64,000 nucleotides of DNA from Candidatus Moraniibacteriota bacterium. GTDB lineage: Bacteria > Patescibacteriota > Minisyncoccia > Moranbacterales > GCA-2747515. Below the pieces are notes generated by a model. The model had not been told where the DNA came from. It saw only the letters and a list, made by a program, of their open reading frames with translations, and searched no databases. The stretch is taken from NCBI GenBank assembly GCA_040772365.1, contig JAXGYI010000005.1, forward strand, positions 5,132-69,131. Reading direction: 5' to 3'. Shown here piece by piece: positions 1 through 64,000 of this stretch (its first letter is position 1; each line of letters opens with the position of its first letter). The position numbers and the translations under genes were made by a program.

Positions 1-567
1 CTGCAGTTGCGCGATCGGGTTTTTCCTTGAAGGCCCTTGCATGAAAAACAGGTTTTTTGTAGCGATTTGCAAGGGCACGGCCCATGTGAATATAGCCTAA
101 CTCGGTACTGGGCTCCGTGGGCGTAATGCCAATCAAGCCAAATTTTTGTGGATGATCCGCAAGGACGTCAAAGGCTGTCTGTACGGCAAGGGTATATGCG
201 TCGGGATTGCGTATAGCATGATCAGATGCTGTAGTGGCAATAATGGCGTCGGGATCTGCAGTAGCAATAGTTGCTGTGGCTAGTGCAATTGCTGGCGCTG
301 TGTCACGTCCACATGGTTCAACGAGGATGTTTTGCGGGGGGAGATCTGGTAACTGCGTACGTACAGTGTCAGTGTAATGTTCTGTTGTTGCAACAAAAAG
401 ATGTGTAGGGTCTGCAATAAGTGGTAGTACGCGGTTGTAGGTTTCTTGGAGAAGTGTATGGTGCGGACTGGTGAGTTTTTGAAATTGCTTGGGGTATGCT
501 TTGCGTGAGAGTGGCCAGAGACGTGTTCCGCTACCTCCTGCCATAATGACAATATAGTGGTGGTCCA
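1..567 (-). CDS. manC: Mannose-1-phosphate guanylyltransferase (sugar nucleotidyltransferase), N-terminal part; the 3' end runs off the window
   Basis: Minus-strand translation from the ATG at 565-567 reads MDHHYIVIMAGGSGTRLWPLSRKAYPKQFQKL..., the G-x-G-T-R-L nucleotidyltransferase signature typical of ManC/GMP. The frame stays open to position 1. This ORF is missing from the supplied ORF track because it is edge-truncated. Confidence 0.7.
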
Positions 568-694
568 TAGTACGTAATTAATGATATAAAAATGATACTC
601 TTCTCTATTTAGTATAGCGGAAAAAGAAAATATGATACAATAGAATTGTGATGCGGAACTTTTCCGTCAAGGTAATTCAGTAAATAGAGATTGT

Positions 695-1909
695 ATGACA
701 GCAGAGGATACGCAGCAGTTTGCAGCACGTAAGCCACGACGTGCCACACGTGTTGTTGCAGTGGGGAGTGTTGGTATTGGTGGTGATGAGCCAGTGCGCG
801 TGCAGACAATGACAAATACAGATACACTAGACCGTGACGCAACACTAGCGCAGATCTTGCGGTGTGTGCATGCAGGTGCGGAGATTCTGCGCGTGACAAC
901 GCCAACGGTGAAGCATGTGCGTGCCTTGGGCGATATTAAAAATCTTTTAAAAACACAACATCAGTGCACAGTACCGATTGTTGCAGACATTCACTTTGAT
1001 CGTGCTGCGGCATTTGCTGCACTGGAAGTTGCAGATAAGGTACGACTGAATCCTGGTAATCTCTTGGATGCACGCGGTGATATGGGCAACACAGTGCTAT
1101 CGGATGCTGCCTATGCAGCAGAACTTACGCGCATTGCAGAAGGTTTGCAGCCGTTTATTGCGAAGCTCCATGAAACGCAGACTCCGATTCGTATTGGTGC
1201 GAACTGGGGTTCGCTATCAGGGCGTATCTTAGGGCGCTACGGCAATACGGCGCGTGGTCTTGTAGAAAGTGTAATGGAGTATCTACGTGTTTTTCAGAAA
1301 AGTGATTACCACAATATCGTTGTAGCAATTAAAGCATCAGATCCATTAGCGATGATTGAGGCAAATCGCCTTCTAGTCCATGCTATGGATGCAGAGGGGA
1401 TGGACTATCCGCTGCATCTTGGTGTAACAGAGGCTGGCAGTGAAGAGGATGGGCGGGCAAAATCCACTCTCGGGATTGGCACGCTGCTTTTAGAGGGTAT
1501 TGGTGATACACTACGCGTATCGCTTACTGAGCCACCGGAAGATGAGATTCCTGTGTGTTTTACGATTTTACAAGCAACGCAGCGTCGTATCACAAAAGCG
1601 GAGTTTATCTCCTGTCCATCGTGCGGACGTACACTCTTTGATATTGCCGCTGTCACAAAAACTATTAAAGCGCGCCTTGGACATCTCACGGGCGTGAAAA
1701 TTGCCGTAATGGGATGCATCGTAAATGGACCTGGAGAGATGGCGGATGCAGACTTTGGCTATGTTGGTGGTGCACCGGGAAAAATTACACTGTACTGTAA
1801 CCGCAAAGTTGTTGCGCACAATATTCCTGAAGAGGAGGCTCTTGATGCACTTGTTGCATTGATCAAAGAAAAGGGGAAGTGGACGGATCCTACAGAGGTG
1901 TTGTCGTAG
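695..1909 (+). CDS. ispG: 4-hydroxy-3-methylbut-2-enyl diphosphate synthase (MEP pathway)
   Basis: 404 aa with the GcpE/IspG motifs VRVQTMTNT, VADIHFD, HLGVTEAG and the C-terminal CPSCGR...GCIVNGPGE Fe-S cysteines. Confidence 0.9.
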   Translation: MTAEDTQQFAARKPRRATRVVAVGSVGIGGDEPVRVQTMTNTDTLDRDATLAQILRCVHAGAEILRVTTPTVKHVRALGDIKNLLKTQHQCTVPIVADIHFDRAAAFAALEVADKVRLNPGNLLDARGDMGNTVLSDAAYAAELTRIAEGLQPFIAKLHETQTPIRIGANWGSLSGRILGRYGNTARGLVESVMEYLRVFQKSDYHNIVVAIKASDPLAMIEANRLLVHAMDAEGMDYPLHLGVTEAGSEEDGRAKSTLGIGTLLLEGIGDTLRVSLTEPPEDEIPVCFTILQATQRRITKAEFISCPSCGRTLFDIAAVTKTIKARLGHLTGVKIAVMGCIVNGPGEMADADFGYVGGAPGKITLYCNRKVVAHNIPEEEALDALVALIKEKGKWTDPTEVLS

Positions 1910-1998
1910 CGCATAGTATGCGCATGTCATTTTTTTGATAGATAACATGTGGTATACTACCTTTAGAAGAAGTCACTCTTAAACAAAAAGACAACCCT

Positions 1999-2577
1999 AT
2001 GAAACATCGTTTGTTGATTGCTAGCCTGCTACTGCTGACTGCAGCATCTATTGGTGCAGTAGTGTGGTATGCGCTACGCATGGATGATGCGCCGATGCCT
2101 GTTGCTGTCACAGAATATAATATTCCTGATATGTGGCGCACGTATACTAGTACAAAATATGACTTTATTTTCCGTTATCCAGACAACGTCGTTGTCGACG
2201 CTTCGCAGACAACAGCAGATAAGATCGTGCTGCTGCTGGGTGGAGATTTTTCCGGGCGTCTTGCATACGAACTGGTAATGCAGAAAAATACCGGTATTAC
2301 ACTTGATGATGCGGTGCAAACGGAGCCGGACATTGCGGCATTTGTAAAGTATCACCCGGCAGACGTGGATGTGGAAATCATCATGGCAGATGGTGTTCGC
2401 GGTAAGAAATACTCTTTGCGCAATACCAGTGGCTATGCTAATACATTTGCATTTTTTGTCACAAGGGGTGATGTCATACGTATTGCTGGTAATGTGATTG
2501 ATGAAGATTCGCGACGCGAGTTTGATATGGTGCTCTCTAGCTTTCTTTTCAATCAAGAAGTGAACGTACAGTTCTAA
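1999..2577 (+). CDS. Hypothetical membrane-anchored or secreted protein
   Basis: 192 aa. N-terminal hydrophobic signal/anchor (MKHRLLIASLLLLTAASIGAVVWYAL) followed by a hydrophilic ~160-aa domain. No family recognised. Confidence 0.45.
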   Translation: MKHRLLIASLLLLTAASIGAVVWYALRMDDAPMPVAVTEYNIPDMWRTYTSTKYDFIFRYPDNVVVDASQTTADKIVLLLGGDFSGRLAYELVMQKNTGITLDDAVQTEPDIAAFVKYHPADVDVEIIMADGVRGKKYSLRNTSGYANTFAFFVTRGDVIRIAGNVIDEDSRREFDMVLSSFLFNQEVNVQF

Positions 2578-2627
2578 TTTCTGTACGATGCAGCGGATGC
2601 GCGATAGGTCTTTTCTATAGCCTTTGT

Positions 2628-2927
2628 CTACAGCAGACCAGTTTCCATTTTTGCTGCATCAGTCATCATGTCTGGTGTCCACGGCGGATCAAATGTGAGG
2701 GTGACTGTAACAGATGTGGCACCATTGTCGGTCAGTGTGCGGACAATGTCATCGTGGATCACATCATAGAGCGGACAGCCAATTGTGGTGAGTGTCATTG
2801 TTACATGTACTGTTCCGTGGTCATCTTTTTCAATGCCATAGACAAGCCCCATGTCGGTAATGGGAATGCCAAGCTCAGGGTCAATGACGGTATCTAATTG
2901 TGTGAGAAGTGTAGAATCTTTTTTCAT
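2628..2927 (-). CDS. sufT: Fe-S cluster assembly protein, DUF59/SufT (MIP18) family
   Basis: 99 aa with LDTVIDPELGIPITDMGLVYGI...TLTTIGCPL, typical of DUF59/SufT. It overlaps the upstream sufU stop by 4 nt, consistent with a translationally coupled operon. Confidence 0.7.
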   Translation of the reverse strand: MKKDSTLLTQLDTVIDPELGIPITDMGLVYGIEKDDHGTVHVTMTLTTIGCPLYDVIHDDIVRTLTDNGATSVTVTLTFDPPWTPDMMTDAAKMETGLL

Positions 2928-3301
2928 GGTGTTTGTGATGTGGTGTGTAGTGCCTTATGTAATGTCTCCAGACCCAGGAGAGCACAGCGTATGCGTCCGA
3001 CACCAACAGCAACGCCTAGCAGTGCCAGCATGTCATCTCGTGTGAGTGACTGGACATCTGTGACGGTTTTGCCGCGTACGTGTTCTGTGAGAAGTGATGC
3101 CGCTGCTTGAGAAATGGCACAGCCTACGCCGTCAAAGGCAATGTCGTGGATGGTGCGTGCGTCATCAATAATGAGTGTGATGCAGATATTGTCACCACAA
3201 GAGTGATTGACAGCGCAATGACGATGTGTTGGTGCGGTCAATATGCCACGGTTGCGCGGGTTGTGGTAGTGGTCCAAGATGACATCGTGATACAAATCCA
3301 T
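2924..3301 (-). CDS. sufU: NifU-like Fe-S scaffold protein (SufU/IscU type)
   Basis: 125 aa. HYHNPRN, CGD, GVGCAIS and a third Cys in IRCALLGLE give the IscU/SufU three-Cys scaffold pattern. Confidence 0.7.
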   Translation of the reverse strand: MDLYHDVILDHYHNPRNRGILTAPTHRHCAVNHSCGDNICITLIIDDARTIHDIAFDGVGCAISQAAASLLTEHVRGKTVTDVQSLTRDDMLALLGVAVGVGRIRCALLGLETLHKALHTTSQTP

Positions 3302-3313
3302 AGATATATCATG

Positions 3314-4543
3314 TTATGTGGCGAGGATGTCGCGCGCAATGACGAGTCCGTGTATTAATGCGTCAATGTCGCGATCTGTATTGTACATACCGAAACTCAC
3401 ACGGAGTGTAGCAGGGATGCGTAGTGATTCTAGATGTAAAGGCATTGTGCAGTGCTGTCCGGCACGCACAGCAACGTGTTTTTGTGTATCCAGAATTGTT
3501 GCGAGGTCGTGTGGGTGACAGTGGTCTAGTGTGAAACTGATAATATTACTGCGCAGAGCGGTATCGGTAGGGCCGTAGATATGCACGGCGTTGCCGAATG
3601 TTTCATGAAGACGCGCAATGCAGGTCTGCGCAAGAGTGCGTTCATGTGTAGCAATGGCGGCACGGTCTTGTGTGGTGATATAATCCACTGCAGCACCAGC
3701 CGCCATGATGCCGGCAATATGAGGCGTCCCACCCTCTAAGCGATGGGGAAGGTCGGCATATGACGTTGCAGATGTAGAGACGGTGGTGATCATTTCTCCG
3801 CCAACAATGAGCGGCTCCAGTTGTTCCAGAGCGACGCGTTTGCCAGCGAGAATGCCGATACCTGTGGGACCGTAGAGCTTGTGCAGGGAAAAGGCGATGA
3901 TGTCGCAGTCTATTTGCGAGAGATCGATCGGTATGTGAGCAACAGCCTGTGCTGCATCAATGACGATTAGTGTGGAGGGATTTTTTTTGCGGATCGCGCG
4001 AATGATTTTTTTTAGAGGATTGATGCTACCGAGTGTGTTGGAGACATACGTGAGGGCAATGAGTGCCGTTTGGGTGTCAATATGTGCGAGGAGTTGCGCT
4101 GTGTCAATAATGCCGTCATCGGTGAGTGGTGCGACGCGAAAATTTGCGTCGGTTTGTGTACACAGACGTTGCCATGGGATAAAGTTGGCGTGGTGCTCCA
4201 TAATTGTAGTAACGACATTGTGGTGTTGTGTGATGTGTGGTAGCATGCCGGTGGCAACCATATTGAGGCTCATAGTGGTACCGGATGTGAAAATAACACA
4301 AGCAGGATCAGTGATGCCAATGAATGCAGCGATGCGTTCACGAGCGCTTGCACAAGCCGTTGTAACTTCCGTGCTTGTGCGATAAAGTCCGCGCGCGACA
4401 TTTGCATTAAATGTGGTATAATATGCGCACGTTGCGTCAATCACTGATTGGGGTGTTAGTGCAGTTGCTGCGGTATCTAAGTATACCAACTCCGGGTGAG
4501 TGGTGAGCATGGGGAAGTCTTTTGTAACTGCATATGGATCCAT
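3314..4543 (-). CDS. sufS: Cysteine desulfurase, SufS type
   Basis: 409 aa class-V aminotransferase fold with the PLP-lysine region SLHKLYGPTGIGIL and the catalytic-Cys region GQHCTMP. First gene of the sufS-sufU-sufT operon on the minus strand. Confidence 0.85.
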   Translation of the reverse strand: MDPYAVTKDFPMLTTHPELVYLDTAATALTPQSVIDATCAYYTTFNANVARGLYRTSTEVTTACASARERIAAFIGITDPACVIFTSGTTMSLNMVATGMLPHITQHHNVVTTIMEHHANFIPWQRLCTQTDANFRVAPLTDDGIIDTAQLLAHIDTQTALIALTYVSNTLGSINPLKKIIRAIRKKNPSTLIVIDAAQAVAHIPIDLSQIDCDIIAFSLHKLYGPTGIGILAGKRVALEQLEPLIVGGEMITTVSTSATSYADLPHRLEGGTPHIAGIMAAGAAVDYITTQDRAAIATHERTLAQTCIARLHETFGNAVHIYGPTDTALRSNIISFTLDHCHPHDLATILDTQKHVAVRAGQHCTMPLHLESLRIPATLRVSFGMYNTDRDIDALIHGLVIARDILAT

Positions 4544-4600
4544 ACTCTGTACTGTATTTTATTCGACGGGAAAAGTCAAAGTAGATCGTAATGATGTCGT

Positions 4601-6475
4601 ATGATGACACAGCAAGGTGATACAACTCAGAAGGAATATCCACTACTGACAACAATTCAATCACCGGAGGATGTGCGGGCGCTGTCACAGGATCAGTTAA
4701 CACGTTTATGTGACGAGGTGCGGCAGTTTTTGATTGCGTCAGTAGCACGGACAGGTGGGCACTTCGGATCAAATCTAGGGGTTGTGGAATTAACGGTTGC
4801 ACTGCATCGTGTATTTCATACACCGCATGATGATCTTGTGTGGGATGTAGGACATCAAGCCTATCCACATAAAATTTTGACGGGGCGGCGCGATCGCATG
4901 CATACTATTCGTACATATGGTGGGCTGTCACCGTTTCCCAAGCGTGCAGAAAGTATCTTTGATGCATTTGATGTCGGGCACTCATCAACATCAATTAGTG
5001 CGGCACTTGGTATGGCACTTAGTGATAGAGATAAAAAACATCACCATGTCGCAGTGATTGGCGATGGGGCGCTGACGGGTGGCATGGCTTATGAGGCACT
5101 CAATCACGCAGGTGATGTTGATGCTAATCTTTTGGTAATTCTCAATGATAATGAGATGTCCATCTCACCAAATGTGGGTGCAATGCATAACTATTTGACA
5201 CGTCTCATCTCATCACGACCTTTTACACGTCTGCGTCAAGGTGGAAAGAAGCTCCTCAAGGGATCGCACACGGTGCATGAGGTTGCGCGTCGTGCAGAGC
5301 TCTACGCGAAGGGCATGATTACACCGGGGACTCTTTTTGAAGAGCTGGGATTTGCATACTTTGGCCCGGTTGATGGGCATGATTTGGAAACACTCATTGC
5401 TGTTTTGGAGAATTTGCGCAAATTAGATGGTCCCCGGTTTTTGCATGTTGTCACTAAGAAGGGCTACGGATATAAATTTGCCGCAGATGATGCGACGTCA
5501 CTACATGCTGTTTCACCTTTTGATCCACGCACGGGACGCAAACACTCACGTCGTGAACAGCATCCGACATATACCGATGCATTTGGAACATGGATCTGTA
5601 ATGCTGCACGTAGTGATGTACGTGTCCATGCAATTACTCCAGCCATGTGTGAGGGATCGGGATTAGCAGTTTTTCGCAAGCGTTTTTCCAAGCGATATCA
5701 TGACGTGGGCATTGCAGAGCAGCACGCTGTAACACTAGCGGCTGGTCTTGCTGCTAAAGGATTGAAGCCTGTTGTATCTATATACTCTACATTTTTACAG
5801 CGCGCCTATGATCAGGTTATTCATGACGTTGCATTACAGAATCTTGATGTGACATTTGCTATTGATCGGGCGGGTGTCGTTGGTCCAGATGGTGCAACGC
5901 ATGCTGGGGTTTTTGATTATGCCTACTTGCGCTGCATCCCCAATATGACAGTAATGGCACCGGCAGATGTTACAGAGACGGCGTCGATGTTGACACTCGC
6001 ACTAGAATCACCGGGACCAGCAGCGGTGCGCTATCCACGTGATAGTGGCTTGGAGCGATTACGTGGTAATGTGGCACCTCTGAAAATAGGTAAGGCGGCG
6101 GTGATTAGCAAGGGATCCGTTGTTGCTATTCTTGCGTTTGGTGCAATGGTAGAGCGGTGCATGGTGGCAGCACAATCAACGGGCGCGACAATGGTGAATA
6201 TGCGTTTTATAAAACCACTTGATATCGGACTCCTCAAGCGTCTTGCCAAGACACATACGCATTTTATTACAGTGGAAGACCACGCTGCTACTGGTGGCGC
6301 TGGTAGTGCAGTTATGGAAAGCTGTGCACATCATCATATAGATGTGAAAATTACTGTCCTGGGTCTGCCGGATACATTCTTACCACATGGGTCGCGTGAT
6401 GATATTTTGGCGCAGGCGCAATTGTCGGAGCAGGCGATTGCTGACAAGGTGGCGACGTTGTTTGCGACAACATAA
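4601..6475 (+). CDS. dxs: 1-deoxy-D-xylulose-5-phosphate synthase
   Basis: 624 aa. ThDP-binding region GHSSTSISAALGMA, GDGALTGGMAYEALNHAG, then the transketolase-like pyrimidine and C-terminal domains. Confidence 0.9.
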   Translation: MMTQQGDTTQKEYPLLTTIQSPEDVRALSQDQLTRLCDEVRQFLIASVARTGGHFGSNLGVVELTVALHRVFHTPHDDLVWDVGHQAYPHKILTGRRDRMHTIRTYGGLSPFPKRAESIFDAFDVGHSSTSISAALGMALSDRDKKHHHVAVIGDGALTGGMAYEALNHAGDVDANLLVILNDNEMSISPNVGAMHNYLTRLISSRPFTRLRQGGKKLLKGSHTVHEVARRAELYAKGMITPGTLFEELGFAYFGPVDGHDLETLIAVLENLRKLDGPRFLHVVTKKGYGYKFAADDATSLHAVSPFDPRTGRKHSRREQHPTYTDAFGTWICNAARSDVRVHAITPAMCEGSGLAVFRKRFSKRYHDVGIAEQHAVTLAAGLAAKGLKPVVSIYSTFLQRAYDQVIHDVALQNLDVTFAIDRAGVVGPDGATHAGVFDYAYLRCIPNMTVMAPADVTETASMLTLALESPGPAAVRYPRDSGLERLRGNVAPLKIGKAAVISKGSVVAILAFGAMVERCMVAAQSTGATMVNMRFIKPLDIGLLKRLAKTHTHFITVEDHAATGGAGSAVMESCAHHHIDVKITVLGLPDTFLPHGSRDDILAQAQLSEQAIADKVATLFATT

Positions 6476-6482
6476 GAAATGT

Positions 6483-7043
6483 ATGATATCCGATTCACAG
6501 TCCATTACTGTTGATGATATCCCATATCCTCTCACAGTCAAAAAACAGGCTCGTCAAAAACATATGCGGATTATTATACATGCAGATGGATCTGTGGTTG
6601 TGTCTGTGCCACGTACTTACACACGCACAATGATTGCCTCATTTGTGCAGGAGCATCGCGCATGGATTTGCGCACAGCGTACTATGTTGTCACAGCGGAT
6701 GATCACAATTGATCCGTGTGTCGTACAGCATATGAAAAAAGTAGCACGTCGTATTGTAGAAGAGCGCATTGCACACTTTAATGCGTTCTATCAATTTCGT
6801 TACACTGCCATTCATATCCGCCATCAAAAAACGCGGTGGGGTAGCTGTAGTAGTGCTGGCGTGTTGAGTTTTAATTGTGCACTTGTCGCATTGCCACAGG
6901 ATCTGCGCGACTATATTATTGTGCACGAACTGTGTCATTTGTGGGAGATGAATCATGCACCGCGCTTTTGGGCACTTGTCGCGCAAACACTGCCCGACTA
7001 CAAAGAGCATCGTGCACGACTCCGGCGCGTACATTTTGTGTGA
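6483..7043 (+). CDS. YgjP-like metal-dependent hydrolase (DUF45/M48-like, HExxH)
   Basis: C-terminal IIVHELCHLWEMNHAPRFWALV zinc-binding motif of the YgjP/DUF45 family. The ORF-track start at 6387 overlaps dxs; the ATG at 6483 (MISDSQ...) sits just past the dxs stop and is preferred. Confidence 0.6.
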   Translation: MISDSQSITVDDIPYPLTVKKQARQKHMRIIIHADGSVVVSVPRTYTRTMIASFVQEHRAWICAQRTMLSQRMITIDPCVVQHMKKVARRIVEERIAHFNAFYQFRYTAIHIRHQKTRWGSCSSAGVLSFNCALVALPQDLRDYIIVHELCHLWEMNHAPRFWALVAQTLPDYKEHRARLRRVHFV

Positions 7044-7063
7044 TGAAGAAAGAGATCTGTCTG

Positions 7064-7147
7064 TGGGGATAGAGAGACTTGAACTCTCACAACATTGCTG
7101 TTACTAACACCTGAAGCTAGCGCGTCTACCAATTCCGCCATATCCCC
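7064..7147 (-). tRNA. tRNA-Leu (anticodon CAG), type II with a long variable arm
   Basis: Reverse complement folds as acceptor GGGGATA/TATCCCC, D-arm GCG-GAATTGGTAGA-CGC, anticodon stem CTAGC/GTTAG with loop TTCAGGT (anticodon CAG), a 15-nt variable arm, and T-arm GAGAG-TTCAAGT-CTCTC, ending in discriminator A. Confidence 0.8.
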
Positions 7148-7256
7148 ATACTACAAAGATTAGCGCAATTTTACGATTCTGTTAAGAGGGTTCTCTGCAC
7201 GTATCCTTGCGTCATGTGCCGTTTTTCTCTACAGTACAAGTAAATAGAGTATTTTT

Positions 7257-7772
7257 ATGATACAGCATAATATGTTTTCTCTTATATTGCATAATGTGCG
7301 TTCCGCATACAATGTTGGGGCGATTTTTCGCACGGCGGATGGTGCGGGCGTGAAGCATATTTATATCAGCGGATACACACCAACACCGCCAGACGGTTCA
7401 CGTCCATTTACGACAAAGCCGGAGCGCATGGTAATTAAGACAGCGCTCGGTGCGCAAGAAACGGTATCGTGGTCACAGCATGAAACATTTGAGGACGTGG
7501 TTGCGCTCTTACGTGCTGATGGTGTGCAGATTGTAGCATTGGAGCAGACACCGCAGAGTGTAGATTATCGTGTATACTATCCGAGTGGTCCAATGGCGGT
7601 AGTACTAGGCAATGAGCCTGCAGGCCTTGATCCAGAACATATAGCACTGTGTGACGCCGCAATTGAGATTCCTATGTACGGACAAAAAACGTCACTCAAT
7701 GTATCGGTTGCTGCTGGCATTGCGCTTTACGCATTACGTAGTGCTATAGAGAATGGCGCAGGAGAACCATAG
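7257..7772 (+). CDS. trmH: SpoU/TrmH-family RNA 2'-O-methyltransferase
   Basis: 171 aa SPOUT fold with NVGAIFRTADGAG and GNEPAGL...IPMYG...SLNVSVAAGIALY motifs. Confidence 0.8.
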   Translation: MIQHNMFSLILHNVRSAYNVGAIFRTADGAGVKHIYISGYTPTPPDGSRPFTTKPERMVIKTALGAQETVSWSQHETFEDVVALLRADGVQIVALEQTPQSVDYRVYYPSGPMAVVLGNEPAGLDPEHIALCDAAIEIPMYGQKTSLNVSVAAGIALYALRSAIENGAGEP

Positions 7773-8130
7773 GTGAATTTGTGTATGTGAGATCTGCTGC
7801 TATACTAAATGATGTGAGTATATATTCCTATTTTTCTATGGCACTCAATCAAAAATATAGCAACATGAACGAGTGGATCGGGAAGTGGCTCAAGCGCACG
7901 CTGTGGCTATGGCTTCCGATCCATGCGCTGTTTCGTCTCAGTGAAGATGTGATCGCGAAGCATACAAAGAAATAATGACAAACTGACGCATAAAAATAAT
8001 AATAATTGCTGCAGTAGTAAACATAAAAGATTTTTTGAAGATGTGGTGAGTGGGGTAGTGGCTGATCTTATTTGTTGCGTAGTGTATTATTGAATTATCT
8101 TCCATTTAGTCAATCATTAAATCATAAAAA

Positions 8131-8442
8131 ATGAAACTTAAAACCATGTCTATTATGACAATCACGTCAGTGGGGTTATTTTTGTTTGCGACGTGTTTTG
8201 TTAGTGGAAAAGATATTTATAGCCAAGAAGATATTGTTTTAATGAAAAACAATAAAGAGTCTTTTTTGAGTAAAAAAGAAAAACGGAAAGAAATCCAGCA
8301 AGCCCTCAAGAGGAAAAATGATAACATGCATTACAAGGCGAAAGAGGAATTGATTGAAAAGTCTTTTAAGTCTGATGCGATGATAGAGAGTGAAAAAGAA
8401 GCAAAGAACCTGGCTAATGTGAGGTATAAAAAAATTAAATAA
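8131..8442 (+). CDS. Small secreted Lys/Glu-rich protein (hypothetical)
   Basis: 103 aa with a signal-peptide-like N-terminus and a highly charged K/E-rich remainder. It sits in a low-GC island and has no clear SD. Confidence 0.35.
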   Translation: MKLKTMSIMTITSVGLFLFATCFVSGKDIYSQEDIVLMKNNKESFLSKKEKRKEIQQALKRKNDNMHYKAKEELIEKSFKSDAMIESEKEAKNLANVRYKKIK

Positions 8443-8448
8443 AGGGAC

Positions 8449-9492
8449 ATGAGGTTTATAAGAACAGAAGTGGCGCGTAGTTTTTTTGCACATGGCGCAA
8501 AAAGTCTTTTCATGAGCTTTTTCATGTTGTTGGGCGTCAATGCTTTTGCATATTCCACTTCAGAACTGATAATAAACGGTGATTTTGAAATGGATGATAA
8601 ATTTTGGACAGGAGACACGTATTCAATTATTCAAGATAATGAGATTGATGGCGACTACTTTGCTTATATGGGAAGCGCAGGTGAGGATGAAATGATGATG
8701 CAGGAAAATATTGTCATTCCCGGAGAGGCTACCAAAGCGACATTGTCTTTTGACTATTTTTATTGGGACGATGAAAATTCAGTGGATGGTTTTGGCGCGG
8801 TCGCGCTATTTGACCATTACAATCATGATAATATTTTGAAGGTGATCTTTTTTTCTAATGAGGATGATACAGGGTTGGATATTTATCATGGATCAATTGA
8901 TATTACTGCACTGAAGGGCAAGAGTGTGGATGTGGTTCTGAGTGTGTTAAATGCAGGTTGTACGGTTGGATCGTGCGACAACAATCTGGGAATTGATAAT
9001 ATCAGTATTCAGGTGGAAATACCGCTGTCCGCTCCAATTGCTATTTACCGTTTTTATTCCGAAAAATTCCAAACTCACTTCTACACGATCAGTGAAGTGG
9101 AAAGAAATCATATTATTAAATCGTATCCTACCAACGAATGGAGCTACGAAGGACAGGCTTATAAAGCTCACCGCATGGTGGGACAAAATCTCACCCCCAT
9201 CTATCGCTTTTGGTCCAACACTAAATCAAAACACTTTTATACGATAAGTAAAGCGGAAAAAGAATATATTGAATCCGGCGCTTATCCGGAAGCTCAATGG
9301 ACATATGAGGGTATTGCCTGGTATGCTGGCAACCAACAAACTCCGGATACTACACCGCTTTATCGTTTCTACTCTCAAGACCATCAAGCACATTTCTACA
9401 CACTCAGTAAAACGGAAAAAGAATATATCCAAAAAACCTATCCCGTCCACATATGGAACTATGAGGGCATCTCGTATTACGTTACTAGATAG
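8449..9492 (+). CDS. Secreted protein with an N-terminal CBM4/9-like carbohydrate-binding jelly-roll domain and three C-terminal ~45-aa tandem repeats
   Basis: Signal peptide, then an NGDFE...W-type CBM-like domain. The repeat YRF[YW]S..HFYT[IL]S..E...I...YP...W.YEG[IQ][AS].Y occurs three times at aa ~196-347. Confidence 0.6.
   Translation: MRFIRTEVARSFFAHGAKSLFMSFFMLLGVNAFAYSTSELIINGDFEMDDKFWTGDTYSIIQDNEIDGDYFAYMGSAGEDEMMMQENIVIPGEATKATLSFDYFYWDDENSVDGFGAVALFDHYNHDNILKVIFFSNEDDTGLDIYHGSIDITALKGKSVDVVLSVLNAGCTVGSCDNNLGIDNISIQVEIPLSAPIAIYRFYSEKFQTHFYTISEVERNHIIKSYPTNEWSYEGQAYKAHRMVGQNLTPIYRFWSNTKSKHFYTISKAEKEYIESGAYPEAQWTYEGIAWYAGNQQTPDTTPLYRFYSQDHQAHFYTLSKTEKEYIQKTYPVHIWNYEGISYYVTR
9034..9489 (+). 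repeat. Three tandem coding repeats (~135 nt each) inside the 8449-9492 gene
   Basis: Peptide repeats IYRFYSEKFQTHFYTISEVERNHIIKSYPTNEWSYEGQAYKA, IYRFWSNTKSKHFYTISKAEKEYIESGAYPEAQWTYEGIAWYA and LYRFYSQDHQAHFYTLSKTEKEYIQKTYPVHIWNYEGISYYV. Confidence 0.7.
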
Positions 9493-9510
9493 GGATCTTT
9501 TTTGTGAGCA

Positions 9511-9540
9511 GTCAAAACACGCCACTCCTGGGAGTGGCGT
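9511..9540 (-). terminator. Intrinsic terminator for the infC-rpmI-rplT operon, in the convergent gap with the 8449-9492 gene
   Basis: Perfect hairpin CACGCCACTCC-TG-GGAGTGGCGTG (9517-9540) followed on the minus strand by UUUUG (plus-strand AAAAC at 9512-9516). Confidence 0.6.
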
Positions 9541-9569
9541 GTCGTGATTATCGTATGTGCAAATAGAGA

Positions 9570-9914
9570 TTATTTTACAGATTTCACAAACCGTGCAAAA
9601 ACTTCCGGGTGCTCCACTGCCATTTGTGAGAGCACTTTGCGATCAATACGAATGTTTTTGGTGGCGAGGAGATTGATGAATGTGGAATACTTTGTCCCAT
9701 GCAAGCGGAGAGCATTGTTGAGGCGGATGATCCACAGGCTACGCATGGTGCGCTTCTTGGTGCGACGATCGCGACGCTTGTAGACGCCAGCTTTGATAAC
9801 TGCTTGCTTTGCTGTTGCAAAGTGTGACTTACGGCGCCAACGAAAACCCTTAGCAAGTTTCAAGAGATTTTTTCTGCGGGTATTTGCGGAGGGACCGCGT
9901 TTAACTCGTGCCAT
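9570..9914 (-). CDS. rplT: 50S ribosomal protein L20
   Basis: 114 aa: MARVKRGPSANTRRKNLLKLAKGFRWRRKSHFATAKQAV..., canonical L20. Confidence 0.9.
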   Translation of the reverse strand: MARVKRGPSANTRRKNLLKLAKGFRWRRKSHFATAKQAVIKAGVYKRRDRRTKKRTMRSLWIIRLNNALRLHGTKYSTFINLLATKNIRIDRKVLSQMAVEHPEVFARFVKSVK

Positions 9915-9961
9915 AGATGTGTGTTAATATTGCGAATAAAATCAGGAGATACGCTATTGTT

Positions 9962-10156
9962 CTAGTGCGCTAGGGTTTTGAGGACATTTTTTTCGTCTGC
10001 TTTAAAAAGACGCTTGTCACTGCGCTTGGCGCGTGTTTTGTTACCAGATTCTTTAGCATTAAAGTGATTTTGACCGGTGGAACGACGAATGACCTTACCG
10101 CCTTTTGTGACGCGCACTTTTTTAATAACAGATTTTGGTGTTTTCATTTTCGGCAT
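9962..10156 (-). CDS. rpmI: 50S ribosomal protein L35
   Basis: Canonical MPKMKTPKSVIKKVRVTKGGKV.. start. The ORF-track start four codons upstream (MSIH) is less likely. Confidence 0.85.
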   Translation of the reverse strand: MPKMKTPKSVIKKVRVTKGGKVIRRSTGQNHFNAKESGNKTRAKRSDKRLFKADEKNVLKTLAH

Positions 10157-10290
10157 ATGTATACTCACAATAACAATAAACTATATCGCACAACCTTATC
10201 GGTGCGATACGCTTCTGGACAGATTGTATAGGAAAGTGACAAAAAAGTCAAACGACGGCGCAATGTAATCACTGCGCATGTCCAAGACAT

Positions 10291-10836
10291 CTATGCGGGA
10301 GCAATCACTACGTTAAATCCGCCGGGGAATTTTTTGATTTCCTCCTCAATGCGATGCGGAATGGTGATTGCGCGCAAAAATTCTTGTAGGTTAGTTTTAG
10401 CGAGATCCTGATGTGCCTTTTCGCGTCCGCGTAGAATGATCTCAATTTTAACTTTATTGCCTTTACGTAAGAACTTCTCTGTTTGGTTTTTCTTGAACTC
10501 CAAATCATGGGCATCTGTACGAATACCCAAGCGCACACCTTTCGTCACCACAATTTTTTGCTGCGCTTTACTTTGTTTGAATTGCTTAGCCTGCGCATAC
10601 TGGAATTTCCCGTAATCAAGAATTTTACACACAGGCGGAACGGCCTTTGGAGAGACTTCTACAAGGTCGAGTCCAGCATCTTCAGCCATTGTGCGCGCTT
10701 CACGCAAGGACACCTCGCCAATAAATTCGCCATTTTCATTAATCACAACAACAGGATCAGCAAAAATTCGCCCATTGGCACGCATCTGCGGTGGGAGATT
10801 AGTTTTTTTTGGTTTATGGCGGTAGCGACGACGCAT
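10291..10836 (-). CDS. infC: Translation initiation factor IF-3
   Basis: IF-3 N- and C-domains (INENGEFIGEVSLREARTMAEDAGLDLVEVSP...; ...GVRLGIRTDAHDLEFK...). The start is placed at the internal MRRRY; IF-3 often uses atypical start codons, so the exact start is uncertain. Confidence 0.8.
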   Translation of the reverse strand: MRRRYRHKPKKTNLPPQMRANGRIFADPVVVINENGEFIGEVSLREARTMAEDAGLDLVEVSPKAVPPVCKILDYGKFQYAQAKQFKQSKAQQKIVVTKGVRLGIRTDAHDLEFKKNQTEKFLRKGNKVKIEIILRGREKAHQDLAKTNLQEFLRAITIPHRIEEEIKKFPGGFNVVIAPA

Positions 10837-10949
10837 GAGATCTGTGTGTAGGTAAATTAGCAGTAAGTAGAAGTATAGCAAAGATGGGGGAAAAAGTAAA
10901 TACTTTCTACTATTTTCTATAGCATATTATGTGCGTATTGCTGATCGTG

Positions 10950-11380
10950 TGGAGATGGTGGGAATTGCACCCACGTCCAAATCTGTGAGCCATCAATACG
11001 GTGTTATACGCATAGACGCGGCTTTCGTGCCGGTGCAAACCGGCGAAGTTCAAAAGCGAGTGGATAGCAACGCGTCATGAAAATCTCGCTTTCTATCGTC
11101 AGTGATTGAACCGAACGCGCGTGACGATGCGACGCGAGCGGCGAATCCCATGATTGACACCACGCAGTGACCTATGGGATCTCAGTCGCGTGATGGCTCA
11201 GGCGTTTAAGTTACGCGAGAGACGGTGCAAAGGACGGTGCGAAAGCGTTGGCAATCGCCGTCTTTGCTTTGCTGATGAAGTTTGCACTTATCAAACATGT
11301 ATGTACGGTTTTACGGGACGAACATACGTGCCCGGCGTAGGTATTGGCAGCCGACAAACTGTCGAAAACTAGACATCCCC
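10950..11380 (-). ncRNA. ssrA: tmRNA (ssrA)
   Basis: Minus strand. The 5' GGGGATG pairs with the 3' CATCTCC, including a G3:U70 wobble (the alanine identity element). T-arm GTGGG-TGCAATT-CCCAC and discriminator A are present; CCA is not fully encoded. The 5' region has UUCGAC. An internal tag frame GCA AAC UUC ... GCG UAA reads ANFISKAKTAIANAFAPSFAPSLA*. It lies directly beside smpB. Confidence 0.75.
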
Positions 11381-11456
11381 CGCCCACAATCATGCAGCGT
11401 ACATGGTTATGGGCGGCGTATGTCTAATTACTGCAGTGTTGTGAAGGGACGATGCA

Positions 11457-11906
11457 TTAGTGTTTGGCGCGTAGTGCGCGCGCAATGGTGCGATCTGCGT
11501 CACGCTTTTTAATGGTGTGGCGCTTGTCGTATTCCTTTTTTCCGCGCGCTAGCGCAAAAGCGACCTTGATATGCTTGCCTTTAATATAAACACGAATTGG
11601 AACCATTGTCAAGCCTGCCGTTTTGTTTTTTTCCAGGAGTGTACGGATCTCATGTTTGTTGAGTAGGAGCTTGCGACTGCGTGAGGGATCGTAATTGGGG
11701 ATTTTGCCCGCATGCGGATAGAGGGGAATCATAGCATTGGTGAGAAAAAGTTCACCGTCGGATGCCGTGACAAAGGCACCTTTGAGGGAAATGTGTCCGG
11801 TTTTGACGGATTTTACCTCGTGTCCGAAAAGCACAATGCCGGCATCATAGGTGTCTAGAAGCTCATAGTCAAATTTTGCACGCGGGTTGTGGGCAATAGT
11901 TGTCAT
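11457..11906 (-). CDS. smpB: SsrA-binding protein SmpB
   Basis: 149 aa with the SmpB hallmarks NPRAKFDYELLDTYDAGIVLFGHEVKS...KGKHIKVAFALARGKKEYDKR. Confidence 0.9.
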   Translation of the reverse strand: MTTIAHNPRAKFDYELLDTYDAGIVLFGHEVKSVKTGHISLKGAFVTASDGELFLTNAMIPLYPHAGKIPNYDPSRSRKLLLNKHEIRTLLEKNKTAGLTMVPIRVYIKGKHIKVAFALARGKKEYDKRHTIKKRDADRTIARALRAKH

Positions 11907-12252
11907 ATGTCTTTACAGTATAGCATGTTTTTAGGCGTGAGAGATGTTCCATTGTAGAGGGGAAGAGGGGATGCGTCAATGCCCTTGTGCGCCACGTGTC
12001 GGTATGCTATTCTTGCGGTAAGAAGTATGACACATATGATCAACAACGAAAACGGTACGTGGAATCTTGACCTACATGGTCTTCTACTACTCCCCACACG
12101 GGACCGTTTTGCGCTTGTTGTGTAGAGGCTGTATTCTGCAGCCGGAACTGTAGAGGAAAGAAAGCGAATCGGTCCCACGGGATCGGTTTTTTGTTTGTTA
12201 ACAATTCACTATCGCATTTAAAGCATTATTATGCAGCACGTGGAGGTGCGCC

Positions 12253-12438
12253 ATGAAACAGGGAGAAATGAGAAAGGATGATAGGGAAAGGGTTGTAATT
12301 TTCTCGTGGAAGGCGAAGGAATTACAACGGGGGATCAGCGATCCGCAACAAGAAATTTCCACATGTATGCAGAGGAAGTGGGCGCTCACAGTTGAAGAGC
12401 ATCGCAAGTGCATGAAGTCCATGCAAAGCCATGGGTGA
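12253..12438 (+). CDS. Candidate small protein (61 aa) in a self-contained promoter-SD-ORF-terminator unit; it may instead be a GGA-rich ncRNA
   Basis: Sigma70-like promoter TTCACT-16nt-TATTAT (12205-12232). Perfect SD GGAGG (12242-12246) 6 nt before the ATG at 12253. Strong terminator GCAGCATCCG-CAAGT-CGGATGCTG-UUUCUUUUU at 12464-12496. The peptide has no recognisable family. Confidence 0.3.
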   Translation: MKQGEMRKDDRERVVIFSWKAKELQRGISDPQQEISTCMQRKWALTVEEHRKCMKSMQSHG

Positions 12439-12463
12439 AAAAGAAAACAGACACAACATCGTC

Positions 12464-12496
12464 GCAGCATCCGCAAGTCGGATGCTGTTTCTTTTT
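12464..12496 (+). terminator. Rho-independent terminator
   Basis: 9-10 bp GC-rich perfect stem (GCAGCATCCG / CGGATGCTG), 5-nt loop, then TTTCTTTTT. Confidence 0.7.
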
Positions 12497-12598
12497 GCTA
12501 ATCGCAAGTGGTTTCTTCTTTACGTCACTGGACACTGTTTTGGAGGAATGAGGATGTCCATGTTTATATATGATGATTTGATGTGATGCGCAGGTCGC

Positions 12599-13732
12599 TT
12601 ACATCATCACCATGTAGTCATAGTGTACTGCTATGATATCGCTTGATTTCATACTGCGTTGTCCTGCTGTATGAAATTTAGAAAATTGTTCGACACGACG
12701 ATGTAGATCATGTGAGGAGTACTTCACTAAACCTCTGGCAAGAGTATTATTTTCAGTGTCACAGATGTCCACAACATCCTTTTCGTGAAACGTTCCTTCG
12801 ATTTGTTCAATACCGGAGAAAAGAATAGAAGCAGGCTTTTTCTTGTGTAACAAATCCGCGAGGTACGTGCTGACAACAATGCGTCCCGTTCCAACAGCAG
12901 CTGTAGCAAGCCAGTTTTTTAAACTTTTCTTTTTCCGATACTGTGAAGGAAAAAATGTGCCTATGCGTGGGGCATTGCCTGCAACCAGTGTGTAGAGAAC
13001 TTTGTCGCGGAGTCCGTTTGCGATATACATGGGAATGCCGAGGGATGTGATGAGGTCCGCAGAGAGCAGTTTACTGCGCATTCCACCTTTGCCGGCAGAC
13101 CGTGAATCGTCTACTAGGTTGAAATACTGCGATACATCCTCGATGACCGGGATCACTTTTGCGTCTCGTGTACTCGGGTCGCCGCTGTATACACCGTCAA
13201 CATTTGTGAGGATGATGAGGTGATCGGCGCCAACCATGGCGGCGACCATATAAGCCAATTGATCGTTGTCGCTGAAATCCAACTCTTCGGGCGATAGGAC
13301 ATCATTCTCGTTGATGATGGGGCATACACCGGCATCCAACAAATTTTCAACAACCGTTTTGAGACTCACATATTCTTCTTTGCCGGCGAAGTCTTTGCGT
13401 GTTGCCAGTATTTGTGCGCAGTGCGTGCCGTATTGATCAAATTCCTCTTTATAGCGTGCAATGAGAGTGGCCTGACCAATTGCGGCAAGGATCTGTTCTT
13501 TGAGAAGCTCCTTACTTTACTTCACATTTTGCGCGTTGACAACAAGCTGTGCGTCTTTATAGATTGCTCTGCCGCTTGCGACTGCACCGGACGACACAAG
13601 GACGGTTTCCACGTCAAAATCACTGCGAATAGCATGGATGTCTTTCACGAGCGACTGCATGATTGTACCGTTCAGATGTCCATCAGGCCCTGTTAATACG
13701 CGTGAGCCCACTTTGACAACAATTCTTTTCAT
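12599..13732 (-). pseudogene. proB: Glutamate 5-kinase (proB) interrupted by a single in-frame TAA
   Basis: N-terminal part MKRIVVKVGSRVLTGPDG...VLVSSGAVASGRA (ORF 13517-13846) and C-terminal part ...ILAAIGQATLIARYKEEFDQYG...PIINENDV...KGGMRSKL... plus a PUA domain (ORF 12599-13369) are in the same frame. They are separated only by a TAA at 13517-13519 (..NAQNVK*SKELLKEQ..) inside conserved sequence. Confidence 0.6.
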
Positions 13733-13881
13733 AGGAAACATGATGAATGTGTTACAGATATAATGGTGTTGTTCTATAAATACTGTCGGGATATTCAAAT
13801 AAAGTGCTTGATAACGACGAGGCACCCTATCGTCTTTCCGCACCATCGCTTGTTACGAGGTACTTATATGTTGTCAGAGAT

Positions 13882-14187
13882 TCATAGGCAAACGGACCAC
13901 GGGCATGTAGCTATCGTGGCATTATGAAAATCTTGTGGCTTGATACAAAAGAAGACTACGTCTGTTTTTTTGCACAGAACATCATATGACGGGACGGGTT
14001 TGACGAAATGATCCGTGACACGATTTTTTGTCAAGGTATAAACCTTGTGTTTTTTAGGGAGCTTTGCATGCAAAATTGTGGCAATTGCGCGCCCCATGTT
14101 GCCGTAGCTTATGATGCCAATATCGTTGAACGATGTGTGCGATGGTTGTCGTATAGCCGTGTTGGACATAGCTGTAAGATGTGTCAA
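13882..14187 (-). pseudogene. proC: Pyrroline-5-carboxylate reductase (proC) remnant: only the N-terminal ~95 aa Rossmann part remains
   Basis: IGIISYGNMGRAIATIL (GxGxxG NADP site) ... TDVVFFCIKPQDFHNA aligns with the ProC N-terminus. The ORF then terminates, and the ~170-aa catalytic/dimerisation region is absent. Confidence 0.5.
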
Positions 14188-14296
14188 TTTTGCCTAAAGT
14201 ATACAATATTGTTATACTGAACTGCAAGGAAAGCAGTGTATTTCTTTGTATGTTATGATACTTTGATCTTGTAAGCAAGAATACGTAAGTAAGAAT

Positions 14297-15856
14297 ATGG
14301 TAAAGTTGAAATCTGAAAATCATGTCAGCGGTAATCACAAAAGTGAAAAGCTTTTTGCTCCTCAGAGGGATGGTGCTTCGAAAGATGCTAGTGATGTACG
14401 GCAGATCACTAAGAGGAGTGAAGATTATTCGCGATGGTATTTAGACGTCATTGCCGCAGCAGATCTCGCTGAGAATTCCCCGGTTCGCGGATGCATGGTC
14501 ATTAAACCAAATGGCTATGCAATTTGGGAAAATATCCAAAAGATTCTTGATGCGATGTTTAAGGCGACTGGTGTGCGAAACGCCTATTTTCCACTATTTA
14601 TTCCACAAAGTTTTTTGGCGAGAGAGGCAAAGCACATTGAAGGTTTTGCCAAAGAGTGTGCAGTTGTTACGCATCATCGTTTGGAATCCACTCCGGAAGG
14701 CGTTGTGCCGGCCGGACCCCTTGAGGAGCCTCTCATTGTCCGACCCACGTCGGAGACTATTATGTATCACATGTATGCAAAATGGGTTAGCTCATATCGT
14801 GACCTTCCTATACTACTGAATCAGTGGGCGAATGTGGTCAGATGGGAAATGCGCACGCGGCCCTTTTTGCGTACAACGGAATTTTTGTGGCAGGAGGGAC
14901 ACACCGCACACGCTACCCAGGAAGAAGCCTATGACCGAACGCGTCAGATGTTGGATATCTATCAGAAATTTTGTGAGGAATATTTGGCAATCCCTACCAT
15001 CCCGGGCTTTAAATCTCCATCGGAACGTTTTGCGGGCGCTGATGAGACGATGTGCGTTGAAGCTATGATGCAGGATGGTAAGGCACTACAGGCGGGTACA
15101 TCGCATATGCTTGGGCAAAATTTTTCCAAACCGTTCAATGTCAAATTCCTTACAGAGAAGGGAACAGAGGAATTTGCGTGGCAAACAAGCTGGGGCCTTA
15201 GCACGCGCATTATCGGTGCATTAATTATGACGCATAGCGATGATACAGGGCTAGTGCTTCCGCCAAAGATTGCGCCGACACAGGTGATTATCATCCCTGT
15301 GTGGAAATCCCAAAAAGAGCATGAAGATGTGCGTGCAAAAGTTGAGGAACTGCGCACACAGTTGGATGCGGCGGGTATTAGCGTTGAGGCAGATATGCGC
15401 GATACTCGTCCGGGACCTAAATTTTTTGAGTGGGAGCGCAAGGGCGTTCCAGTACGAATAGAAATTGGACCTCGCGATATTCAAAAAAAATCCGTTGTTG
15501 TTGTGCGCCGCGATAATGGATCAAAAGAGGATGTCTCAGAATCACTACTGGTACCCGCTGTGCAAAAACAGTTGAACCTCATCCAGAAATCACTCTACGA
15601 TCGCGCTGTGAAGTTTTGTGAGGATAATATGCTGTCCGTAGATACCTGGGATGATTTTTGTGACGGGCTCAAGGGAGAGAAAACAAAATTTCTCCAAGCA
15701 CACTGGTGTAGTGAGGCATTATGTGAGGCGCAGATCAAAGATGAGACGAAGGCAACAATCCGATGTATACCATTCGATCAAATCCGCGAGGATGGACATT
15801 GCATTAAATGTCGCAAAGCATCCCATGGTAGGGTAATTTTTGCAAAAGCGTATTAG
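14297..15856 (+). CDS. proS: Prolyl-tRNA synthetase, archaeal/eukaryotic-like type
   Basis: 519 aa class-II aaRS core with no bacterial INS editing domain. C-terminal zinc-binding domain (CIPFDQIREDGHCIKCRK) and the archaeal-type terminal tyrosine (...VIFAKAY*). Confidence 0.9.
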   Translation: MVKLKSENHVSGNHKSEKLFAPQRDGASKDASDVRQITKRSEDYSRWYLDVIAAADLAENSPVRGCMVIKPNGYAIWENIQKILDAMFKATGVRNAYFPLFIPQSFLAREAKHIEGFAKECAVVTHHRLESTPEGVVPAGPLEEPLIVRPTSETIMYHMYAKWVSSYRDLPILLNQWANVVRWEMRTRPFLRTTEFLWQEGHTAHATQEEAYDRTRQMLDIYQKFCEEYLAIPTIPGFKSPSERFAGADETMCVEAMMQDGKALQAGTSHMLGQNFSKPFNVKFLTEKGTEEFAWQTSWGLSTRIIGALIMTHSDDTGLVLPPKIAPTQVIIIPVWKSQKEHEDVRAKVEELRTQLDAAGISVEADMRDTRPGPKFFEWERKGVPVRIEIGPRDIQKKSVVVVRRDNGSKEDVSESLLVPAVQKQLNLIQKSLYDRAVKFCEDNMLSVDTWDDFCDGLKGEKTKFLQAHWCSEALCEAQIKDETKATIRCIPFDQIREDGHCIKCRKASHGRVIFAKAY

Positions 15857-15981
15857 CGACACACAAAGAGATGGTGGTGATGAGGCTGCCTACAAGAATG
15901 GTGTGATGCCGCGCTGTTGCGTGAGACCATGATCTTATGCTCGAAGTGCTGTGGCGATAAAATTCATAAAATTGTGATAAA

Positions 15982-16284
15982 GTGCTGGCTATGGATCTCA
16001 CACTGACAATTCATCAGAAGACCATGCGGTTGTGTGTGGATGGCACGCGGCACTGTGTGTCGTGGGAGGACAACAATGATCTCTTGGAGAAATTTTTTCC
16101 GGCAGTAGATGATCTCTTGACGACACACGGAGCGGCACTTGCTGATGTGACGCAGGTGCATCTTGTTACGGATGTGCCGCAGGGGTATACGACGGCGCGG
16201 ATTGCGCGCGTCATCGTGCGGACATTGCGGTTTGCTCTATGCGTGGAGGGATCGGAAACAGAGGAGAAGGAAGTCCACACATGA
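15982..16284 (+). CDS. tsaB: TsaB/YeaZ-like protein, N-terminal domain only (truncated)
   Basis: MLAMDLTLTIHQKTMRLCVDG...EKFFPAVDDLLTTHGAALADVTQVHLVTDVPQGYTTARIARVIVRTLRFAL aligns with the TsaB N-terminal ~100 aa (E. coli MRILAIDTAT...[21 protein letters not shown]). The ORF ends after 100 aa. Confidence 0.5.
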   Translation: MLAMDLTLTIHQKTMRLCVDGTRHCVSWEDNNDLLEKFFPAVDDLLTTHGAALADVTQVHLVTDVPQGYTTARIARVIVRTLRFALCVEGSETEEKEVHT

Positions 16285-16441
16285 TGCCATAGCGTATGCT
16301 GTTAAAAATCCTGCTGTTGGCAGATTATCATGATCTATGCTATACTGAGTTGCAGCAACTGGCATGATGTAATACATGTTAGTTTGTTGTATACTGTGAT
16401 TAGTAAGCAGTGTCTCTCAGTTATTAGTAATTGACAATATA

Positions 16442-17602
16442 ATGCATATGACAGAAGGTGAAAAAAAGGATACAGCGGTGCCAACGCCAGATGTATCATC
16501 ACAAAAAGAAGATGAGCGTGCACGATGTAGTGGTATTGCATGCTTGAAGAACACGTGCTGTAATGGGAAAAAATCCACGTGGCTGTGGGCAGTTTTGCTT
16601 ATTTTGGCTGCGCTTGCCGTATGGGCATATGTGCACGAAGCAAAGGCGCCAGCAGCATCAGATAATGGCACGGAATCAACTGTACCATCCAAGAAGGTAT
16701 CGGGAAAGAAGGCAGATCAGATTCGTGAAAGAGTACGAGGATTGATTGATGGCAAGTTATTGCAACCCGACACGGATTTTGAAATTGGTGACGTGACAGA
16801 AGAAAGTGGATTGTATAAAATTCAGATCAAGGTTGCGGGACAAGAGGTATCATCTTATATGACGAAGGACATGGATAAATTCATTCCGGAACTGTTACTG
16901 ACAAAGCAGTTGGATGATCTTGATCCAGTAGAGGCGCCAGAACCAGCAAAAACAGAGGTGACAACAAAGACGGATAAACCGGTCGTGGAGGTGTTTGTGA
17001 TGAGTCATTGTCCATATGGCACACAAATTGAAAAGGGTATCCTCCCGGTATTTCGTGCCCTTGGCAACAAGATTGACGCACAGTTCAAGTTTGTTAATTA
17101 TGCTATGCACGAGGAAACCGAATTGGCGGAACAGCTACGCCAGTACTGCATTATGACAAAGGAGCCGCAGAAGTTCTATGATTACCTGGATTGCTTTCTC
17201 GTAAGCAGTGGTTCGGGGGAGAGCGCAACGGCGTGTATGCAAAAAACAGGTATTAACCAGCAGGTAAACGCTCAGTGTGTGCAGGCGACTGATGAACAGT
17301 ATAAGGTGATGGCGCAGTTCAAAGATAAATCAACATGGCAGGGTGGTTCTTATCCTCCGTTTGATATTCATAAAGCGGATAACGAAAAATACAATATCCA
17401 GGGATCACCGACGTTAATCATTAACGGAGAGGAAATTCAGAGTAACCGTGATAGTCAAAGTCTGCTTAATGCGATTTGTTCTGCATTTACAACTGCGCCA
17501 GAGGAGTGCCAGAAAGAGCTTCCTGCAACACAGCCGGCAGCCGGCTTTGGTACGGCGGCAGCTGCTGCTACTGGTGGCGCGATTGATAATGGATCCTGCT
17601 AA
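16442..17602 (+). CDS. Membrane-anchored DsbA/thioredoxin-like thiol:disulfide oxidoreductase
   Basis: 386 aa. Cytoplasmic N-terminal Cys cluster (CSGIACLKNTCC), a TM helix (WLWAVLLILAALAVWAYV), then a thioredoxin fold with the CPYG active site (VFVMSHCPYGTQIE) and a GSPTLIINGEE cis-Pro region. Confidence 0.6.
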   Translation: MHMTEGEKKDTAVPTPDVSSQKEDERARCSGIACLKNTCCNGKKSTWLWAVLLILAALAVWAYVHEAKAPAASDNGTESTVPSKKVSGKKADQIRERVRGLIDGKLLQPDTDFEIGDVTEESGLYKIQIKVAGQEVSSYMTKDMDKFIPELLLTKQLDDLDPVEAPEPAKTEVTTKTDKPVVEVFVMSHCPYGTQIEKGILPVFRALGNKIDAQFKFVNYAMHEETELAEQLRQYCIMTKEPQKFYDYLDCFLVSSGSGESATACMQKTGINQQVNAQCVQATDEQYKVMAQFKDKSTWQGGSYPPFDIHKADNEKYNIQGSPTLIINGEEIQSNRDSQSLLNAICSAFTTAPEECQKELPATQPAAGFGTAAAAATGGAIDNGSC

Positions 17603-17946
17603 GTAAAGGTGTATCGTACGGTGCTGTGCACACATATGCAATGAGTAGTGCGATGTGTGCACAGGCTGTGGATAACATAAAAAGCAATAGACGCAATCAT
17701 GACATTGACAGTATTGGAGGCATCTGCTATAGTCCATGTACTGAAAATAATCCACCTTACTGGTATAGAAAACTCGCGTAGTGCGATGTTTTCCGTGCCG
17801 TGTGCCTTGGATGATCATCATCGGACATTTTGTGTGCGACAATTAAATAGTTAATCATTGAAAACTCCAGCGCATGGATGTTTTGTCTTGTTTGGGAATG
17901 TGTAGATTGAAAAACAAGCACCATCACTGCCCTGGCCGGTCTTTTT

Positions 17947-20900
17947 ATGGTTGAGAACAAGAAAATGAAGGTGAAGAGAAAGTTTAGTGCATCTTCATCA
18001 CTTGCCAAGCGCAAGTTTTTTAAGAAGCAGCTGGCGGTATCATTGCCGAATCTTATTGAAGCGCAGACAGCATCATATGAGTGGTTCTTAGAAAAAGGTT
18101 TGCAGGAATTGTTTGACGAGATTAATCCTATTGCCGATTTTACTGGCAAGGATATGGAGTTATCTTTTTCTCATTATTTTTTGGACGAACCAAAGCACAA
18201 TGAGCTAACAGCGCGTAATAAAAATATTTCTTTTGAAGCGCCGCTACGTGCACAGGCGAAACTCTTATTCAAAAAGACCGGTGAAATCAAGGAGCAGGAA
18301 ATTTATTTTGGTGAATTTCCGATCATGACCGATCGTGGCACCTTTATCATCAATGGTGTAGAGCGCGTAGTTGTGTCACAGCTCATTCGGTCACCGGGTG
18401 TATTCTTTTCTATGGAGTACATTAAAGGGAAGAAGTATTTTGGTGCGAAAATTATTCCCAATCGTGGTGCATGGCTAGAGCTGGAGACAGATCGTGATGG
18501 TGTGATCTATGTTAAAATTGATCGTAAGCGCAAATTGCCTGTAACGGCACTTCTGCGCGCTTTTGGCTATGGGAGCGATGATCAGATTCGGGAATTGTTT
18601 CATGATAATGTGCAGGTGGTGGATGTGGATCACATCGGCGAGACGCTTGCCAAAGATATTACAAAAACACAGGGTGAAGGATATAAGGAAGTGTATAAGC
18701 GTGTGCGCCCAGGTGATTTGGCAACAGAGGAAAATGCCAAGCAGATGATTGATGCGATGTTTTTCAATTTCGATCGCTACGACTTTGGGTCTGTGGGACG
18801 TTATCGACTGAATCAACGCTTGAATATTGAGCGCCCGAATGATCCGGAGAATCGTATTTTAAATGTGGAAGATTTTGTTTTGATTATCAAGGAGATTATT
18901 CGCATGAATAATGATCCGCAGGCAGTTGCTGATGATATTGATCATTTGGGCAATCGTCGTGTCCGTGGTGTTGGTGAGTTAATCCAAAATAAGATGCGGG
19001 TAGGATTTGCACGGATGTCTCGGAATATTAAAGATCGCATGAGTACGAGCGACGTGGCAACTGTTGTGCCGGGACAGATCATCAATACGCGCCCTGTGGC
19101 GGCTGCGATTAAAGAGTTCTTCTCTAGCTCACAGCTTTCGCAGTTTATGGATCAGGTGAATCCACTTGCAGAGCTTGAGCATAAACGCCGCTTGAGTGCT
19201 CTGGGTCCTGGGGGTCTGACGCGTGAGCGTGCAGGCTTTGAGGTGCGTGATGTGCACCACTCACACTATGGACGCATTTGTCCAGTGGAGACGCCGGAGG
19301 GTCCAAACATTGGTCTTGTAGGACACTTGGCGACGTATGCGCGGATTAACGAGTATGGATTTTTGGAAACGCCATATCTGAAAGTAGCGCATGCAGTTGA
19401 AAATCGCCCGGAAGAATTGGAGGGACGCATCCTTACTAAAGCTATTGCTGGCGTAGATGCTGGTGTGGTTATTGATGCTGCAATGGCAAAGAAGATTGCC
19501 AAAGAGAAAAAAATGGAGCATGTGGCAGTAGTGCCATTTGTGACGAATGATGTGCACTATATCAATGCAACTGTCGAGGATCGTTTGACCATTGCACATG
19601 GTGGTACGAAACTTGATGCCAATCGTAATTTTACAGAAGATTTGGCAGTTGTGCGTGTGAACGGACAGCCGGACATGGTGCAGGCGCGTGAGGTGGAGTA
19701 CATTGATGTCTCACCGAAGCAGTGTATCTCTGTTGCAACAGCATTAATTCCATTTTTGGAGCATGATGATGCTAATCGTGCTCTCATGGGATCAAATATG
19801 CAACGTCAAGCTGTATCGTGTGTGAACCCACAGGCACCGCTTGTAGGTACGGGTATTGAGGATAAGGCAGCAGCTGACTCTGGTCAGGCGGTGATTGCCA
19901 AGAACGCTGGAACGGTTGTTGCTGTTGATGGTTTCCGCATCGTCGTAGAAGAAGATGCTCCAGCAGGATCGAAGAAGAAAACAATAAAACGTGAGTATCT
20001 CCTCCATCGTTTTATGAAGTCCAATGCATTCACATCCATGAATCAGGTGCCACGTGTGATGAAGGGCGAGAAGGTGAAAAAGGGACAGCTTTTGGCGGAT
20101 GGTTCATCTACAGATCACGGTGAGTTAGCACTTGGGCAGAATATGCTTGTGGCGTTTATGCCGTGGGAAGGCTATAACTTTGAGGATGCAATTATCATTT
20201 CGGAAAAAGTTTTACGTGAAGATCGTTACAGCTCAATTCATATTGAAGATTTTACGCTTGATGTGCGTGATACAAAACTTGGTCCGGAGGTTGTGACGCG
20301 TGACATTCCCAATATTGGTGAAGAGCGTTTACGTAATCTTGATGAGACGGGCATTATTCGTATTGGTGCAGAGGTGTCGTCTGGCGATATTCTTGTGGGA
20401 AAAATTACACCAAAGGGTGAAGGCGATCTTACGGCAGAGGAGCGACTTCTGCGTGCCATTTTTGGCGAGAAGTCGCGTGATGTTAAAGATTCATCACTGT
20501 ACTTACCGCATGGTGAGCATGGTAAAGTTGTAGACATTAAAATCTTTACGCGTGATCAGGGTGATCGTCTACCAACGGGAGTCAGTCAGCAAATTCAGAT
20601 TTCTGTGGCACAGTTGCGTAAGGTTGCTGTTGGTGACAAACTTGCAGGGCGTCATGGAAATAAGGGTGTCATTTCACGGATTGCTCCTGTGGAAGATATG
20701 CCATATCTTCCAGACGGTACGCCAGTGGATGTCATTTTGAATCCCTTGGGTGTGGCAAGCCGTATGAATATCGGGCAGATCTTGGAAACACACCTTGGAT
20801 GGGCGGCGCGTGCACACGGTTATATGGCAGCAACGCCGGCACTGGATGGTGTTGATGAGGATGACATTAAAGCAGAATTGCGTTCAGCTGGCTTGCCGGA

Positions 20901-21375
20901 AAGCGGAAAAATTACACTCATTGACGGTAAGACGGGACGTCCGTTTGATAATGAATCGACAGTTGGTGTCATGTATATCATGAAGCTCAATCACTTGGTG
21001 GATGACAAGTTGCACATGCGGTCTATTGGTCCATACTCACTGATCACGCAGCAGCCACTTGGCGGGAAGGCTCAGTTCGGTGGACAGCGTTTCGGTGAAA
21101 TGGAAGTGTGGGCACTGGAAGGCTATGGTGCAGCCTATACATTGCAAGAAATGCTTACCATTAAATCTGACGATGTCCTTGGGCGGTCTAAAGCATACGA
21201 ATCAATTATTAAGGGTGAGGAAATTAAGAGTCCAAACCTTCCAGCGTCGTTCCACGTACTTGTGAATGAACTGAAGGGTCTGTGTTTGGATGTAGAACTC
21301 ATCGGACAGAAAGTCGAGTCTGGTGAAGCGGACGGTCGCAGCAGTGATGAGGCGCAGGAAATGGAAGCTGTGTAA
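17947..21375 (+). CDS. rpoB: DNA-directed RNA polymerase subunit beta
   Basis: 1142 aa with canonical RpoB blocks throughout (e.g. [20 protein letters not shown]). The start may be the MKVKRK at 17965. Confidence 0.95.
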
Positions 21376-21414
21376 CAGTCGCAATCAATAATTGTAATGT
21401 AATGCAAATCACAT

Positions 21415-24400
21415 ATGGAACAAAATATCACCAAAGTGAGCGATTTTGACAGCGTCCGTCTTCGTTTGGCAAGTCCGGACACCATTCGCGAGTGGTCTAG
21501 TGGCGAGGTCACAAAACCAGAAACAATCAACTATCGTACGCAGCGCTATGAGATGGATGGTCTGTTTTGTGAGCGGACATTTGGTCCATCAAAAGACTGG
21601 GAGTGCTATTGTGGAAAGTATAAGCGTATCCGCTATAAAGGAATCGTGTGTGATAAGTGCGGTGTGGAAGTGACGCGATCTATTGTACGACGCGAGCGGA
21701 TGGGGCACATTCAGCTGGCAGTGCCTGTATCGCATATTTGGTTTCTGCGCGGTGTGCCAAGCAAAATTGGTTTGGCACTGGGGTTGAGTCCACAGGCATT
21801 GGAAAAAGTCATCTACTTCTCCTCGTATATTGTTACGACGATTGATGAGGAGGCACGTGAGCGAGCATTGGAGAGTTTGGATAGTGAGTTTACGCACAAG
21901 CAAAAAGATCTGAAGGCGCGGGGTGATGGGGAATTGCTTGACGAACTAAAGAAGCAGTACCGATCTAAGCGTGACACACTGCGTGCGCTGGTGCCGTATC
22001 AAATTTTGAGTGAAATGGAGTACTTCACACTTTCCACAAGCTTTGGACAGGTGTTTACAGCTGGTATTGGCGCAGAGGCAATTCGTGATGTGCTAATCGC
22101 AATGGATGTGGATACAATGATGGAGCGTCTCTCTGCAGAATTGGATGAGGCAGATTCTTTGACGAAGAAGAAGATTCTGAAACGCATCAAATTTTTTCAA
22201 GGTGTAAAAAATGCTGCTATCGACTTGGATTGGATGCTGCCGACAGTGATTCCGGTCATTCCGCCAGATCTACGTCCAATGGTAGCGTTGGATGGTGGGC
22301 GCTTTGCAACATCTGACTTAAACGATTTGTATCGGCGTATCATTAACCGCAATAATCGCTTGAAGAAGCTATTGGAGTTGCGTGCACCAGAAGTGATTAC
22401 ACGCAATGAGAAGCGCATGCTGCAAGAGGCTGTGGATGCACTGTTGGACAATTCGGCACGTCGTGGTCAAGCTTCAGTAGCAGCATCGACGGGGCAGCGT
22501 CGCGCACTGCGTTCTCTTGCTGACTCTTTAAAGGGGAAACAGGGGCGTTTTCGTCAAAACTTACTAGGGAAGCGTGTGGATTATTCTGGACGTAGCGTGA
22601 TTGTTATTGGTCCAAAACTGCATTTACACCAGGCAGGTCTTCCGAAGCGTATGGCTCTGGAGCTTTTCAAGCCGTTCATTATTAACAAGCTCATTGAACG
22701 TGAGTATGCGCATAATGTACGTACAGCAGGTCGCATGGTGGATAATGAGACGGAGGAGGCATATGAAATTTTGGATGATATTATCTCACATCACTACGTG
22801 ATGCTCAATCGCGCCCCAACCCTTCACCGGTTGTCAATTCAGGCGTTTCAACCAGTATTAATTGAGGGGAAGGCAATCCAATTGCATCCGATGGTGTGTG
22901 CGGCATTTAACGCTGATTTTGATGGTGATCAGATGGCAGTACATGTGCCATTGACCGACAAAGCACGTTACGAAGCAGAAAATATTATGCTGTCTTCCAA
23001 AAACCTGATCAAGCCGGCAAGTGGTGAGCCGATTACTACGCCATCTCTAGATCTTGTACTGGGTATCTACTACTTGACACATATTAAAAAGGGTGCGCAT
23101 GGTGAAGGGAAGCTTGTGGCGAATATGGATGAGGCAATCTTGGCATATCAAAATGGCGCAATTGCCGTGAATGCAGAAATTCATATGTTATATGGCGATA
23201 AGGTTTATGTAACATCAGCAGGACGTGCAATGTTCAATGATATTTTGCCGGAGAACCTTCGCTATATCAATGAAGAATTGACCAAGAAAGACCTTAAGGA
23301 CATCGTAGCGCGTATGCTGGATACAGTTGGACAGGAAGAGACGGCGCTCTTCATTGATCGTGTGAAAAATCTTGGCTTCAAAAATGTGACACTCTCTGGT
23401 ATTAGTTGGGGTATGGATGATCTTATGGTGCCGGAAGAAAAAGCGAATATTTTGGAGCAGGCAAAGGGTAAGGTGGAGGGCGTCAAAGAGAGCTATAATG
23501 CTGGCTTACTAACAAATGAGGAGCGGAAGAATCGTGTGATTGATATTTGGAATCAGGCAAAGGACGATATCACAGACAAAGTACGCGCATCGCTTGATAG
23601 AGAGGGTCCGGTGTATTCCATGGTGTACTCCAAAGCACGTGGTAGCGAATCTGTTGTTGTGCAGATGACTGGTATGAAAGGTTTGATGGCGGGTGCAACA
23701 GGGGAGACGCTGGAGTTACCGGTGCGTAGCTCATACAAAGAAGGGCTGGATGTGTTGGAGTACTTCATTTCAACACATGGTGCACGTAAAGGTATGGCAG
23801 ATACGGCGCTTCGCACAGCAACAGCAGGCTACCTAACACGTCGCTTGGTAGATGTGGCACAGGATGTGATTGTAACAGAAGCGGATTGCGGTGATCGTTC
23901 TGGAGGATTCGTCTATCGCGAGGACTCCGATCGTATTGGCATTGCTTTCGCATCACGTGTGGAGGGGCGTACAGCACTGGGACAAATTGTACATCCCACA
24001 ACCGGTAAGGTTTTGGCGAAGTCTAGTGACTTGATTACAAAAAAACAGGCACAGGCCATTGATCAATCCGGTATTGACAAAGTGAAAATTCGCACGGCAA
24101 CGGCATGTAAAACACTGCGCGGTATCTGCCAAAAGTGCTATGGCCTTGACCTAGGTCGCAAAGATCTTGTGGCATTAGGACAGGCTGTTGGTACAGTGGC
24201 AGCGCAGGCAATTGGTGAGCCGGGTACACAGTTGACCATGCGTACATTTCACGTTGGCGGTGTGGCAGGATCAGATATTACGCAAGGCTTGCCACGTGTG
24301 GAAGAAATTTTTGAAGCACGTGCGCCCAAGGGTGAATCTATTATTTCTGAAGTGGATGGTAGTGTTGTGGAGGTGCACGATGAGGGTGGTAAAATGACGA

Positions 24401-25011
24401 CGATTATCATTGAAAAAGATGGCAAGCGTAAGCAGCAGAAGAAGTATGCTGTGCCATCCAATTCCACAATCAATGTTGCTGTTGGCGATTTAGTGGCAAA
24501 GGGTACACCTCTGAACGAGGGGCATATTGATCTCAAAAAACTCTATGACACGATGGGCAAGGAAGAAGTACACCGTTATATTGTGAGCGAGATCCAGTCC
24601 ATCTATGCGTCACAGGGTGAGGGAATCAATGACAAGCACGTGGAAATCATCATTCGTCAGATGTTCTCACGTATTCGTATTGTGGAGGCAGGTGATACAG
24701 CACTGATTCCTGGTGAAATTGTGGAGCTGAGTGAGTTCACTGACGCCAACACCGATGTGGAAAAAACCGGTGGTACGGTAGCAGAAGGTGAGCAGATGAT
24801 CTTGGGGATCACCAAGGTGGCACTGTCCACGGAGTCATTCCTCTCTGCAGCATCTTTCCAAGAGACGGCGCGCGTTCTCATTAATGCCGCTATTACTGGC
24901 AAACAAGATCGCCTACGTGGTCTCAAAGAAAACGTCATTATCGGACGCCTCATCCCTGCAGGTACCGGCTTTCGCGCACATCAGGAGACTGAGGTGGAAG
25001 AAGTGGCATAG
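21415..25011 (+). CDS. rpoC: DNA-directed RNA polymerase subunit beta'
   Basis: 1198 aa with the zinc finger CxxC...CxxC, NADFDGD catalytic motif, and trigger loop. Confidence 0.95.
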
Positions 25012-25046
25012 TCGCACGGGGTAGATATATCGCATGCAATGAAAAA

Positions 25047-25078
25047 CCGACGCCAATTATATGGTGTCGGTTTTTTTT
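25047..25078. terminator. Bidirectional intrinsic terminator between convergent rpoC and the 25098-25505 gene
   Basis: AAAAA-CCGACGCC-AATTATAT-GGTGTCGG-TTTTTTTT: an 8-bp stem with one G:U, flanked by an A-run and a T-run. Confidence 0.7.
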
Positions 25079-25097
25079 CTCTTGTGGGAAGCGTGTA

Positions 25098-25505
25098 CTA
25101 TGGTGCCTGAGGACAGAGCACCTGTCCGATTTGTTGGAAGTAACGGCAACCGTCTTTCTGGTATGCGATGCCGTTTGGAGTATACCCCACACCACTTCTG
25201 GGCATATATCCTTTCATTGACGGAGTCTTGCCATATGCGCGCTGTGGCGGAACGAATGATGTTGGAGGTGCATTCCCGCGCCGATCCTGGTACGCGTCGG
25301 AATCCCTCTGCAGATCGTTGATGTCGCGGCGGACATCAATTTGTTGCCGCATTAAGTTTACATCTTGTCTGCCGATGTCATACTTGATTTCGGCGACATC
25401 CCTTACGATACCCATGATTTCTCGGACATTCCAGATCGCATCATTCCATGCATATGCAGAGGATGGAAGAGTAATAAGAATAATGATACAGGTAATTTTT
25501 TTCAT
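25098..25505 (-). CDS. Small secreted hypothetical protein
   Basis: 135 aa with strong SD (AAGGAGG-5nt-ATG on the minus strand) and signal peptide MKKITCIIILITLPSSAYA. No known domain. Confidence 0.55.
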   Translation of the reverse strand: MKKITCIIILITLPSSAYAWNDAIWNVREIMGIVRDVAEIKYDIGRQDVNLMRQQIDVRRDINDLQRDSDAYQDRRGNAPPTSFVPPQRAYGKTPSMKGYMPRSGVGYTPNGIAYQKDGCRYFQQIGQVLCPQAP

Positions 25506-25700
25506 AATGTCCTCCTTGATATGTATTTTTTAAGTTTACGAATGAGCAATACAGTTAAATCGCATTATATCATCTTTTAGTAAAAAAGTCAAGTATTTGA
25601 TTTAATGATATGTAGAGGAATCTCAATATTAGGACCTTTTATTGTGTGACAGCAGGTTTTGCATCGAGGAATTCTATGCTGTGTGCAGGGAAGTGCCTTG

Positions 25701-25709
25701 TGGTATAAT
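25701..25709 (+). promoter_or_regulatory. Extended -10 element (TGgTATAAT) for the M23 peptidase gene
   Basis: TTGTGGTATAAT lies ~27 nt upstream of the ATG at 25736. The same motif recurs at other promoters in the window. Confidence 0.45.
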
Positions 25710-25735
25710 GAACCTCACTTGCATAAAACTGTGCT

Positions 25736-27085
25736 ATGGCAATTGAACGCTATCAATACTACCGGCCGCGACGTACGCCACTTCGCGATGCGACGCACGA
25801 TCAACTGAGCGCGTCAACGGTGGCGTGGTGGCGAGCTGTGAGTTTTGTGGCGTTTGGCGTGGTGGTGTGCGCTGCGGTATGGTTTGGATGGAAGAATGTT
25901 GCAGGATTTGTTGAGCAGAGACAGACGCACGAGGAGGTGCGTGGCGATGATGGTGCGACCGCGCAAACCGACGGCAATGTCAATGCGGACACTGCGTCGG
26001 ATCGTGTCAATGAGCGCATTACGTCGTATACTATTGCCGAGGGGGATATTCCTGCTGATGTGTTTGCACGCGAAGGGCGTTTTGACGCTAATGAGATTGC
26101 GGCACTGATTGACGCGGGCAAGGATGTGTTTGATCTGACAAAATTGAAAATCGGGCAGCCGATGCGTTTTTGCACCGATACGAGGACGGGCGAGACGGTA
26201 CGTGTGGAGTATGACTGCGACACGGAATCCACGATTGTTGCTGAGCGCAGGGAGAGTGGCTTCGCGGTGCGCAAAGATGCCATTGCCTACGATGTGGTAG
26301 AGCGGTCCGTATCCGGCACGATTGACAATTTTTTTTATGTGGACGCGATAAATGCAGGGCTGACGGAGCCGACGATTTTGACGGTTGGTGATATGTTTTC
26401 GTTCAGTTTTGACTTCATGACGGATATTCGTGTGGGTGATACGTTTGCAGTGGTCTATGAAGAGCGGTTGCGCGACGGGACGCGCGGTCCTGATGGCGTC
26501 GTGCGTGCTGCACGATTTGTCAACGACGGCACGTCGCACGAAGCCTACTATTTTGAGTATGATGGTGCGGGCGCCTACTATGATGGCGATGGGCATAAGC
26601 TGGAGCGGCAGTTTTTGCAGGCACCACTCAGTTACCGGCGCATCACATCCGGTTTTACGGGTGCGCGACGGCATCCGATTACAAAAAGAGTATCGGCGCA
26701 CTATCAAATTGACTATGCTGCGCCGACGGGGACGCCGGTTGTTGCTACGGCGGAAGGCACGGTGAGTAGTGCTGGATGGGAGGGTGGTTGGGGTAACATG
26801 ATTCGTCTGACTCATGCCAACGGCTACACAACGCACTACGGGCACTTAAGCGCCATTGCAAAAAATATTCGCAGTGGTGCACATGTGTCACGCGGCGATG
26901 TGATTGGCTTTGTGGGATCCACGGGATGGTCTACGGGTCCACATTTGGATTATGGTATGAAGAAAAATGGCACACCTGTCAATCCCATGAAATTGGAGCA
27001 ACCGAAGGGTGATCCATTGGACAGTGCGGCACGAGAAGCATTTTTGCGCCACAAAGAGATGTATATGCACCAATTGGGACTGTGA
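25736..27085 (+). CDS. M23-family (LytM-like) peptidoglycan endopeptidase with an N-terminal membrane anchor
   Basis: 449 aa. TM helix near the N-terminus. C-terminal HYGHLS...GDVIGFVGSTGWSTGPHLDYGM..NG..VNP zinc-ligand motifs of peptidase M23. Confidence 0.8.
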   Translation: MAIERYQYYRPRRTPLRDATHDQLSASTVAWWRAVSFVAFGVVVCAAVWFGWKNVAGFVEQRQTHEEVRGDDGATAQTDGNVNADTASDRVNERITSYTIAEGDIPADVFAREGRFDANEIAALIDAGKDVFDLTKLKIGQPMRFCTDTRTGETVRVEYDCDTESTIVAERRESGFAVRKDAIAYDVVERSVSGTIDNFFYVDAINAGLTEPTILTVGDMFSFSFDFMTDIRVGDTFAVVYEERLRDGTRGPDGVVRAARFVNDGTSHEAYYFEYDGAGAYYDGDGHKLERQFLQAPLSYRRITSGFTGARRHPITKRVSAHYQIDYAAPTGTPVVATAEGTVSSAGWEGGWGNMIRLTHANGYTTHYGHLSAIAKNIRSGAHVSRGDVIGFVGSTGWSTGPHLDYGMKKNGTPVNPMKLEQPKGDPLDSAAREAFLRHKEMYMHQLGL

Positions 27086-27402
27086 GTGTGATACGTTTTG
27101 ATTGTAGGGTGCTGTGTAATATGAAGTAGTGTGCCTGCTTTGACAGAACGGGGGCACTGTAGTACCATTGGTGCAGGTATTATTAAGTAAGCGACTGGAC
27201 AGTTGGGATGTGTAGATGGGCGCATAATACTACGTAAAAAGGACAAATCCGCATTTTTTTCGTACACAACGGTTGTTTATGATTACAGTCAATCATCATA
27301 CATCGCTCACGAACAGTATGCGCGCGTGTTTTAAGACGCGTATCTTTTAGCGTTGTTGGCGCACGGTATTACTACACATACAATCGGTCCTCTGAAAAAT
27401 TT

Positions 27403-28932
27403 ATGATTACCCCGACAATGGTGGGGCTTTTAGTTCTTGTACTTGGTGGTGGTGTGGCACTGGGCTATATTATCCGCCAAACAATTGCTAAAAATCGCAC
27501 AAAAGATGCGGAAGGACACGCTGAACGCATTATTGCCGAAGCAAAAACTAAGGCACAGGAAGCGCTTCTGGAGGCAAAGAATAAGGCCGTCGACATTATT
27601 GATGAGGCGAATCAGGAAGAGAGAGAGCGCAAGATGATTATTCATGAAACAGAGAAGCGGCTGGAAAAGCGTGAAAGTCTCCTGGATCAAAAATTGGAAG
27701 AAGTTGAAGAAGGTAAAAAGGCGCTGGAGGCAAAAGCGCAGGAGGTGCGTGATGTTCGCGCGCGGGTGGAGGAGATGCGCCTAGAGGAGATGCGCCGCTT
27801 GGAGTCAATCGGTGAGTTAACGCAAGAGCAAGCAAAGAAAGCACTACTGCAACTTACGGAAGCACAAAACAAAGAGGAGTTCGCACAGCAGATGATGCGA
27901 CTGCAGAAGCAGTCTCATGAGGACTTGGAACGTGAGGCGCGTAATATTATGACGCATGTCATTCAGAAGTATTCACGATCACATGCAGCAGAGGTTATGA
28001 CGTCTACTTTGACAATCCCATCAGAGGAGGTGAAGGGGAAAATTATTGGCAAGGAAGGACGCAACATTCGTGCATTGGAGCGTGTAACAGGTGTGGAATT
28101 GATCATTGATGAAACACCGGATTCCATTGTGCTATCATCATTCGATCCGGTACGTCGCGAGGTGGCAAAGATTGCCTTGGAAAAACTGATTGATGATGGG
28201 CGTATTCATCCGGCAAAAATTGAGGAGATTGTTGCATGGGCGGAAAAAGAAATCGATCATCGTGTGCGTGAAGCAGGTGATGCTGCTGCCTATGAGGTAG
28301 GGATCGCCGGACTAGACCCTAAGCTAATCTACATGCTTGGACGTCTACGCTATCGCACGAGCTATAAACAAAATGTTCTACTGCACTCCTTGGAGGTGTC
28401 GTATCTCTCTGGCGCACTAGCGGCGGAGCTTGGCGCGGATGTGAAGGTTGCCAAAATGGCGGGACTTTTTCACGATATTGGCAAGGCTGTGGACCATGAG
28501 GTGCAGGGAACGCATGTAGAGATTGGGCGAAAGATTTTAGAGAAGTTTCATATAGACAGGAACGTAATTGAAGCGATGGAGGCACATCATGAAGAATATC
28601 CCTATGCACGACCGGAGGCGTATATTGTGGCGGCAGCTGATGCGCTGTCTGCGGCCCGACCCGGAGCACGTAAGGATACAGTGGAGAATTACCTGAAGCG
28701 ATTGGAAGAGCTTGAGGCATTAACGAATAGTTTTGATGCAGTAGAGAAGTGTTATGCGATTCAAGCAGGACGCGAAATTCGCGTGTTTGTAAAACCGGAA
28801 CACGTGGATGATCTAGCAGCAGCAAAGTTAGCACGTGCCATTGCAGACAAGATTGAAGAAGAACTGAAATACCCTGGCGAGATTAAAGTCAATGTTTTGC
28901 GCGAGTTGCGTGCGGTGGAATATGCACGCTAA
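27403..28932 (+). CDS. rny: Ribonuclease Y
   Basis: 509 aa with an N-terminal TM helix, coiled coil, KH domain (IPSEEVKGKIIGKEGRNIRALE) and HD domain (GLFHDIGKAVDHE...). Confidence 0.9.
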   Translation: MITPTMVGLLVLVLGGGVALGYIIRQTIAKNRTKDAEGHAERIIAEAKTKAQEALLEAKNKAVDIIDEANQEERERKMIIHETEKRLEKRESLLDQKLEEVEEGKKALEAKAQEVRDVRARVEEMRLEEMRRLESIGELTQEQAKKALLQLTEAQNKEEFAQQMMRLQKQSHEDLEREARNIMTHVIQKYSRSHAAEVMTSTLTIPSEEVKGKIIGKEGRNIRALERVTGVELIIDETPDSIVLSSFDPVRREVAKIALEKLIDDGRIHPAKIEEIVAWAEKEIDHRVREAGDAAAYEVGIAGLDPKLIYMLGRLRYRTSYKQNVLLHSLEVSYLSGALAAELGADVKVAKMAGLFHDIGKAVDHEVQGTHVEIGRKILEKFHIDRNVIEAMEAHHEEYPYARPEAYIVAAADALSAARPGARKDTVENYLKRLEELEALTNSFDAVEKCYAIQAGREIRVFVKPEHVDDLAAAKLARAIADKIEEELKYPGEIKVNVLRELRAVEYAR

Positions 28933-29092
28933 AAGAGGCAAAACCGTTTGACAAGAAGAGGAAGAGCCATCATCATAGAGGGGAGGCTGTGAATAACAGA
29001 AGAGCGCGCCGCGTGTTTTACAGTAAAAACATACGGCTATGCGCCATAAGAGAAGAGTAAAAATTTAGCGTTAGAAAGGACGGTGAAATCAC

Positions 29093-29377
29093 ATGGCACA
29101 AAAAATTAACAAGGGCATGCTCGTGGAAACACTTGCAGGTAAACTGGATGTGAGCAAGCGTGACGCAGAGCGTTTCGTGGAAGCGATCATTGATGAAATC
29201 ACAACACAGTTGCAGCGTGGCAATGAGGTGGCACTAACAGGTTTTGGTTCGTTTTCCGTATCAAAGCGTGCAGCACGTCAAGGCGTGAATCCAAAAACTG
29301 GAGAGAGAATTCAGATTGCGGCGACAACTGTACCAAAGTTTAAGGCTGGTAAAGCACTGAAGGATGCTGTGAAATAA
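29093..29377 (+). CDS. hup: Nucleoid-associated DNA-binding protein HU
   Basis: 94 aa: MAQKINKGMLVETLA...GFGSFSVSKRAARQGVNPKTGERIQI, canonical HU/IHF fold. A terminator hairpin plus T-run follows at ~29399-29425. Confidence 0.9.
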   Translation: MAQKINKGMLVETLAGKLDVSKRDAERFVEAIIDEITTQLQRGNEVALTGFGSFSVSKRAARQGVNPKTGERIQIAATTVPKFKAGKALKDAVK

Positions 29378-29467
29378 TACCGCAATAGTATTTTATAAGG
29401 AAGCCACCTCGTACAGGGGTGGTTTTCGTTTGCTCACAAACAAATGGCACGTATTTGTGGTATAATA

Positions 29468-29476
29468 ACAAAAGGA
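29468..29476 (+). promoter_or_regulatory. Extended -10 element (TGgTATAAT) upstream of the hydrolase gene pair
   Basis: ATTTGTGGTATAATAAC lies ~80 nt upstream of the probable start at 29558. It sits inside the over-extended ORF-track start at 29444, which supports 29558 as the true start. Confidence 0.4.
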
Positions 29477-29557
29477 CAAGAAGATGAAATTTTTTTACTA
29501 TATTCTATGGTGATTACATGGTACAAAAAAGTGCGTGCGAGGAGTGATGTTTCCGTG

Positions 29558-30520
29558 ATGTACATTTTTCTCATAACTCTCTGCATAAGCATAGGTGTTT
29601 TAGTATCACCCGTCTCCGCTGCTCCCACTGGCGGCCTCGTTCCTTGTGGCAGCAATAAATCTGGTACAGCACAGGATGCTTGCACCATCTGTGATCTCAT
29701 TGAAGGTGTGCATGGTATTGTTCAAAAACTCATGTCATGGATGGTGATTGCGGGATTGGTGATTATTACTGTTGCCGGCATCATCTATATTGTCTCTGCT
29801 GGCAATCAAGGACTCACGACAATGGCAAAAAATGCTGTCATCAACACACTGATCGGCATTACCGTCATCCTCACTGCATTTCTTGGTATCACATTTATCC
29901 TCAATAGGGTATTCAATGCCAAAACCGATATGATTGCTGCTGGTGGTCTTTCAATTGCTAATAATGCATGGACATTCACATGCAGTAAGACCAAAGCTAT
30001 AGACACAGGTGGTGGGGGTGGTGTGTCGACGGGTGGTGGGACGCCAACGCCACCATCACAAGGTGGAACACCGCCAGCAACGCCTCCAGCTCCACAGCCG
30101 GGCAATCAACCGCTAGCACGTATGACAAATGCTGAGGCGAAGCAGTATCTCATTGATCAGACAGGTGGCAATATTACAATATGGGAATCAGCAGCCGGAC
30201 GAACGTACGTGCCTGATTTGCAGCAAAGCAGTATTGATGGGATTGTTAATCTACAGAAAGAATCCGGTCTTCGATTTCAAATTACAGGAGCAGCAGAGAA
30301 GGGCGGTGGGCACGCTAGCGGAACCTATTCCCACGCAAATGGATATAAGGTGGATATTAGCGATAAAAATCCAGCGTTAAATAGCTATATCACATCAAAC
30401 TATCAGGAGATTGGAAAACGTAGTGATGGTGCGCGGCAATTTCGTGATCCGCAGGGAAATGTTTACGCATGGGAAACGTGGAAGAATCATTGGGATGTGT
30501 GCTATGCGTGCAAAAAATAA
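29558..30520 (+). CDS. Membrane-anchored peptidoglycan peptidase: shared N-terminal module (signal peptide, Cys-rich segment, 2 TM, Gly5 linker) plus a C-terminal peptidase M15 (VanY/hedgehog-type) domain
   Basis: N-terminal module identical to the next gene. The C-terminal domain has the M15 signature S-x-H-x-x-G-x-x-V-D (SHANGYKVDIS) and E-x-W-x-x-H-W-D (ETWKNHWDV). A Pro/Thr/Gly-rich linker separates the two parts. Confidence 0.55.
   Translation: MYIFLITLCISIGVLVSPVSAAPTGGLVPCGSNKSGTAQDACTICDLIEGVHGIVQKLMSWMVIAGLVIITVAGIIYIVSAGNQGLTTMAKNAVINTLIGITVILTAFLGITFILNRVFNAKTDMIAAGGLSIANNAWTFTCSKTKAIDTGGGGGVSTGGGTPTPPSQGGTPPATPPAPQPGNQPLARMTNAEAKQYLIDQTGGNITIWESAAGRTYVPDLQQSSIDGIVNLQKESGLRFQITGAAEKGGGHASGTYSHANGYKVDISDKNPALNSYITSNYQEIGKRSDGARQFRDPQGNVYAWETWKNHWDVCYACKK
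29570..30023 (+). repeat. 454-bp direct repeat copy 1, ~99.5 % identical to 30586-31039
   Basis: Base-by-base comparison shows only two mismatches (tagtatcacc vs tagcagcacc). It encodes the shared signal-peptide/Cys-rich/2-TM/GGGGG module. Confidence 0.9.
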
Positions 30521-30576
30521 TCGTCCTTTCTTTTTAGTTTGGGATCTGTAGGTATTTATGTTGTTAGTATAGGATC

Positions 30577-31632
30577 ATGAAAAAACTCATAACTCTCTGC
30601 ATAAGCATAGGTGTTTTAGCAGCACCCGTCTCCGCTGCTCCCACTGGCGGCCTCGTTCCTTGTGGCAGCAATAAATCTGGTACAGCACAGGATGCTTGCA
30701 CCATCTGTGATCTCATTGAAGGTGTGCATGGTATTGTTCAAAAACTCATGTCATGGATGGTGATTGCGGGATTGGTGATTATTACTGTTGCCGGCATCAT
30801 CTATATTGTCTCTGCTGGCAATCAAGGACTCACGACAATGGCAAAAAATGCTGTCATCAACACACTGATCGGCATTACCGTCATCCTCACTGCATTTCTT
30901 GGTATCACATTTATCCTCAATAGGGTATTCAATGCCAAAACCGATATGATTGCTGCTGGTGGTCTTTCAATTGCTAATAATGCATGGACATTCACATGCA
31001 GTAAGACCAAAGCTATAGACACAGGTGGTGGGGGTGGTGCGCCAATGACGCCGCAACCACATGCTGACCGACCTGCACCACCTCCTGGTAATTTAGCACA
31101 GGGATGCCATCACTACGATCAGGCTTTTCATAGAGCATCGAGCGGTGATCGGGAGCTGGAATGTCTCCTGAAGGGTATTGCCATGGCAGAAAGCACATGT
31201 AATCCTTCCGCACAAAATGGCAATGGATGTGGTCTCATGCAAATTGAAAGCAATACGTGTCAGTACTATAAGGACCATCCAGAAGAAAGTATCATGCGTG
31301 CGGCGGAGATTTTACGTACAAATAAAGCGCAGCTAGATCGTTATAGTCATTTTTCCATTGGTAGTGGATTTGGACAAGGGAGTGAAACGGTGCAATATGG
31401 TGGCGTAACATATTTTACAGGAAATGATGATCTTATCGCATCATATAATGCAGGCACTGGAGGGCGTTTGGCAAAAAATCCGTTTCATGCATCAGCTGAC
31501 TGCCCCGACACTGGACAAGGCGCGACGCCGGCATGGCAGTGTCATATTAATCCGGGGGGATTTGGCAGTACAACACAGCGCTATGTGCCAAATGTACAGA
31601 AATATCAGCGAGAGTGTTTATCTGGAAAATAA
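30577..31632 (+). CDS. Membrane-anchored lytic transglycosylase: shared N-terminal module plus a C-terminal GH23/SLT domain
   Basis: The C-terminal domain carries SLT motifs: the catalytic ES in GIAMAESTCNPSAQNGNGCGLMQI, and AYNAG-like IASYNAGTGG. Many extracytoplasmic cysteines. Confidence 0.65.
   Translation: MKKLITLCISIGVLAAPVSAAPTGGLVPCGSNKSGTAQDACTICDLIEGVHGIVQKLMSWMVIAGLVIITVAGIIYIVSAGNQGLTTMAKNAVINTLIGITVILTAFLGITFILNRVFNAKTDMIAAGGLSIANNAWTFTCSKTKAIDTGGGGGAPMTPQPHADRPAPPPGNLAQGCHHYDQAFHRASSGDRELECLLKGIAMAESTCNPSAQNGNGCGLMQIESNTCQYYKDHPEESIMRAAEILRTNKAQLDRYSHFSIGSGFGQGSETVQYGGVTYFTGNDDLIASYNAGTGGRLAKNPFHASADCPDTGQGATPAWQCHINPGGFGSTTQRYVPNVQKYQRECLSGK
30586..31039 (+). repeat. 454-bp direct repeat copy 2
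   Basis: See copy 1. The offset between copies is exactly 1016 bp. Confidence 0.9.
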
Positions 31633-31639
31633 AACATCT

Positions 31640-33004
31640 ATGCAGAAACAATCAACAATGACATTTCACGGTGGGGCGGGATCAGTGACGGGCGCAAATT
31701 TTTTATTAGACACCGGTGGGCGAAAGATCCTCGTGGATTGCGGCTTACAGCAAGAGGGTGCACGGTGCTATGTGGAGGATGTGGATTTTTCCTATAATCC
31801 GGCTGATGTGGATACCCTCGTCATTACACATGCGCATGCCGATCACATTGGCAAAATTCCTAAGCTAGTGAAGGATGGTTTTCGTGGAACCATTTACTCT
31901 ACTCCAGCAACTAAAGATTTGTCAGCGATAATGCTGGAAGACGCGTTGATGATTCTGACGCAGGAGGCGGATGCGCTTGGGTGTTCGCCGCTATATGATC
32001 GCTCTGATATACGTCGTGCGATGGAACTGTGGCATACGATGGACTACCATCGTCCATTTGTTGTGGGCGATGATGTGACGGCGTCATTTTTAGATGCAGG
32101 ACATGTACTCGGAAGTGCTATGGTCCGTATGGAGCGCGCTGGTCGTGTCAGTGTATTTACAGGTGATCTAGGGAATTCACCGGAGTTGATTTTGCCCGAT
32201 ACGGAGAGGGTAGAGGGTGCGCACTATATGGTAATGGAGAGTGTGTATGGTGATCGCAATCATGAATCACGCAATGACAGGACCGAAAAGTTGGCGCAGG
32301 TGATTCGCGATAACGTGAAGCGCGGTGGGACGCTTTTGATCCCTGTGTTTGCCCTGCAGCGTGCACAGATTTTACTCTACGAGATTAATAGACTCGTTGA
32401 GGGAAATCGTGTGCCACATGTCCCAGTGTACTTTGATGCACCACTTGCACAGCGCGTGACGGATATCTATCGGCGTTATCAGCACCTCTACAATGCACGT
32501 GTACGTGCAGAAATTAAGCGTGGCGACGACATTTTTGATTTTCCGCAATTTGTGAGTATACGCAATGTAGCGGATTCATTACGAATTGATAAGAAGAAGG
32601 GTCCGAAGATTGTGATCGCTAGTTCTGGTATGAGTAATGGTGGACGGGTACGTATGCATGAACGTCAGATTTTAGGCAATCGCAAGAATACGATTCTCTT
32701 TATTGGGTATCAGGCATTTGGGACACTTGGTCGTGAAATTGCAGAGCGGCGCAGCAAAGTTTTTATTGATGGCACATGGGTACGTGTACATGCGCACATT
32801 GAAAGTATCAGTGGCTACTCGGCACACAAAGACAGTGATCAGCTTGTGGCATTTGTAGAGGATACGGCGGCTACGGTGGAGCATGTTTTTCTTGCTATGG
32901 GTGAACCAGCGGCGGCACAGAAACTCGCGCAGCGATTAGTGGATACGTATCATATTGCTGTAACTGTTCCACGTAAAGGTGATGTAGCATCTCTTCATTT
33001 TTAA
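31640..33004 (+). CDS. MBL-fold / beta-CASP family ribonuclease (RNA-metabolising metallo-beta-lactamase)
   Basis: HAHADHIGKIP (HxHxDH), then beta-CASP and RMMBL-like C-terminal regions (...GYSAHKDSDQL..). The start is taken at the ATG at 31640 just after the upstream stop; the ORF-track start at 31424 overlaps the previous gene. Confidence 0.7.
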   Translation: MQKQSTMTFHGGAGSVTGANFLLDTGGRKILVDCGLQQEGARCYVEDVDFSYNPADVDTLVITHAHADHIGKIPKLVKDGFRGTIYSTPATKDLSAIMLEDALMILTQEADALGCSPLYDRSDIRRAMELWHTMDYHRPFVVGDDVTASFLDAGHVLGSAMVRMERAGRVSVFTGDLGNSPELILPDTERVEGAHYMVMESVYGDRNHESRNDRTEKLAQVIRDNVKRGGTLLIPVFALQRAQILLYEINRLVEGNRVPHVPVYFDAPLAQRVTDIYRRYQHLYNARVRAEIKRGDDIFDFPQFVSIRNVADSLRIDKKKGPKIVIASSGMSNGGRVRMHERQILGNRKNTILFIGYQAFGTLGREIAERRSKVFIDGTWVRVHAHIESISGYSAHKDSDQLVAFVEDTAATVEHVFLAMGEPAAAQKLAQRLVDTYHIAVTVPRKGDVASLHF

Positions 33005-33013
33005 AAACTTTTT

Positions 33014-33349
33014 ATGGTAGATGGCTATACGACGGTTGACGTAATGACAGCATACACACTCCTTACGGGTACTGAGGCAGGGCAGTATTGTGTGGTAGAC
33101 GTGCGATCACCGCAGGAGTACGCAACAGCGCATATTGCGCAATCCATGAATATACCGCTGAATACACTTGCAGAGGCATCTCTACCAAAGGATCGTACTA
33201 TCGTTGTTGCATGCGTCAGTGGCAATCGTTCTGGTGTGGCATGCGACTTTCTGCATCAGCAGGGCTATCACTGCGCTAATCTTGCTGGTGGCATCAGTGC
33301 GTGGATTGCGCACGGCTTACCGGTTGCGCGTGGTAGTATAGCGGTATAG
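33014..33349 (+). CDS. Rhodanese-domain sulfurtransferase (single domain)
   Basis: 111 aa with active-site loop CVSGNRS and the typical rhodanese alpha/beta signature (VVDVRSPQEY...). Confidence 0.8.
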   Translation: MVDGYTTVDVMTAYTLLTGTEAGQYCVVDVRSPQEYATAHIAQSMNIPLNTLAEASLPKDRTIVVACVSGNRSGVACDFLHQQGYHCANLAGGISAWIAHGLPVARGSIAV

Positions 33350-33439
33350 ACATGATGAATTTGGTTATTTTGTAAAAAGCTATTATACTAAAAAGAGTGA
33401 CTCACAATCATTTGTTTGAATTAGTGAAAAATAAAAATT

Positions 33440-35278
33440 ATGCGCGGTCTTGGGTCGGCAAAAATTGCCAAAGGATCATACATTTTTCTATGTGATGATG
33501 ACAATCTTGCACGTGACACGTTTCGTGTACGCACAAGCGAAGATGGTCTGCTTTTTCGTCCGTTGAGTGATGATGCGAAGATTGTGAATATTACGGGTCC
33601 GACAGATGCTATAGAGTCTTGTACAGAGTTTCATATGTCACAGGATGGGCGGATGTATTACATGACCTACTACGTACCACAGAAAAAGGTTCTAGGCATT
33701 GCGCAGTCACGCAACCTGATTGACTGGGAAAAGTCGTGCAGCGTAGAGGATGTTTCTGGTGGTGCAAAAATTGTATCGGATTACCTCTATGCTGGACGGA
33801 CAGTGATGATTGCCGGTGGTGAGGCACTACGACTGTATGTGACATCTGATGGAAAACGTTGGGTCCGTGCCAAGCGCAACTTGATTGATGGGAGAGATCA
33901 TGGGAAGCAGAAGGGGTCTTTTATGGTGCTGGATGCACAGGTGATTGAGGATGGTGTATTTGTGCTCTACGCATATGTCACATCGACTCCATCAGGTACA
34001 GCGACCTACGCTATTCATGGTGCATTATGTGCCTATGGCGATCCCACACAAATAACATGGCGCACGCAATCACCGGTTTATTCTCTGGCGCCAGAAGTCT
34101 ATGGACACGCAATATTGTTTGGCGCAGGCATTCATAGTGAATATTTCGTATCTTACTGGATGCGCGACGATGAAGAATTATTTCTCTTACGACATCCATA
34201 CACCTATGAGCCGCGACCAGAGGATATGCCGCAGGAAGCGCATGGTGCACAATCGGAGCAAAGTGAGTCGCCGACAGTATTTGCATTGGAGCGTGCGCCG
34301 GATAATCCGGTTCTTGTGCCAAATCCCGATCGTTCATGGGAATCTAAGGCGACGTATAATCCGACAGCATTTCTCTGTGGGGGTCATGTGCATATCATCT
34401 ATCGTGCTGATGGTGATGATAATATCTCCGTGTGGGGGCATGCACTGAGTATTAATGGTACCGATATTGCCGATCGGTCAAAGAGTTGTATTTTTCGGCG
34501 TAAGGTGATGGTGGAAAATAAGGATTTGCCACGCATTTATGCATCGGGTACAAATACAAATGGCGGATGTGAAGATCCGCGCGCAGTTGTGATTGATGGG
34601 ACAGTATACGTGACATTTACGGCATTTGATGGATGGAGCTCTGTGCGTATGGCGCTGACAAGTATTGACCTTGATGATTTTTTACAAAAGCGTTGGAAGT
34701 GGAAGAAGACGCGATTAATCTCCCCTGCAGGGGAAATGAATAAGAATTGGGTGCTATTTTCTGAGAAGGTAAACGGAAAATTTGCTATTCTACATAGCTT
34801 TTATCCGAAAATTCTCATTGACTACTTCGATGACCTTGATGAGCTAGATGGCGAGACGCGATTTATTCGTAGCAATAATACACGACCATTTGATACAACA
34901 CGCACCTGGGATAGTTGGTTTCGTGGAGTAGGTCCTCCTCCTATTAAAACGGAAGATGGATGGCTCGTTCTGTACCATGCGATGATGCATAATAAGCCAG
35001 ATCGCTATCGTATCGGGGCGTTACTTCTTGATCTCCATGATCCTACAAAAGTTCTCTATCGTAGCACAAGGCCGATTTTGGAACCGCAGGAGCACTATGA
35101 AAATCACGGACATAAGTGGGGTGTTGTTTTTACGTGTGGTGCCGTCGTGAAAGATGGAACGCTGTTTGTATACTATGGTGGCGCGGATGCATGTGTATGT
35201 GTTGCAACAGCACCAATTGATGCGTTCTTGCGCGATCTCAAACAGACAGGTGTTGTGCAAATGACACTCTCAACGTAG
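33440..35278 (+). CDS. GH130-family (DUF377 beta-propeller glycosidase/phosphorylase) protein with two domains; the N-terminal one is degenerate
   Basis: C-terminal half has NPVLVPNPDRSWESKATYNPTA...HIIYRA...EDPR...YYGGADACVCVATA. The N-terminal half is a diverged copy (…CTEFHMSQDGRMYYMTYYV replaces the EDPR..YY.TYTA block). Confidence 0.6.
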   Translation: MRGLGSAKIAKGSYIFLCDDDNLARDTFRVRTSEDGLLFRPLSDDAKIVNITGPTDAIESCTEFHMSQDGRMYYMTYYVPQKKVLGIAQSRNLIDWEKSCSVEDVSGGAKIVSDYLYAGRTVMIAGGEALRLYVTSDGKRWVRAKRNLIDGRDHGKQKGSFMVLDAQVIEDGVFVLYAYVTSTPSGTATYAIHGALCAYGDPTQITWRTQSPVYSLAPEVYGHAILFGAGIHSEYFVSYWMRDDEELFLLRHPYTYEPRPEDMPQEAHGAQSEQSESPTVFALERAPDNPVLVPNPDRSWESKATYNPTAFLCGGHVHIIYRADGDDNISVWGHALSINGTDIADRSKSCIFRRKVMVENKDLPRIYASGTNTNGGCEDPRAVVIDGTVYVTFTAFDGWSSVRMALTSIDLDDFLQKRWKWKKTRLISPAGEMNKNWVLFSEKVNGKFAILHSFYPKILIDYFDDLDELDGETRFIRSNNTRPFDTTRTWDSWFRGVGPPPIKTEDGWLVLYHAMMHNKPDRYRIGALLLDLHDPTKVLYRSTRPILEPQEHYENHGHKWGVVFTCGAVVKDGTLFVYYGGADACVCVATAPIDAFLRDLKQTGVVQMTLST

Positions 35279-35354
35279 TGTGTGTCATGGTCTATAGCAT
35301 GAGGAGATCCTAGTAGTCGATAATAATACATAATTCGTATAACATGTATAAATT

Positions 35355-37319
35355 ATGGCGATGACAATGAAGCGTTATCCAAACAATCCTATTCTTGGGC
35401 CGGATCGTACACGTGTATGGGAGGCACAAGCAGTATTTAACGGCTGTCCAATTCGTGACGAAAAGGGGTATCATTTTTTGTATCGTGCTCTCGCGCAAAC
35501 AGAGAAGGACCCTGTTAGTGGCGCAGATTTTGCGCGATCGACAATTGGGTATACATTTAGCCCCAATGGTTACTGTTTTGATGGTGAGCGACGCCAGCTT
35601 ATCGCGCCTCAAGAGTCCTGGGAAAAATATGGCTGTGAGGATCCACGCGTAACAAAAATTGATGATACGTATTACATTACCTATACGGCATTGGCAGATT
35701 TTCCGCACACACCGGAGGGTATTTCTGTTGCGGTAGCCACGACAAAAGACTTTCGTACAATTGATACACGTCACCGCGTCACGCCCTTTAACGCCAAGGC
35801 AATGGTTATTTTTCCAGAGCGTATTAACGGCAAGATTGTTGCACTTCTTACAATGAATACTGATCAGCCTCCGGTACGCATTATGATTGCGGAGTTTGAT
35901 ACACCAGAGCAGATGTGGGATCCGCGGTACTGGCGTACATGGATGCAGGACCTTGATGCACACACGTTGCACTTTCAACGGTCGCTTACTGACCATATTG
36001 AAGTTGGTGCACCACCGGTGAAAACACAAGATGGATGGCTTTTTTTCTATTCCTACATTCGTAACTATCACGGAGGTGATCCGGTCTTTGGTATTGAGGT
36101 GGCACTCTTAGATTTGGAACGCCCTCTACGTGTCACGGGTCGTACGATTACGCCACTGCTCGTGCCAGAGGAAATTTATGAGTGGTATGGTATTATACCC
36201 CGCATTACATTTCCTTCCGGTGCAACTGTGGATGGTGATGAAGTGCGTCTGTATTATGGTGCAGCCGATACAGTGTGTGCAGTAGCGACGGCATCGCTAG
36301 CAGAGCTTTTAGCACATATCAAATTGAAGGACTGCGAAGAATGTGTGCCAGAGGGTGTGCCATTTGTTACCTGTGAGCGATTTGAGGGTAATCCGATTAT
36401 TGAGCCGACGCGTGATTTTGGATGGGCGTCGCGATACACACTTAATCCAACAGCAATCGTGGATGAGGAGAAGGTTCATATTATCTATCGTGCACAAGAT
36501 GAGCGTGATACATCGCGTATGGGTTATGCTGTGAGTGAGGATGGCTTACGTCTATCGTATCTCTCGCAAGACCCTATTTACGTGCCACGCATTCCAGAAG
36601 AAATTCGCGATGACGAGGGATTTTCTGGTTGTGAAGATGCACGGATTTCTCGTATCGATGATCGCTTCTATATGTGCTATACTGCATACAATGGCCATGG
36701 ACCAGCGCGCATTGCATTTACATCCATCTCTGTAGAAGATTTCCGTGCACGACGCTGGGATGCGTGGAGTATGCCGAAAATCATCTCGCCAGATGGCATG
36801 GATGATAAAAATTCCTGTGTTCTTCCAGAAAAAGTCAATGGTCAGTACGTCTTCTTTCATCGCCTCAAGCACACTATCTGGATGGATTTTGTAGATGACC
36901 TGGAGTTTTCTGATGGACGTACACTTGGTGGGCAGAGTATTATGTGGGCACGTCCAGAAACATGGGATAGCGAGAAGGTGGGTATCGCTGGTGTGCCGAT
37001 GAAAGTGGGTAAGGAGTGGTTGCTGATCTACCATGCGCTCTCTAGTCATGACGGGCTCTATCGGCTTGGCGCGGCGTTGTTGGATGTAGAGCATTCTAAA
37101 GTGACGTCGCGTTTAGATTATCCGATTCTTGAACCACATGCGGATTATGAAAACAAGGGACTGCGTCCCGGAACGGTCTTTTCGTGCGGACACGTGATGT
37201 GGCACGATGATATGATCTACATCTACTACGGCGGTGCCGATGAAGTGGTTGGTGTGGCAATGATTTCACGCGGTTGCCTACTCACCGCACTAGAGGAGCA
37301 AAAGAAGCGGATGAAGTAG
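35355..37319 (+). CDS. GH130-family protein with two complete tandem GH130 domains
   Basis: Domain 1: YPNNPILGP...WEAQAVFNG...YHFLYRA...EDPRVTKIDDTYYITYTA...YYGAADTVCAVATA. Domain 2: EGNPIIEP...NPTAIVDEEKVHIIYRAQ...CEDARISRIDDRFYMCYTA...YYGGADEVVGVAM. Confidence 0.7.
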   Translation: MAMTMKRYPNNPILGPDRTRVWEAQAVFNGCPIRDEKGYHFLYRALAQTEKDPVSGADFARSTIGYTFSPNGYCFDGERRQLIAPQESWEKYGCEDPRVTKIDDTYYITYTALADFPHTPEGISVAVATTKDFRTIDTRHRVTPFNAKAMVIFPERINGKIVALLTMNTDQPPVRIMIAEFDTPEQMWDPRYWRTWMQDLDAHTLHFQRSLTDHIEVGAPPVKTQDGWLFFYSYIRNYHGGDPVFGIEVALLDLERPLRVTGRTITPLLVPEEIYEWYGIIPRITFPSGATVDGDEVRLYYGAADTVCAVATASLAELLAHIKLKDCEECVPEGVPFVTCERFEGNPIIEPTRDFGWASRYTLNPTAIVDEEKVHIIYRAQDERDTSRMGYAVSEDGLRLSYLSQDPIYVPRIPEEIRDDEGFSGCEDARISRIDDRFYMCYTAYNGHGPARIAFTSISVEDFRARRWDAWSMPKIISPDGMDDKNSCVLPEKVNGQYVFFHRLKHTIWMDFVDDLEFSDGRTLGGQSIMWARPETWDSEKVGIAGVPMKVGKEWLLIYHALSSHDGLYRLGAALLDVEHSKVTSRLDYPILEPHADYENKGLRPGTVFSCGHVMWHDDMIYIYYGGADEVVGVAMISRGCLLTALEEQKKRMK

Positions 37320-37344
37320 TGTCACATAGAAAAAAAACGATCAT

Positions 37345-37379
37345 AAAAATCCCCTTGTCGTGCCGGCAAGGGGATTTTT
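37345..37379. terminator. Bidirectional intrinsic terminator between convergent GH130 and phoH2
   Basis: AAAAA-ATCCCCTTG-tcgtgccgg-CAAGGGGAT-TTTTT: a perfect 9-bp stem with flanking A-run and T-run. Confidence 0.75.
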
Positions 37380-37388
37380 CCCATGGAT

Positions 37389-38726
37389 TTACAGGAGGTC
37401 ACTGGCGATTTGTGCCAGTATGGATCGCTCACCCTTTTCCAGATTTACGTGTGCATACAGTGACTGACCTCGCATTTTCTCAATGAGGTAACTGAGACCA
37501 TTGGACTGCGCATCCAGATACGGATGGTCAATCTGATAGATATCACCAGTGAAGACAATTTTTGTGTCTTCGCCTGCACGGGTGATGATTGTTTTGATTT
37601 CATGCGGTGTGAGGTTTTGTGCCTCATCCACAATGACAAACGCTTTGATAATGCTTCGTCCGCGGATATAGGCTAACGGTTCAATAATGACTTTTTTACT
37701 CTCAATCATTGACTCAATGAGAACATTTGATTCGCTGTTTTCCGGAAACTGATTTTGGATGACAGCGATGTTGTCCCAGAGAGGCTGCATGTAGGGGCTG
37801 ATCTTTGACTTGATGTCTCCTGGGAGGTAGCCGATATCCTTGTTGGAAAGAGGTACAATGGGACGGGCAACCATAATTTGCCGATACAGTGCCCGTTGTT
37901 CTAGTGCTGCGGCGAGCGCTAAGAGTGTCTTGCCGGTTCCCGCTTTGCCGGAGAGTGAGACAAGAGGTATGTCGTGATTGCATAGAGCGTGAATAGCAAA
38001 ACGCTGCTCAGCATTGCGGGGTCTTATACCATACGCTGATCGAGGATCGATTTTGAATAGACGCTGATGGCAGGATATATACATCGCAAGGCAGGAATTT
38101 GTACCATTGCGTATAATAAAATATTGGTTTGCAATGGGGGTAAAGTTTGGGTTGAGATCGGTAGGTTTCAGGCCCTCATGTCCCGCGTGGAGCTGGTTGA
38201 TTAGGCTGGGGTCAATATGTTCAATGATACCCACGCCCGTGTATAACTCTGAAGCATCCATTTTGATTTTGTCTGTCTCGTAATCCTCTGCAGTAATGCC
38301 AAGCGCCTTGGCTTTCATGCGTAGGTTTACATCCTTGCTCACTAAGACGTAGCGTCGGCTTTGATCTTCCTTTGACAAGCAATAGGCGATATTGAGAATC
38401 CGATGATCAGGCTTATCCACGGCGGGAAAATGATCTTGCATGTCCTGATGCAGTGGCTGCTCTAATCGGATAGACACCATACCCTTGTTTGGTCCGATCT
38501 TCACACCACCATTAAACAGTAAGTCACCGCTAATGGCGTCCAATGCGCGCATGAATTCTCGCGCGTGATAACTGAGGGAATCGCCACCCTTTTTAAACTG
38601 ATCCAGTTCCTCAATTACTGTAATTGGAATGATAATGTCGTGTGCAGTGAAGTTTTTGAGGCAACCGGAGTCGTGCAAGATGACATTAGTGTCTAGAATA
38701 AAGGTTTTATTCAGTGTATCGCTCAT
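37389..38726 (-). CDS. PhoH2: N-terminal PIN domain fused to a PhoH-like ATPase
   Basis: 445 aa. The PIN domain begins ILDTNVIL. PhoH Walker A LSGKAGTGKTLLALAAAL and Walker B VIVDEAQN. Confidence 0.85.
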   Translation of the reverse strand: MSDTLNKTFILDTNVILHDSGCLKNFTAHDIIIPITVIEELDQFKKGGDSLSYHAREFMRALDAISGDLLFNGGVKIGPNKGMVSIRLEQPLHQDMQDHFPAVDKPDHRILNIAYCLSKEDQSRRYVLVSKDVNLRMKAKALGITAEDYETDKIKMDASELYTGVGIIEHIDPSLINQLHAGHEGLKPTDLNPNFTPIANQYFIIRNGTNSCLAMYISCHQRLFKIDPRSAYGIRPRNAEQRFAIHALCNHDIPLVSLSGKAGTGKTLLALAAALEQRALYRQIMVARPIVPLSNKDIGYLPGDIKSKISPYMQPLWDNIAVIQNQFPENSESNVLIESMIESKKVIIEPLAYIRGRSIIKAFVIVDEAQNLTPHEIKTIITRAGEDTKIVFTGDIYQIDHPYLDAQSNGLSYLIEKMRGQSLYAHVNLEKGERSILAQIASDLL

Positions 38727-38909
38727 GATACGCTCTCCTCCTTATTGTGGCTGTGGATTGTTAAACAACACGCTTTTATCGTTTAGTATAAACGAATGTG
38801 GTATTGTAGCAAATTGTGCAAAAAAAGCAATAACTATGACACTATTGGCTGTTGCATGGAAGGTGTTTTGTGGTACAGTAACAGAGTATAATCCATAAGA
38901 TATGATGCG

Positions 38910-39323
38910 TTGCTTATGAAAACATTTTTTAATGAGTTTAAGGCATTTGCCGTGAAGGGCAATGTCATTGATATGGCTGTGGGTGTCATTATTGGTACGG
39001 CGTTTGGCAAGATCGTGACGTCGTTGGTGAATGATGTCATCATGCCGGTGGTTGGCGTCATTATCGGCGGGTTGAATTTCCAGGGGTTTTCGCTTACTGT
39101 TGGTGATGCAAAAATTACCTATGGCAATTTTATCCAGTCGGTAGTGGACTTTACGATTGTTGCACTGTGTATTTTTGTTGCGATTAAGATGATGGGGAAG
39201 TTATTGCGCCAAGAAGTGAAGAAAGAGAAAAAAAAGGAGGAAAAGAAAGATCGGGAGGAGTTAGTGGTATTGCGAGAGATTCGCGACGCACTGGTGGTTT
39301 CTAAAAAGAAGCAAACAAAGTAG
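38910..39323 (+). CDS. mscL: Large-conductance mechanosensitive channel
   Basis: [40 protein letters not shown]... is canonical MscL. The charged C-terminal tail is Lys/Glu rich. Confidence 0.9.
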
Positions 39324-39332
39324 GAAAAGAGC

Positions 39333-39800
39333 ATGGCGGACTATTTTCACACCATTAATCCACAGCATTTTTCAGGATATCGCATCATTGTTGATTTAGA
39401 TGGGACGCTGGCGTGCCCATCACGCGACGTTCTTGCGGATGATGTGATAGCGGTTGTGCATGCGCTACAACGAACGAATGATGTTTTTCTGTTCTCCAAT
39501 AACTTTGATGGTGCACGTAGTCGACGCGTTGCTGCGGCTATTGGCGTGCCGTATCTTACTGCGCACTGTCGTAAGCCACGACGAGCCGTCTTGGATGCGT
39601 TGCCGCCGTCGGAAAAACCAATCGTAATCATTGGTGATAAATTTCTCACAGATGAGTTGCTGTCATACTTTACAGGTACGCAGTATATACGGGTGCGACG
39701 CTATACATGTCGCAATGACTCTCTTTTTGCACGACTTGGGTGTATTTTTGACGATGGCGTGCGTCTGCTCTGTGGGTGGTGTGTACGTATACGTCGATAG
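39333..39800 (+). CDS. HAD-superfamily phosphatase (YqeG-like, subfamily IIIA)
   Basis: Motif I IVDLDGTL, a KPRR region, and motif IV GDKFLTDE. Confidence 0.6.
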   Translation: MADYFHTINPQHFSGYRIIVDLDGTLACPSRDVLADDVIAVVHALQRTNDVFLFSNNFDGARSRRVAAAIGVPYLTAHCRKPRRAVLDALPPSEKPIVIIGDKFLTDELLSYFTGTQYIRVRRYTCRNDSLFARLGCIFDDGVRLLCGWCVRIRR

Positions 39801-39915
39801 TGGCATGTGACGTGATCGATGATGGTATTTTGTTCAAAAAAGTGTGCATGTGGTATGATAAAAAGAGGGACCAGAGGTCTCTGGTTGAGTGTGGTGATAT
39901 AATTGTGTGATAAAT

Positions 39916-42258
39916 ATGGGAGTAAAAAAAACACAACATGATACTGTAGAAGGTGATGGCGAAGAATTTGTGAGATTGAATATTAGTGCACATGCCAAGC
40001 GATCAATTGTAGCAATTACTCTCTTTCTCCTTGCCGCAATTTGTGCATTGGGGTTTTTTGATGCGGCAGGTGTTATGGGACAAAAAATTTCCGGTGGACT
40101 TGGCATGGTTTTTGGGTGGGGGAAGTACATCGTTCCAGCTGTATTGATTGTTGCAGGGCTCATCTTATTGCGCGACAAGGTGAAGGCACAGTTCTACGTT
40201 ACGAAGATTATTGGCGTGATGCTGGCATTTTGGTGTGTACTTGGTTTGATTCACGTGTTGTTTATTGATGCAGAGAATTTTAAGACAGCGACGCAGGCGG
40301 CGCAGGGTGGTGGGTACGTGGGACATCTTTTGGCACAACCGCTCGTGCAATTTACCGGCATTATTGCAGCGGTGCTGATCCTGCTTACACTGATTCTCGT
40401 GGGCATTATTGTGGCATTTGATGTATCACTCGTGGGACTTGGAGATAAGGTGCCGTCGCACGTGACGATTTCTACAAAAGAGCTCTTTGGGCGTAGGGGA
40501 GAAGAAGATGATGGGGGCGATGGAGATGCGGATGCTATGCGTGATGATCGTTCTGCAACAGCATTGACAGAGGAGGAAGAGGAAGATGACGATGATGAAG
40601 AGGACGGCGATTTTGACGATACACTTTTTGATGATGATGATATTATTCCACCTACACATAGTGCAGCGCCTGCAGGAATATCTGCTGCTGAGCGTGCGGA
40701 GGAAATTATACGTGAAAAAGCAATAGCGAGTAAGCGTATGCGGCACAGTGATGCGGTAGAGTGGGAGCTGCCGCCACTGCGTTTGCTGAAAGCTGGTACT
40801 GATAAGGCACAGGGCGGTGATGTCCGACAGCGTGCCGAGCGTATTCAGGATACCTTTGCTAATTTTGGTATTACCATGGAGTTGGAAGATGTTGTGACAG
40901 GACCAACGGTAACACAGTATAGTTTTCGCCCGCAGTCTGGCGTGAAGTTGTCACGTATCACTGCGTTAAATGCTGATTTGGCACTCGCGCTTGCTGCGCA
41001 TCCCATTCGCATTGAGGCGCCAATTCCCGGTAAGTCATTAGTGGGTATTGAGGTGCCAAATAAGACTCGTGCAACTGTGCGAATGCGCGATCTTTTGAAT
41101 ACAGATGCATTTGATCATCCAGATAAGAAATTACTTTTGGCCTTGGGCGAAGATGTGAATGGGGACTATGTCTTTGAAGATCTTACAAAGATGCCGCATC
41201 TTCTTGTCGCAGGTACAACCGGATCTGGAAAATCTGTGACGATCAACTGCATTCTCTTGTCTCTTTTATATAAAAATTCTCCAGATGATCTCAAATTAAT
41301 CCTTGTTGATCCAAAGCGTGTGGAGCTTACGCTCTATGCGGGCATTCCACACCTCCTCTCTGATGTGATTGTGGAGAATGGTAAGGTCATTAATGCGCTG
41401 AAGTGGGCAGTATCGGAGATGGAGCGACGTTACAAGATTTTGCAGGAAACCGGGTCACGTGACTTGGCATCGTATCAGAAGAAACGTGCCGCAGGGGAGA
41501 TGCATGTTTGCACAGATCCGGAAACTGGTGAGAGTACTACAGGGCCAATGGAAAACCTTCCTGTGATTATCATTGTGATTGATGAGCTGTCCGATCTGAT
41601 GTCGTCACATGGTAAGGAGGTAGAGGGTGTGATTGTGCGTCTAGCACAGATGTCACGCGCCATCGGTATTCACCTCATCATCTCTACGCAGCGCCCAAGC
41701 GTGGAGGTTATCACGGGCCTCATTAAGGCAAATTTGCCGACACGTATCGCACTGCGTGTTGCAACGAATATCGACTCTCGTACTATTATTGACGTTCCGG
41801 GTGCAGAAAAGTTAGTGGGAAATGGTGATATGCTTTTCGTGGGACCACAAAGTTCTAGTCCGCGTCGCATCCAGAGTGCCTATGTGGATGAGGAAGAGTT
41901 GAAGCGCGTTGTGCAGTTCATTCGACGGCAGGCAGAGGTGGTTGGCGCGTACAGTATTGACGAGGACTTTGGTGATGTGACGGAGGGTGGATCGGAGCAT
42001 GGAGGCTTTTCTGACAGTGAGAGCTATGGCGGATCTGATGATCCGATGTATGAAGATGCAAAACAGGCTGTCATAGAAGCTGGGAAGGCGTCTACGTCAT
42101 ATATCCAGCGGAAATTACGAGTGGGTTATTCGCGTGCTGCACGACTTATGGATGATTTAGAGGAAAACGGCATTATTGGTCCGGCAGACGGCTCAAAGCC
42201 ACGTCGTGTGATTGGCGCTGAATCTGATGATGATGAGGAGGATGCACAAGATGCCTAG
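39916..42258 (+). CDS. ftsK: DNA translocase FtsK/SpoIIIE
   Basis: Four N-terminal TM helices, an acidic D/E linker, motor domain with Walker A LLVAGTTGSGKSVTINCIL, and a C-terminal gamma winged-helix (SYIQRKLRVGYSRAARLMDDLEENGIIGP). Confidence 0.9.
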   Translation: MGVKKTQHDTVEGDGEEFVRLNISAHAKRSIVAITLFLLAAICALGFFDAAGVMGQKISGGLGMVFGWGKYIVPAVLIVAGLILLRDKVKAQFYVTKIIGVMLAFWCVLGLIHVLFIDAENFKTATQAAQGGGYVGHLLAQPLVQFTGIIAAVLILLTLILVGIIVAFDVSLVGLGDKVPSHVTISTKELFGRRGEEDDGGDGDADAMRDDRSATALTEEEEEDDDDEEDGDFDDTLFDDDDIIPPTHSAAPAGISAAERAEEIIREKAIASKRMRHSDAVEWELPPLRLLKAGTDKAQGGDVRQRAERIQDTFANFGITMELEDVVTGPTVTQYSFRPQSGVKLSRITALNADLALALAAHPIRIEAPIPGKSLVGIEVPNKTRATVRMRDLLNTDAFDHPDKKLLLALGEDVNGDYVFEDLTKMPHLLVAGTTGSGKSVTINCILLSLLYKNSPDDLKLILVDPKRVELTLYAGIPHLLSDVIVENGKVINALKWAVSEMERRYKILQETGSRDLASYQKKRAAGEMHVCTDPETGESTTGPMENLPVIIIVIDELSDLMSSHGKEVEGVIVRLAQMSRAIGIHLIISTQRPSVEVITGLIKANLPTRIALRVATNIDSRTIIDVPGAEKLVGNGDMLFVGPQSSSPRRIQSAYVDEEELKRVVQFIRRQAEVVGAYSIDEDFGDVTEGGSEHGGFSDSESYGGSDDPMYEDAKQAVIEAGKASTSYIQRKLRVGYSRAARLMDDLEENGIIGPADGSKPRRVIGAESDDDEEDAQDA

Positions 42259-42325
42259 GGAGTTTTGTGAGCGTGATGTATGATGAGAGCGTCGTAGTAT
42301 ATATGAGAGTGTGGGAGAATGTTCT

Positions 42326-43297
42326 ATGCCACAGCAGGAATTTACACGAAAAAAAGTTCAGTCGTTAACCTTGGGGGAGAAATTACGACATTTGCGTGAG
42401 GAGCGGCGTTTACGCGCAGTTGATTTGTCGCGCAAGATTTTTGTGAAAGTCGCGTATATTAATGCACTGGAGGAAGGGCGATATGATCAACTCCCAACAA
42501 AAGTTTATGTTAAGGGATTTGTACGTTCGTACGCGCGATATTTTGGTGTACCAGAGGATGTTCTGTTGCACCTCTTTGAGCGAGAGTATAGCGTTTTTCG
42601 CAACATTAATGCCGCAGATCATGAAGAGGAGGTAAGCCGCATGCCACGTCGTCTACGATTTGTCATAACGCCACGGACGGTTGTTGCATTTGTGGGGATT
42701 AGTGCTCTTCTCGGTGTCGGCGTTTACCTGTTTTACGGTGTAGATAATTTTATTTCCTCACCATGGTTAGTTGTTGATGAGCCAGTGATGGGCGCAGTTA
42801 TTGATGGGGATATGGTAACAGTTGTCGGACGGACGCGTCCAAATTCTCAGGTGCGCATTAACGGGCAGGCGGTGTTGGCAGATATGGATGGATTATTTCG
42901 TGAAGATGTGCGACTTGCAGTTGGAGCAAATACAATTCTTATTGAGAGCACCAATACATTTGACAAGACAACAACGCAGCACTTGCTTGTTGAGGCACGC
43001 TACACGGTAGCGCAGTTAGAAGAGGAGCAGTCATCCAATCAGATTCTGATTACGGCTCAAGATACTGCTATCACGGTAGTAATCCACGATGGCACATCAG
43101 TCATTTTTGATCAAAAAATTGCTACCAATGAAACTGTGCGTGTAGAGTATGCTACGGAAAGTGTATTACTGAGCACATCTGATGCTAAGCATACACTTGT
43201 GGGGTCTGATCATGAGAGCATGATGCCACTTGGTGCAAGGAATGTACCGGCGCAAGAGATCGTTTTTCCTCTTGAGCAGGAGAAAAAGCTGCAGTGA
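42326..43297 (+). CDS. rodZ: RodZ-like cytoskeletal protein (XRE-type HTH, TM helix, DUF4115-like C-terminal domain)
   Basis: LTLGEKLRHLREERRLRAVDLSRKIFVKVAYINALEEGRYDQLPTKVYVKGFVRSYARYFGV is RodZ-type HTH. A TM segment lies at ~aa 120-140, followed by a beta-rich C-terminal domain. Start is chosen at the ATG at 42326, which has GGAG 9 nt upstream. Confidence 0.6.
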   Translation: MPQQEFTRKKVQSLTLGEKLRHLREERRLRAVDLSRKIFVKVAYINALEEGRYDQLPTKVYVKGFVRSYARYFGVPEDVLLHLFEREYSVFRNINAADHEEEVSRMPRRLRFVITPRTVVAFVGISALLGVGVYLFYGVDNFISSPWLVVDEPVMGAVIDGDMVTVVGRTRPNSQVRINGQAVLADMDGLFREDVRLAVGANTILIESTNTFDKTTTQHLLVEARYTVAQLEEEQSSNQILITAQDTAITVVIHDGTSVIFDQKIATNETVRVEYATESVLLSTSDAKHTLVGSDHESMMPLGARNVPAQEIVFPLEQEKKLQ

Positions 43298-43413
43298 TGG
43301 GCTGTGGACAAGAAACAATTATGACAATAGAGGAACTGTGTTATAATGTGCGTATCACGGGCGTGTTGTTACCGTGGGGTGTAATTTGATGAATGGTGGG
43401 GGCATACAATATT

Positions 43414-44457
43414 ATGGCAAAGAAGAAGAGTGAAAAAGTGAGTGATAAAACAGGGCAGGCGGCACAGACAAAAAATGTTGATGCCGTTGTTGATGAAATT
43501 CGTACAAAATTTGGTGATGGCATGCTGATGAAGCTGGGCGAGGTGCGGCATGTGGATGTTGCGGCAATTCCAACAGGCTCGCTATCACTAGACATTGCGA
43601 CTGGTGTAGGCGGTGTGCCACGTGGACGTATTGTGGAAATTTATGGTCCGGAATCATCTGGTAAAACAACACTAGCGCTTCATATTGCAGCAAATGCGCA
43701 ACGTGCAGGCGGTACAGCGGCGTTTGTAGATGCTGAGCATGCACTTGATCCGGAGTACGCAAAAAATATTGGCGTCAACACTGCGGAATTATTAGTGTCA
43801 CAACCGGACGCAGGTGAGCAGGCATTGGATATTGTGGAAACACTTGTACGGTCCAATGCTGTGGATGTTATTGTTGTGGATTCTGTAGCAGCATTGACAC
43901 CGCAGGCGGAAATTGATGGAGAGATGGGCGATCAGCATGTTGGTCGTCAGGCGCGACTGATGAGTCAGGCATTGCGGAAGTTGACGCCGGTGATTGCGCG
44001 GTCGAACTGTATTGTCATTTTCATCAATCAGATTCGCATGAAGATCGGTGTCATGTTTGGCAATCCAGAGACAACAACTGGTGGTAACGCATTAAAGTTT
44101 TATGCATCAATGCGCATGGATGTGCGACGTAGTGCGCAAATCAAGAAAGGCGATGAGGTTGTTGGCAATCGCACAAAAGTGAAGATTGTGAAAAATAAAG
44201 TTGCGCCGCCATTTCGCATTGCAGAATTTGACATTATGTATAATGAGGGCATTTCACTGTCTGGTGACGTATTGGACACAGGGACTGCTCTTGGCGTGCT
44301 GGATAAGCGGGGCAATTCGTATACATATAAGGAAGAGAAGTTAGGTGTTGGGCGTGAGGCGGTGAAGACATTTCTAAAAGCGCATCCCAAGATTATGGAC
44401 GCTGTCGTTAAGGATGTGCATGGAGCTATTGCCGAGCGACGTAAAAAAGAGGTGTAA
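43414..44457 (+). CDS. recA: Recombinase RecA
   Basis: Canonical RecA ([24 protein letters not shown]2 loop). The start is taken at MAKKKSEK. An extended -10 TGTTATAAT lies ~60 nt upstream; no obvious LexA/Cheo box was seen. Confidence 0.95.
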
Positions 44458-44470
44458 TACCTAGATGATT

Positions 44471-44498
44471 TTGGCACGTGTAGAAAGTGTGCTATAAT
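44471..44498 (+). promoter_or_regulatory. Sigma70-type promoter for the pil operon
   Basis: TTGGCA (44471-44476), 16-nt spacer, TATAAT (44493-44498), ~27 nt upstream of the pilM start. Confidence 0.55.
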
Positions 44499-44524
44499 GA
44501 ACGCAACATAAAAATAAAAATGTT

Positions 44525-45568
44525 ATGGGATTGTTTTCATCACGTTCAGCATATTCGTTAGGAGTGGATTTTGGGACGCAGTCGATCAAAGCTGTGGAGT
44601 TGCGCAGTGTTAAAGGTAAGGCGCATCTATCGAACTATGCTACGGTCAATGTTACAGATCTTAAAGAGGTTCCCTCGGAGTATAATGACGATTATACGAA
44701 GCGTCTGTCTGGGGCGCTTGCTGCGCTTTTTACACAGATGAAACCAAAGACCAAGCGCGCAGTTGTTTCCATACCAAGCTTCAACGGTCTTGTGGTGATC
44801 GTAGATTTCCCTCGTATGCGGGAGAAGGATATTGCATCTGCTATTAAGTTTGAGTCACGTAAATATATTCCCGCATCACTTGATGAGGTAAATGTCAGCT
44901 GGGAAATTTTAGAAGAGACGGAGGAAGAGAAGGCAAAGCCAACCATGAAGGTGCTGTTAGTAGCTGCGCCAAAAAGTGAGGTGCAGTACTACGACGGACT
45001 TTTTCAGGGAACAGGTATTCAGATCGACTCACTGGAGTTAGAGGCTTTTTCGATCGTGCGTGCCGTTGTGGGTGGCACACAAGGACGTTTTGTTGTGGTA
45101 GATATTGGCGCACGCACAACGAGTGTGATTTTGGTACAGGATGGTGTTGTGCATATGAGTCGTAGTGTGGATGTTGGCGGTGCGGATGTGACAACAGCAA
45201 TTATGGAGGGATTGAATATTTCTTATGATCGCGCACGTACCCTCAAAGAGGGTGGTGAAAATTTTTTTACGGGACCAACACGTGTTAATTTCGCGTCTCT
45301 CGGTGCGATTGCGAATGAAGTGAAGCGTGTCCTAGATACGCAGCGGTCGAATGTTGTTGATTCTCTCGTGCTCAGTGGAGGTGGTGCGCAGCTCGTGGGT
45401 ATTGATGAGTACTTTTCACAGACGGCGCACGTGCATGTCGTGAAAGGCAACCCACTGAGTCGTGTTGTTTATGATCCGACAATGTCTGGTTTTCTGCCGG
45501 ATCGTGCAGTCTCATTTACTGTGGCGATTGGGTTAGCATTGCGCGATAGTGAGGTAAATTCAGAATAA
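44525..45568 (+). CDS. pilM: Type IV pilus assembly protein PilM (actin-like ATPase fold)
   Basis: 347 aa with an ASKHA fold (SLGVDFGTQSIKAVEL...). It heads a pilMNO-like gene order. Confidence 0.85.
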   Translation: MGLFSSRSAYSLGVDFGTQSIKAVELRSVKGKAHLSNYATVNVTDLKEVPSEYNDDYTKRLSGALAALFTQMKPKTKRAVVSIPSFNGLVVIVDFPRMREKDIASAIKFESRKYIPASLDEVNVSWEILEETEEEKAKPTMKVLLVAAPKSEVQYYDGLFQGTGIQIDSLELEAFSIVRAVVGGTQGRFVVVDIGARTTSVILVQDGVVHMSRSVDVGGADVTTAIMEGLNISYDRARTLKEGGENFFTGPTRVNFASLGAIANEVKRVLDTQRSNVVDSLVLSGGGAQLVGIDEYFSQTAHVHVVKGNPLSRVVYDPTMSGFLPDRAVSFTVAIGLALRDSEVNSE

Positions 45569-45640
45569 GGCGTTCTTCATAAAATGAATGTATCATGGTA
45601 CTTAACATAATAATCAATTAATTATTCTTACTATAAATAT

Positions 45641-46345
45641 ATGGCTTCTGGACTAGGCTTTAAAAACACATCAGCACAAAAGAGTACGCAGTCGTCACGT
45701 AAAAAAATGGTTGCACCGGCGCTACTGATCACATTTGGCGTCTTACTCATCGCAGGCGCAACATATGGAGGGCTATTGCTGTGGCACAGTATTTTACAAA
45801 AGAAGGTGCGCACATTAGTTACGGACATTGGGAATGTTAATGCAGATATTCAGAAGGTAGTAGAGGGCAGGGTTGGTGACTTCGGTGTGCGCGCAACAAC
45901 TATGCAGAAGGATCTCTACAAGGACTATGAAGCAAACGATATTCTTCGTGAGATTGAAAAAATCATGATCAAGAAGAGTTCTGATGGTAGCGGTGATCGC
46001 GTTGTGTTAAAGTCGTTCCAGTATAACGCTGGTGCGTATGATAAGCAGTCCTTTGGTAATACAGAGCGCACTGTGACTGGTAAGGGTAATGTAACTATCT
46101 CTGCTGATGCAGACACATTTGATGTGATGGCGCAGCAGGTGGAAAAATTCAAGGAAAGCGATCTCTTTGATGCTGTAAAGGTTGGTACAACAGATCGCAA
46201 TGAGTATGGGCGTATTATTTTCACGCTCACGATGGATGTTAATCGCCATGATGAGTCTCCATATGAAAAAACAGCAGCAACATCAAATGCAGTATTTGGT
46301 GTGGCAGAGGAGTATGCGCCCAACAGTGAAACGCTGGGTCTGTAA
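45641..46345 (+). CDS. pilN: PilN-like bitopic pilus assembly protein
   Basis: Short cytoplasmic N-tail, a single TM (APALLITFGVLLIAGATYGGLLLW), and a periplasmic/extracellular domain. Assigned mainly by position downstream of pilM. Confidence 0.45.
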   Translation: MASGLGFKNTSAQKSTQSSRKKMVAPALLITFGVLLIAGATYGGLLLWHSILQKKVRTLVTDIGNVNADIQKVVEGRVGDFGVRATTMQKDLYKDYEANDILREIEKIMIKKSSDGSGDRVVLKSFQYNAGAYDKQSFGNTERTVTGKGNVTISADADTFDVMAQQVEKFKESDLFDAVKVGTTDRNEYGRIIFTLTMDVNRHDESPYEKTAATSNAVFGVAEEYAPNSETLGL

Positions 46346-46386
46346 ATAGTAAAGAAATTCTCATAAATAAATAATGGCATAAAACT

Positions 46387-47091
46387 ATGATTATACGCAT
46401 TCTCATGTTTCCGGTAATCCTGCTGATCGTGCTCTATATTGTCATCGGTCGTATTGCACCGACTACGAAATTAATTAGCGCGGATCGTGTAGAGGTTGCA
46501 GAAAAGACACAGGAGCTCTCGCAGGCCAATGCACGGCTGGACAAGATGAAGAGCTTTGCGACAAGTGTAGATCAGCATCCGCAAGAGCAGGAATTCGTTC
46601 TTCATTTCGTGCCTAATAATCAACGAGAGGAGATCATTCTGAGCGATGTGTCACAGATGGCACAGGATGCAGGCCTTTCTCTATTCTCTTTCGGATTTGC
46701 TGAAGGTCGACAAGATGCGCGATCTGGTGCAATAGCACAAAATCGTGCAAGCTATATTGAGACAAAGGTGATTGCATCGGGATCATATGATGCGTTTAAG
46801 AAATTTGCTGATCAACTCTTTCGTATTAAGAGGCTTTATGCATTTAAGACATTTGAATTAAGCAAGCAAGAGCACGTGCAGAAAGAGGGTGAAGAGCCCG
46901 TGACACAGGATATGCTCGATGGTGTTATATCATTCACCTATGGATATATTCCTGGTCAGGCGCATGTTGATCCCATGGTGTTTAATCCTACAGTGAACTT
47001 TGATGACATTAAGGCTATCATGAATGCTGCAACGCAAACAGATCCATTGATTGCAGAGGCGCAGGAGCGCCCAAATCCTTTTCTTCCATAA
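46387..47091 (+). CDS. pilO: PilO-like bitopic pilus assembly protein
   Basis: N-terminal TM (IIRILMFPVILLIVLYIVIG), a coiled-coil segment, and a C-terminal alpha/beta domain. Position is consistent with pilO. Confidence 0.45.
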   Translation: MIIRILMFPVILLIVLYIVIGRIAPTTKLISADRVEVAEKTQELSQANARLDKMKSFATSVDQHPQEQEFVLHFVPNNQREEIILSDVSQMAQDAGLSLFSFGFAEGRQDARSGAIAQNRASYIETKVIASGSYDAFKKFADQLFRIKRLYAFKTFELSKQEHVQKEGEEPVTQDMLDGVISFTYGYIPGQAHVDPMVFNPTVNFDDIKAIMNAATQTDPLIAEAQERPNPFLP

Positions 47092-47100
47092 AGAGAAAAC

Positions 47101-49047
47101 ATGAGTGAAGATCGTCTACAATCACAAAATAATACGATTGTTTTTGATGATGTGTCAGAAGAGCGCTTGGATGATGTTGCGCAGCAGGATGTGTCAGTTG
47201 CACCGAGCTTAACAGCATCTGGTGATGGTGCAGTGCTGATTGCAGAAGATGATGTGAGGGATAGTTCTGATACAGGAGGTGTTGTGCAAAGTGATACGGC
47301 TGTGTCAACGGATGCTGCGGCGACGGTATCGGGTGTTGAAGTGCCTGCGGAGAAAGAATTTGCGCCTGACGCGCAGGAGGATGCTGCCGAGCAAAGTTTA
47401 CAACAGCGCGCAGAAGCCATGGGTGTCAAGGCGTTGGATGATGTGCCGGAAAATGTACAGCGTGAGGCAATGATTCTCTTGGCAGAGGATATTGCGCGAG
47501 AGCATCGTATGGTAGTTTTTGCTAAAGATGATGCGACAGAAACGCTGCACGTTGCAATGCTTGATCCACAAGACGTATACGCTTCCAACGTTTTACGGTT
47601 TATGGCACGGAAGGATCGATTGAGTATTGATGTATATCTCACGACGGCGGAGGTCTTAAAGAAGCTCTTTGAGTTTTATGCAAGTGCAGAGGACGCAGTG
47701 AAGAAAGTCGTGCAGTCATTTGAGGATGAAGAGAGTAGCGTTGCAGAAAAGAAAAAAGATACTTTTACGATTTTGCAAGAACGCGAAACTATTCAAGATG
47801 CACCAGTGGCGAAGTTGGTACATGTGATTATTAAGCATGCGCTGGACGGCGGTGCATCTGATGTACACATTGAGCCGATTGACCAGATCTATCGCGTGCG
47901 TTTTCGGCAGGATGGTGTTTTGCACGCATCGCTGACATTTCCACAAGAAGTGGGACGCGCAGTGATTTCTCGTATCAAGATTTTATCTAACCTAAAAATT
48001 GATGAACGACGTAAGCCGCAAGACGGGCGTTTTCGTATCAATGATAAGGGGAACGATATTGACTTTCGCGTCTCAAGCTTGCCAGTTGTAGAGGGAGAAA
48101 AAATCGTGATGCGTGTTTTAGAGAAGGATCGTCAAACATTTGATTTGGCGCAGCTGGGTCTCATGGGAACGCAGCATGAGATGTTTTTGCGACGTGTCCA
48201 TGATCCCTATGGCATGATTTTGATGACGGGTCCTACAGGATCTGGAAAGTCAACGACGCTATATGCATTTTTGAAAATTTTAAATAATGAAGAACGTAAT
48301 ATTATTACACTGGAAGATCCTGTGGAGTACTTTGTACCCGGCATCAATCAGTCACAGGTGAAGCCGGAAATTGGGTATACATTTGCCAGTGGCCTGCGTA
48401 GCATCTTGCGCCAAGATCCAAATATTATTATGGTAGGTGAGATTCGTGATGGAGAAACAGCGGAGCTTGCTGTGCATGCAGCGCTTACTGGTCATCTGGT
48501 ATTTTCTACGGTGCATACCAACAATGCTATTGGTGCATTGCCGCGGTTGATCGATTTGGGGATTGAGTCATTCCTCATCGCATCGGCGGTACGCGTTATT
48601 GCTGCGCAGCGACTTGTGCGTAAGATTTGTGAGAATTGCAAAGAAGAGCTCCAAGTGCCCAATGCCGTGATCGAAAAAATTAAGAAGGATTTGGAGGGTG
48701 TGACCGTGGAAGAGCAGAAGAAGTATGGTGTTGATATTGCTGCTAATGGTATTGTCTTATATCATGGCGCAGGGTGTAAAAATTGTGGAGGATCGGGACT
48801 TAAAGGGCGCATCGCTCTTTACGAGGCAATTGAGCTTGATAATGAGATGCAAAATATCATTGTAGAAGGTGAAGATAGTTTTGTGAAGGCAGATGCGTAC
48901 GCGCGTAAACATGGCTTTATTACTTTGAAACAAGATGGTATACTAAAGGTGCTCTTGGGGATGACAACATTTGCAGAGCTAGAGCGTGTAACAGAGGGTG
49001 ATCTGGAGATTAGTGGCACAGTGGATGACATGCCAGATGAGCGATAG
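47101..49047 (+). CDS. pilB: Type IV pilus assembly ATPase PilB (GspE family)
   Basis: 648 aa. Acidic N-terminal extension, GSPII_E N-domain, Walker A LMTGPTGSGKSTTLYAFL, and a tetracysteine motif CENC...CKNCGGSG. Confidence 0.9.
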   Translation: MSEDRLQSQNNTIVFDDVSEERLDDVAQQDVSVAPSLTASGDGAVLIAEDDVRDSSDTGGVVQSDTAVSTDAAATVSGVEVPAEKEFAPDAQEDAAEQSLQQRAEAMGVKALDDVPENVQREAMILLAEDIAREHRMVVFAKDDATETLHVAMLDPQDVYASNVLRFMARKDRLSIDVYLTTAEVLKKLFEFYASAEDAVKKVVQSFEDEESSVAEKKKDTFTILQERETIQDAPVAKLVHVIIKHALDGGASDVHIEPIDQIYRVRFRQDGVLHASLTFPQEVGRAVISRIKILSNLKIDERRKPQDGRFRINDKGNDIDFRVSSLPVVEGEKIVMRVLEKDRQTFDLAQLGLMGTQHEMFLRRVHDPYGMILMTGPTGSGKSTTLYAFLKILNNEERNIITLEDPVEYFVPGINQSQVKPEIGYTFASGLRSILRQDPNIIMVGEIRDGETAELAVHAALTGHLVFSTVHTNNAIGALPRLIDLGIESFLIASAVRVIAAQRLVRKICENCKEELQVPNAVIEKIKKDLEGVTVEEQKKYGVDIAANGIVLYHGAGCKNCGGSGLKGRIALYEAIELDNEMQNIIVEGEDSFVKADAYARKHGFITLKQDGILKVLLGMTTFAELERVTEGDLEISGTVDDMPDER

Positions 49048-49082
49048 TACAGTAATTGTCATTATATTAAGTTTTAGAGTGT

Positions 49083-49481
49083 ATGGAAAATGATACAACG
49101 CAGCAGCAAGATAAAAAAATGATCATGGTTGTAGAGGATGATATCTTCATTAGCGATATTTATGATGTAAAGCTGAAAGATGCAGGCTATGATGTGGTTA
49201 TGGCGAATAATGGACGTGAAGCAATTGATAAATTGGAATCTGGCGTGCGACCTGATCTCATTCTTTTGGATATCGTGATGCCATACATGGACGGTTTCGA
49301 TGTTCTAGAGGCAATTAATCGGCGAGAGGAATGGAAGGGTATTCCCATTGTACTCTTGACAAATTTGTCTCAAAAAGAGGATGTGGATCGCGGTATCACT
49401 TTGGGTGCAAAAGACTTTTTAATCAAATCACACTTCACACCGACGGAAGTTCTCGCAAAGGTGCAGAAGTATATTGCGTAA
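49083..49481 (+). CDS. Stand-alone response-regulator receiver domain (CheY-like)
   Basis: MIMVVEDD (acidic pocket), phospho-acceptor LILLDIVMP, and the T/K positions (LTNLS...K) are conserved. No output domain, and no kinase in the window. The start is more likely the internal MIMVV at 49119. Confidence 0.8.
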   Translation: MENDTTQQQDKKMIMVVEDDIFISDIYDVKLKDAGYDVVMANNGREAIDKLESGVRPDLILLDIVMPYMDGFDVLEAINRREEWKGIPIVLLTNLSQKEDVDRGITLGAKDFLIKSHFTPTEVLAKVQKYIA

Positions 49482-49525
49482 ATTAATCTAGTACTGCATC
49501 GTAGGGTAATTAGACAAAAATAAAA

Positions 49526-50632
49526 ATGACTATGGGAGCACTCCATGTAGAACAACGTATCCACAATCTCTTACGGCTTGGCGCACAGCAAAATGCGTCG
49601 GACTTACATTTTGCTGTGGGGCGTCGCCCAACACTACGTATTGACGGAAAACTCATTCCATTAGAACAGGAAGCCGTTCTTCTACCGCAAGACACTAAGG
49701 CTTTTGCGGATTATTTCATGAGTGAACATCACAAGGAGCTTTTTCTTAAAAATGGTGAAATTGACTTTTCTTACGCTCTTGGGGATAAGGTGCGCTTTCG
49801 TACGAATGTGTTCTATCAGCGTGGCTATGTTGGCGTGGTGATGCGTGTGATCAATAGTGATATTCGACGATTGGAAGATCTTGGTGTGCCGTCAATCGTA
49901 TATGAATTTGCTAATTTTTCTCAAGGCCTATTTCTTGTTACAGGTCCGGTTGGTCATGGAAAATCTACAACACTTGCAGCGCTTGTGGATTACATTAACC
50001 ATAACAAGAAGCATCACATTGTTACGATTGAGGATCCTATTGAGTATATGTATGAACCGGATCAGTGCATTATTAATCAGCGAGAGATTGGGCAGGACTC
50101 ACAAAACTTTAACGCAGCACTGCGTGCAGCTTTACGCGAAGATACTAATGTGATCCTCATTGGTGAGATGCGTGATTTTGAAACAATTGGTACGGCAATT
50201 ACTGCTGCGGAAACTGGACATTTGATTTTTGCAACACTGCATACCAATGATGCTGCCCAGACTATTGATCGTATCGTCGATACATTTCCCTCCCATCAGC
50301 AAAATCAGATTCGCGCGCAGTTGGCAAATGTGCTCTTAGGTGTAATGTCACAGCGACTCATTCCGCGGATTAACGGGGGACGTATCCCTGCTGTAGAAAT
50401 TATGATTAAAAACCATGCCGTAGAGAACCTCATCCGTGAAGACAAGACATATCAAATTGATACAGTCATTGAAACAAGTCAGAAGGATGGCATGGTCTCC
50501 TTGGATCGATCGTTGGCACAGTTGCTTCAGGCAGGTGAGATTTCCCTAGATTATGCCATGACATATGCAAAGAATCGTGATTATGTACGAATGCTTGTTG
50601 GTCGTGGAGAGCAAATTCACATTGATGAGTAA
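49526..50632 (+). CDS. pilT: Twitching-motility retraction ATPase PilT
   Basis: GLFLVTGPVGHGKSTTLAALVDYIN Walker A, and AETGHLIFATLHTNDAAQTIDRIVD (His box). Confidence 0.9.
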   Translation: MTMGALHVEQRIHNLLRLGAQQNASDLHFAVGRRPTLRIDGKLIPLEQEAVLLPQDTKAFADYFMSEHHKELFLKNGEIDFSYALGDKVRFRTNVFYQRGYVGVVMRVINSDIRRLEDLGVPSIVYEFANFSQGLFLVTGPVGHGKSTTLAALVDYINHNKKHHIVTIEDPIEYMYEPDQCIINQREIGQDSQNFNAALRAALREDTNVILIGEMRDFETIGTAITAAETGHLIFATLHTNDAAQTIDRIVDTFPSHQQNQIRAQLANVLLGVMSQRLIPRINGGRIPAVEIMIKNHAVENLIREDKTYQIDTVIETSQKDGMVSLDRSLAQLLQAGEISLDYAMTYAKNRDYVRMLVGRGEQIHIDE

Positions 50633-50657
50633 TTGTTATTATTGTCTATAATATTCT

Positions 50658-51866
50658 ATGCAGTTTACATTTAAAGCACGCATGCAGAATGGTGAAGTGA
50701 AGCGCGGGAGGATTGAGGCGATTGACCGCGATGCTGCTGCCCAGCTACTTCAAAAAAACAATTTGGTGCCACTGGAAATTACAGTGGTCAAGGAGGGTTC
50801 GTCTCTTGAAGCGTGGGTTGAGCGTATTACGTCATCGGTTTCACAGAAGAATCTCCTGGTGTTTTATCGACAGTTATCAGCGCTTGTCGGTGCAAAAATT
50901 CCCATTGCGCCAGCCCTGCGCACAATCCATAGTCAGTCCGAAAATGCACAGTTGCGTACTGTGATTACAGAAGTGGCGTCAGATGTGGAGGATGGAATGC
51001 CACTTTCTGAGAGTTTTGCAAAGCATGAAAATATTTTTACACCACTGGCAGTGAATATGATTCGATCCGGTGAGGTATCAGGTAATTTGCAGGGTTCTAT
51101 TGATTTTGTGGCGGAGAATGCGGAGCAGAATTATCAGCTGCGGTCTAAGGTGCGTGGCGCATTGATTTATCCTGTATTTGTGATTTGTGTGGCGCTAGTC
51201 ATTGGGTTTTTCACAATGACATGGATTTTGCCGAAGCTCACACAAGTGATAAAAGACATGGATGTAGAAATTCCTTGGTATACATACCTCATGATTAAGC
51301 TTGGTGATTTTATGCAGGCATATTGGTGGGCGGTACTGATTATTTTTATGGGCTTTATGGGAGCGATAGCATATTACGTACGATCTGAAAATGGACGAAA
51401 AGAGTGGGATCGAATCAAATTGCGGATTCCGGTGATTGGTGAGTTATACAGGTATGTATATATTACCCGGTTTTCTGAAAACCTCTCCGTTTTGCTCAAG
51501 GGTGGTATTCCGATTGTGCGCGCGCTAATCATCGTTGCCGATGTTGTGGAAAATGTTGTTTATAAGAATATTATTCTGAAAGCCGCACAGGACGTCAAGA
51601 TTGGTGGTGAGATCAACACAGAGTTTTTCAAGCATGAAGAAATTCCGCCGATGGTATCTAGCATGATTAAAATTGGAGAGGAGACAGGGCGTCTAGGAGA
51701 AATTCTTGACGATGTTGCCGCATTTTATAACAGTGAAGTAGATCAAATGACGCGCAATCTATCATCAATTATTGAGCCGGTGATGATTGTTGTGCTTGGC
51801 CTCGGTGTGGGCGTGCTTGTATTTTCTGTTCTTCTACCGATCTATAACATTGCAGGGCAACTATAG
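50658..51866 (+). CDS. pilC: Type IV pilus inner-membrane platform protein PilC (GspF family)
   Basis: 402 aa with two T2SF domains and three TM segments. Confidence 0.9.
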   Translation: MQFTFKARMQNGEVKRGRIEAIDRDAAAQLLQKNNLVPLEITVVKEGSSLEAWVERITSSVSQKNLLVFYRQLSALVGAKIPIAPALRTIHSQSENAQLRTVITEVASDVEDGMPLSESFAKHENIFTPLAVNMIRSGEVSGNLQGSIDFVAENAEQNYQLRSKVRGALIYPVFVICVALVIGFFTMTWILPKLTQVIKDMDVEIPWYTYLMIKLGDFMQAYWWAVLIIFMGFMGAIAYYVRSENGRKEWDRIKLRIPVIGELYRYVYITRFSENLSVLLKGGIPIVRALIIVADVVENVVYKNIILKAAQDVKIGGEINTEFFKHEEIPPMVSSMIKIGEETGRLGEILDDVAAFYNSEVDQMTRNLSSIIEPVMIVVLGLGVGVLVFSVLLPIYNIAGQL

Positions 51867-52044
51867 TGACGATTTTTTATGACGTATCTGTGATGCGCAG
51901 TGGCAGATTCTGGATGTTTTATGTGTCGTGGCGTACAGTCTGTTGGTATGAGTTGAGAATGTACAGGCGTACTAAAAATGTGGTATACTATACAATGTAA
52001 TGCGCACATGTTGTCAGCATATTGACGACACATAAAAAAATACT

Positions 52045-52485
52045 ATGGCAATTTATAAAGAGGTTATTCCATTTTCTAGTACAACGGAAGTGGAGTTTAT
52101 TGACTTGACAGAACAGGTGCAAAAAGTTGTGGAGCGTAGTGGTATGCGGGATGGTCTCGTCCTTGTTTTTGCGCAACACACAACGATGAGTATCGTGATC
52201 AATCATAACGAACCTATGCTGCTGCAAGATTTTATGCGTGTGCTATATCGCCTTGCGCCACAGGACGATCGTTATTCGCATGACATGTTTGAGTTGCAAA
52301 AAGGTGGCATTAAGAGCGATGGACGCAGCAATGGGCACTCCCACTGTAAGGCGATTATTGCAGGCAATCAGGTTACCGTACCACTCGTCAATGGGCATAT
52401 GGTCCTTACAGATCGTCAGAGTATTCTTGCGGCAGAGTTTGACGGCTCCCGTCAGCGCGATGTTATGGTTGTTGTAAGTGATTAG
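52045..52485 (+). CDS. yjbQ: YjbQ/UPF0047 family protein (secondary thiamine-phosphate synthase-like)
   Basis: 146 aa with the typical UPF0047 pattern (...VFAQHTTMSIVINHNEP...HSHCKAI..G). Confidence 0.75.
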   Translation: MAIYKEVIPFSSTTEVEFIDLTEQVQKVVERSGMRDGLVLVFAQHTTMSIVINHNEPMLLQDFMRVLYRLAPQDDRYSHDMFELQKGGIKSDGRSNGHSHCKAIIAGNQVTVPLVNGHMVLTDRQSILAAEFDGSRQRDVMVVVSD

Positions 52486-52494
52486 TGATGTACG

Positions 52495-53121
52495 TTGCCG
52501 CACGCTATGAGCGAGATGTCACAAAAATTGATTGAAAAGGGGTATTTAAAGACAGATGTCGTTATTGACGCTTTTGCTGAAATTAATCGACTGGAGTTCG
52601 TGTCAGATAAATATCGCTTTGCAGCTTCTGCAGATATGCCGCTGGCCGTAGGTTTTGGACAGACAACACCAGCGCCTTCCGTAGTGGCATTTATGTTGGA
52701 GCTCTTGCAGCCAGCGCGTGGTCACCGTATTCTCGTGGTTGGCTATGGTAGTGGATGGATCGTGACAATGCTGGCGTTTATTGTGGGAGCAGAAGGGCAT
52801 GTGACGGCGATTGATCTTCTAGCGGAACATCGGGCATCTGTAGAAAAAGATATTACAAAATTTAATTTTATTACGCGTAGCAACATCGTTGATCTCCGTC
52901 TTCTGGAATCCGCGCAGGACATTGACCCTGCCCAGAAGTATCAAAGAATTATTGTGATCAATCCTGATCTATGGCATTTTTATGAATATATGAATCTCTT
53001 AGAGAACGATGGCGTGATGGTAACGCCGATTGATAATGTCATTTACTATTTCAATAAGCGCGAAGATGTGCAGGATAATGTAGAGGCGCGTTTTGACAGT
53101 ATCAAATTTCTTCCTGTGTAA
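52495..53121 (+). CDS. pcm: Protein-L-isoaspartate O-methyltransferase
   Basis: AdoMet motif ILVVGYGSGW, then Pcm motifs (...GQTTPAPSVVAFMLELL... IIVINPD...). The C-terminal ...KFLPV is typical. Confidence 0.75.
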   Translation: MPHAMSEMSQKLIEKGYLKTDVVIDAFAEINRLEFVSDKYRFAASADMPLAVGFGQTTPAPSVVAFMLELLQPARGHRILVVGYGSGWIVTMLAFIVGAEGHVTAIDLLAEHRASVEKDITKFNFITRSNIVDLRLLESAQDIDPAQKYQRIIVINPDLWHFYEYMNLLENDGVMVTPIDNVIYYFNKREDVQDNVEARFDSIKFLPV

Positions 53122-53134
53122 AGTTAATAGGGAT

Positions 53135-54142
53135 ATGTGGAAAAAAATCATTGGCATTGTGGTTGTCGTCAGTATTGGTGTTTTTGGATGGGACTACATG
53201 GTGCATACACTGCGCTCGACGAACACAGAGCCCGTTGTACTGACGATTGCTCCAGGCGATGACGTTGTCGAGATTGGGCGCAATTTAGCGCATCACAATC
53301 TCGTGCGGTGGCGCGGTATGTTCTATTATTACGGCCTACGGCATGGTGTGCGCGGACAGTTGCATAGTGGTACATATACTATTGCGCCACGAAGTTCTCT
53401 GGGGGAAATTGTTTATAAAATTACGCGATTATCAGAGGCAACATCTCTACAAACACGTGATAAAAAGGTGACATTTCCAGAAGGACTGACATCGGTTCAG
53501 ATGGCACAGCGTTTGACGGCAGAAGGCCTTCCTGGCGATGCGTTTGCTGCACTGGTGCAGCAGCCAACAGCCGATTTACGCACGCGCTTTCCATTTCTTC
53601 CACAGACTGGATCTGCTGAGGGATATCTCTTTCCAGATACATACATGTTTGCAGTGGATGCTTCCGCGGAAACAATTTTTGCAACAATGGTGGGCACTTT
53701 TGCAAAAAAGGTTGAGATCCCCCTTCGCGACACAATTGCCGCACATGAAAAATCGCTGCACGACATCATTATTTTTGCAAGTGTCATTGAAGGTGAGGTT
53801 GCTACGGATAGTGATCGGAAAATTGTTGCTGGTATATTTGCGAATCGCCTCGCAATCGGTATGCTACTGCAAAGTGATGCAACAATTGATTTTATCACAG
53901 GGCAGCCAGCGATGAAGCATACCTTGGATGACCTTGCTATTGATTCACCGTACAATACCTATAAGTACCCCGGTTTGCCACCAGGACCAATCAACAATCC
54001 ATCCCTATCATCTATTCTTGCAGCCGTAAATCCTGCGCAGACAGAATACCTCTTTTTTCTCAATAATGCTACAACCGGCGAAACAGTTTTTTCCAAAACA
54101 TTTGACGAGCACATTGCCAATAAGGCAGCGCATGGCCTGTAG
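53135..54142 (+). CDS. mltG: Endolytic murein transglycosylase MltG (YceG-like)
   Basis: N-terminal TM, then a YceG domain (TFPEGLTSVQMAQRL..., GYLFPDTYMF, SPYNTYKYPGLPPGPINNP). Start is taken at MWKKIIG. Confidence 0.8.
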   Translation: MWKKIIGIVVVVSIGVFGWDYMVHTLRSTNTEPVVLTIAPGDDVVEIGRNLAHHNLVRWRGMFYYYGLRHGVRGQLHSGTYTIAPRSSLGEIVYKITRLSEATSLQTRDKKVTFPEGLTSVQMAQRLTAEGLPGDAFAALVQQPTADLRTRFPFLPQTGSAEGYLFPDTYMFAVDASAETIFATMVGTFAKKVEIPLRDTIAAHEKSLHDIIIFASVIEGEVATDSDRKIVAGIFANRLAIGMLLQSDATIDFITGQPAMKHTLDDLAIDSPYNTYKYPGLPPGPINNPSLSSILAAVNPAQTEYLFFLNNATTGETVFSKTFDEHIANKAAHGL

Positions 54143-54195
54143 AGATGTGTACTATAATAAGAAAACACGGCAGGTGTATGCCGTGTATGTCTATG

Positions 54196-54268
54196 TGGGC
54201 GCAGAGGGATTTGAACCCCCGACCATCTCCTTAAAAGGGAGTTGCTCTACCGACTGAGCTATGCGCCC
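54196..54268 (-). tRNA. tRNA-Lys (anticodon UUU)
   Basis: Reverse complement GGGCGCA-TA-GCTC-AGTCGGTA-GAGC-A-ACTCC-CTTTTAA-GGAGA-TGGTC-GGGGG-TTCAAAT-CCCTC-TGCGCCC-A: 73 nt with a good cloverleaf, U33 and A37. CCA is not encoded. Confidence 0.8.
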
Positions 54269-54359
54269 ATGCAGATGACTTTTTGAATTGTATAAAAAAT
54301 GTTCTCTTGTGTCAATGCGGCATAGCATATTTGATGCATATGGTATATACTTGGAATGT

Positions 54360-55409
54360 ATGTATAGAAAATGTATTTTCGTGAGTAGTGTGGTAGTTGC
54401 TGTGATGATGCTTGGTGGGTGTGTTGGCACGTCATCAAGTCCATCGATCGGTGGCGTCATGAAGAGCGATGATGGTGGACGAACATTTGCTCCGCACAAT
54501 GCAACAAGCACAAAGCGTACGATTGCACGCAACAACGTATCAGCAATGGCGATTGACCCGCAGAAAAGCTCTACAGTCTACATTGGTACGACATCTGCCG
54601 ATGTCTTTGTGAGTTATGATAGTGCGATAACGTGGTCTGCACTGCCATGCGGATTGACAGCTATTCATAGCATTCTCGTTGATCCCTATCAGACACAGAC
54701 GCTCTATGTGAGTGGGATGTATGAGGGGCGTGGTAGTGTTGTGCGTAGTGATGATGGTGGACAGCAGTGGCGGCGTATTTATGTAGAACCGACGGATGGC
54801 ACCAATATTTCCGCTATGGTGATGTCACCGCATGATGCACGTGTTATCTTTATTGGCACAACAGGCGGGACGATTGCACGGACAGACAATGGCGGAACAA
54901 CATGGAAGAATATGTATCATGCTAAAAATCGTATTAACGAACTCGCAATCAATCCGCACAATAGGGATGCACTCTATGTGCTAGTTGGTACGACAGATAT
55001 TGTAGTGTCTCATGATAATGGTGAGACATTTCTCAGTGTAAATGCTATGAATCGCGATGTCGCGACGCAGAAAAAGTACTCTGGGACATTACATTCAATG
55101 GCGATTGATCCTGCAGTGCCACATTCGATCATCGTAGGAACGAATAGCGGCGTCTATCGTTCTTCCGATAACGGTATAAGCTGGCAAACGGTTGATGTTA
55201 TTGCCAGCACAATCGGTGTGCCTGTCTACGCTCTGGCTATTAGTCCACACAATGGGCAGCTGGTTTATGCGGCAGCAAAGGCAGTCTATACGAGTGTAGG
55301 TGATGAGTGGGCAATTACAGATACAACAAGCGCTTATACGGTTGATACAATTTTACATGACCCATTTAATCCTAGTGTGGTTTACCTAGGTATGCAGAAG
55401 ATTAAGTAA
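54360..55409 (+). CDS. Lipoprotein with a BNR/Ycf48-like beta-propeller
   Basis: Lipobox VVAVMMLGGC. Repeated S-x-D-x-G-x-T-W BNR-type motifs (SDDGGRTF, SYDSAITW, SDDGGQQW, TDNGGTTW, SHDNGETF, SSDNGISW). Start is chosen at MYRKCIF. Confidence 0.55.
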   Translation: MYRKCIFVSSVVVAVMMLGGCVGTSSSPSIGGVMKSDDGGRTFAPHNATSTKRTIARNNVSAMAIDPQKSSTVYIGTTSADVFVSYDSAITWSALPCGLTAIHSILVDPYQTQTLYVSGMYEGRGSVVRSDDGGQQWRRIYVEPTDGTNISAMVMSPHDARVIFIGTTGGTIARTDNGGTTWKNMYHAKNRINELAINPHNRDALYVLVGTTDIVVSHDNGETFLSVNAMNRDVATQKKYSGTLHSMAIDPAVPHSIIVGTNSGVYRSSDNGISWQTVDVIASTIGVPVYALAISPHNGQLVYAAAKAVYTSVGDEWAITDTTSAYTVDTILHDPFNPSVVYLGMQKIK

Positions 55410-55429
55410 TTAGGCTTTCGTTTAAGCAT

Positions 55430-55987
55430 ATGTTTAAAGATTTTATAGAAAAATATACACCAGATTTTGACGCTGCTATCGCACACTTTGAAAAAGAGGC
55501 GGCGAAGATTCGTACGGGGCGCGCAACGCCAGCGCTCGTGGAGGGCGTGGTGGTTGATGTTTACGGTGTGCCGTCGCCGATCAAGCAGATCGCTAGCATC
55601 TCTGTCCCAGAAGCGCGACAACTTTTAGTACAGCCATGGGATCGGTCACAGTTGGCGGAAGTGGAGAAGGCAATTACAAAGGCTAATCTCGGTGCACAAA
55701 TATCTAATGATGGGTTGGCAATTCGACTAACATTTCCACCAATGACAGAAGAAAATCGTCGTGATCTTGTCAAAATACTACATCACAAAGCAGAAGAGGC
55801 GCGCGTGGGCATTCGTACAGTGCGTGAAGATGTCTGGAAGGCTGTTGTTGCAGCAGAAAAATCCGGTACAATGACGGAGGATGAGAAGTTTGCAGGTAAG
55901 GATGCATTGCAAGACATTGTTGATGGGTATAACCAAAAAATCGAGGATCTACGTACGCGAAAGGAAGCAGATATTATGACGGTGTAA
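55430..55987 (+). CDS. frr: Ribosome-recycling factor
   Basis: 185 aa, canonical RRF (...IRTGRATPALVEGVVVDVYG...). Confidence 0.9.
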   Translation: MFKDFIEKYTPDFDAAIAHFEKEAAKIRTGRATPALVEGVVVDVYGVPSPIKQIASISVPEARQLLVQPWDRSQLAEVEKAITKANLGAQISNDGLAIRLTFPPMTEENRRDLVKILHHKAEEARVGIRTVREDVWKAVVAAEKSGTMTEDEKFAGKDALQDIVDGYNQKIEDLRTRKEADIMTV

Positions 55988-56009
55988 TTTATCACTATTT
56001 TCTAAAAAT

Positions 56010-57212
56010 ATGTTCGGAACAATCATTATTTTTGTATTGATTCTTGGCGTCTTGATTTTTGTGCATGAATTAGGGCATTTTCTTACAGCGCGAAGAAATG
56101 GTGTTATGGCGCACGAGTTCGGCTTTGGTTTCCCTCCACGTATTTTTGGTATTGTGCGCGACTCATCTACTGGTAAACGGCGCATTATTTGGGGCAGTGG
56201 AGAGTACTATGGTGCGACAACGCTCTATTCATTGAACTGGATTCCACTTGGTGGCTTTGTACGTATCAAAGGTGAGCAGCCCGTTGCGGAAGAGGAGATG
56301 CGGGATGCACAACTATCGGAGAAGGATCGCGCATATGCACGTATGTCACGCGATGCTGATAGTTTTGCTATGCAGTCAAAGTGGACACGGACGAAAATTT
56401 TAATTGCCGGTGTGGCAATGAATGCACTACTTGCATGGGTACTTATTGTTGTGGTGCTGATGATTGGTGCACCAGAACCACGTCAGGCCATTTCATCGCA
56501 CGCTATTGTTGTGCAATCAACAGGGGTGCAAATTACTCATGTAGAAAAAGAGTCGCCGGCAGAGGCAATGGGCGTGAAAATTGGCGATGTCGTTTCTTCG
56601 CTGTGTATTGGTTCTGGGCCATGTACGACTGTTCATGATGCAGAAGTATTGCGTAATACGATTTTTACGCACAAAGGGGAGACGGTTGATATGCAGATAC
56701 TGCGTGGTAAGGAGAATCTGCAGCTTGCGGGCACGCTACGTGCGGATGTTGTTGAAGGACAAGGCGCCCTTGGTATTTCCATGGCAGACATGGCAATTGT
56801 GCGATATCCATGGTATGTAGCGCCATGGGAGGGCTTGATGCGTGTAATCAGCTTGGTCGTTCTGACAGTAAGCACATTTTGGCAACTGATTATCTCGCTT
56901 TTTGGCGGACCAGCAGTGGATGCAGAGGTTGCCGGTCCTGTGGGGATTGCCATGCTTACGCAGCAAATGCGTGATCTCGGTGTGATATACCTCATTCAGT
57001 TTGCCGCGGTGTTGAGTATTAACCTTGCTATTATCAATATTTTACCAATCCCAGCGCTGGATGGTGGTCGTCTCCTTTTTCTATTGATTGAGGCAATCAG
57101 CGGGCGTCCGGTGAACCAACGCTTTGAAGGCATGGCGCATACGATTTTCTTTATGGCACTGATTCTCCTCATGGTCATTATTACTGTGCGAGACGTCATA
57201 AAGCTCTTTTAG
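56010..57212 (+). CDS. rseP: Site-2 protease RseP (M50 family zinc metalloprotease with PDZ domain)
   Basis: HELGHFLTAR (HExxH), a PDZ domain in the middle, and the LDGG motif near the C-terminus (PIPALDGGRLLF). Confidence 0.85.
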   Translation: MFGTIIIFVLILGVLIFVHELGHFLTARRNGVMAHEFGFGFPPRIFGIVRDSSTGKRRIIWGSGEYYGATTLYSLNWIPLGGFVRIKGEQPVAEEEMRDAQLSEKDRAYARMSRDADSFAMQSKWTRTKILIAGVAMNALLAWVLIVVVLMIGAPEPRQAISSHAIVVQSTGVQITHVEKESPAEAMGVKIGDVVSSLCIGSGPCTTVHDAEVLRNTIFTHKGETVDMQILRGKENLQLAGTLRADVVEGQGALGISMADMAIVRYPWYVAPWEGLMRVISLVVLTVSTFWQLIISLFGGPAVDAEVAGPVGIAMLTQQMRDLGVIYLIQFAAVLSINLAIINILPIPALDGGRLLFLLIEAISGRPVNQRFEGMAHTIFFMALILLMVIITVRDVIKLF

Positions 57213-57304
57213 AGAGACTGCGGTTTGTGATGCTCATGTATCGGTGTCATTCTAGTATTTTTGTGACTTATCAGTATATGCACGATGATGCGGTAATTTC
57301 TATA

Positions 57305-57333
57305 TTGACTTTTTTTGTATTCGGCGTTACGAT
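57305..57333 (+). promoter_or_regulatory. Sigma70-type promoter for the atp operon
   Basis: TTGACT (57305-57310), 17-nt spacer, TACGAT (57328-57333). The first ATG of atpZ (57339) follows almost immediately, so the transcript may be leaderless or the true start is the ATG at 57366. Confidence 0.45.
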
Positions 57334-57338
57334 AAAGG

Positions 57339-57599
57339 ATGTTGAACAATAACAAAAAGACATCTATGGGGACACGTGGCGACGTTCTGGGTTGGTCGCT
57401 TGTTTTTGAGTTGGGCTATCTGATTGCTATTCCACTTGTGGTGTGTGCAATTGGAGGACGTATGCTAGATCGTTACTGCGATACGTCGCCCATTTTTCTG
57501 TTAATTGGTATTGTTGTTGCTATGGTTGTCTCTGGTGTTATGGTAATGCAACGTATACGGAATATGGAGCGCGCTGTTGCTGCAAAAGAGGAACTATAA
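57339..57599 (+). CDS. atpZ: AtpZ/AtpI-like small membrane protein preceding atpB
   Basis: 86 aa with two TM helices (WSLVFELGYLIAIPLVVCAIGG; IFLLIGIVVAMVVSGVMV), in the conserved position upstream of atpB. Confidence 0.5.
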   Translation: MLNNNKKTSMGTRGDVLGWSLVFELGYLIAIPLVVCAIGGRMLDRYCDTSPIFLLIGIVVAMVVSGVMVMQRIRNMERAVAAKEEL

Positions 57600-57627
57600 T
57601 TATAGCGAAAGAAACTTTTCCTAATCT

Positions 57628-58380
57628 ATGGATATTGAGATTTCACTTGTGCCGGAAGTAGTGACGACGATTGGCGGCTTTCCAATCACGAACTCGCTGA
57701 TCATGACGGTCGTCGTGAGTTTCTGCATCATGATCATTGCGTGGGTAGTGCGATCGCGCATGACGATGGTGCCGCGTGGTTTGCAGAATGTGGTGGAGAG
57801 TATCTTGGAGGCACTGTTGGGTCTTGTGGATGGTGTAACAGGTGATCGCAAACAATCTATAACATTTTTACCAATCGTTGCAACGATTTTTATCTTTGTC
57901 ATTTTCTCTAATTGGAGTGGACTGCTACCAGGTGCGGGGACGTTCGGTGTGCACCAGGTGCATCATGGAGAGAGTGTCTTGGTATCATTTATTCGCAGCC
58001 CAAGTGCTGATTTGAATATGACACTCGCACTCGCACTGTTTGTTGTGCTTGCGTCGCAGGTTATGGGAATGCGTGCCCTTGGGGTGAAACACTACCTAGG
58101 AAAATTCTTTGTGAGTCCTTTACGGAAGCCGTATGGTATTGGGACATTTGTTGGCATACTGGAGATGATCTCTGAGTTTGCTAAAATTGTATCGTTCTCT
58201 TTTCGTCTCTTCGGAAATGTTTTTGCAGGTGAGGTGCTTTTAATTGTCATGCTGTCATTAGCAAGTTACGCTGTTCCAGTACCATTTCTTGGTCTGGAGG
58301 TTTTTGTGGGGTTCATCCAAGCACTGGTTTTTGCGATGCTGACATTGGTATTTTTCAAAATGGCGACAGATGCACATTAA
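57628..58380 (+). CDS. atpB: F0F1 ATP synthase subunit a
   Basis: 250 aa with the essential Arg in FRLFGNVFAGE and five or six TM helices. Confidence 0.9.
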   Translation: MDIEISLVPEVVTTIGGFPITNSLIMTVVVSFCIMIIAWVVRSRMTMVPRGLQNVVESILEALLGLVDGVTGDRKQSITFLPIVATIFIFVIFSNWSGLLPGAGTFGVHQVHHGESVLVSFIRSPSADLNMTLALALFVVLASQVMGMRALGVKHYLGKFFVSPLRKPYGIGTFVGILEMISEFAKIVSFSFRLFGNVFAGEVLLIVMLSLASYAVPVPFLGLEVFVGFIQALVFAMLTLVFFKMATDAH

Positions 58381-58455
58381 TTCATAGGATAGTTAGGTGA
58401 TTCCATAGTCGTCTTTTCATTCTACGAAGAGGCCACTACATAATCACATAATTGA

Positions 58456-58743
<288 letters not shown>

Positions 58744-58810
58744 GCCTTCGGCAAATGCACACCCACAACGAACGACGTTGTGATGACGTCATACGTTGTG
58801 ATGTGGTCAT

Positions 58811-59326
58811 TTGATATTTTATGTCATTTTTATGAGCGAATTATTTACAAGTTTGGGGCTTAATGCCAAAATGTTGATTGCGCAGATGATCAATTTTGCC
58901 ATTTTGCTGTATGTGTTACATCGTTTTGTCTATAAGCCAATTTTGCGCATGCTTACAGATCGTACGGAACGTATCGAGCAGGGGCTGGCGCAAGCTGAAG
59001 CAGCACAGAAAAAAATGTCTGAAGTGGCGGAGCGAGAGAAGGATATTCTTACCAAAGCTAAACGTGAGGCGCGAGATATTGTTGCGACAGCAAATAAGCA
59101 GGCGCAGGAGCATCGCGCGCAGTTGATTGCAGCGGCGCAGGAAGAAACAGCGCGCATGATTGCCGAGACACAAGCACAGATGGAGAGGCAAAAAGCGCAG
59201 CTTATGGAAGAAGTGCAGAAAGATGTTGCGGTGCTTGTCGTGGATGCAGTGGAACGAGTTGTTGGCGAGCGCTTGGATAGTGCAATGGATCAGAAGATTA
59301 TTGCAGAGGCATTGACACGTAAGTAA
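58811..59326 (+). CDS. atpF: F0F1 ATP synthase subunit b
   Basis: Single N-terminal TM (LIAQMINFAILLYVLHRFVYKPI) then a long charged alpha-helix. Confidence 0.8.
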   Translation: MIFYVIFMSELFTSLGLNAKMLIAQMINFAILLYVLHRFVYKPILRMLTDRTERIEQGLAQAEAAQKKMSEVAEREKDILTKAKREARDIVATANKQAQEHRAQLIAAAQEETARMIAETQAQMERQKAQLMEEVQKDVAVLVVDAVERVVGERLDSAMDQKIIAEALTRK

Positions 59327-59357
59327 TTGACCGAATAAAGGAAGAGAATACACTTCT

Positions 59358-59756
59358 ATGACTATTACGCCACGACAATATGCACAAGCACTCTATGACG
59401 CATTGCATGTGCCAGGTGCACAAACAGCAACAGTGATTGCGGAATTCGTTCGTATCCTCAAGAGGAACGGCCACCTCTCTTTAGAGCCATACATTGTGCG
59501 CCATTTTATGGCGCTTTCTGATGCGGCAGATGGCACGGTGCGTGCTACGGTAACAATGGCACATGCGCCGAGTGCGCAGCAGCGTCGGGCTATACAGGCA
59601 TTTATTGCTGCAAAGTATGGCGCTGATCGCGCAGAGATTACGTATGTTACAGATGCACGTATATGCGGTGGATTTATAGTGCGTGTTGGTGATGAAGAGT
59701 ATGATGCAAGTGTACGGCGACGGCTACAGCTGCTTGCACAACACATTATACGATAA
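59358..59756 (+). CDS. atpH: F0F1 ATP synthase subunit delta (compact, 132 aa)
   Basis: OSCP-like N-terminal ([11 protein letters not shown]) and C-terminal ([23 protein letters not shown]) motifs. About 45 aa shorter than typical bacterial delta. Confidence 0.7.
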
Positions 59757-59816
59757 TTTTTTATATATACCACGTTGCAGAAAGGCAACATGTAATACGT
59801 TTTGTAGAGTAATATA

Positions 59817-61314
59817 TATGGGCAAAGATCATATTATTGAGCAGTTGAAGAAGGAAATTGCCGGTGTCACATTGGATGCGCAGTCGGCAAAAGTTGGCAC
59901 AGTGTTAGAGGTGCGTGATGGTACAGTGCGGATTGATGGATTGACAGATGTAATGGCGTCGGAAATGGTGCAGTTTCCGGATGGTACGATTGGTGTAGCA
60001 CTGAATTTGGAGGAGGATCAGGTTGGTGCAATGGTACTGGGCGATTATCGTGGTATTAAAGAAGGGGATACAGTGCGCGCTACTGGTAATATTCTCTCTA
60101 TTCCTGTAGGCGAGGATGTGATTGGTCGGGTTATTAACCCCCTTGGGCAAGCGCTAGATGGCAAGGCGGACATTTCTTCTGCCACACGCTATCCGATTGA
60201 GCGTAATGCTGCCGGTGTGATTGCACGCAAGAGTGTGCATCAGCCCGTGCAAACAGGCATTAAAGCAATTGATGCCATGATCCCCATCGGTCGCGGGCAA
60301 CGAGAGCTGATTATTGGTGATCGTCAGATTGGTAAAACTGCTATTGCCATTGATACCATCATCAATCAAAAGGGGCAGGATATGATGTGTGTGTACGTGG
60401 CGATTGGACAGAAAGAATCCAAAATTGCACGTATTGTGAAGGAGTTGGAGGAGCATGGCGCAATGGCATACACAACAATCGTTGTTGCTGGTGCGGCTGA
60501 AGCAGCATCATTTTCCTATATCGCGCCGTATGCTGGTGCAGCAATTGCAGAGTATTTTATGGACAAAGGTAAGGACGTGCTAGTTGTTTATGATGATCTT
60601 TCTAAACACGCATGGGCGTATCGTCAAATTTCTCTAATCCTAAAGCGTCCGCCGGGGCGTGAAGCCTACCCTGGTGATATTTTCTATCTCCACTCACGTC
60701 TACTAGAGCGTAGTGCAAAATTGAACGATGATCTTGGTGGTGGATCTATGACAGCGTTGCCAATTATTGAAACGCAGGCAGGTGATGTTAGTGCGTATAT
60801 TCCAACAAATGTCATTTCGATTACTGATGGGCAAATTTATCTAGAGGCGGATTTGTTTAATAAAGGGATACGTCCGGCAATCAACGCAGGTCTTTCTGTT
60901 TCTCGTGTGGGATCCAGTGCGCAGACAAAGGCTATTAAGAAAGTGTCTGGCAAACTGCGCTTGGATCTGGCGCAATTCCGTGAATTGGAAGCTTTCGCGC
61001 AATTTGGCTCTGATTTAGATGCACAGACGCGTGCACAGATTGAGCGTGGACGTCGCACAGTGGAAGTTTTGAAGCAGAATCAATATGCACCGATGCCATT
61101 TGAGGAACAGGCAGTCATTTTTTATGCACTGACAAATGGATTTATGGACGATGTTGCAGTGGAAGAGATTCGTACATGGGAGGAGGGTTTCTGTGCGTAC
61201 ATGCGTAACCAGCATCAGGATCTTTTAGAGGACCTTATCCGTGGAAAGGAATGGACAGATGATCTCACTGCACGTGTAGAGAGTGCCATCAAAGACTACA
61301 ATGATACACTCTAA
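59817..61314 (+). CDS. atpA: F0F1 ATP synthase subunit alpha
   Basis: [19 protein letters not shown]-loop. Start is taken at MGKDHIIEQ (ATG at 59817) rather than the upstream ORF-track start. Confidence 0.95.
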
Positions 61315-61343
61315 GCTACGTTTGTACTATATGCAATAACGCT

Positions 61344-62300
61344 ATGATGAATTCCAAAGAAATTCGTAGACGCATCAATTCGGTGAATAATACCGGGAAA
61401 ATTACACGTGCCATGGAAATGGTGTCGGCATCTAAAATGCGTAAAGCGACCGATCAGGTGTTGAGGGTGCGTGACTATGCACATGCGGCGTGGGGTATTT
61501 TGACAAATCTTGCGCGCTCGTTTGAGCAGTACAATCACGGTCTTTTGGAGGTGCGTGAAGTGAAAAACGTTTTGATGATCGTGATTACATCCAATCGTGG
61601 ACTGTGCGGATCATTTAACACACATATCATGAAAATGGTGCGTGAGCAGGTTACGCACCCAGAACAGCTCAAAATTAATCGTATCGGCAAAAAGGTAGTG
61701 GCATCCGCTGTGTCGGATGAGGATTTGACAGTGGATTTTATTACCGTGGGACGCAAAGGGGAGGGCTTGGTACGCAAGATGAATCGAAAGATTATCGCAT
61801 CGTTTCCTGAACTGACATACCTGCCATCCATTGAGCAAGTACGGCCTTTGGCAAAAATCGTGATCGATGCGTATCGAGATCGACGTTATGACAAGGTTGT
61901 GATTGCGTATACGGACTATGTCTCGACAATTGTACAAACGCCAAAGATTCGTCAGGTGTTGCCGATCTCTAAAGTGGATTTAGAAAAGCAGATTGCGGAA
62001 ATGGATTCTACGGCAAAGGAGCGTAGCCTTGCTGTGGCGCAGATGGAGTACAAGGTAGAGCCGAGCCCGGAAGATGTACTGACGCGTATTTTTCCTGCGT
62101 TGATTGAGATGCAAATCTACCATGCGATTTTGGAATCCAATGCATCTAAGGAATCGGCGCGGATGATGGCAATGCGCAATGCGACCGATGCTGCCAAGGA
62201 GATGGCGGAAGGCTTGACGCTTGCGTATAATCAAGTGCGGCAAATGAAAATTACCAATGAGATTGCAGAAATTAGTGCTGGTCGCGCTGCGCTAGAGTAG
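61344..62300 (+). CDS. atpG: F0F1 ATP synthase subunit gamma
   Basis: Canonical gamma N- and C-terminal helices (MMNSKEIRRRINSVNNTGKITRAMEMVSASKMRKA ... NQVRQMKITNEIAEISAGRAALE). Confidence 0.9.
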   Translation: MMNSKEIRRRINSVNNTGKITRAMEMVSASKMRKATDQVLRVRDYAHAAWGILTNLARSFEQYNHGLLEVREVKNVLMIVITSNRGLCGSFNTHIMKMVREQVTHPEQLKINRIGKKVVASAVSDEDLTVDFITVGRKGEGLVRKMNRKIIASFPELTYLPSIEQVRPLAKIVIDAYRDRRYDKVVIAYTDYVSTIVQTPKIRQVLPISKVDLEKQIAEMDSTAKERSLAVAQMEYKVEPSPEDVLTRIFPALIEMQIYHAILESNASKESARMMAMRNATDAAKEMAEGLTLAYNQVRQMKITNEIAEISAGRAALE

Positions 62301-62329
62301 TATTATATATTGATCAATTTACATTATAA

Positions 62330-63733
<1,404 letters not shown>

Positions 63734-63747
63734 CTCTCGCGTCTATG

Positions 63748-64000
63748 GCAACAATTACACTCAAAGTGATTACGCTGGATCGTGTGGTGTATGAAGGTAC
63801 TGTAGATCAGGTTACACTGCCAGTCACAGATGGTGAGGTGACGATCTTGCCACAGCATCGTTCGTACATCGCATCACTGACATTTGGGGAAATCATGATG
63901 CGTGCTAGTGATGAGCAGCACAGCATTGCTGTTGGTGGAGGCTTTGTGGAATTTGCCGATAACACACTAACAGTTCTCGCTGATATGGCAGTGCGTGAGG
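63748..64000 (+). CDS. atpC: F0F1 ATP synthase subunit epsilon, N-terminal part (runs off the window)
   Basis: MATITLKVITLDRVVYEGTVDQVTLPVTDGEVTILPQHRSYIASL... is a canonical epsilon beta-sandwich. Not in the ORF track because it is edge-truncated. Confidence 0.85.

Follow-up and report, generated by a model that had tools for sequence, protein, structure and literature searches.

The locus considered here raises the question of how two neighbouring genes come to carry almost the same 454 nucleotides near their starts and to end in unrelated, predicted enzymes of cell-wall breakdown, and of what such a pair might be for. It lies in a stretch of 64,000 nucleotides (the window) of contig JAXGYI010000005.1, from a Candidatus Moraniibacteriota bacterium (assembly GCA_040772365.1), one of the ultra-small bacteria of the CPR/Patescibacteria type. 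The two genes, the repeat copies in them and the elements read just upstream of them are on the forward (+) strand.

Two genes with one shared module

Direct comparison of positions 29570-30023 with positions 30586-31039 revealed that only 2 of the 454 bases differ, at an offset of exactly 1016 bp. The mismatches are at 29604 (T in copy 1, C in copy 2) and 29606 (T in copy 1, G in copy 2), and a repeat search of the window recovered the same pair. Identity drops to background directly outside both ends of the repeat, with a sharp stop after a GGGGG linker. The repeat and the divergence past the linker, first described in a first-pass annotation of the DNA, are thereby confirmed.

Gene 1 (29558-30520) is an open reading frame of 320 amino acids that encodes a VirB2-like pilin module, a Gly/Pro/Thr linker and a predicted LAS-fold peptidase domain, here called domain X. 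The sequence AGGAG (29540-29544) precedes its start at 29558; an alternative start upstream, at 29507, is the NCBI call (337 aa, P0001, 100% identical). Repeat copy 1 (29570-30023, 454 nt) covers most of the signal peptide, a Cys-rich outside segment, a two-helix hairpin, an outside W-x-F-x-C motif and GGGGG. In the AlphaFold2 (AF2) model of gene 1 (mad6572d12250) the membrane hairpin (29687-29911) consists of two long helices, residues 44-79 and 84-118, as assigned from the secondary structure of the model. Identity to gene 2 ends at 30023, and the linker that follows (30024-30097), rich in Gly, Pro and Thr and peculiar to gene 1, is predicted to be disordered (pLDDT <50 for residues 144-182). 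Domain X occupies 30098-30517. After a spacer of 56 nt of unique sequence without an open reading frame (30521-30576), gene 2 (30577-31632; 351 aa, 100% identical to P0002) presents the same pilin module, with repeat copy 2 at 30586-31039 (454 nt), then a Pro-rich linker, an SLT (GH23) core (31132-31461) and a Cys-rich C-terminal domain that continues to 31629. All peptide motifs that had been quoted for the two proteins were found in the translations, and the shared 5' part does encode a signal peptide and a two-helix membrane segment. Its cysteines had been given as C-x9-C-x2-C; the actual pattern is C-x11-C-x2-C (PCGSNKSGTAQDACTIC).

Judged by sequence, the shared module appears to be a member of the VirB2-like "T4SS_pilin" family PF18895 of Patescibacteria; it combines a signal peptide with a two-helix hairpin and has four conserved cysteines on the outside. 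With the PF18895 profile itself, the two proteins of the window reach 20.5 and 19.8 bits (E about 5e-4 to 8e-4), below the Pfam cut-off of 26.6. The module has relatives in 1844 representative clusters (E <= 1e-3), and 121 of the 140 best of these relatives match PF18895 at E <= 1e-3, while one of the 140 matches TrbC at 7e-26. A profile built from the relatives returns to copy 1 at E = 4e-44 and to copy 2 at E = 5e-46, and a search of the 64-kb window with the module profile found no copies beyond these two. The guess of a VirB2/TrbC-type anchor thus holds through the relatives, though the window proteins fall short of the family cut-off. A match of the module to a well-known family with an established role had been named as grounds for abandoning the first reading; the family is indeed known, but its role is not established.

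The architecture typical of PF18895 is present: a signal peptide, probably cleaved at VSA|A, is followed by two hydrophobic helices with a short loop between them, and the outside segments bear cysteines. The window module retains all residues that are nearly invariant in the family (P28 C29 G30 C41 C44 ... A89 K90 ... F139 C141); those of the hairpin stretch are G73 Y76 S79 G81 A89 K90 G99. In the AF2 model the helices are each about 35 residues long (pLDDT 78-93), and the short loop that joins them holds the nearly invariant A-K. A Foldseek search of PDB with the full-length gene 1 model gave nothing below E = 0.7.

Across the CPR the module is fused, at either end, to SLT, LAS peptidase, subtilase S8, NlpC/P60 or amidase domains. 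In L014 (7225-9714) a Peptidase_S8 domain precedes the module and an SLT domain follows it, and in P0078 and P0080 a Peptidase_S8 domain stands before the module alone. Since hydrolases are thus carried both before and after the module, its two ends are likely to face outward. The relatives P0008 and P0011 have long linkers with Cys-rich inserts.

The two putative hydrolase domains

Residues 186-295 of gene 2 match PF01464 (SLT) at 31.9 bits, above the cut-off of 21.3, and orthologues of the gene carry the PF01464 annotation. Family-1 lytic transglycosylases are marked by a catalytic Glu in an E-S motif, together with GLMQ and AYNxG; the translation of gene 2 reads AMAES (the putative catalytic Glu-Ser), GLMQ and SYNAG. 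By profile and motifs, gene 2 is a family-1 lytic transglycosylase, as had been proposed, and the bond that it cuts would be that of the glycan strand.

Domain X proved less conventional. Profile searches of Pfam, NCBIfam, PHROG and PDB gave no sequence match, and no peptidase family of Pfam was matched by gene 1 at E <= 1 or by the 33 domain-X proteins at E <= 0.01. Fold comparison alone was informative: the model of the domain (pLDDT 91) matches the LAS/Hedgehog-DD-peptidase fold, that of the superfamily that includes VanY and VanX. Ten residues are invariant in the domain (H252, S258, H259, G262, K264, D266, E306, H311, W312 and D313), and the set H259-x6-D266, E306 and H311 is invariant across 33 domain-X sequences. 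The motif reads SHxNGYKVD ... ExxHWD, with E-x4-H in gene 1 of the window and E-x2-H in most relatives. As profiles find nothing but the model fits the LAS fold and the H-x6-D ... E ... H set is invariant, gene 1 is VanY-like by predicted fold only. The earlier label of a "peptidase M15/VanY-like" domain therefore survives in its fold, whereas neither gene 1 nor any of its 32 relatives is matched by a sequence model of M15 or of another peptidase. We infer a LAS-fold zinc peptidase of a family not yet described, with the invariant residues as putative zinc ligands, which presumably cuts the peptide part of peptidoglycan.

The predicted fold and the H-x6-D ... E ... H set recall those of the LAS metallopeptidases (the M15 enzymes VanX, VanY and LdcB, the Zn DD-peptidase, M74 MepA, and the L-Ala-D-Glu endolysins Ply500 and T5), from which domain X differs in matching no M15 or M74 sequence profile. 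The attachment of peptidoglycan-binding domains is a further LAS-type likeness, seen in one relative, P0035, in which two PG_binding_1 domains are joined to X. The domain occurs at no fewer than 592 loci of species-representative genomes, among them Streptomyces, Nocardioides, Amycolatopsis, Deinococcus, Chloroflexi and CPR, where it is unannotated. It would define a large LAS-fold family, common in Actinobacteria, Deinococcus and Chloroflexi as well.

Identity of the modules within and between genomes

The tandem pair was found in at least 6 other Moranbacteria-like assemblies. Within a genome the copies of the module share 93-100% identity, against 36-78% (amino acid) from one genome to another. 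The catalytic domains, orthologous and in fixed order, are 42-52% (X) and 58-84% (SLT) identical between genomes, and orthologues of the SLT core span 58-93%. From lineage to lineage the module changes faster than the catalytic domains. At the nucleotide level the two modules of the window are 99.6% identical over 454 nt. Identity is 100% over 421 nt in L011, up to the contig end in L006, over 451 nt in the comparison of L007 with L009 and, in L010, over the last 290 nt at the 3' side; the within-genome modules of L014 and L015 are 94-96% identical. In the comparison of the window with the 77%-identical relative in L007 the module has dS = 1.23 and dN/dS = 0.12, the latter indicating purifying selection, and synonymous sites are saturated between the window and the pair-bearing lineages in general (dS 1.2-2.0). 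In strain L090, copy 1 has the bases of copy 2 at both mismatch sites. RecA is encoded in the window (43393-44457).

Modules that are near-identical within each genome and diverged between genomes, joined to orthologous catalytic domains, favour gene conversion. Our comparisons support, at the level of sequence, repeated conversion between the tandem copies (concerted evolution) and not a single recent duplication; the conversion tract would stop where homology stops, at the linker. "Very recent duplication or ongoing gene conversion" had been offered as the two options, and it is the second that stands. A single event in this genome, either a very recent duplication of the module or a swap of domains, would equally produce near-perfect identity and a sharp boundary, and yet we judge it very improbable: the same pair, its X and SLT domains orthologous, occurs in lineages saturated at synonymous sites, the modules are alike lineage by lineage and unlike those of other genomes, and at least 5 lineages would have to have re-duplicated the module with the same precise boundary, which is far less parsimonious than conversion. 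An artefact of assembly, whether through collapse or false duplication of a repeat or through the joining of two strain variants in tandem, might be suspected from the length of the repeat, which exceeds that of short reads, from the contigs that break inside it (L006, L015 and L091), from the resemblance of L007/L008 and L009 to alternative assembler paths through a loop, and from L010, a mosaic from co-assembly. It is hardly credible given that the unique junction, at which the X gene ends and the spacer leads into the second module, recurs in seven assemblies made independently, from different samples and with different assemblers (L091, L010, L009, L006, L011, L014 and L015), and that L010, L011 and L014 each contain the two complete genes in tandem. 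In L091 (JGI) the sequence extends from RNase Y across gene 1 into the first 24 nt of copy 2, and L090 (Logan) covers gene 1 at 99.9% identity. L007/L008 and L009 may represent genuine variants in which the 1016-bp unit was deleted or amplified, or else assembler paths.

Concerted evolution of this kind recalls the tuf genes, the rRNA operons and the segment-limited conversion of pilE/pilS, in which paralogues are likewise near-identical within a genome and diverged between genomes, with homogenised synonymous sites and sharp tract boundaries. Here, in contrast, a single domain-encoding segment of two otherwise unrelated genes is affected, and the constant part is homogenised without variation being generated. 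As an example of concerted evolution limited to one domain the locus is unusually clean, and the pattern was recovered in several lineages. Homogenised modules could also arise neutrally from the tandem arrangement, with no functional need for them to be identical.

Neighbourhood and possible role of the pair

In the window, housekeeping genes surround the pair (rpoBC, M23, RNase Y, HU and a beta-CASP nuclease). The order RNase Y, HU, pair is conserved in the window and in L005, L006, L007, L090 and L091, and the M23/Csd3-like peptidase adjoins the pair in the window and in L001. M23, FtsK, MltG and a RodZ-like gene, all reported earlier, are indeed found in the window; the "DsbA-like" gene at 16442, once suggested to service the cysteines of the pair, is matched only at the borderline by Thioredoxin_4 (22.7 bits vs 23.2). 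Of envelope machines, only a type IV pilus cluster (T2SSE/T2SSF) lies nearby, about 13 kb downstream; its T2SSE and T2SSF proteins were considered as type IV secretion system (T4SS) genes and rejected, as they belong to that cluster. Between the HU gene (29093-29377) and the pair, 3' of HU, we read by eye a terminator-like hairpin at 29403-29432 (GCCACCTC-GTACA-GGGGTGG, then TTTTCGTTT), and in L007 a similar GC-rich hairpin (CCCC-GCACA-GGGG) follows HU and runs into a stretch of T (TGGTTTTCAT). An extended -10-like element, TGTGGTATAAT, also read by eye, lies upstream of gene 1 (29456-29466) and is conserved in L007 upstream of the first pilin-fusion gene; it may act as a promoter. A promoter and terminator scan of the window gave nothing above shuffled expectation and did not flag the hairpin.

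Links to type IV secretion come from relatives. Among the large open reading frames scanned in the window, neither VirB4 (within 30 kb of the pair) nor another T4SS gene was found. In L019 (Portnoybacteria) and L030 (Zambryskibacteria) a VirB4-like ATPase, identified by P-loop_TraG, AAA_10 and DUF87, is followed 1.1-1.7 kb downstream by a pilin-X gene in the same orientation; the neighbours of these two genes gave no Pfam matches. In L014 and L002 the pair stands at the head of arrays of small PF18895 genes. The T4SS and its arrays of VirB2-like pilins are essential for the only genetically tractable Patescibacterium, in a role that has been called completely unknown (PMC11665869, PMC10633639). 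Such arrays are reported to be essential in a Saccharibacterium (PMC12102498, PMC10633639) and are needed for epibiotic growth in Southlakia (PMC10633639). The fusions share with the VirB2-like pilins of Patescibacteria (PF18895; Quinonero-Coronel et al. 2025, PMC12102498; Wang et al. 2023, PMC10633639) both the family and the habit of tandem paralogues, and in relatives they likewise occur in pilin arrays and beside a VirB4-like ATPase, whereas the window is without a T4SS gene nearby. The described array members are small and highly divergent (mean identity 25%, maximum 54%; PMC12102498); the modules of this locus, in contrast, show 99-100% identity, and each of them is joined to a predicted peptidoglycan hydrolase. 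Our search of the literature found no description of pilin-hydrolase fusions.

Opening a thick wall for an envelope-spanning machine is thought to be the task of VirB1-type hydrolases. In monoderms these (PrgK of pCF10, TraG of pIP501 and CwlT of ICEBs1) are likewise membrane-anchored and combine, outside the cytoplasm, a glycan cutter (SLT or muramidase) with a peptide cutter. They do so within a single protein that has a plain anchor at its N-terminus and whose peptidase is a cysteine enzyme (CHAP or NlpC/P60), whereas here there are two genes, an anchor formed by a pilin-family hairpin and a peptidase predicted to be a LAS-fold metalloenzyme. The resemblance is functional only, since in the window the pair is neither a single polypeptide nor inside a T4SS cluster. 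Most VirB2-bearing Patescibacteria are reported, in a recent survey, to be without a recognisable VirB1 (PMC12102498).

We consider the pair to be, probably, a conserved cassette of Moranbacteria-like Patescibacteria, a split and pilin-anchored equivalent of the two-domain VirB1-type wall hydrolases whose modules are kept alike by gene conversion. Each product would be exported via its predicted Sec signal peptide and held in the membrane by the same VirB2-like module of about 150 amino acids. In the topology that we infer, the Cys-rich segment lies outside, one helix leads in, the loop with Ala-Lys is cytoplasmic, and the second helix leads out to the outside W-x-F-x-C, so that such a hairpin would turn both ends of the module outward. 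The flexible Gly/Pro linker would then display the peptidoglycan hydrolase outside the membrane. Because both enzymes share the module, they would reach the same place in the envelope, most likely that where the T4SS handles VirB2-like pilins, and there they would open what is presumably the bacterium's own wall, cutting both types of bond.

The conserved order of RNase Y, HU and the pair, the adjacent M23/Csd3-like peptidase, the conserved, constitutive-looking -10 element, the presence of MltG, the RodZ-like gene and FtsK in the window and the failure to find VirB4 within 30 kb would also suit general autolysins for growth and division of the cell's own wall, the hairpin being a mere anchor unrelated to the T4SS and the identity of the modules the result of neutral tandem recombination. 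This account is possible but rather unlikely: a mere anchor would not need the nearly invariant pilin residues that the module keeps in full, the four outside cysteines included, and it has against it the purifying selection on the module, the fusions beside VirB4-like ATPases in two lineages and those heading pilin arrays in two others. The same full complement of pilin features, with the variety of secreted hydrolases carried at either end of the module across the CPR, the need for pilin arrays in the epibiotic growth of Southlakia and the reach that the long linkers of P0008 and P0011 would give, might instead point to enzyme-bearing pilin subunits, extracted by the T4SS, built into or displayed on a VirB2-type pilus and attacking the wall of the epibiont's host, with identical modules ensuring equal incorporation. 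We find this improbable, as no pilus of this type is known from these organisms, the context in the window is one of housekeeping genes, and a globular domain of 140-180 amino acids per subunit ill fits the VirB2 packing known from the structures of the F and T pilus. An analogy with polymorphic toxins, drawn earlier, would see a constant trafficking N-terminus with swappable toxic C-termini directed against competitors; constant modules with different C-terminal enzymes, of many types family-wide, do look like this. The locus lies among core genes, and the C-terminal domains are conserved orthologues in fixed order across lineages and not variable between strains. As the same annotation had seen, an immunity-like gene follows neither gene, the gaps being only 56 nt (the spacer) and 7 nt (gene 2 to the next gene), and the analogy must be regarded as extremely unlikely.

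Under the cassette reading, these fusions of a pilin to a lytic transglycosylase and to a metallopeptidase are candidates for opening the wall, and might also serve to attack that of a host. A broader conjecture, speculative and unlikely as a whole, is that in Patescibacteria the VirB2-like module serves as a general-purpose carrier, by which secreted enzymes are placed on a T4SS-dependent surface structure or at its base. The pilin-SLT and pilin-peptidase proteins would then supply the "missing VirB1", perhaps even tools that breach the host wall, and conversion would keep the carriers interchangeable.

A tandem pair of pilin-like fusion genes

Direct comparison of positions 29570-30023 and 30586-31039 confirmed the repeat reported in the first-pass annotation. 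The two copies lie at an offset of exactly 1016 bp and differ only at 29604 (T/C) and 29606 (T/G), and identity drops to background beyond either end. The repeat starts at codon 5 of gene 1 (ORF 29558-30520, 320 aa; start 29507 and 337 aa in the public annotation, P0001) and codon 4 of gene 2 (ORF 30577-31632, 351 aa), and ends just past the GGGGG run. The peptide motifs cited earlier were all found in the translations; the cysteine pattern, given as C-x9-C-x2-C, is in fact C-x11-C-x2-C. A module profile search returned no third copy in the 64-kb window. The strain of L090 (99.9% identity to the window) has the gene-2 bases at both mismatch positions of its gene-1 module (1759-2212, compared with window 30586-31039), so these mismatches are polymorphic between strains.

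The window module scored about 20 bits against PF18895 (T4SS_pilin), under the Pfam cut-off of 26.6. The 154-aa module, used as query in an exhaustive search, recovered a family of 1844 representative clusters at E <= 1e-3. The proposed VirB2-like nature of the module holds: PF18895 is matched by 121 of the 140 best relatives (TrbC/VirB2 by one, at 7e-26). All near-invariant residues of the alignment (V27, P28, C29, G30, C41, C44, G49, G73, Y76, S79, G81, A89, K90, G99, F139 and C141) are kept in the window. The AF2 model has a signal-peptide helix followed by helices 44-79 and 84-118, about 35 residues each, with a four-residue turn between them. Family proteins carry the module alone (about 140 aa), N-terminally in longer proteins, C-terminally or centrally, and its partners among relatives are SLT, Peptidase_S8, NlpC/P60 and Amidase_6 domains; one relative has the order S8-module-SLT (L014 7225-9714) and others S8-module. 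Since fused secreted enzymes occur both before and after the module, both hairpin ends should face outward, a topology known for VirB2-type pilins. The four conserved cysteines fall on the two outside segments, where disulfides between them are plausible. Some CPR proteins contain two to seven pilin modules per polypeptide (L013 973-1620 and 1823-2872, minus strand; P0075 and P0104).

The lytic transglycosylase assignment of gene 2 stands on its score against Pfam SLT (31.9 bits, over the cut-off of 21.3) and the presence of the E-S, GLMQ and YNAG motifs. The C-terminal domain of gene 1 (domain X, residues ~181-320) had no match in Pfam, NCBIfam, PHROGs or PDB sequences, nor had any of 32 relatives. 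Alignment of the 33 sequences gave the consensus TGGxExGHASGTYSHxNGYKVD ... ExxHWD, with H252, S258, H259, G262, K264, D266, E306, H311, W312 and D313 invariant; window gene 1 has two additional residues between E306 and H311. Modelled alone, the domain reached a pLDDT of 91.4 and a pTM of 0.85. The arrangement H259-x6-D266 plus H311, with E306 nearby, fits the pattern known from the LAS/Hedgehog-DD-peptidase superfamily. The label 'M15/VanY-like' is consequently apt as a fold-level resemblance and fails as a family assignment, no family having been matched by sequence.

A scan of species-representative genomes found the SHxNGYKVD motif at 592 loci or more, mostly in small secreted proteins of Streptomyces, Nocardioides, Amycolatopsis, Deinococcus, Chloroflexi and Myxococcales, and also in CPR fusions. 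Outside CPR, domain X (SHxNGYKVD ... HWD) constitutes a large unannotated family (loci L021-L089 of the genome scan), with further small secreted carriers in Knoellia, Kribbella and Herpetosiphon/Chloroflexia. One relative is fused to two PG_binding_1 domains, and another domain X protein, P0034, carries PAN domains.

Concerted evolution of the module

The order RNase Y, HU, pilin-fusion gene is kept at five related loci (L005, L006, L007, L090 and L091). In seven independent assemblies the end of the X gene is joined through a unique spacer to the second gene, whose own unique 5' end stands ahead of the module, so the tandem is real. In genomes with a tandem X-then-SLT pair the two modules are nearly alike: 99.6% identical over 454 nt in the window, 100% over 421 nt in Moraniibacteriota UBA12141 (L011), 94.3% over 318 nt in Moraniibacteriota BF4_177 (L014), 95.7% over 140 nt, to the contig end, in Moranbacteria GW2011 (L015), and 100% over 451 nt in a 77%-identical relative (L007 with L009). 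In L010 identity is 100% over the 3' 290 nt, the 5' 110 nt having diverged; in L006 the second gene is an exact repeat of the first gene over 110 nt, to the contig end.

Between genomes, amino-acid identity is 36-78% for the module, 42-52% for domain X and 58-84% for SLT. The window and L007 modules differ with a dS of 1.23 (dN/dS 0.12), and synonymous sites are thus near saturation between species, though identical between paralogues. This pattern cannot be attributed to protein-level constraint. An origin of the identical modules by duplication would require boundary-precise re-duplication in every lineage and is much the less likely. Of the recent duplication and ongoing gene conversion first offered as alternatives, the second is retained, paralogues being alike within and diverged between genomes, and recurrent conversion is the parsimonious explanation. 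The RecA gene lies at 43393-44457. Fusions of the X and SLT types also stay side by side in more distant CPR (L017, L018), where their modules have diverged, as expected once divergence blocks recombination. The X/SLT pair is old, and its modules evolve in concert.

A long N-terminal extension before the module (…NYLNTGR[FY]xEFxxVLDT…EYCYxSHAYQxCGF…; L010 2-415, L014 7225-9714) belongs to the peptidase gene in L010 and to the SLT gene in L014, there including a subtilase S8 domain. That it sits on different paralogues from genome to genome is what recombination inside the common module would produce by shuffling the flanks.

Several contigs break inside the repeat. Two assemblies of the 77%-identical relative (L007/L008) run HU, module, SLT, beta-CASP and have no peptidase gene, and a third contig (L009) opens on the last stretch of a domain-X gene (CETWKNHWDVCYQCR*), then spacer, module and an X-like linker, with an apparent frameshift after the module. 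These may be alternative assembler paths through the perfect 451-nt repeat, or real deletion and amplification variants of the 1016-bp unit. L010 (CAYRUU010000004.1, a co-assembly contig labelled 'uncultured Micavibrio', which looks like a binning error) is a mosaic relative to window 29625-36521. Identity to the window is about 80% in its flanks and in the 3' half of SLT (dS 1.22) and 98-100% (dS 0.09) over the part matching 29750-31245 (3' part of module 1, domain X, spacer, module 2, first half of SLT), with a sharp switch near SLT residue 225. Either recent cassette exchange between two species or chimeric co-assembly accounts for the mosaic.

A proposed link to type IV secretion and the probable role of the pair

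The pair in L014 and a lone pilin-X gene in L002 each stand first in a run of four to six small PF18895 genes. A VirB4-like ATPase (P-loop_TraG, AAA_10 and DUF87 domains) precedes pilin-X by 1.1-1.7 kb in Portnoybacteria (L019) and Zambryskibacteria (L030), within the same tightly packed string; these same-strand strings span L019 29-7816 and L030 1914-8029. Nine surrounding proteins of 145-404 aa had no Pfam match and are candidates for divergent T4SS components. In the literature, Patescibacteria VirB2-like pilin arrays have a mean identity of 25% and a maximum of 54%, VirB1 is absent from most VirB2-bearing Patescibacteria genomes, and in Southlakia the T4SS cluster, pilin array included, is essential, and so are a peptidase and a lysozyme homologue encoded directly downstream of virB4 (PMC12102498, PMC10633639, PMC12857230). 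Neither these papers nor the other literature searched yielded a description of pilin-hydrolase fusions.

Both proteins would be membrane-tethered, outward-facing wall hydrolases that together cut both bond types, and the shared pilin module would take both enzymes to one site, probably that of pilin/T4SS assembly; the pair would then correspond to PrgK, TraG or CwlT divided over two proteins. A plain autolysin role is a serious rival, favored by the housekeeping context in the window genome: upstream are rpoB, rpoC, an M23/Csd3-like peptidase, RNase Y and HU, and downstream follow a beta-CASP nuclease, two GH130 genes, PhoH and FtsK. No VirB4 was found among the large ORFs scanned in the 64-kb window. 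Display of the hydrolases on a pilus, for use against the wall of the host, is conceivable, though unsupported. The earlier interpretation is upheld in part: the calls of an SLT domain, a VirB2-like module and gene conversion survive, M15 does so at fold level only, and the polymorphic-toxin analogy is rejected. Each component is of a known kind; the combination and its domain-limited concerted evolution across lineages appear undescribed. The finding would weigh more if the pair is indeed linked to the T4SS of Patescibacteria, a system that is essential yet unexplained.

Other features of the window

Between HU and gene 1 come a terminator-like hairpin and a conserved TGTGGTATAAT. Farther downstream lie a RodZ-like HTH_25 protein (42311-43297) and, across 43393-51866, RecA and then a type IV pilus cluster comprising PilM (44525-45568), an unassigned 234-aa ORF (45641-46345), PilO (46387-47091), PilB (47101-49047), PilT (49526-50632) and PilC (50658-51866), followed by MltG/YceG (53093-54142). 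The protein described as DsbA-like (16442-17602) has thioredoxin-fold matches no better than borderline, Thioredoxin_4 scoring 22.7 bits where the cut-off is 23.2. The GH130 (mannoside phosphorylase-like) genes are adjacent paralogues (33440-35278 and 35355-37319), and neither long N-terminal extension matched Pfam. A tmRNA gene (10947-11380, minus strand; Rfam 92.9 bits) has the predicted tag ANFISKAKTAIANAFAPSFAPSLA, and tRNA-Leu(CAG) and tRNA-Lys(TTT) are located at 7063-7147 and 54195-54268.
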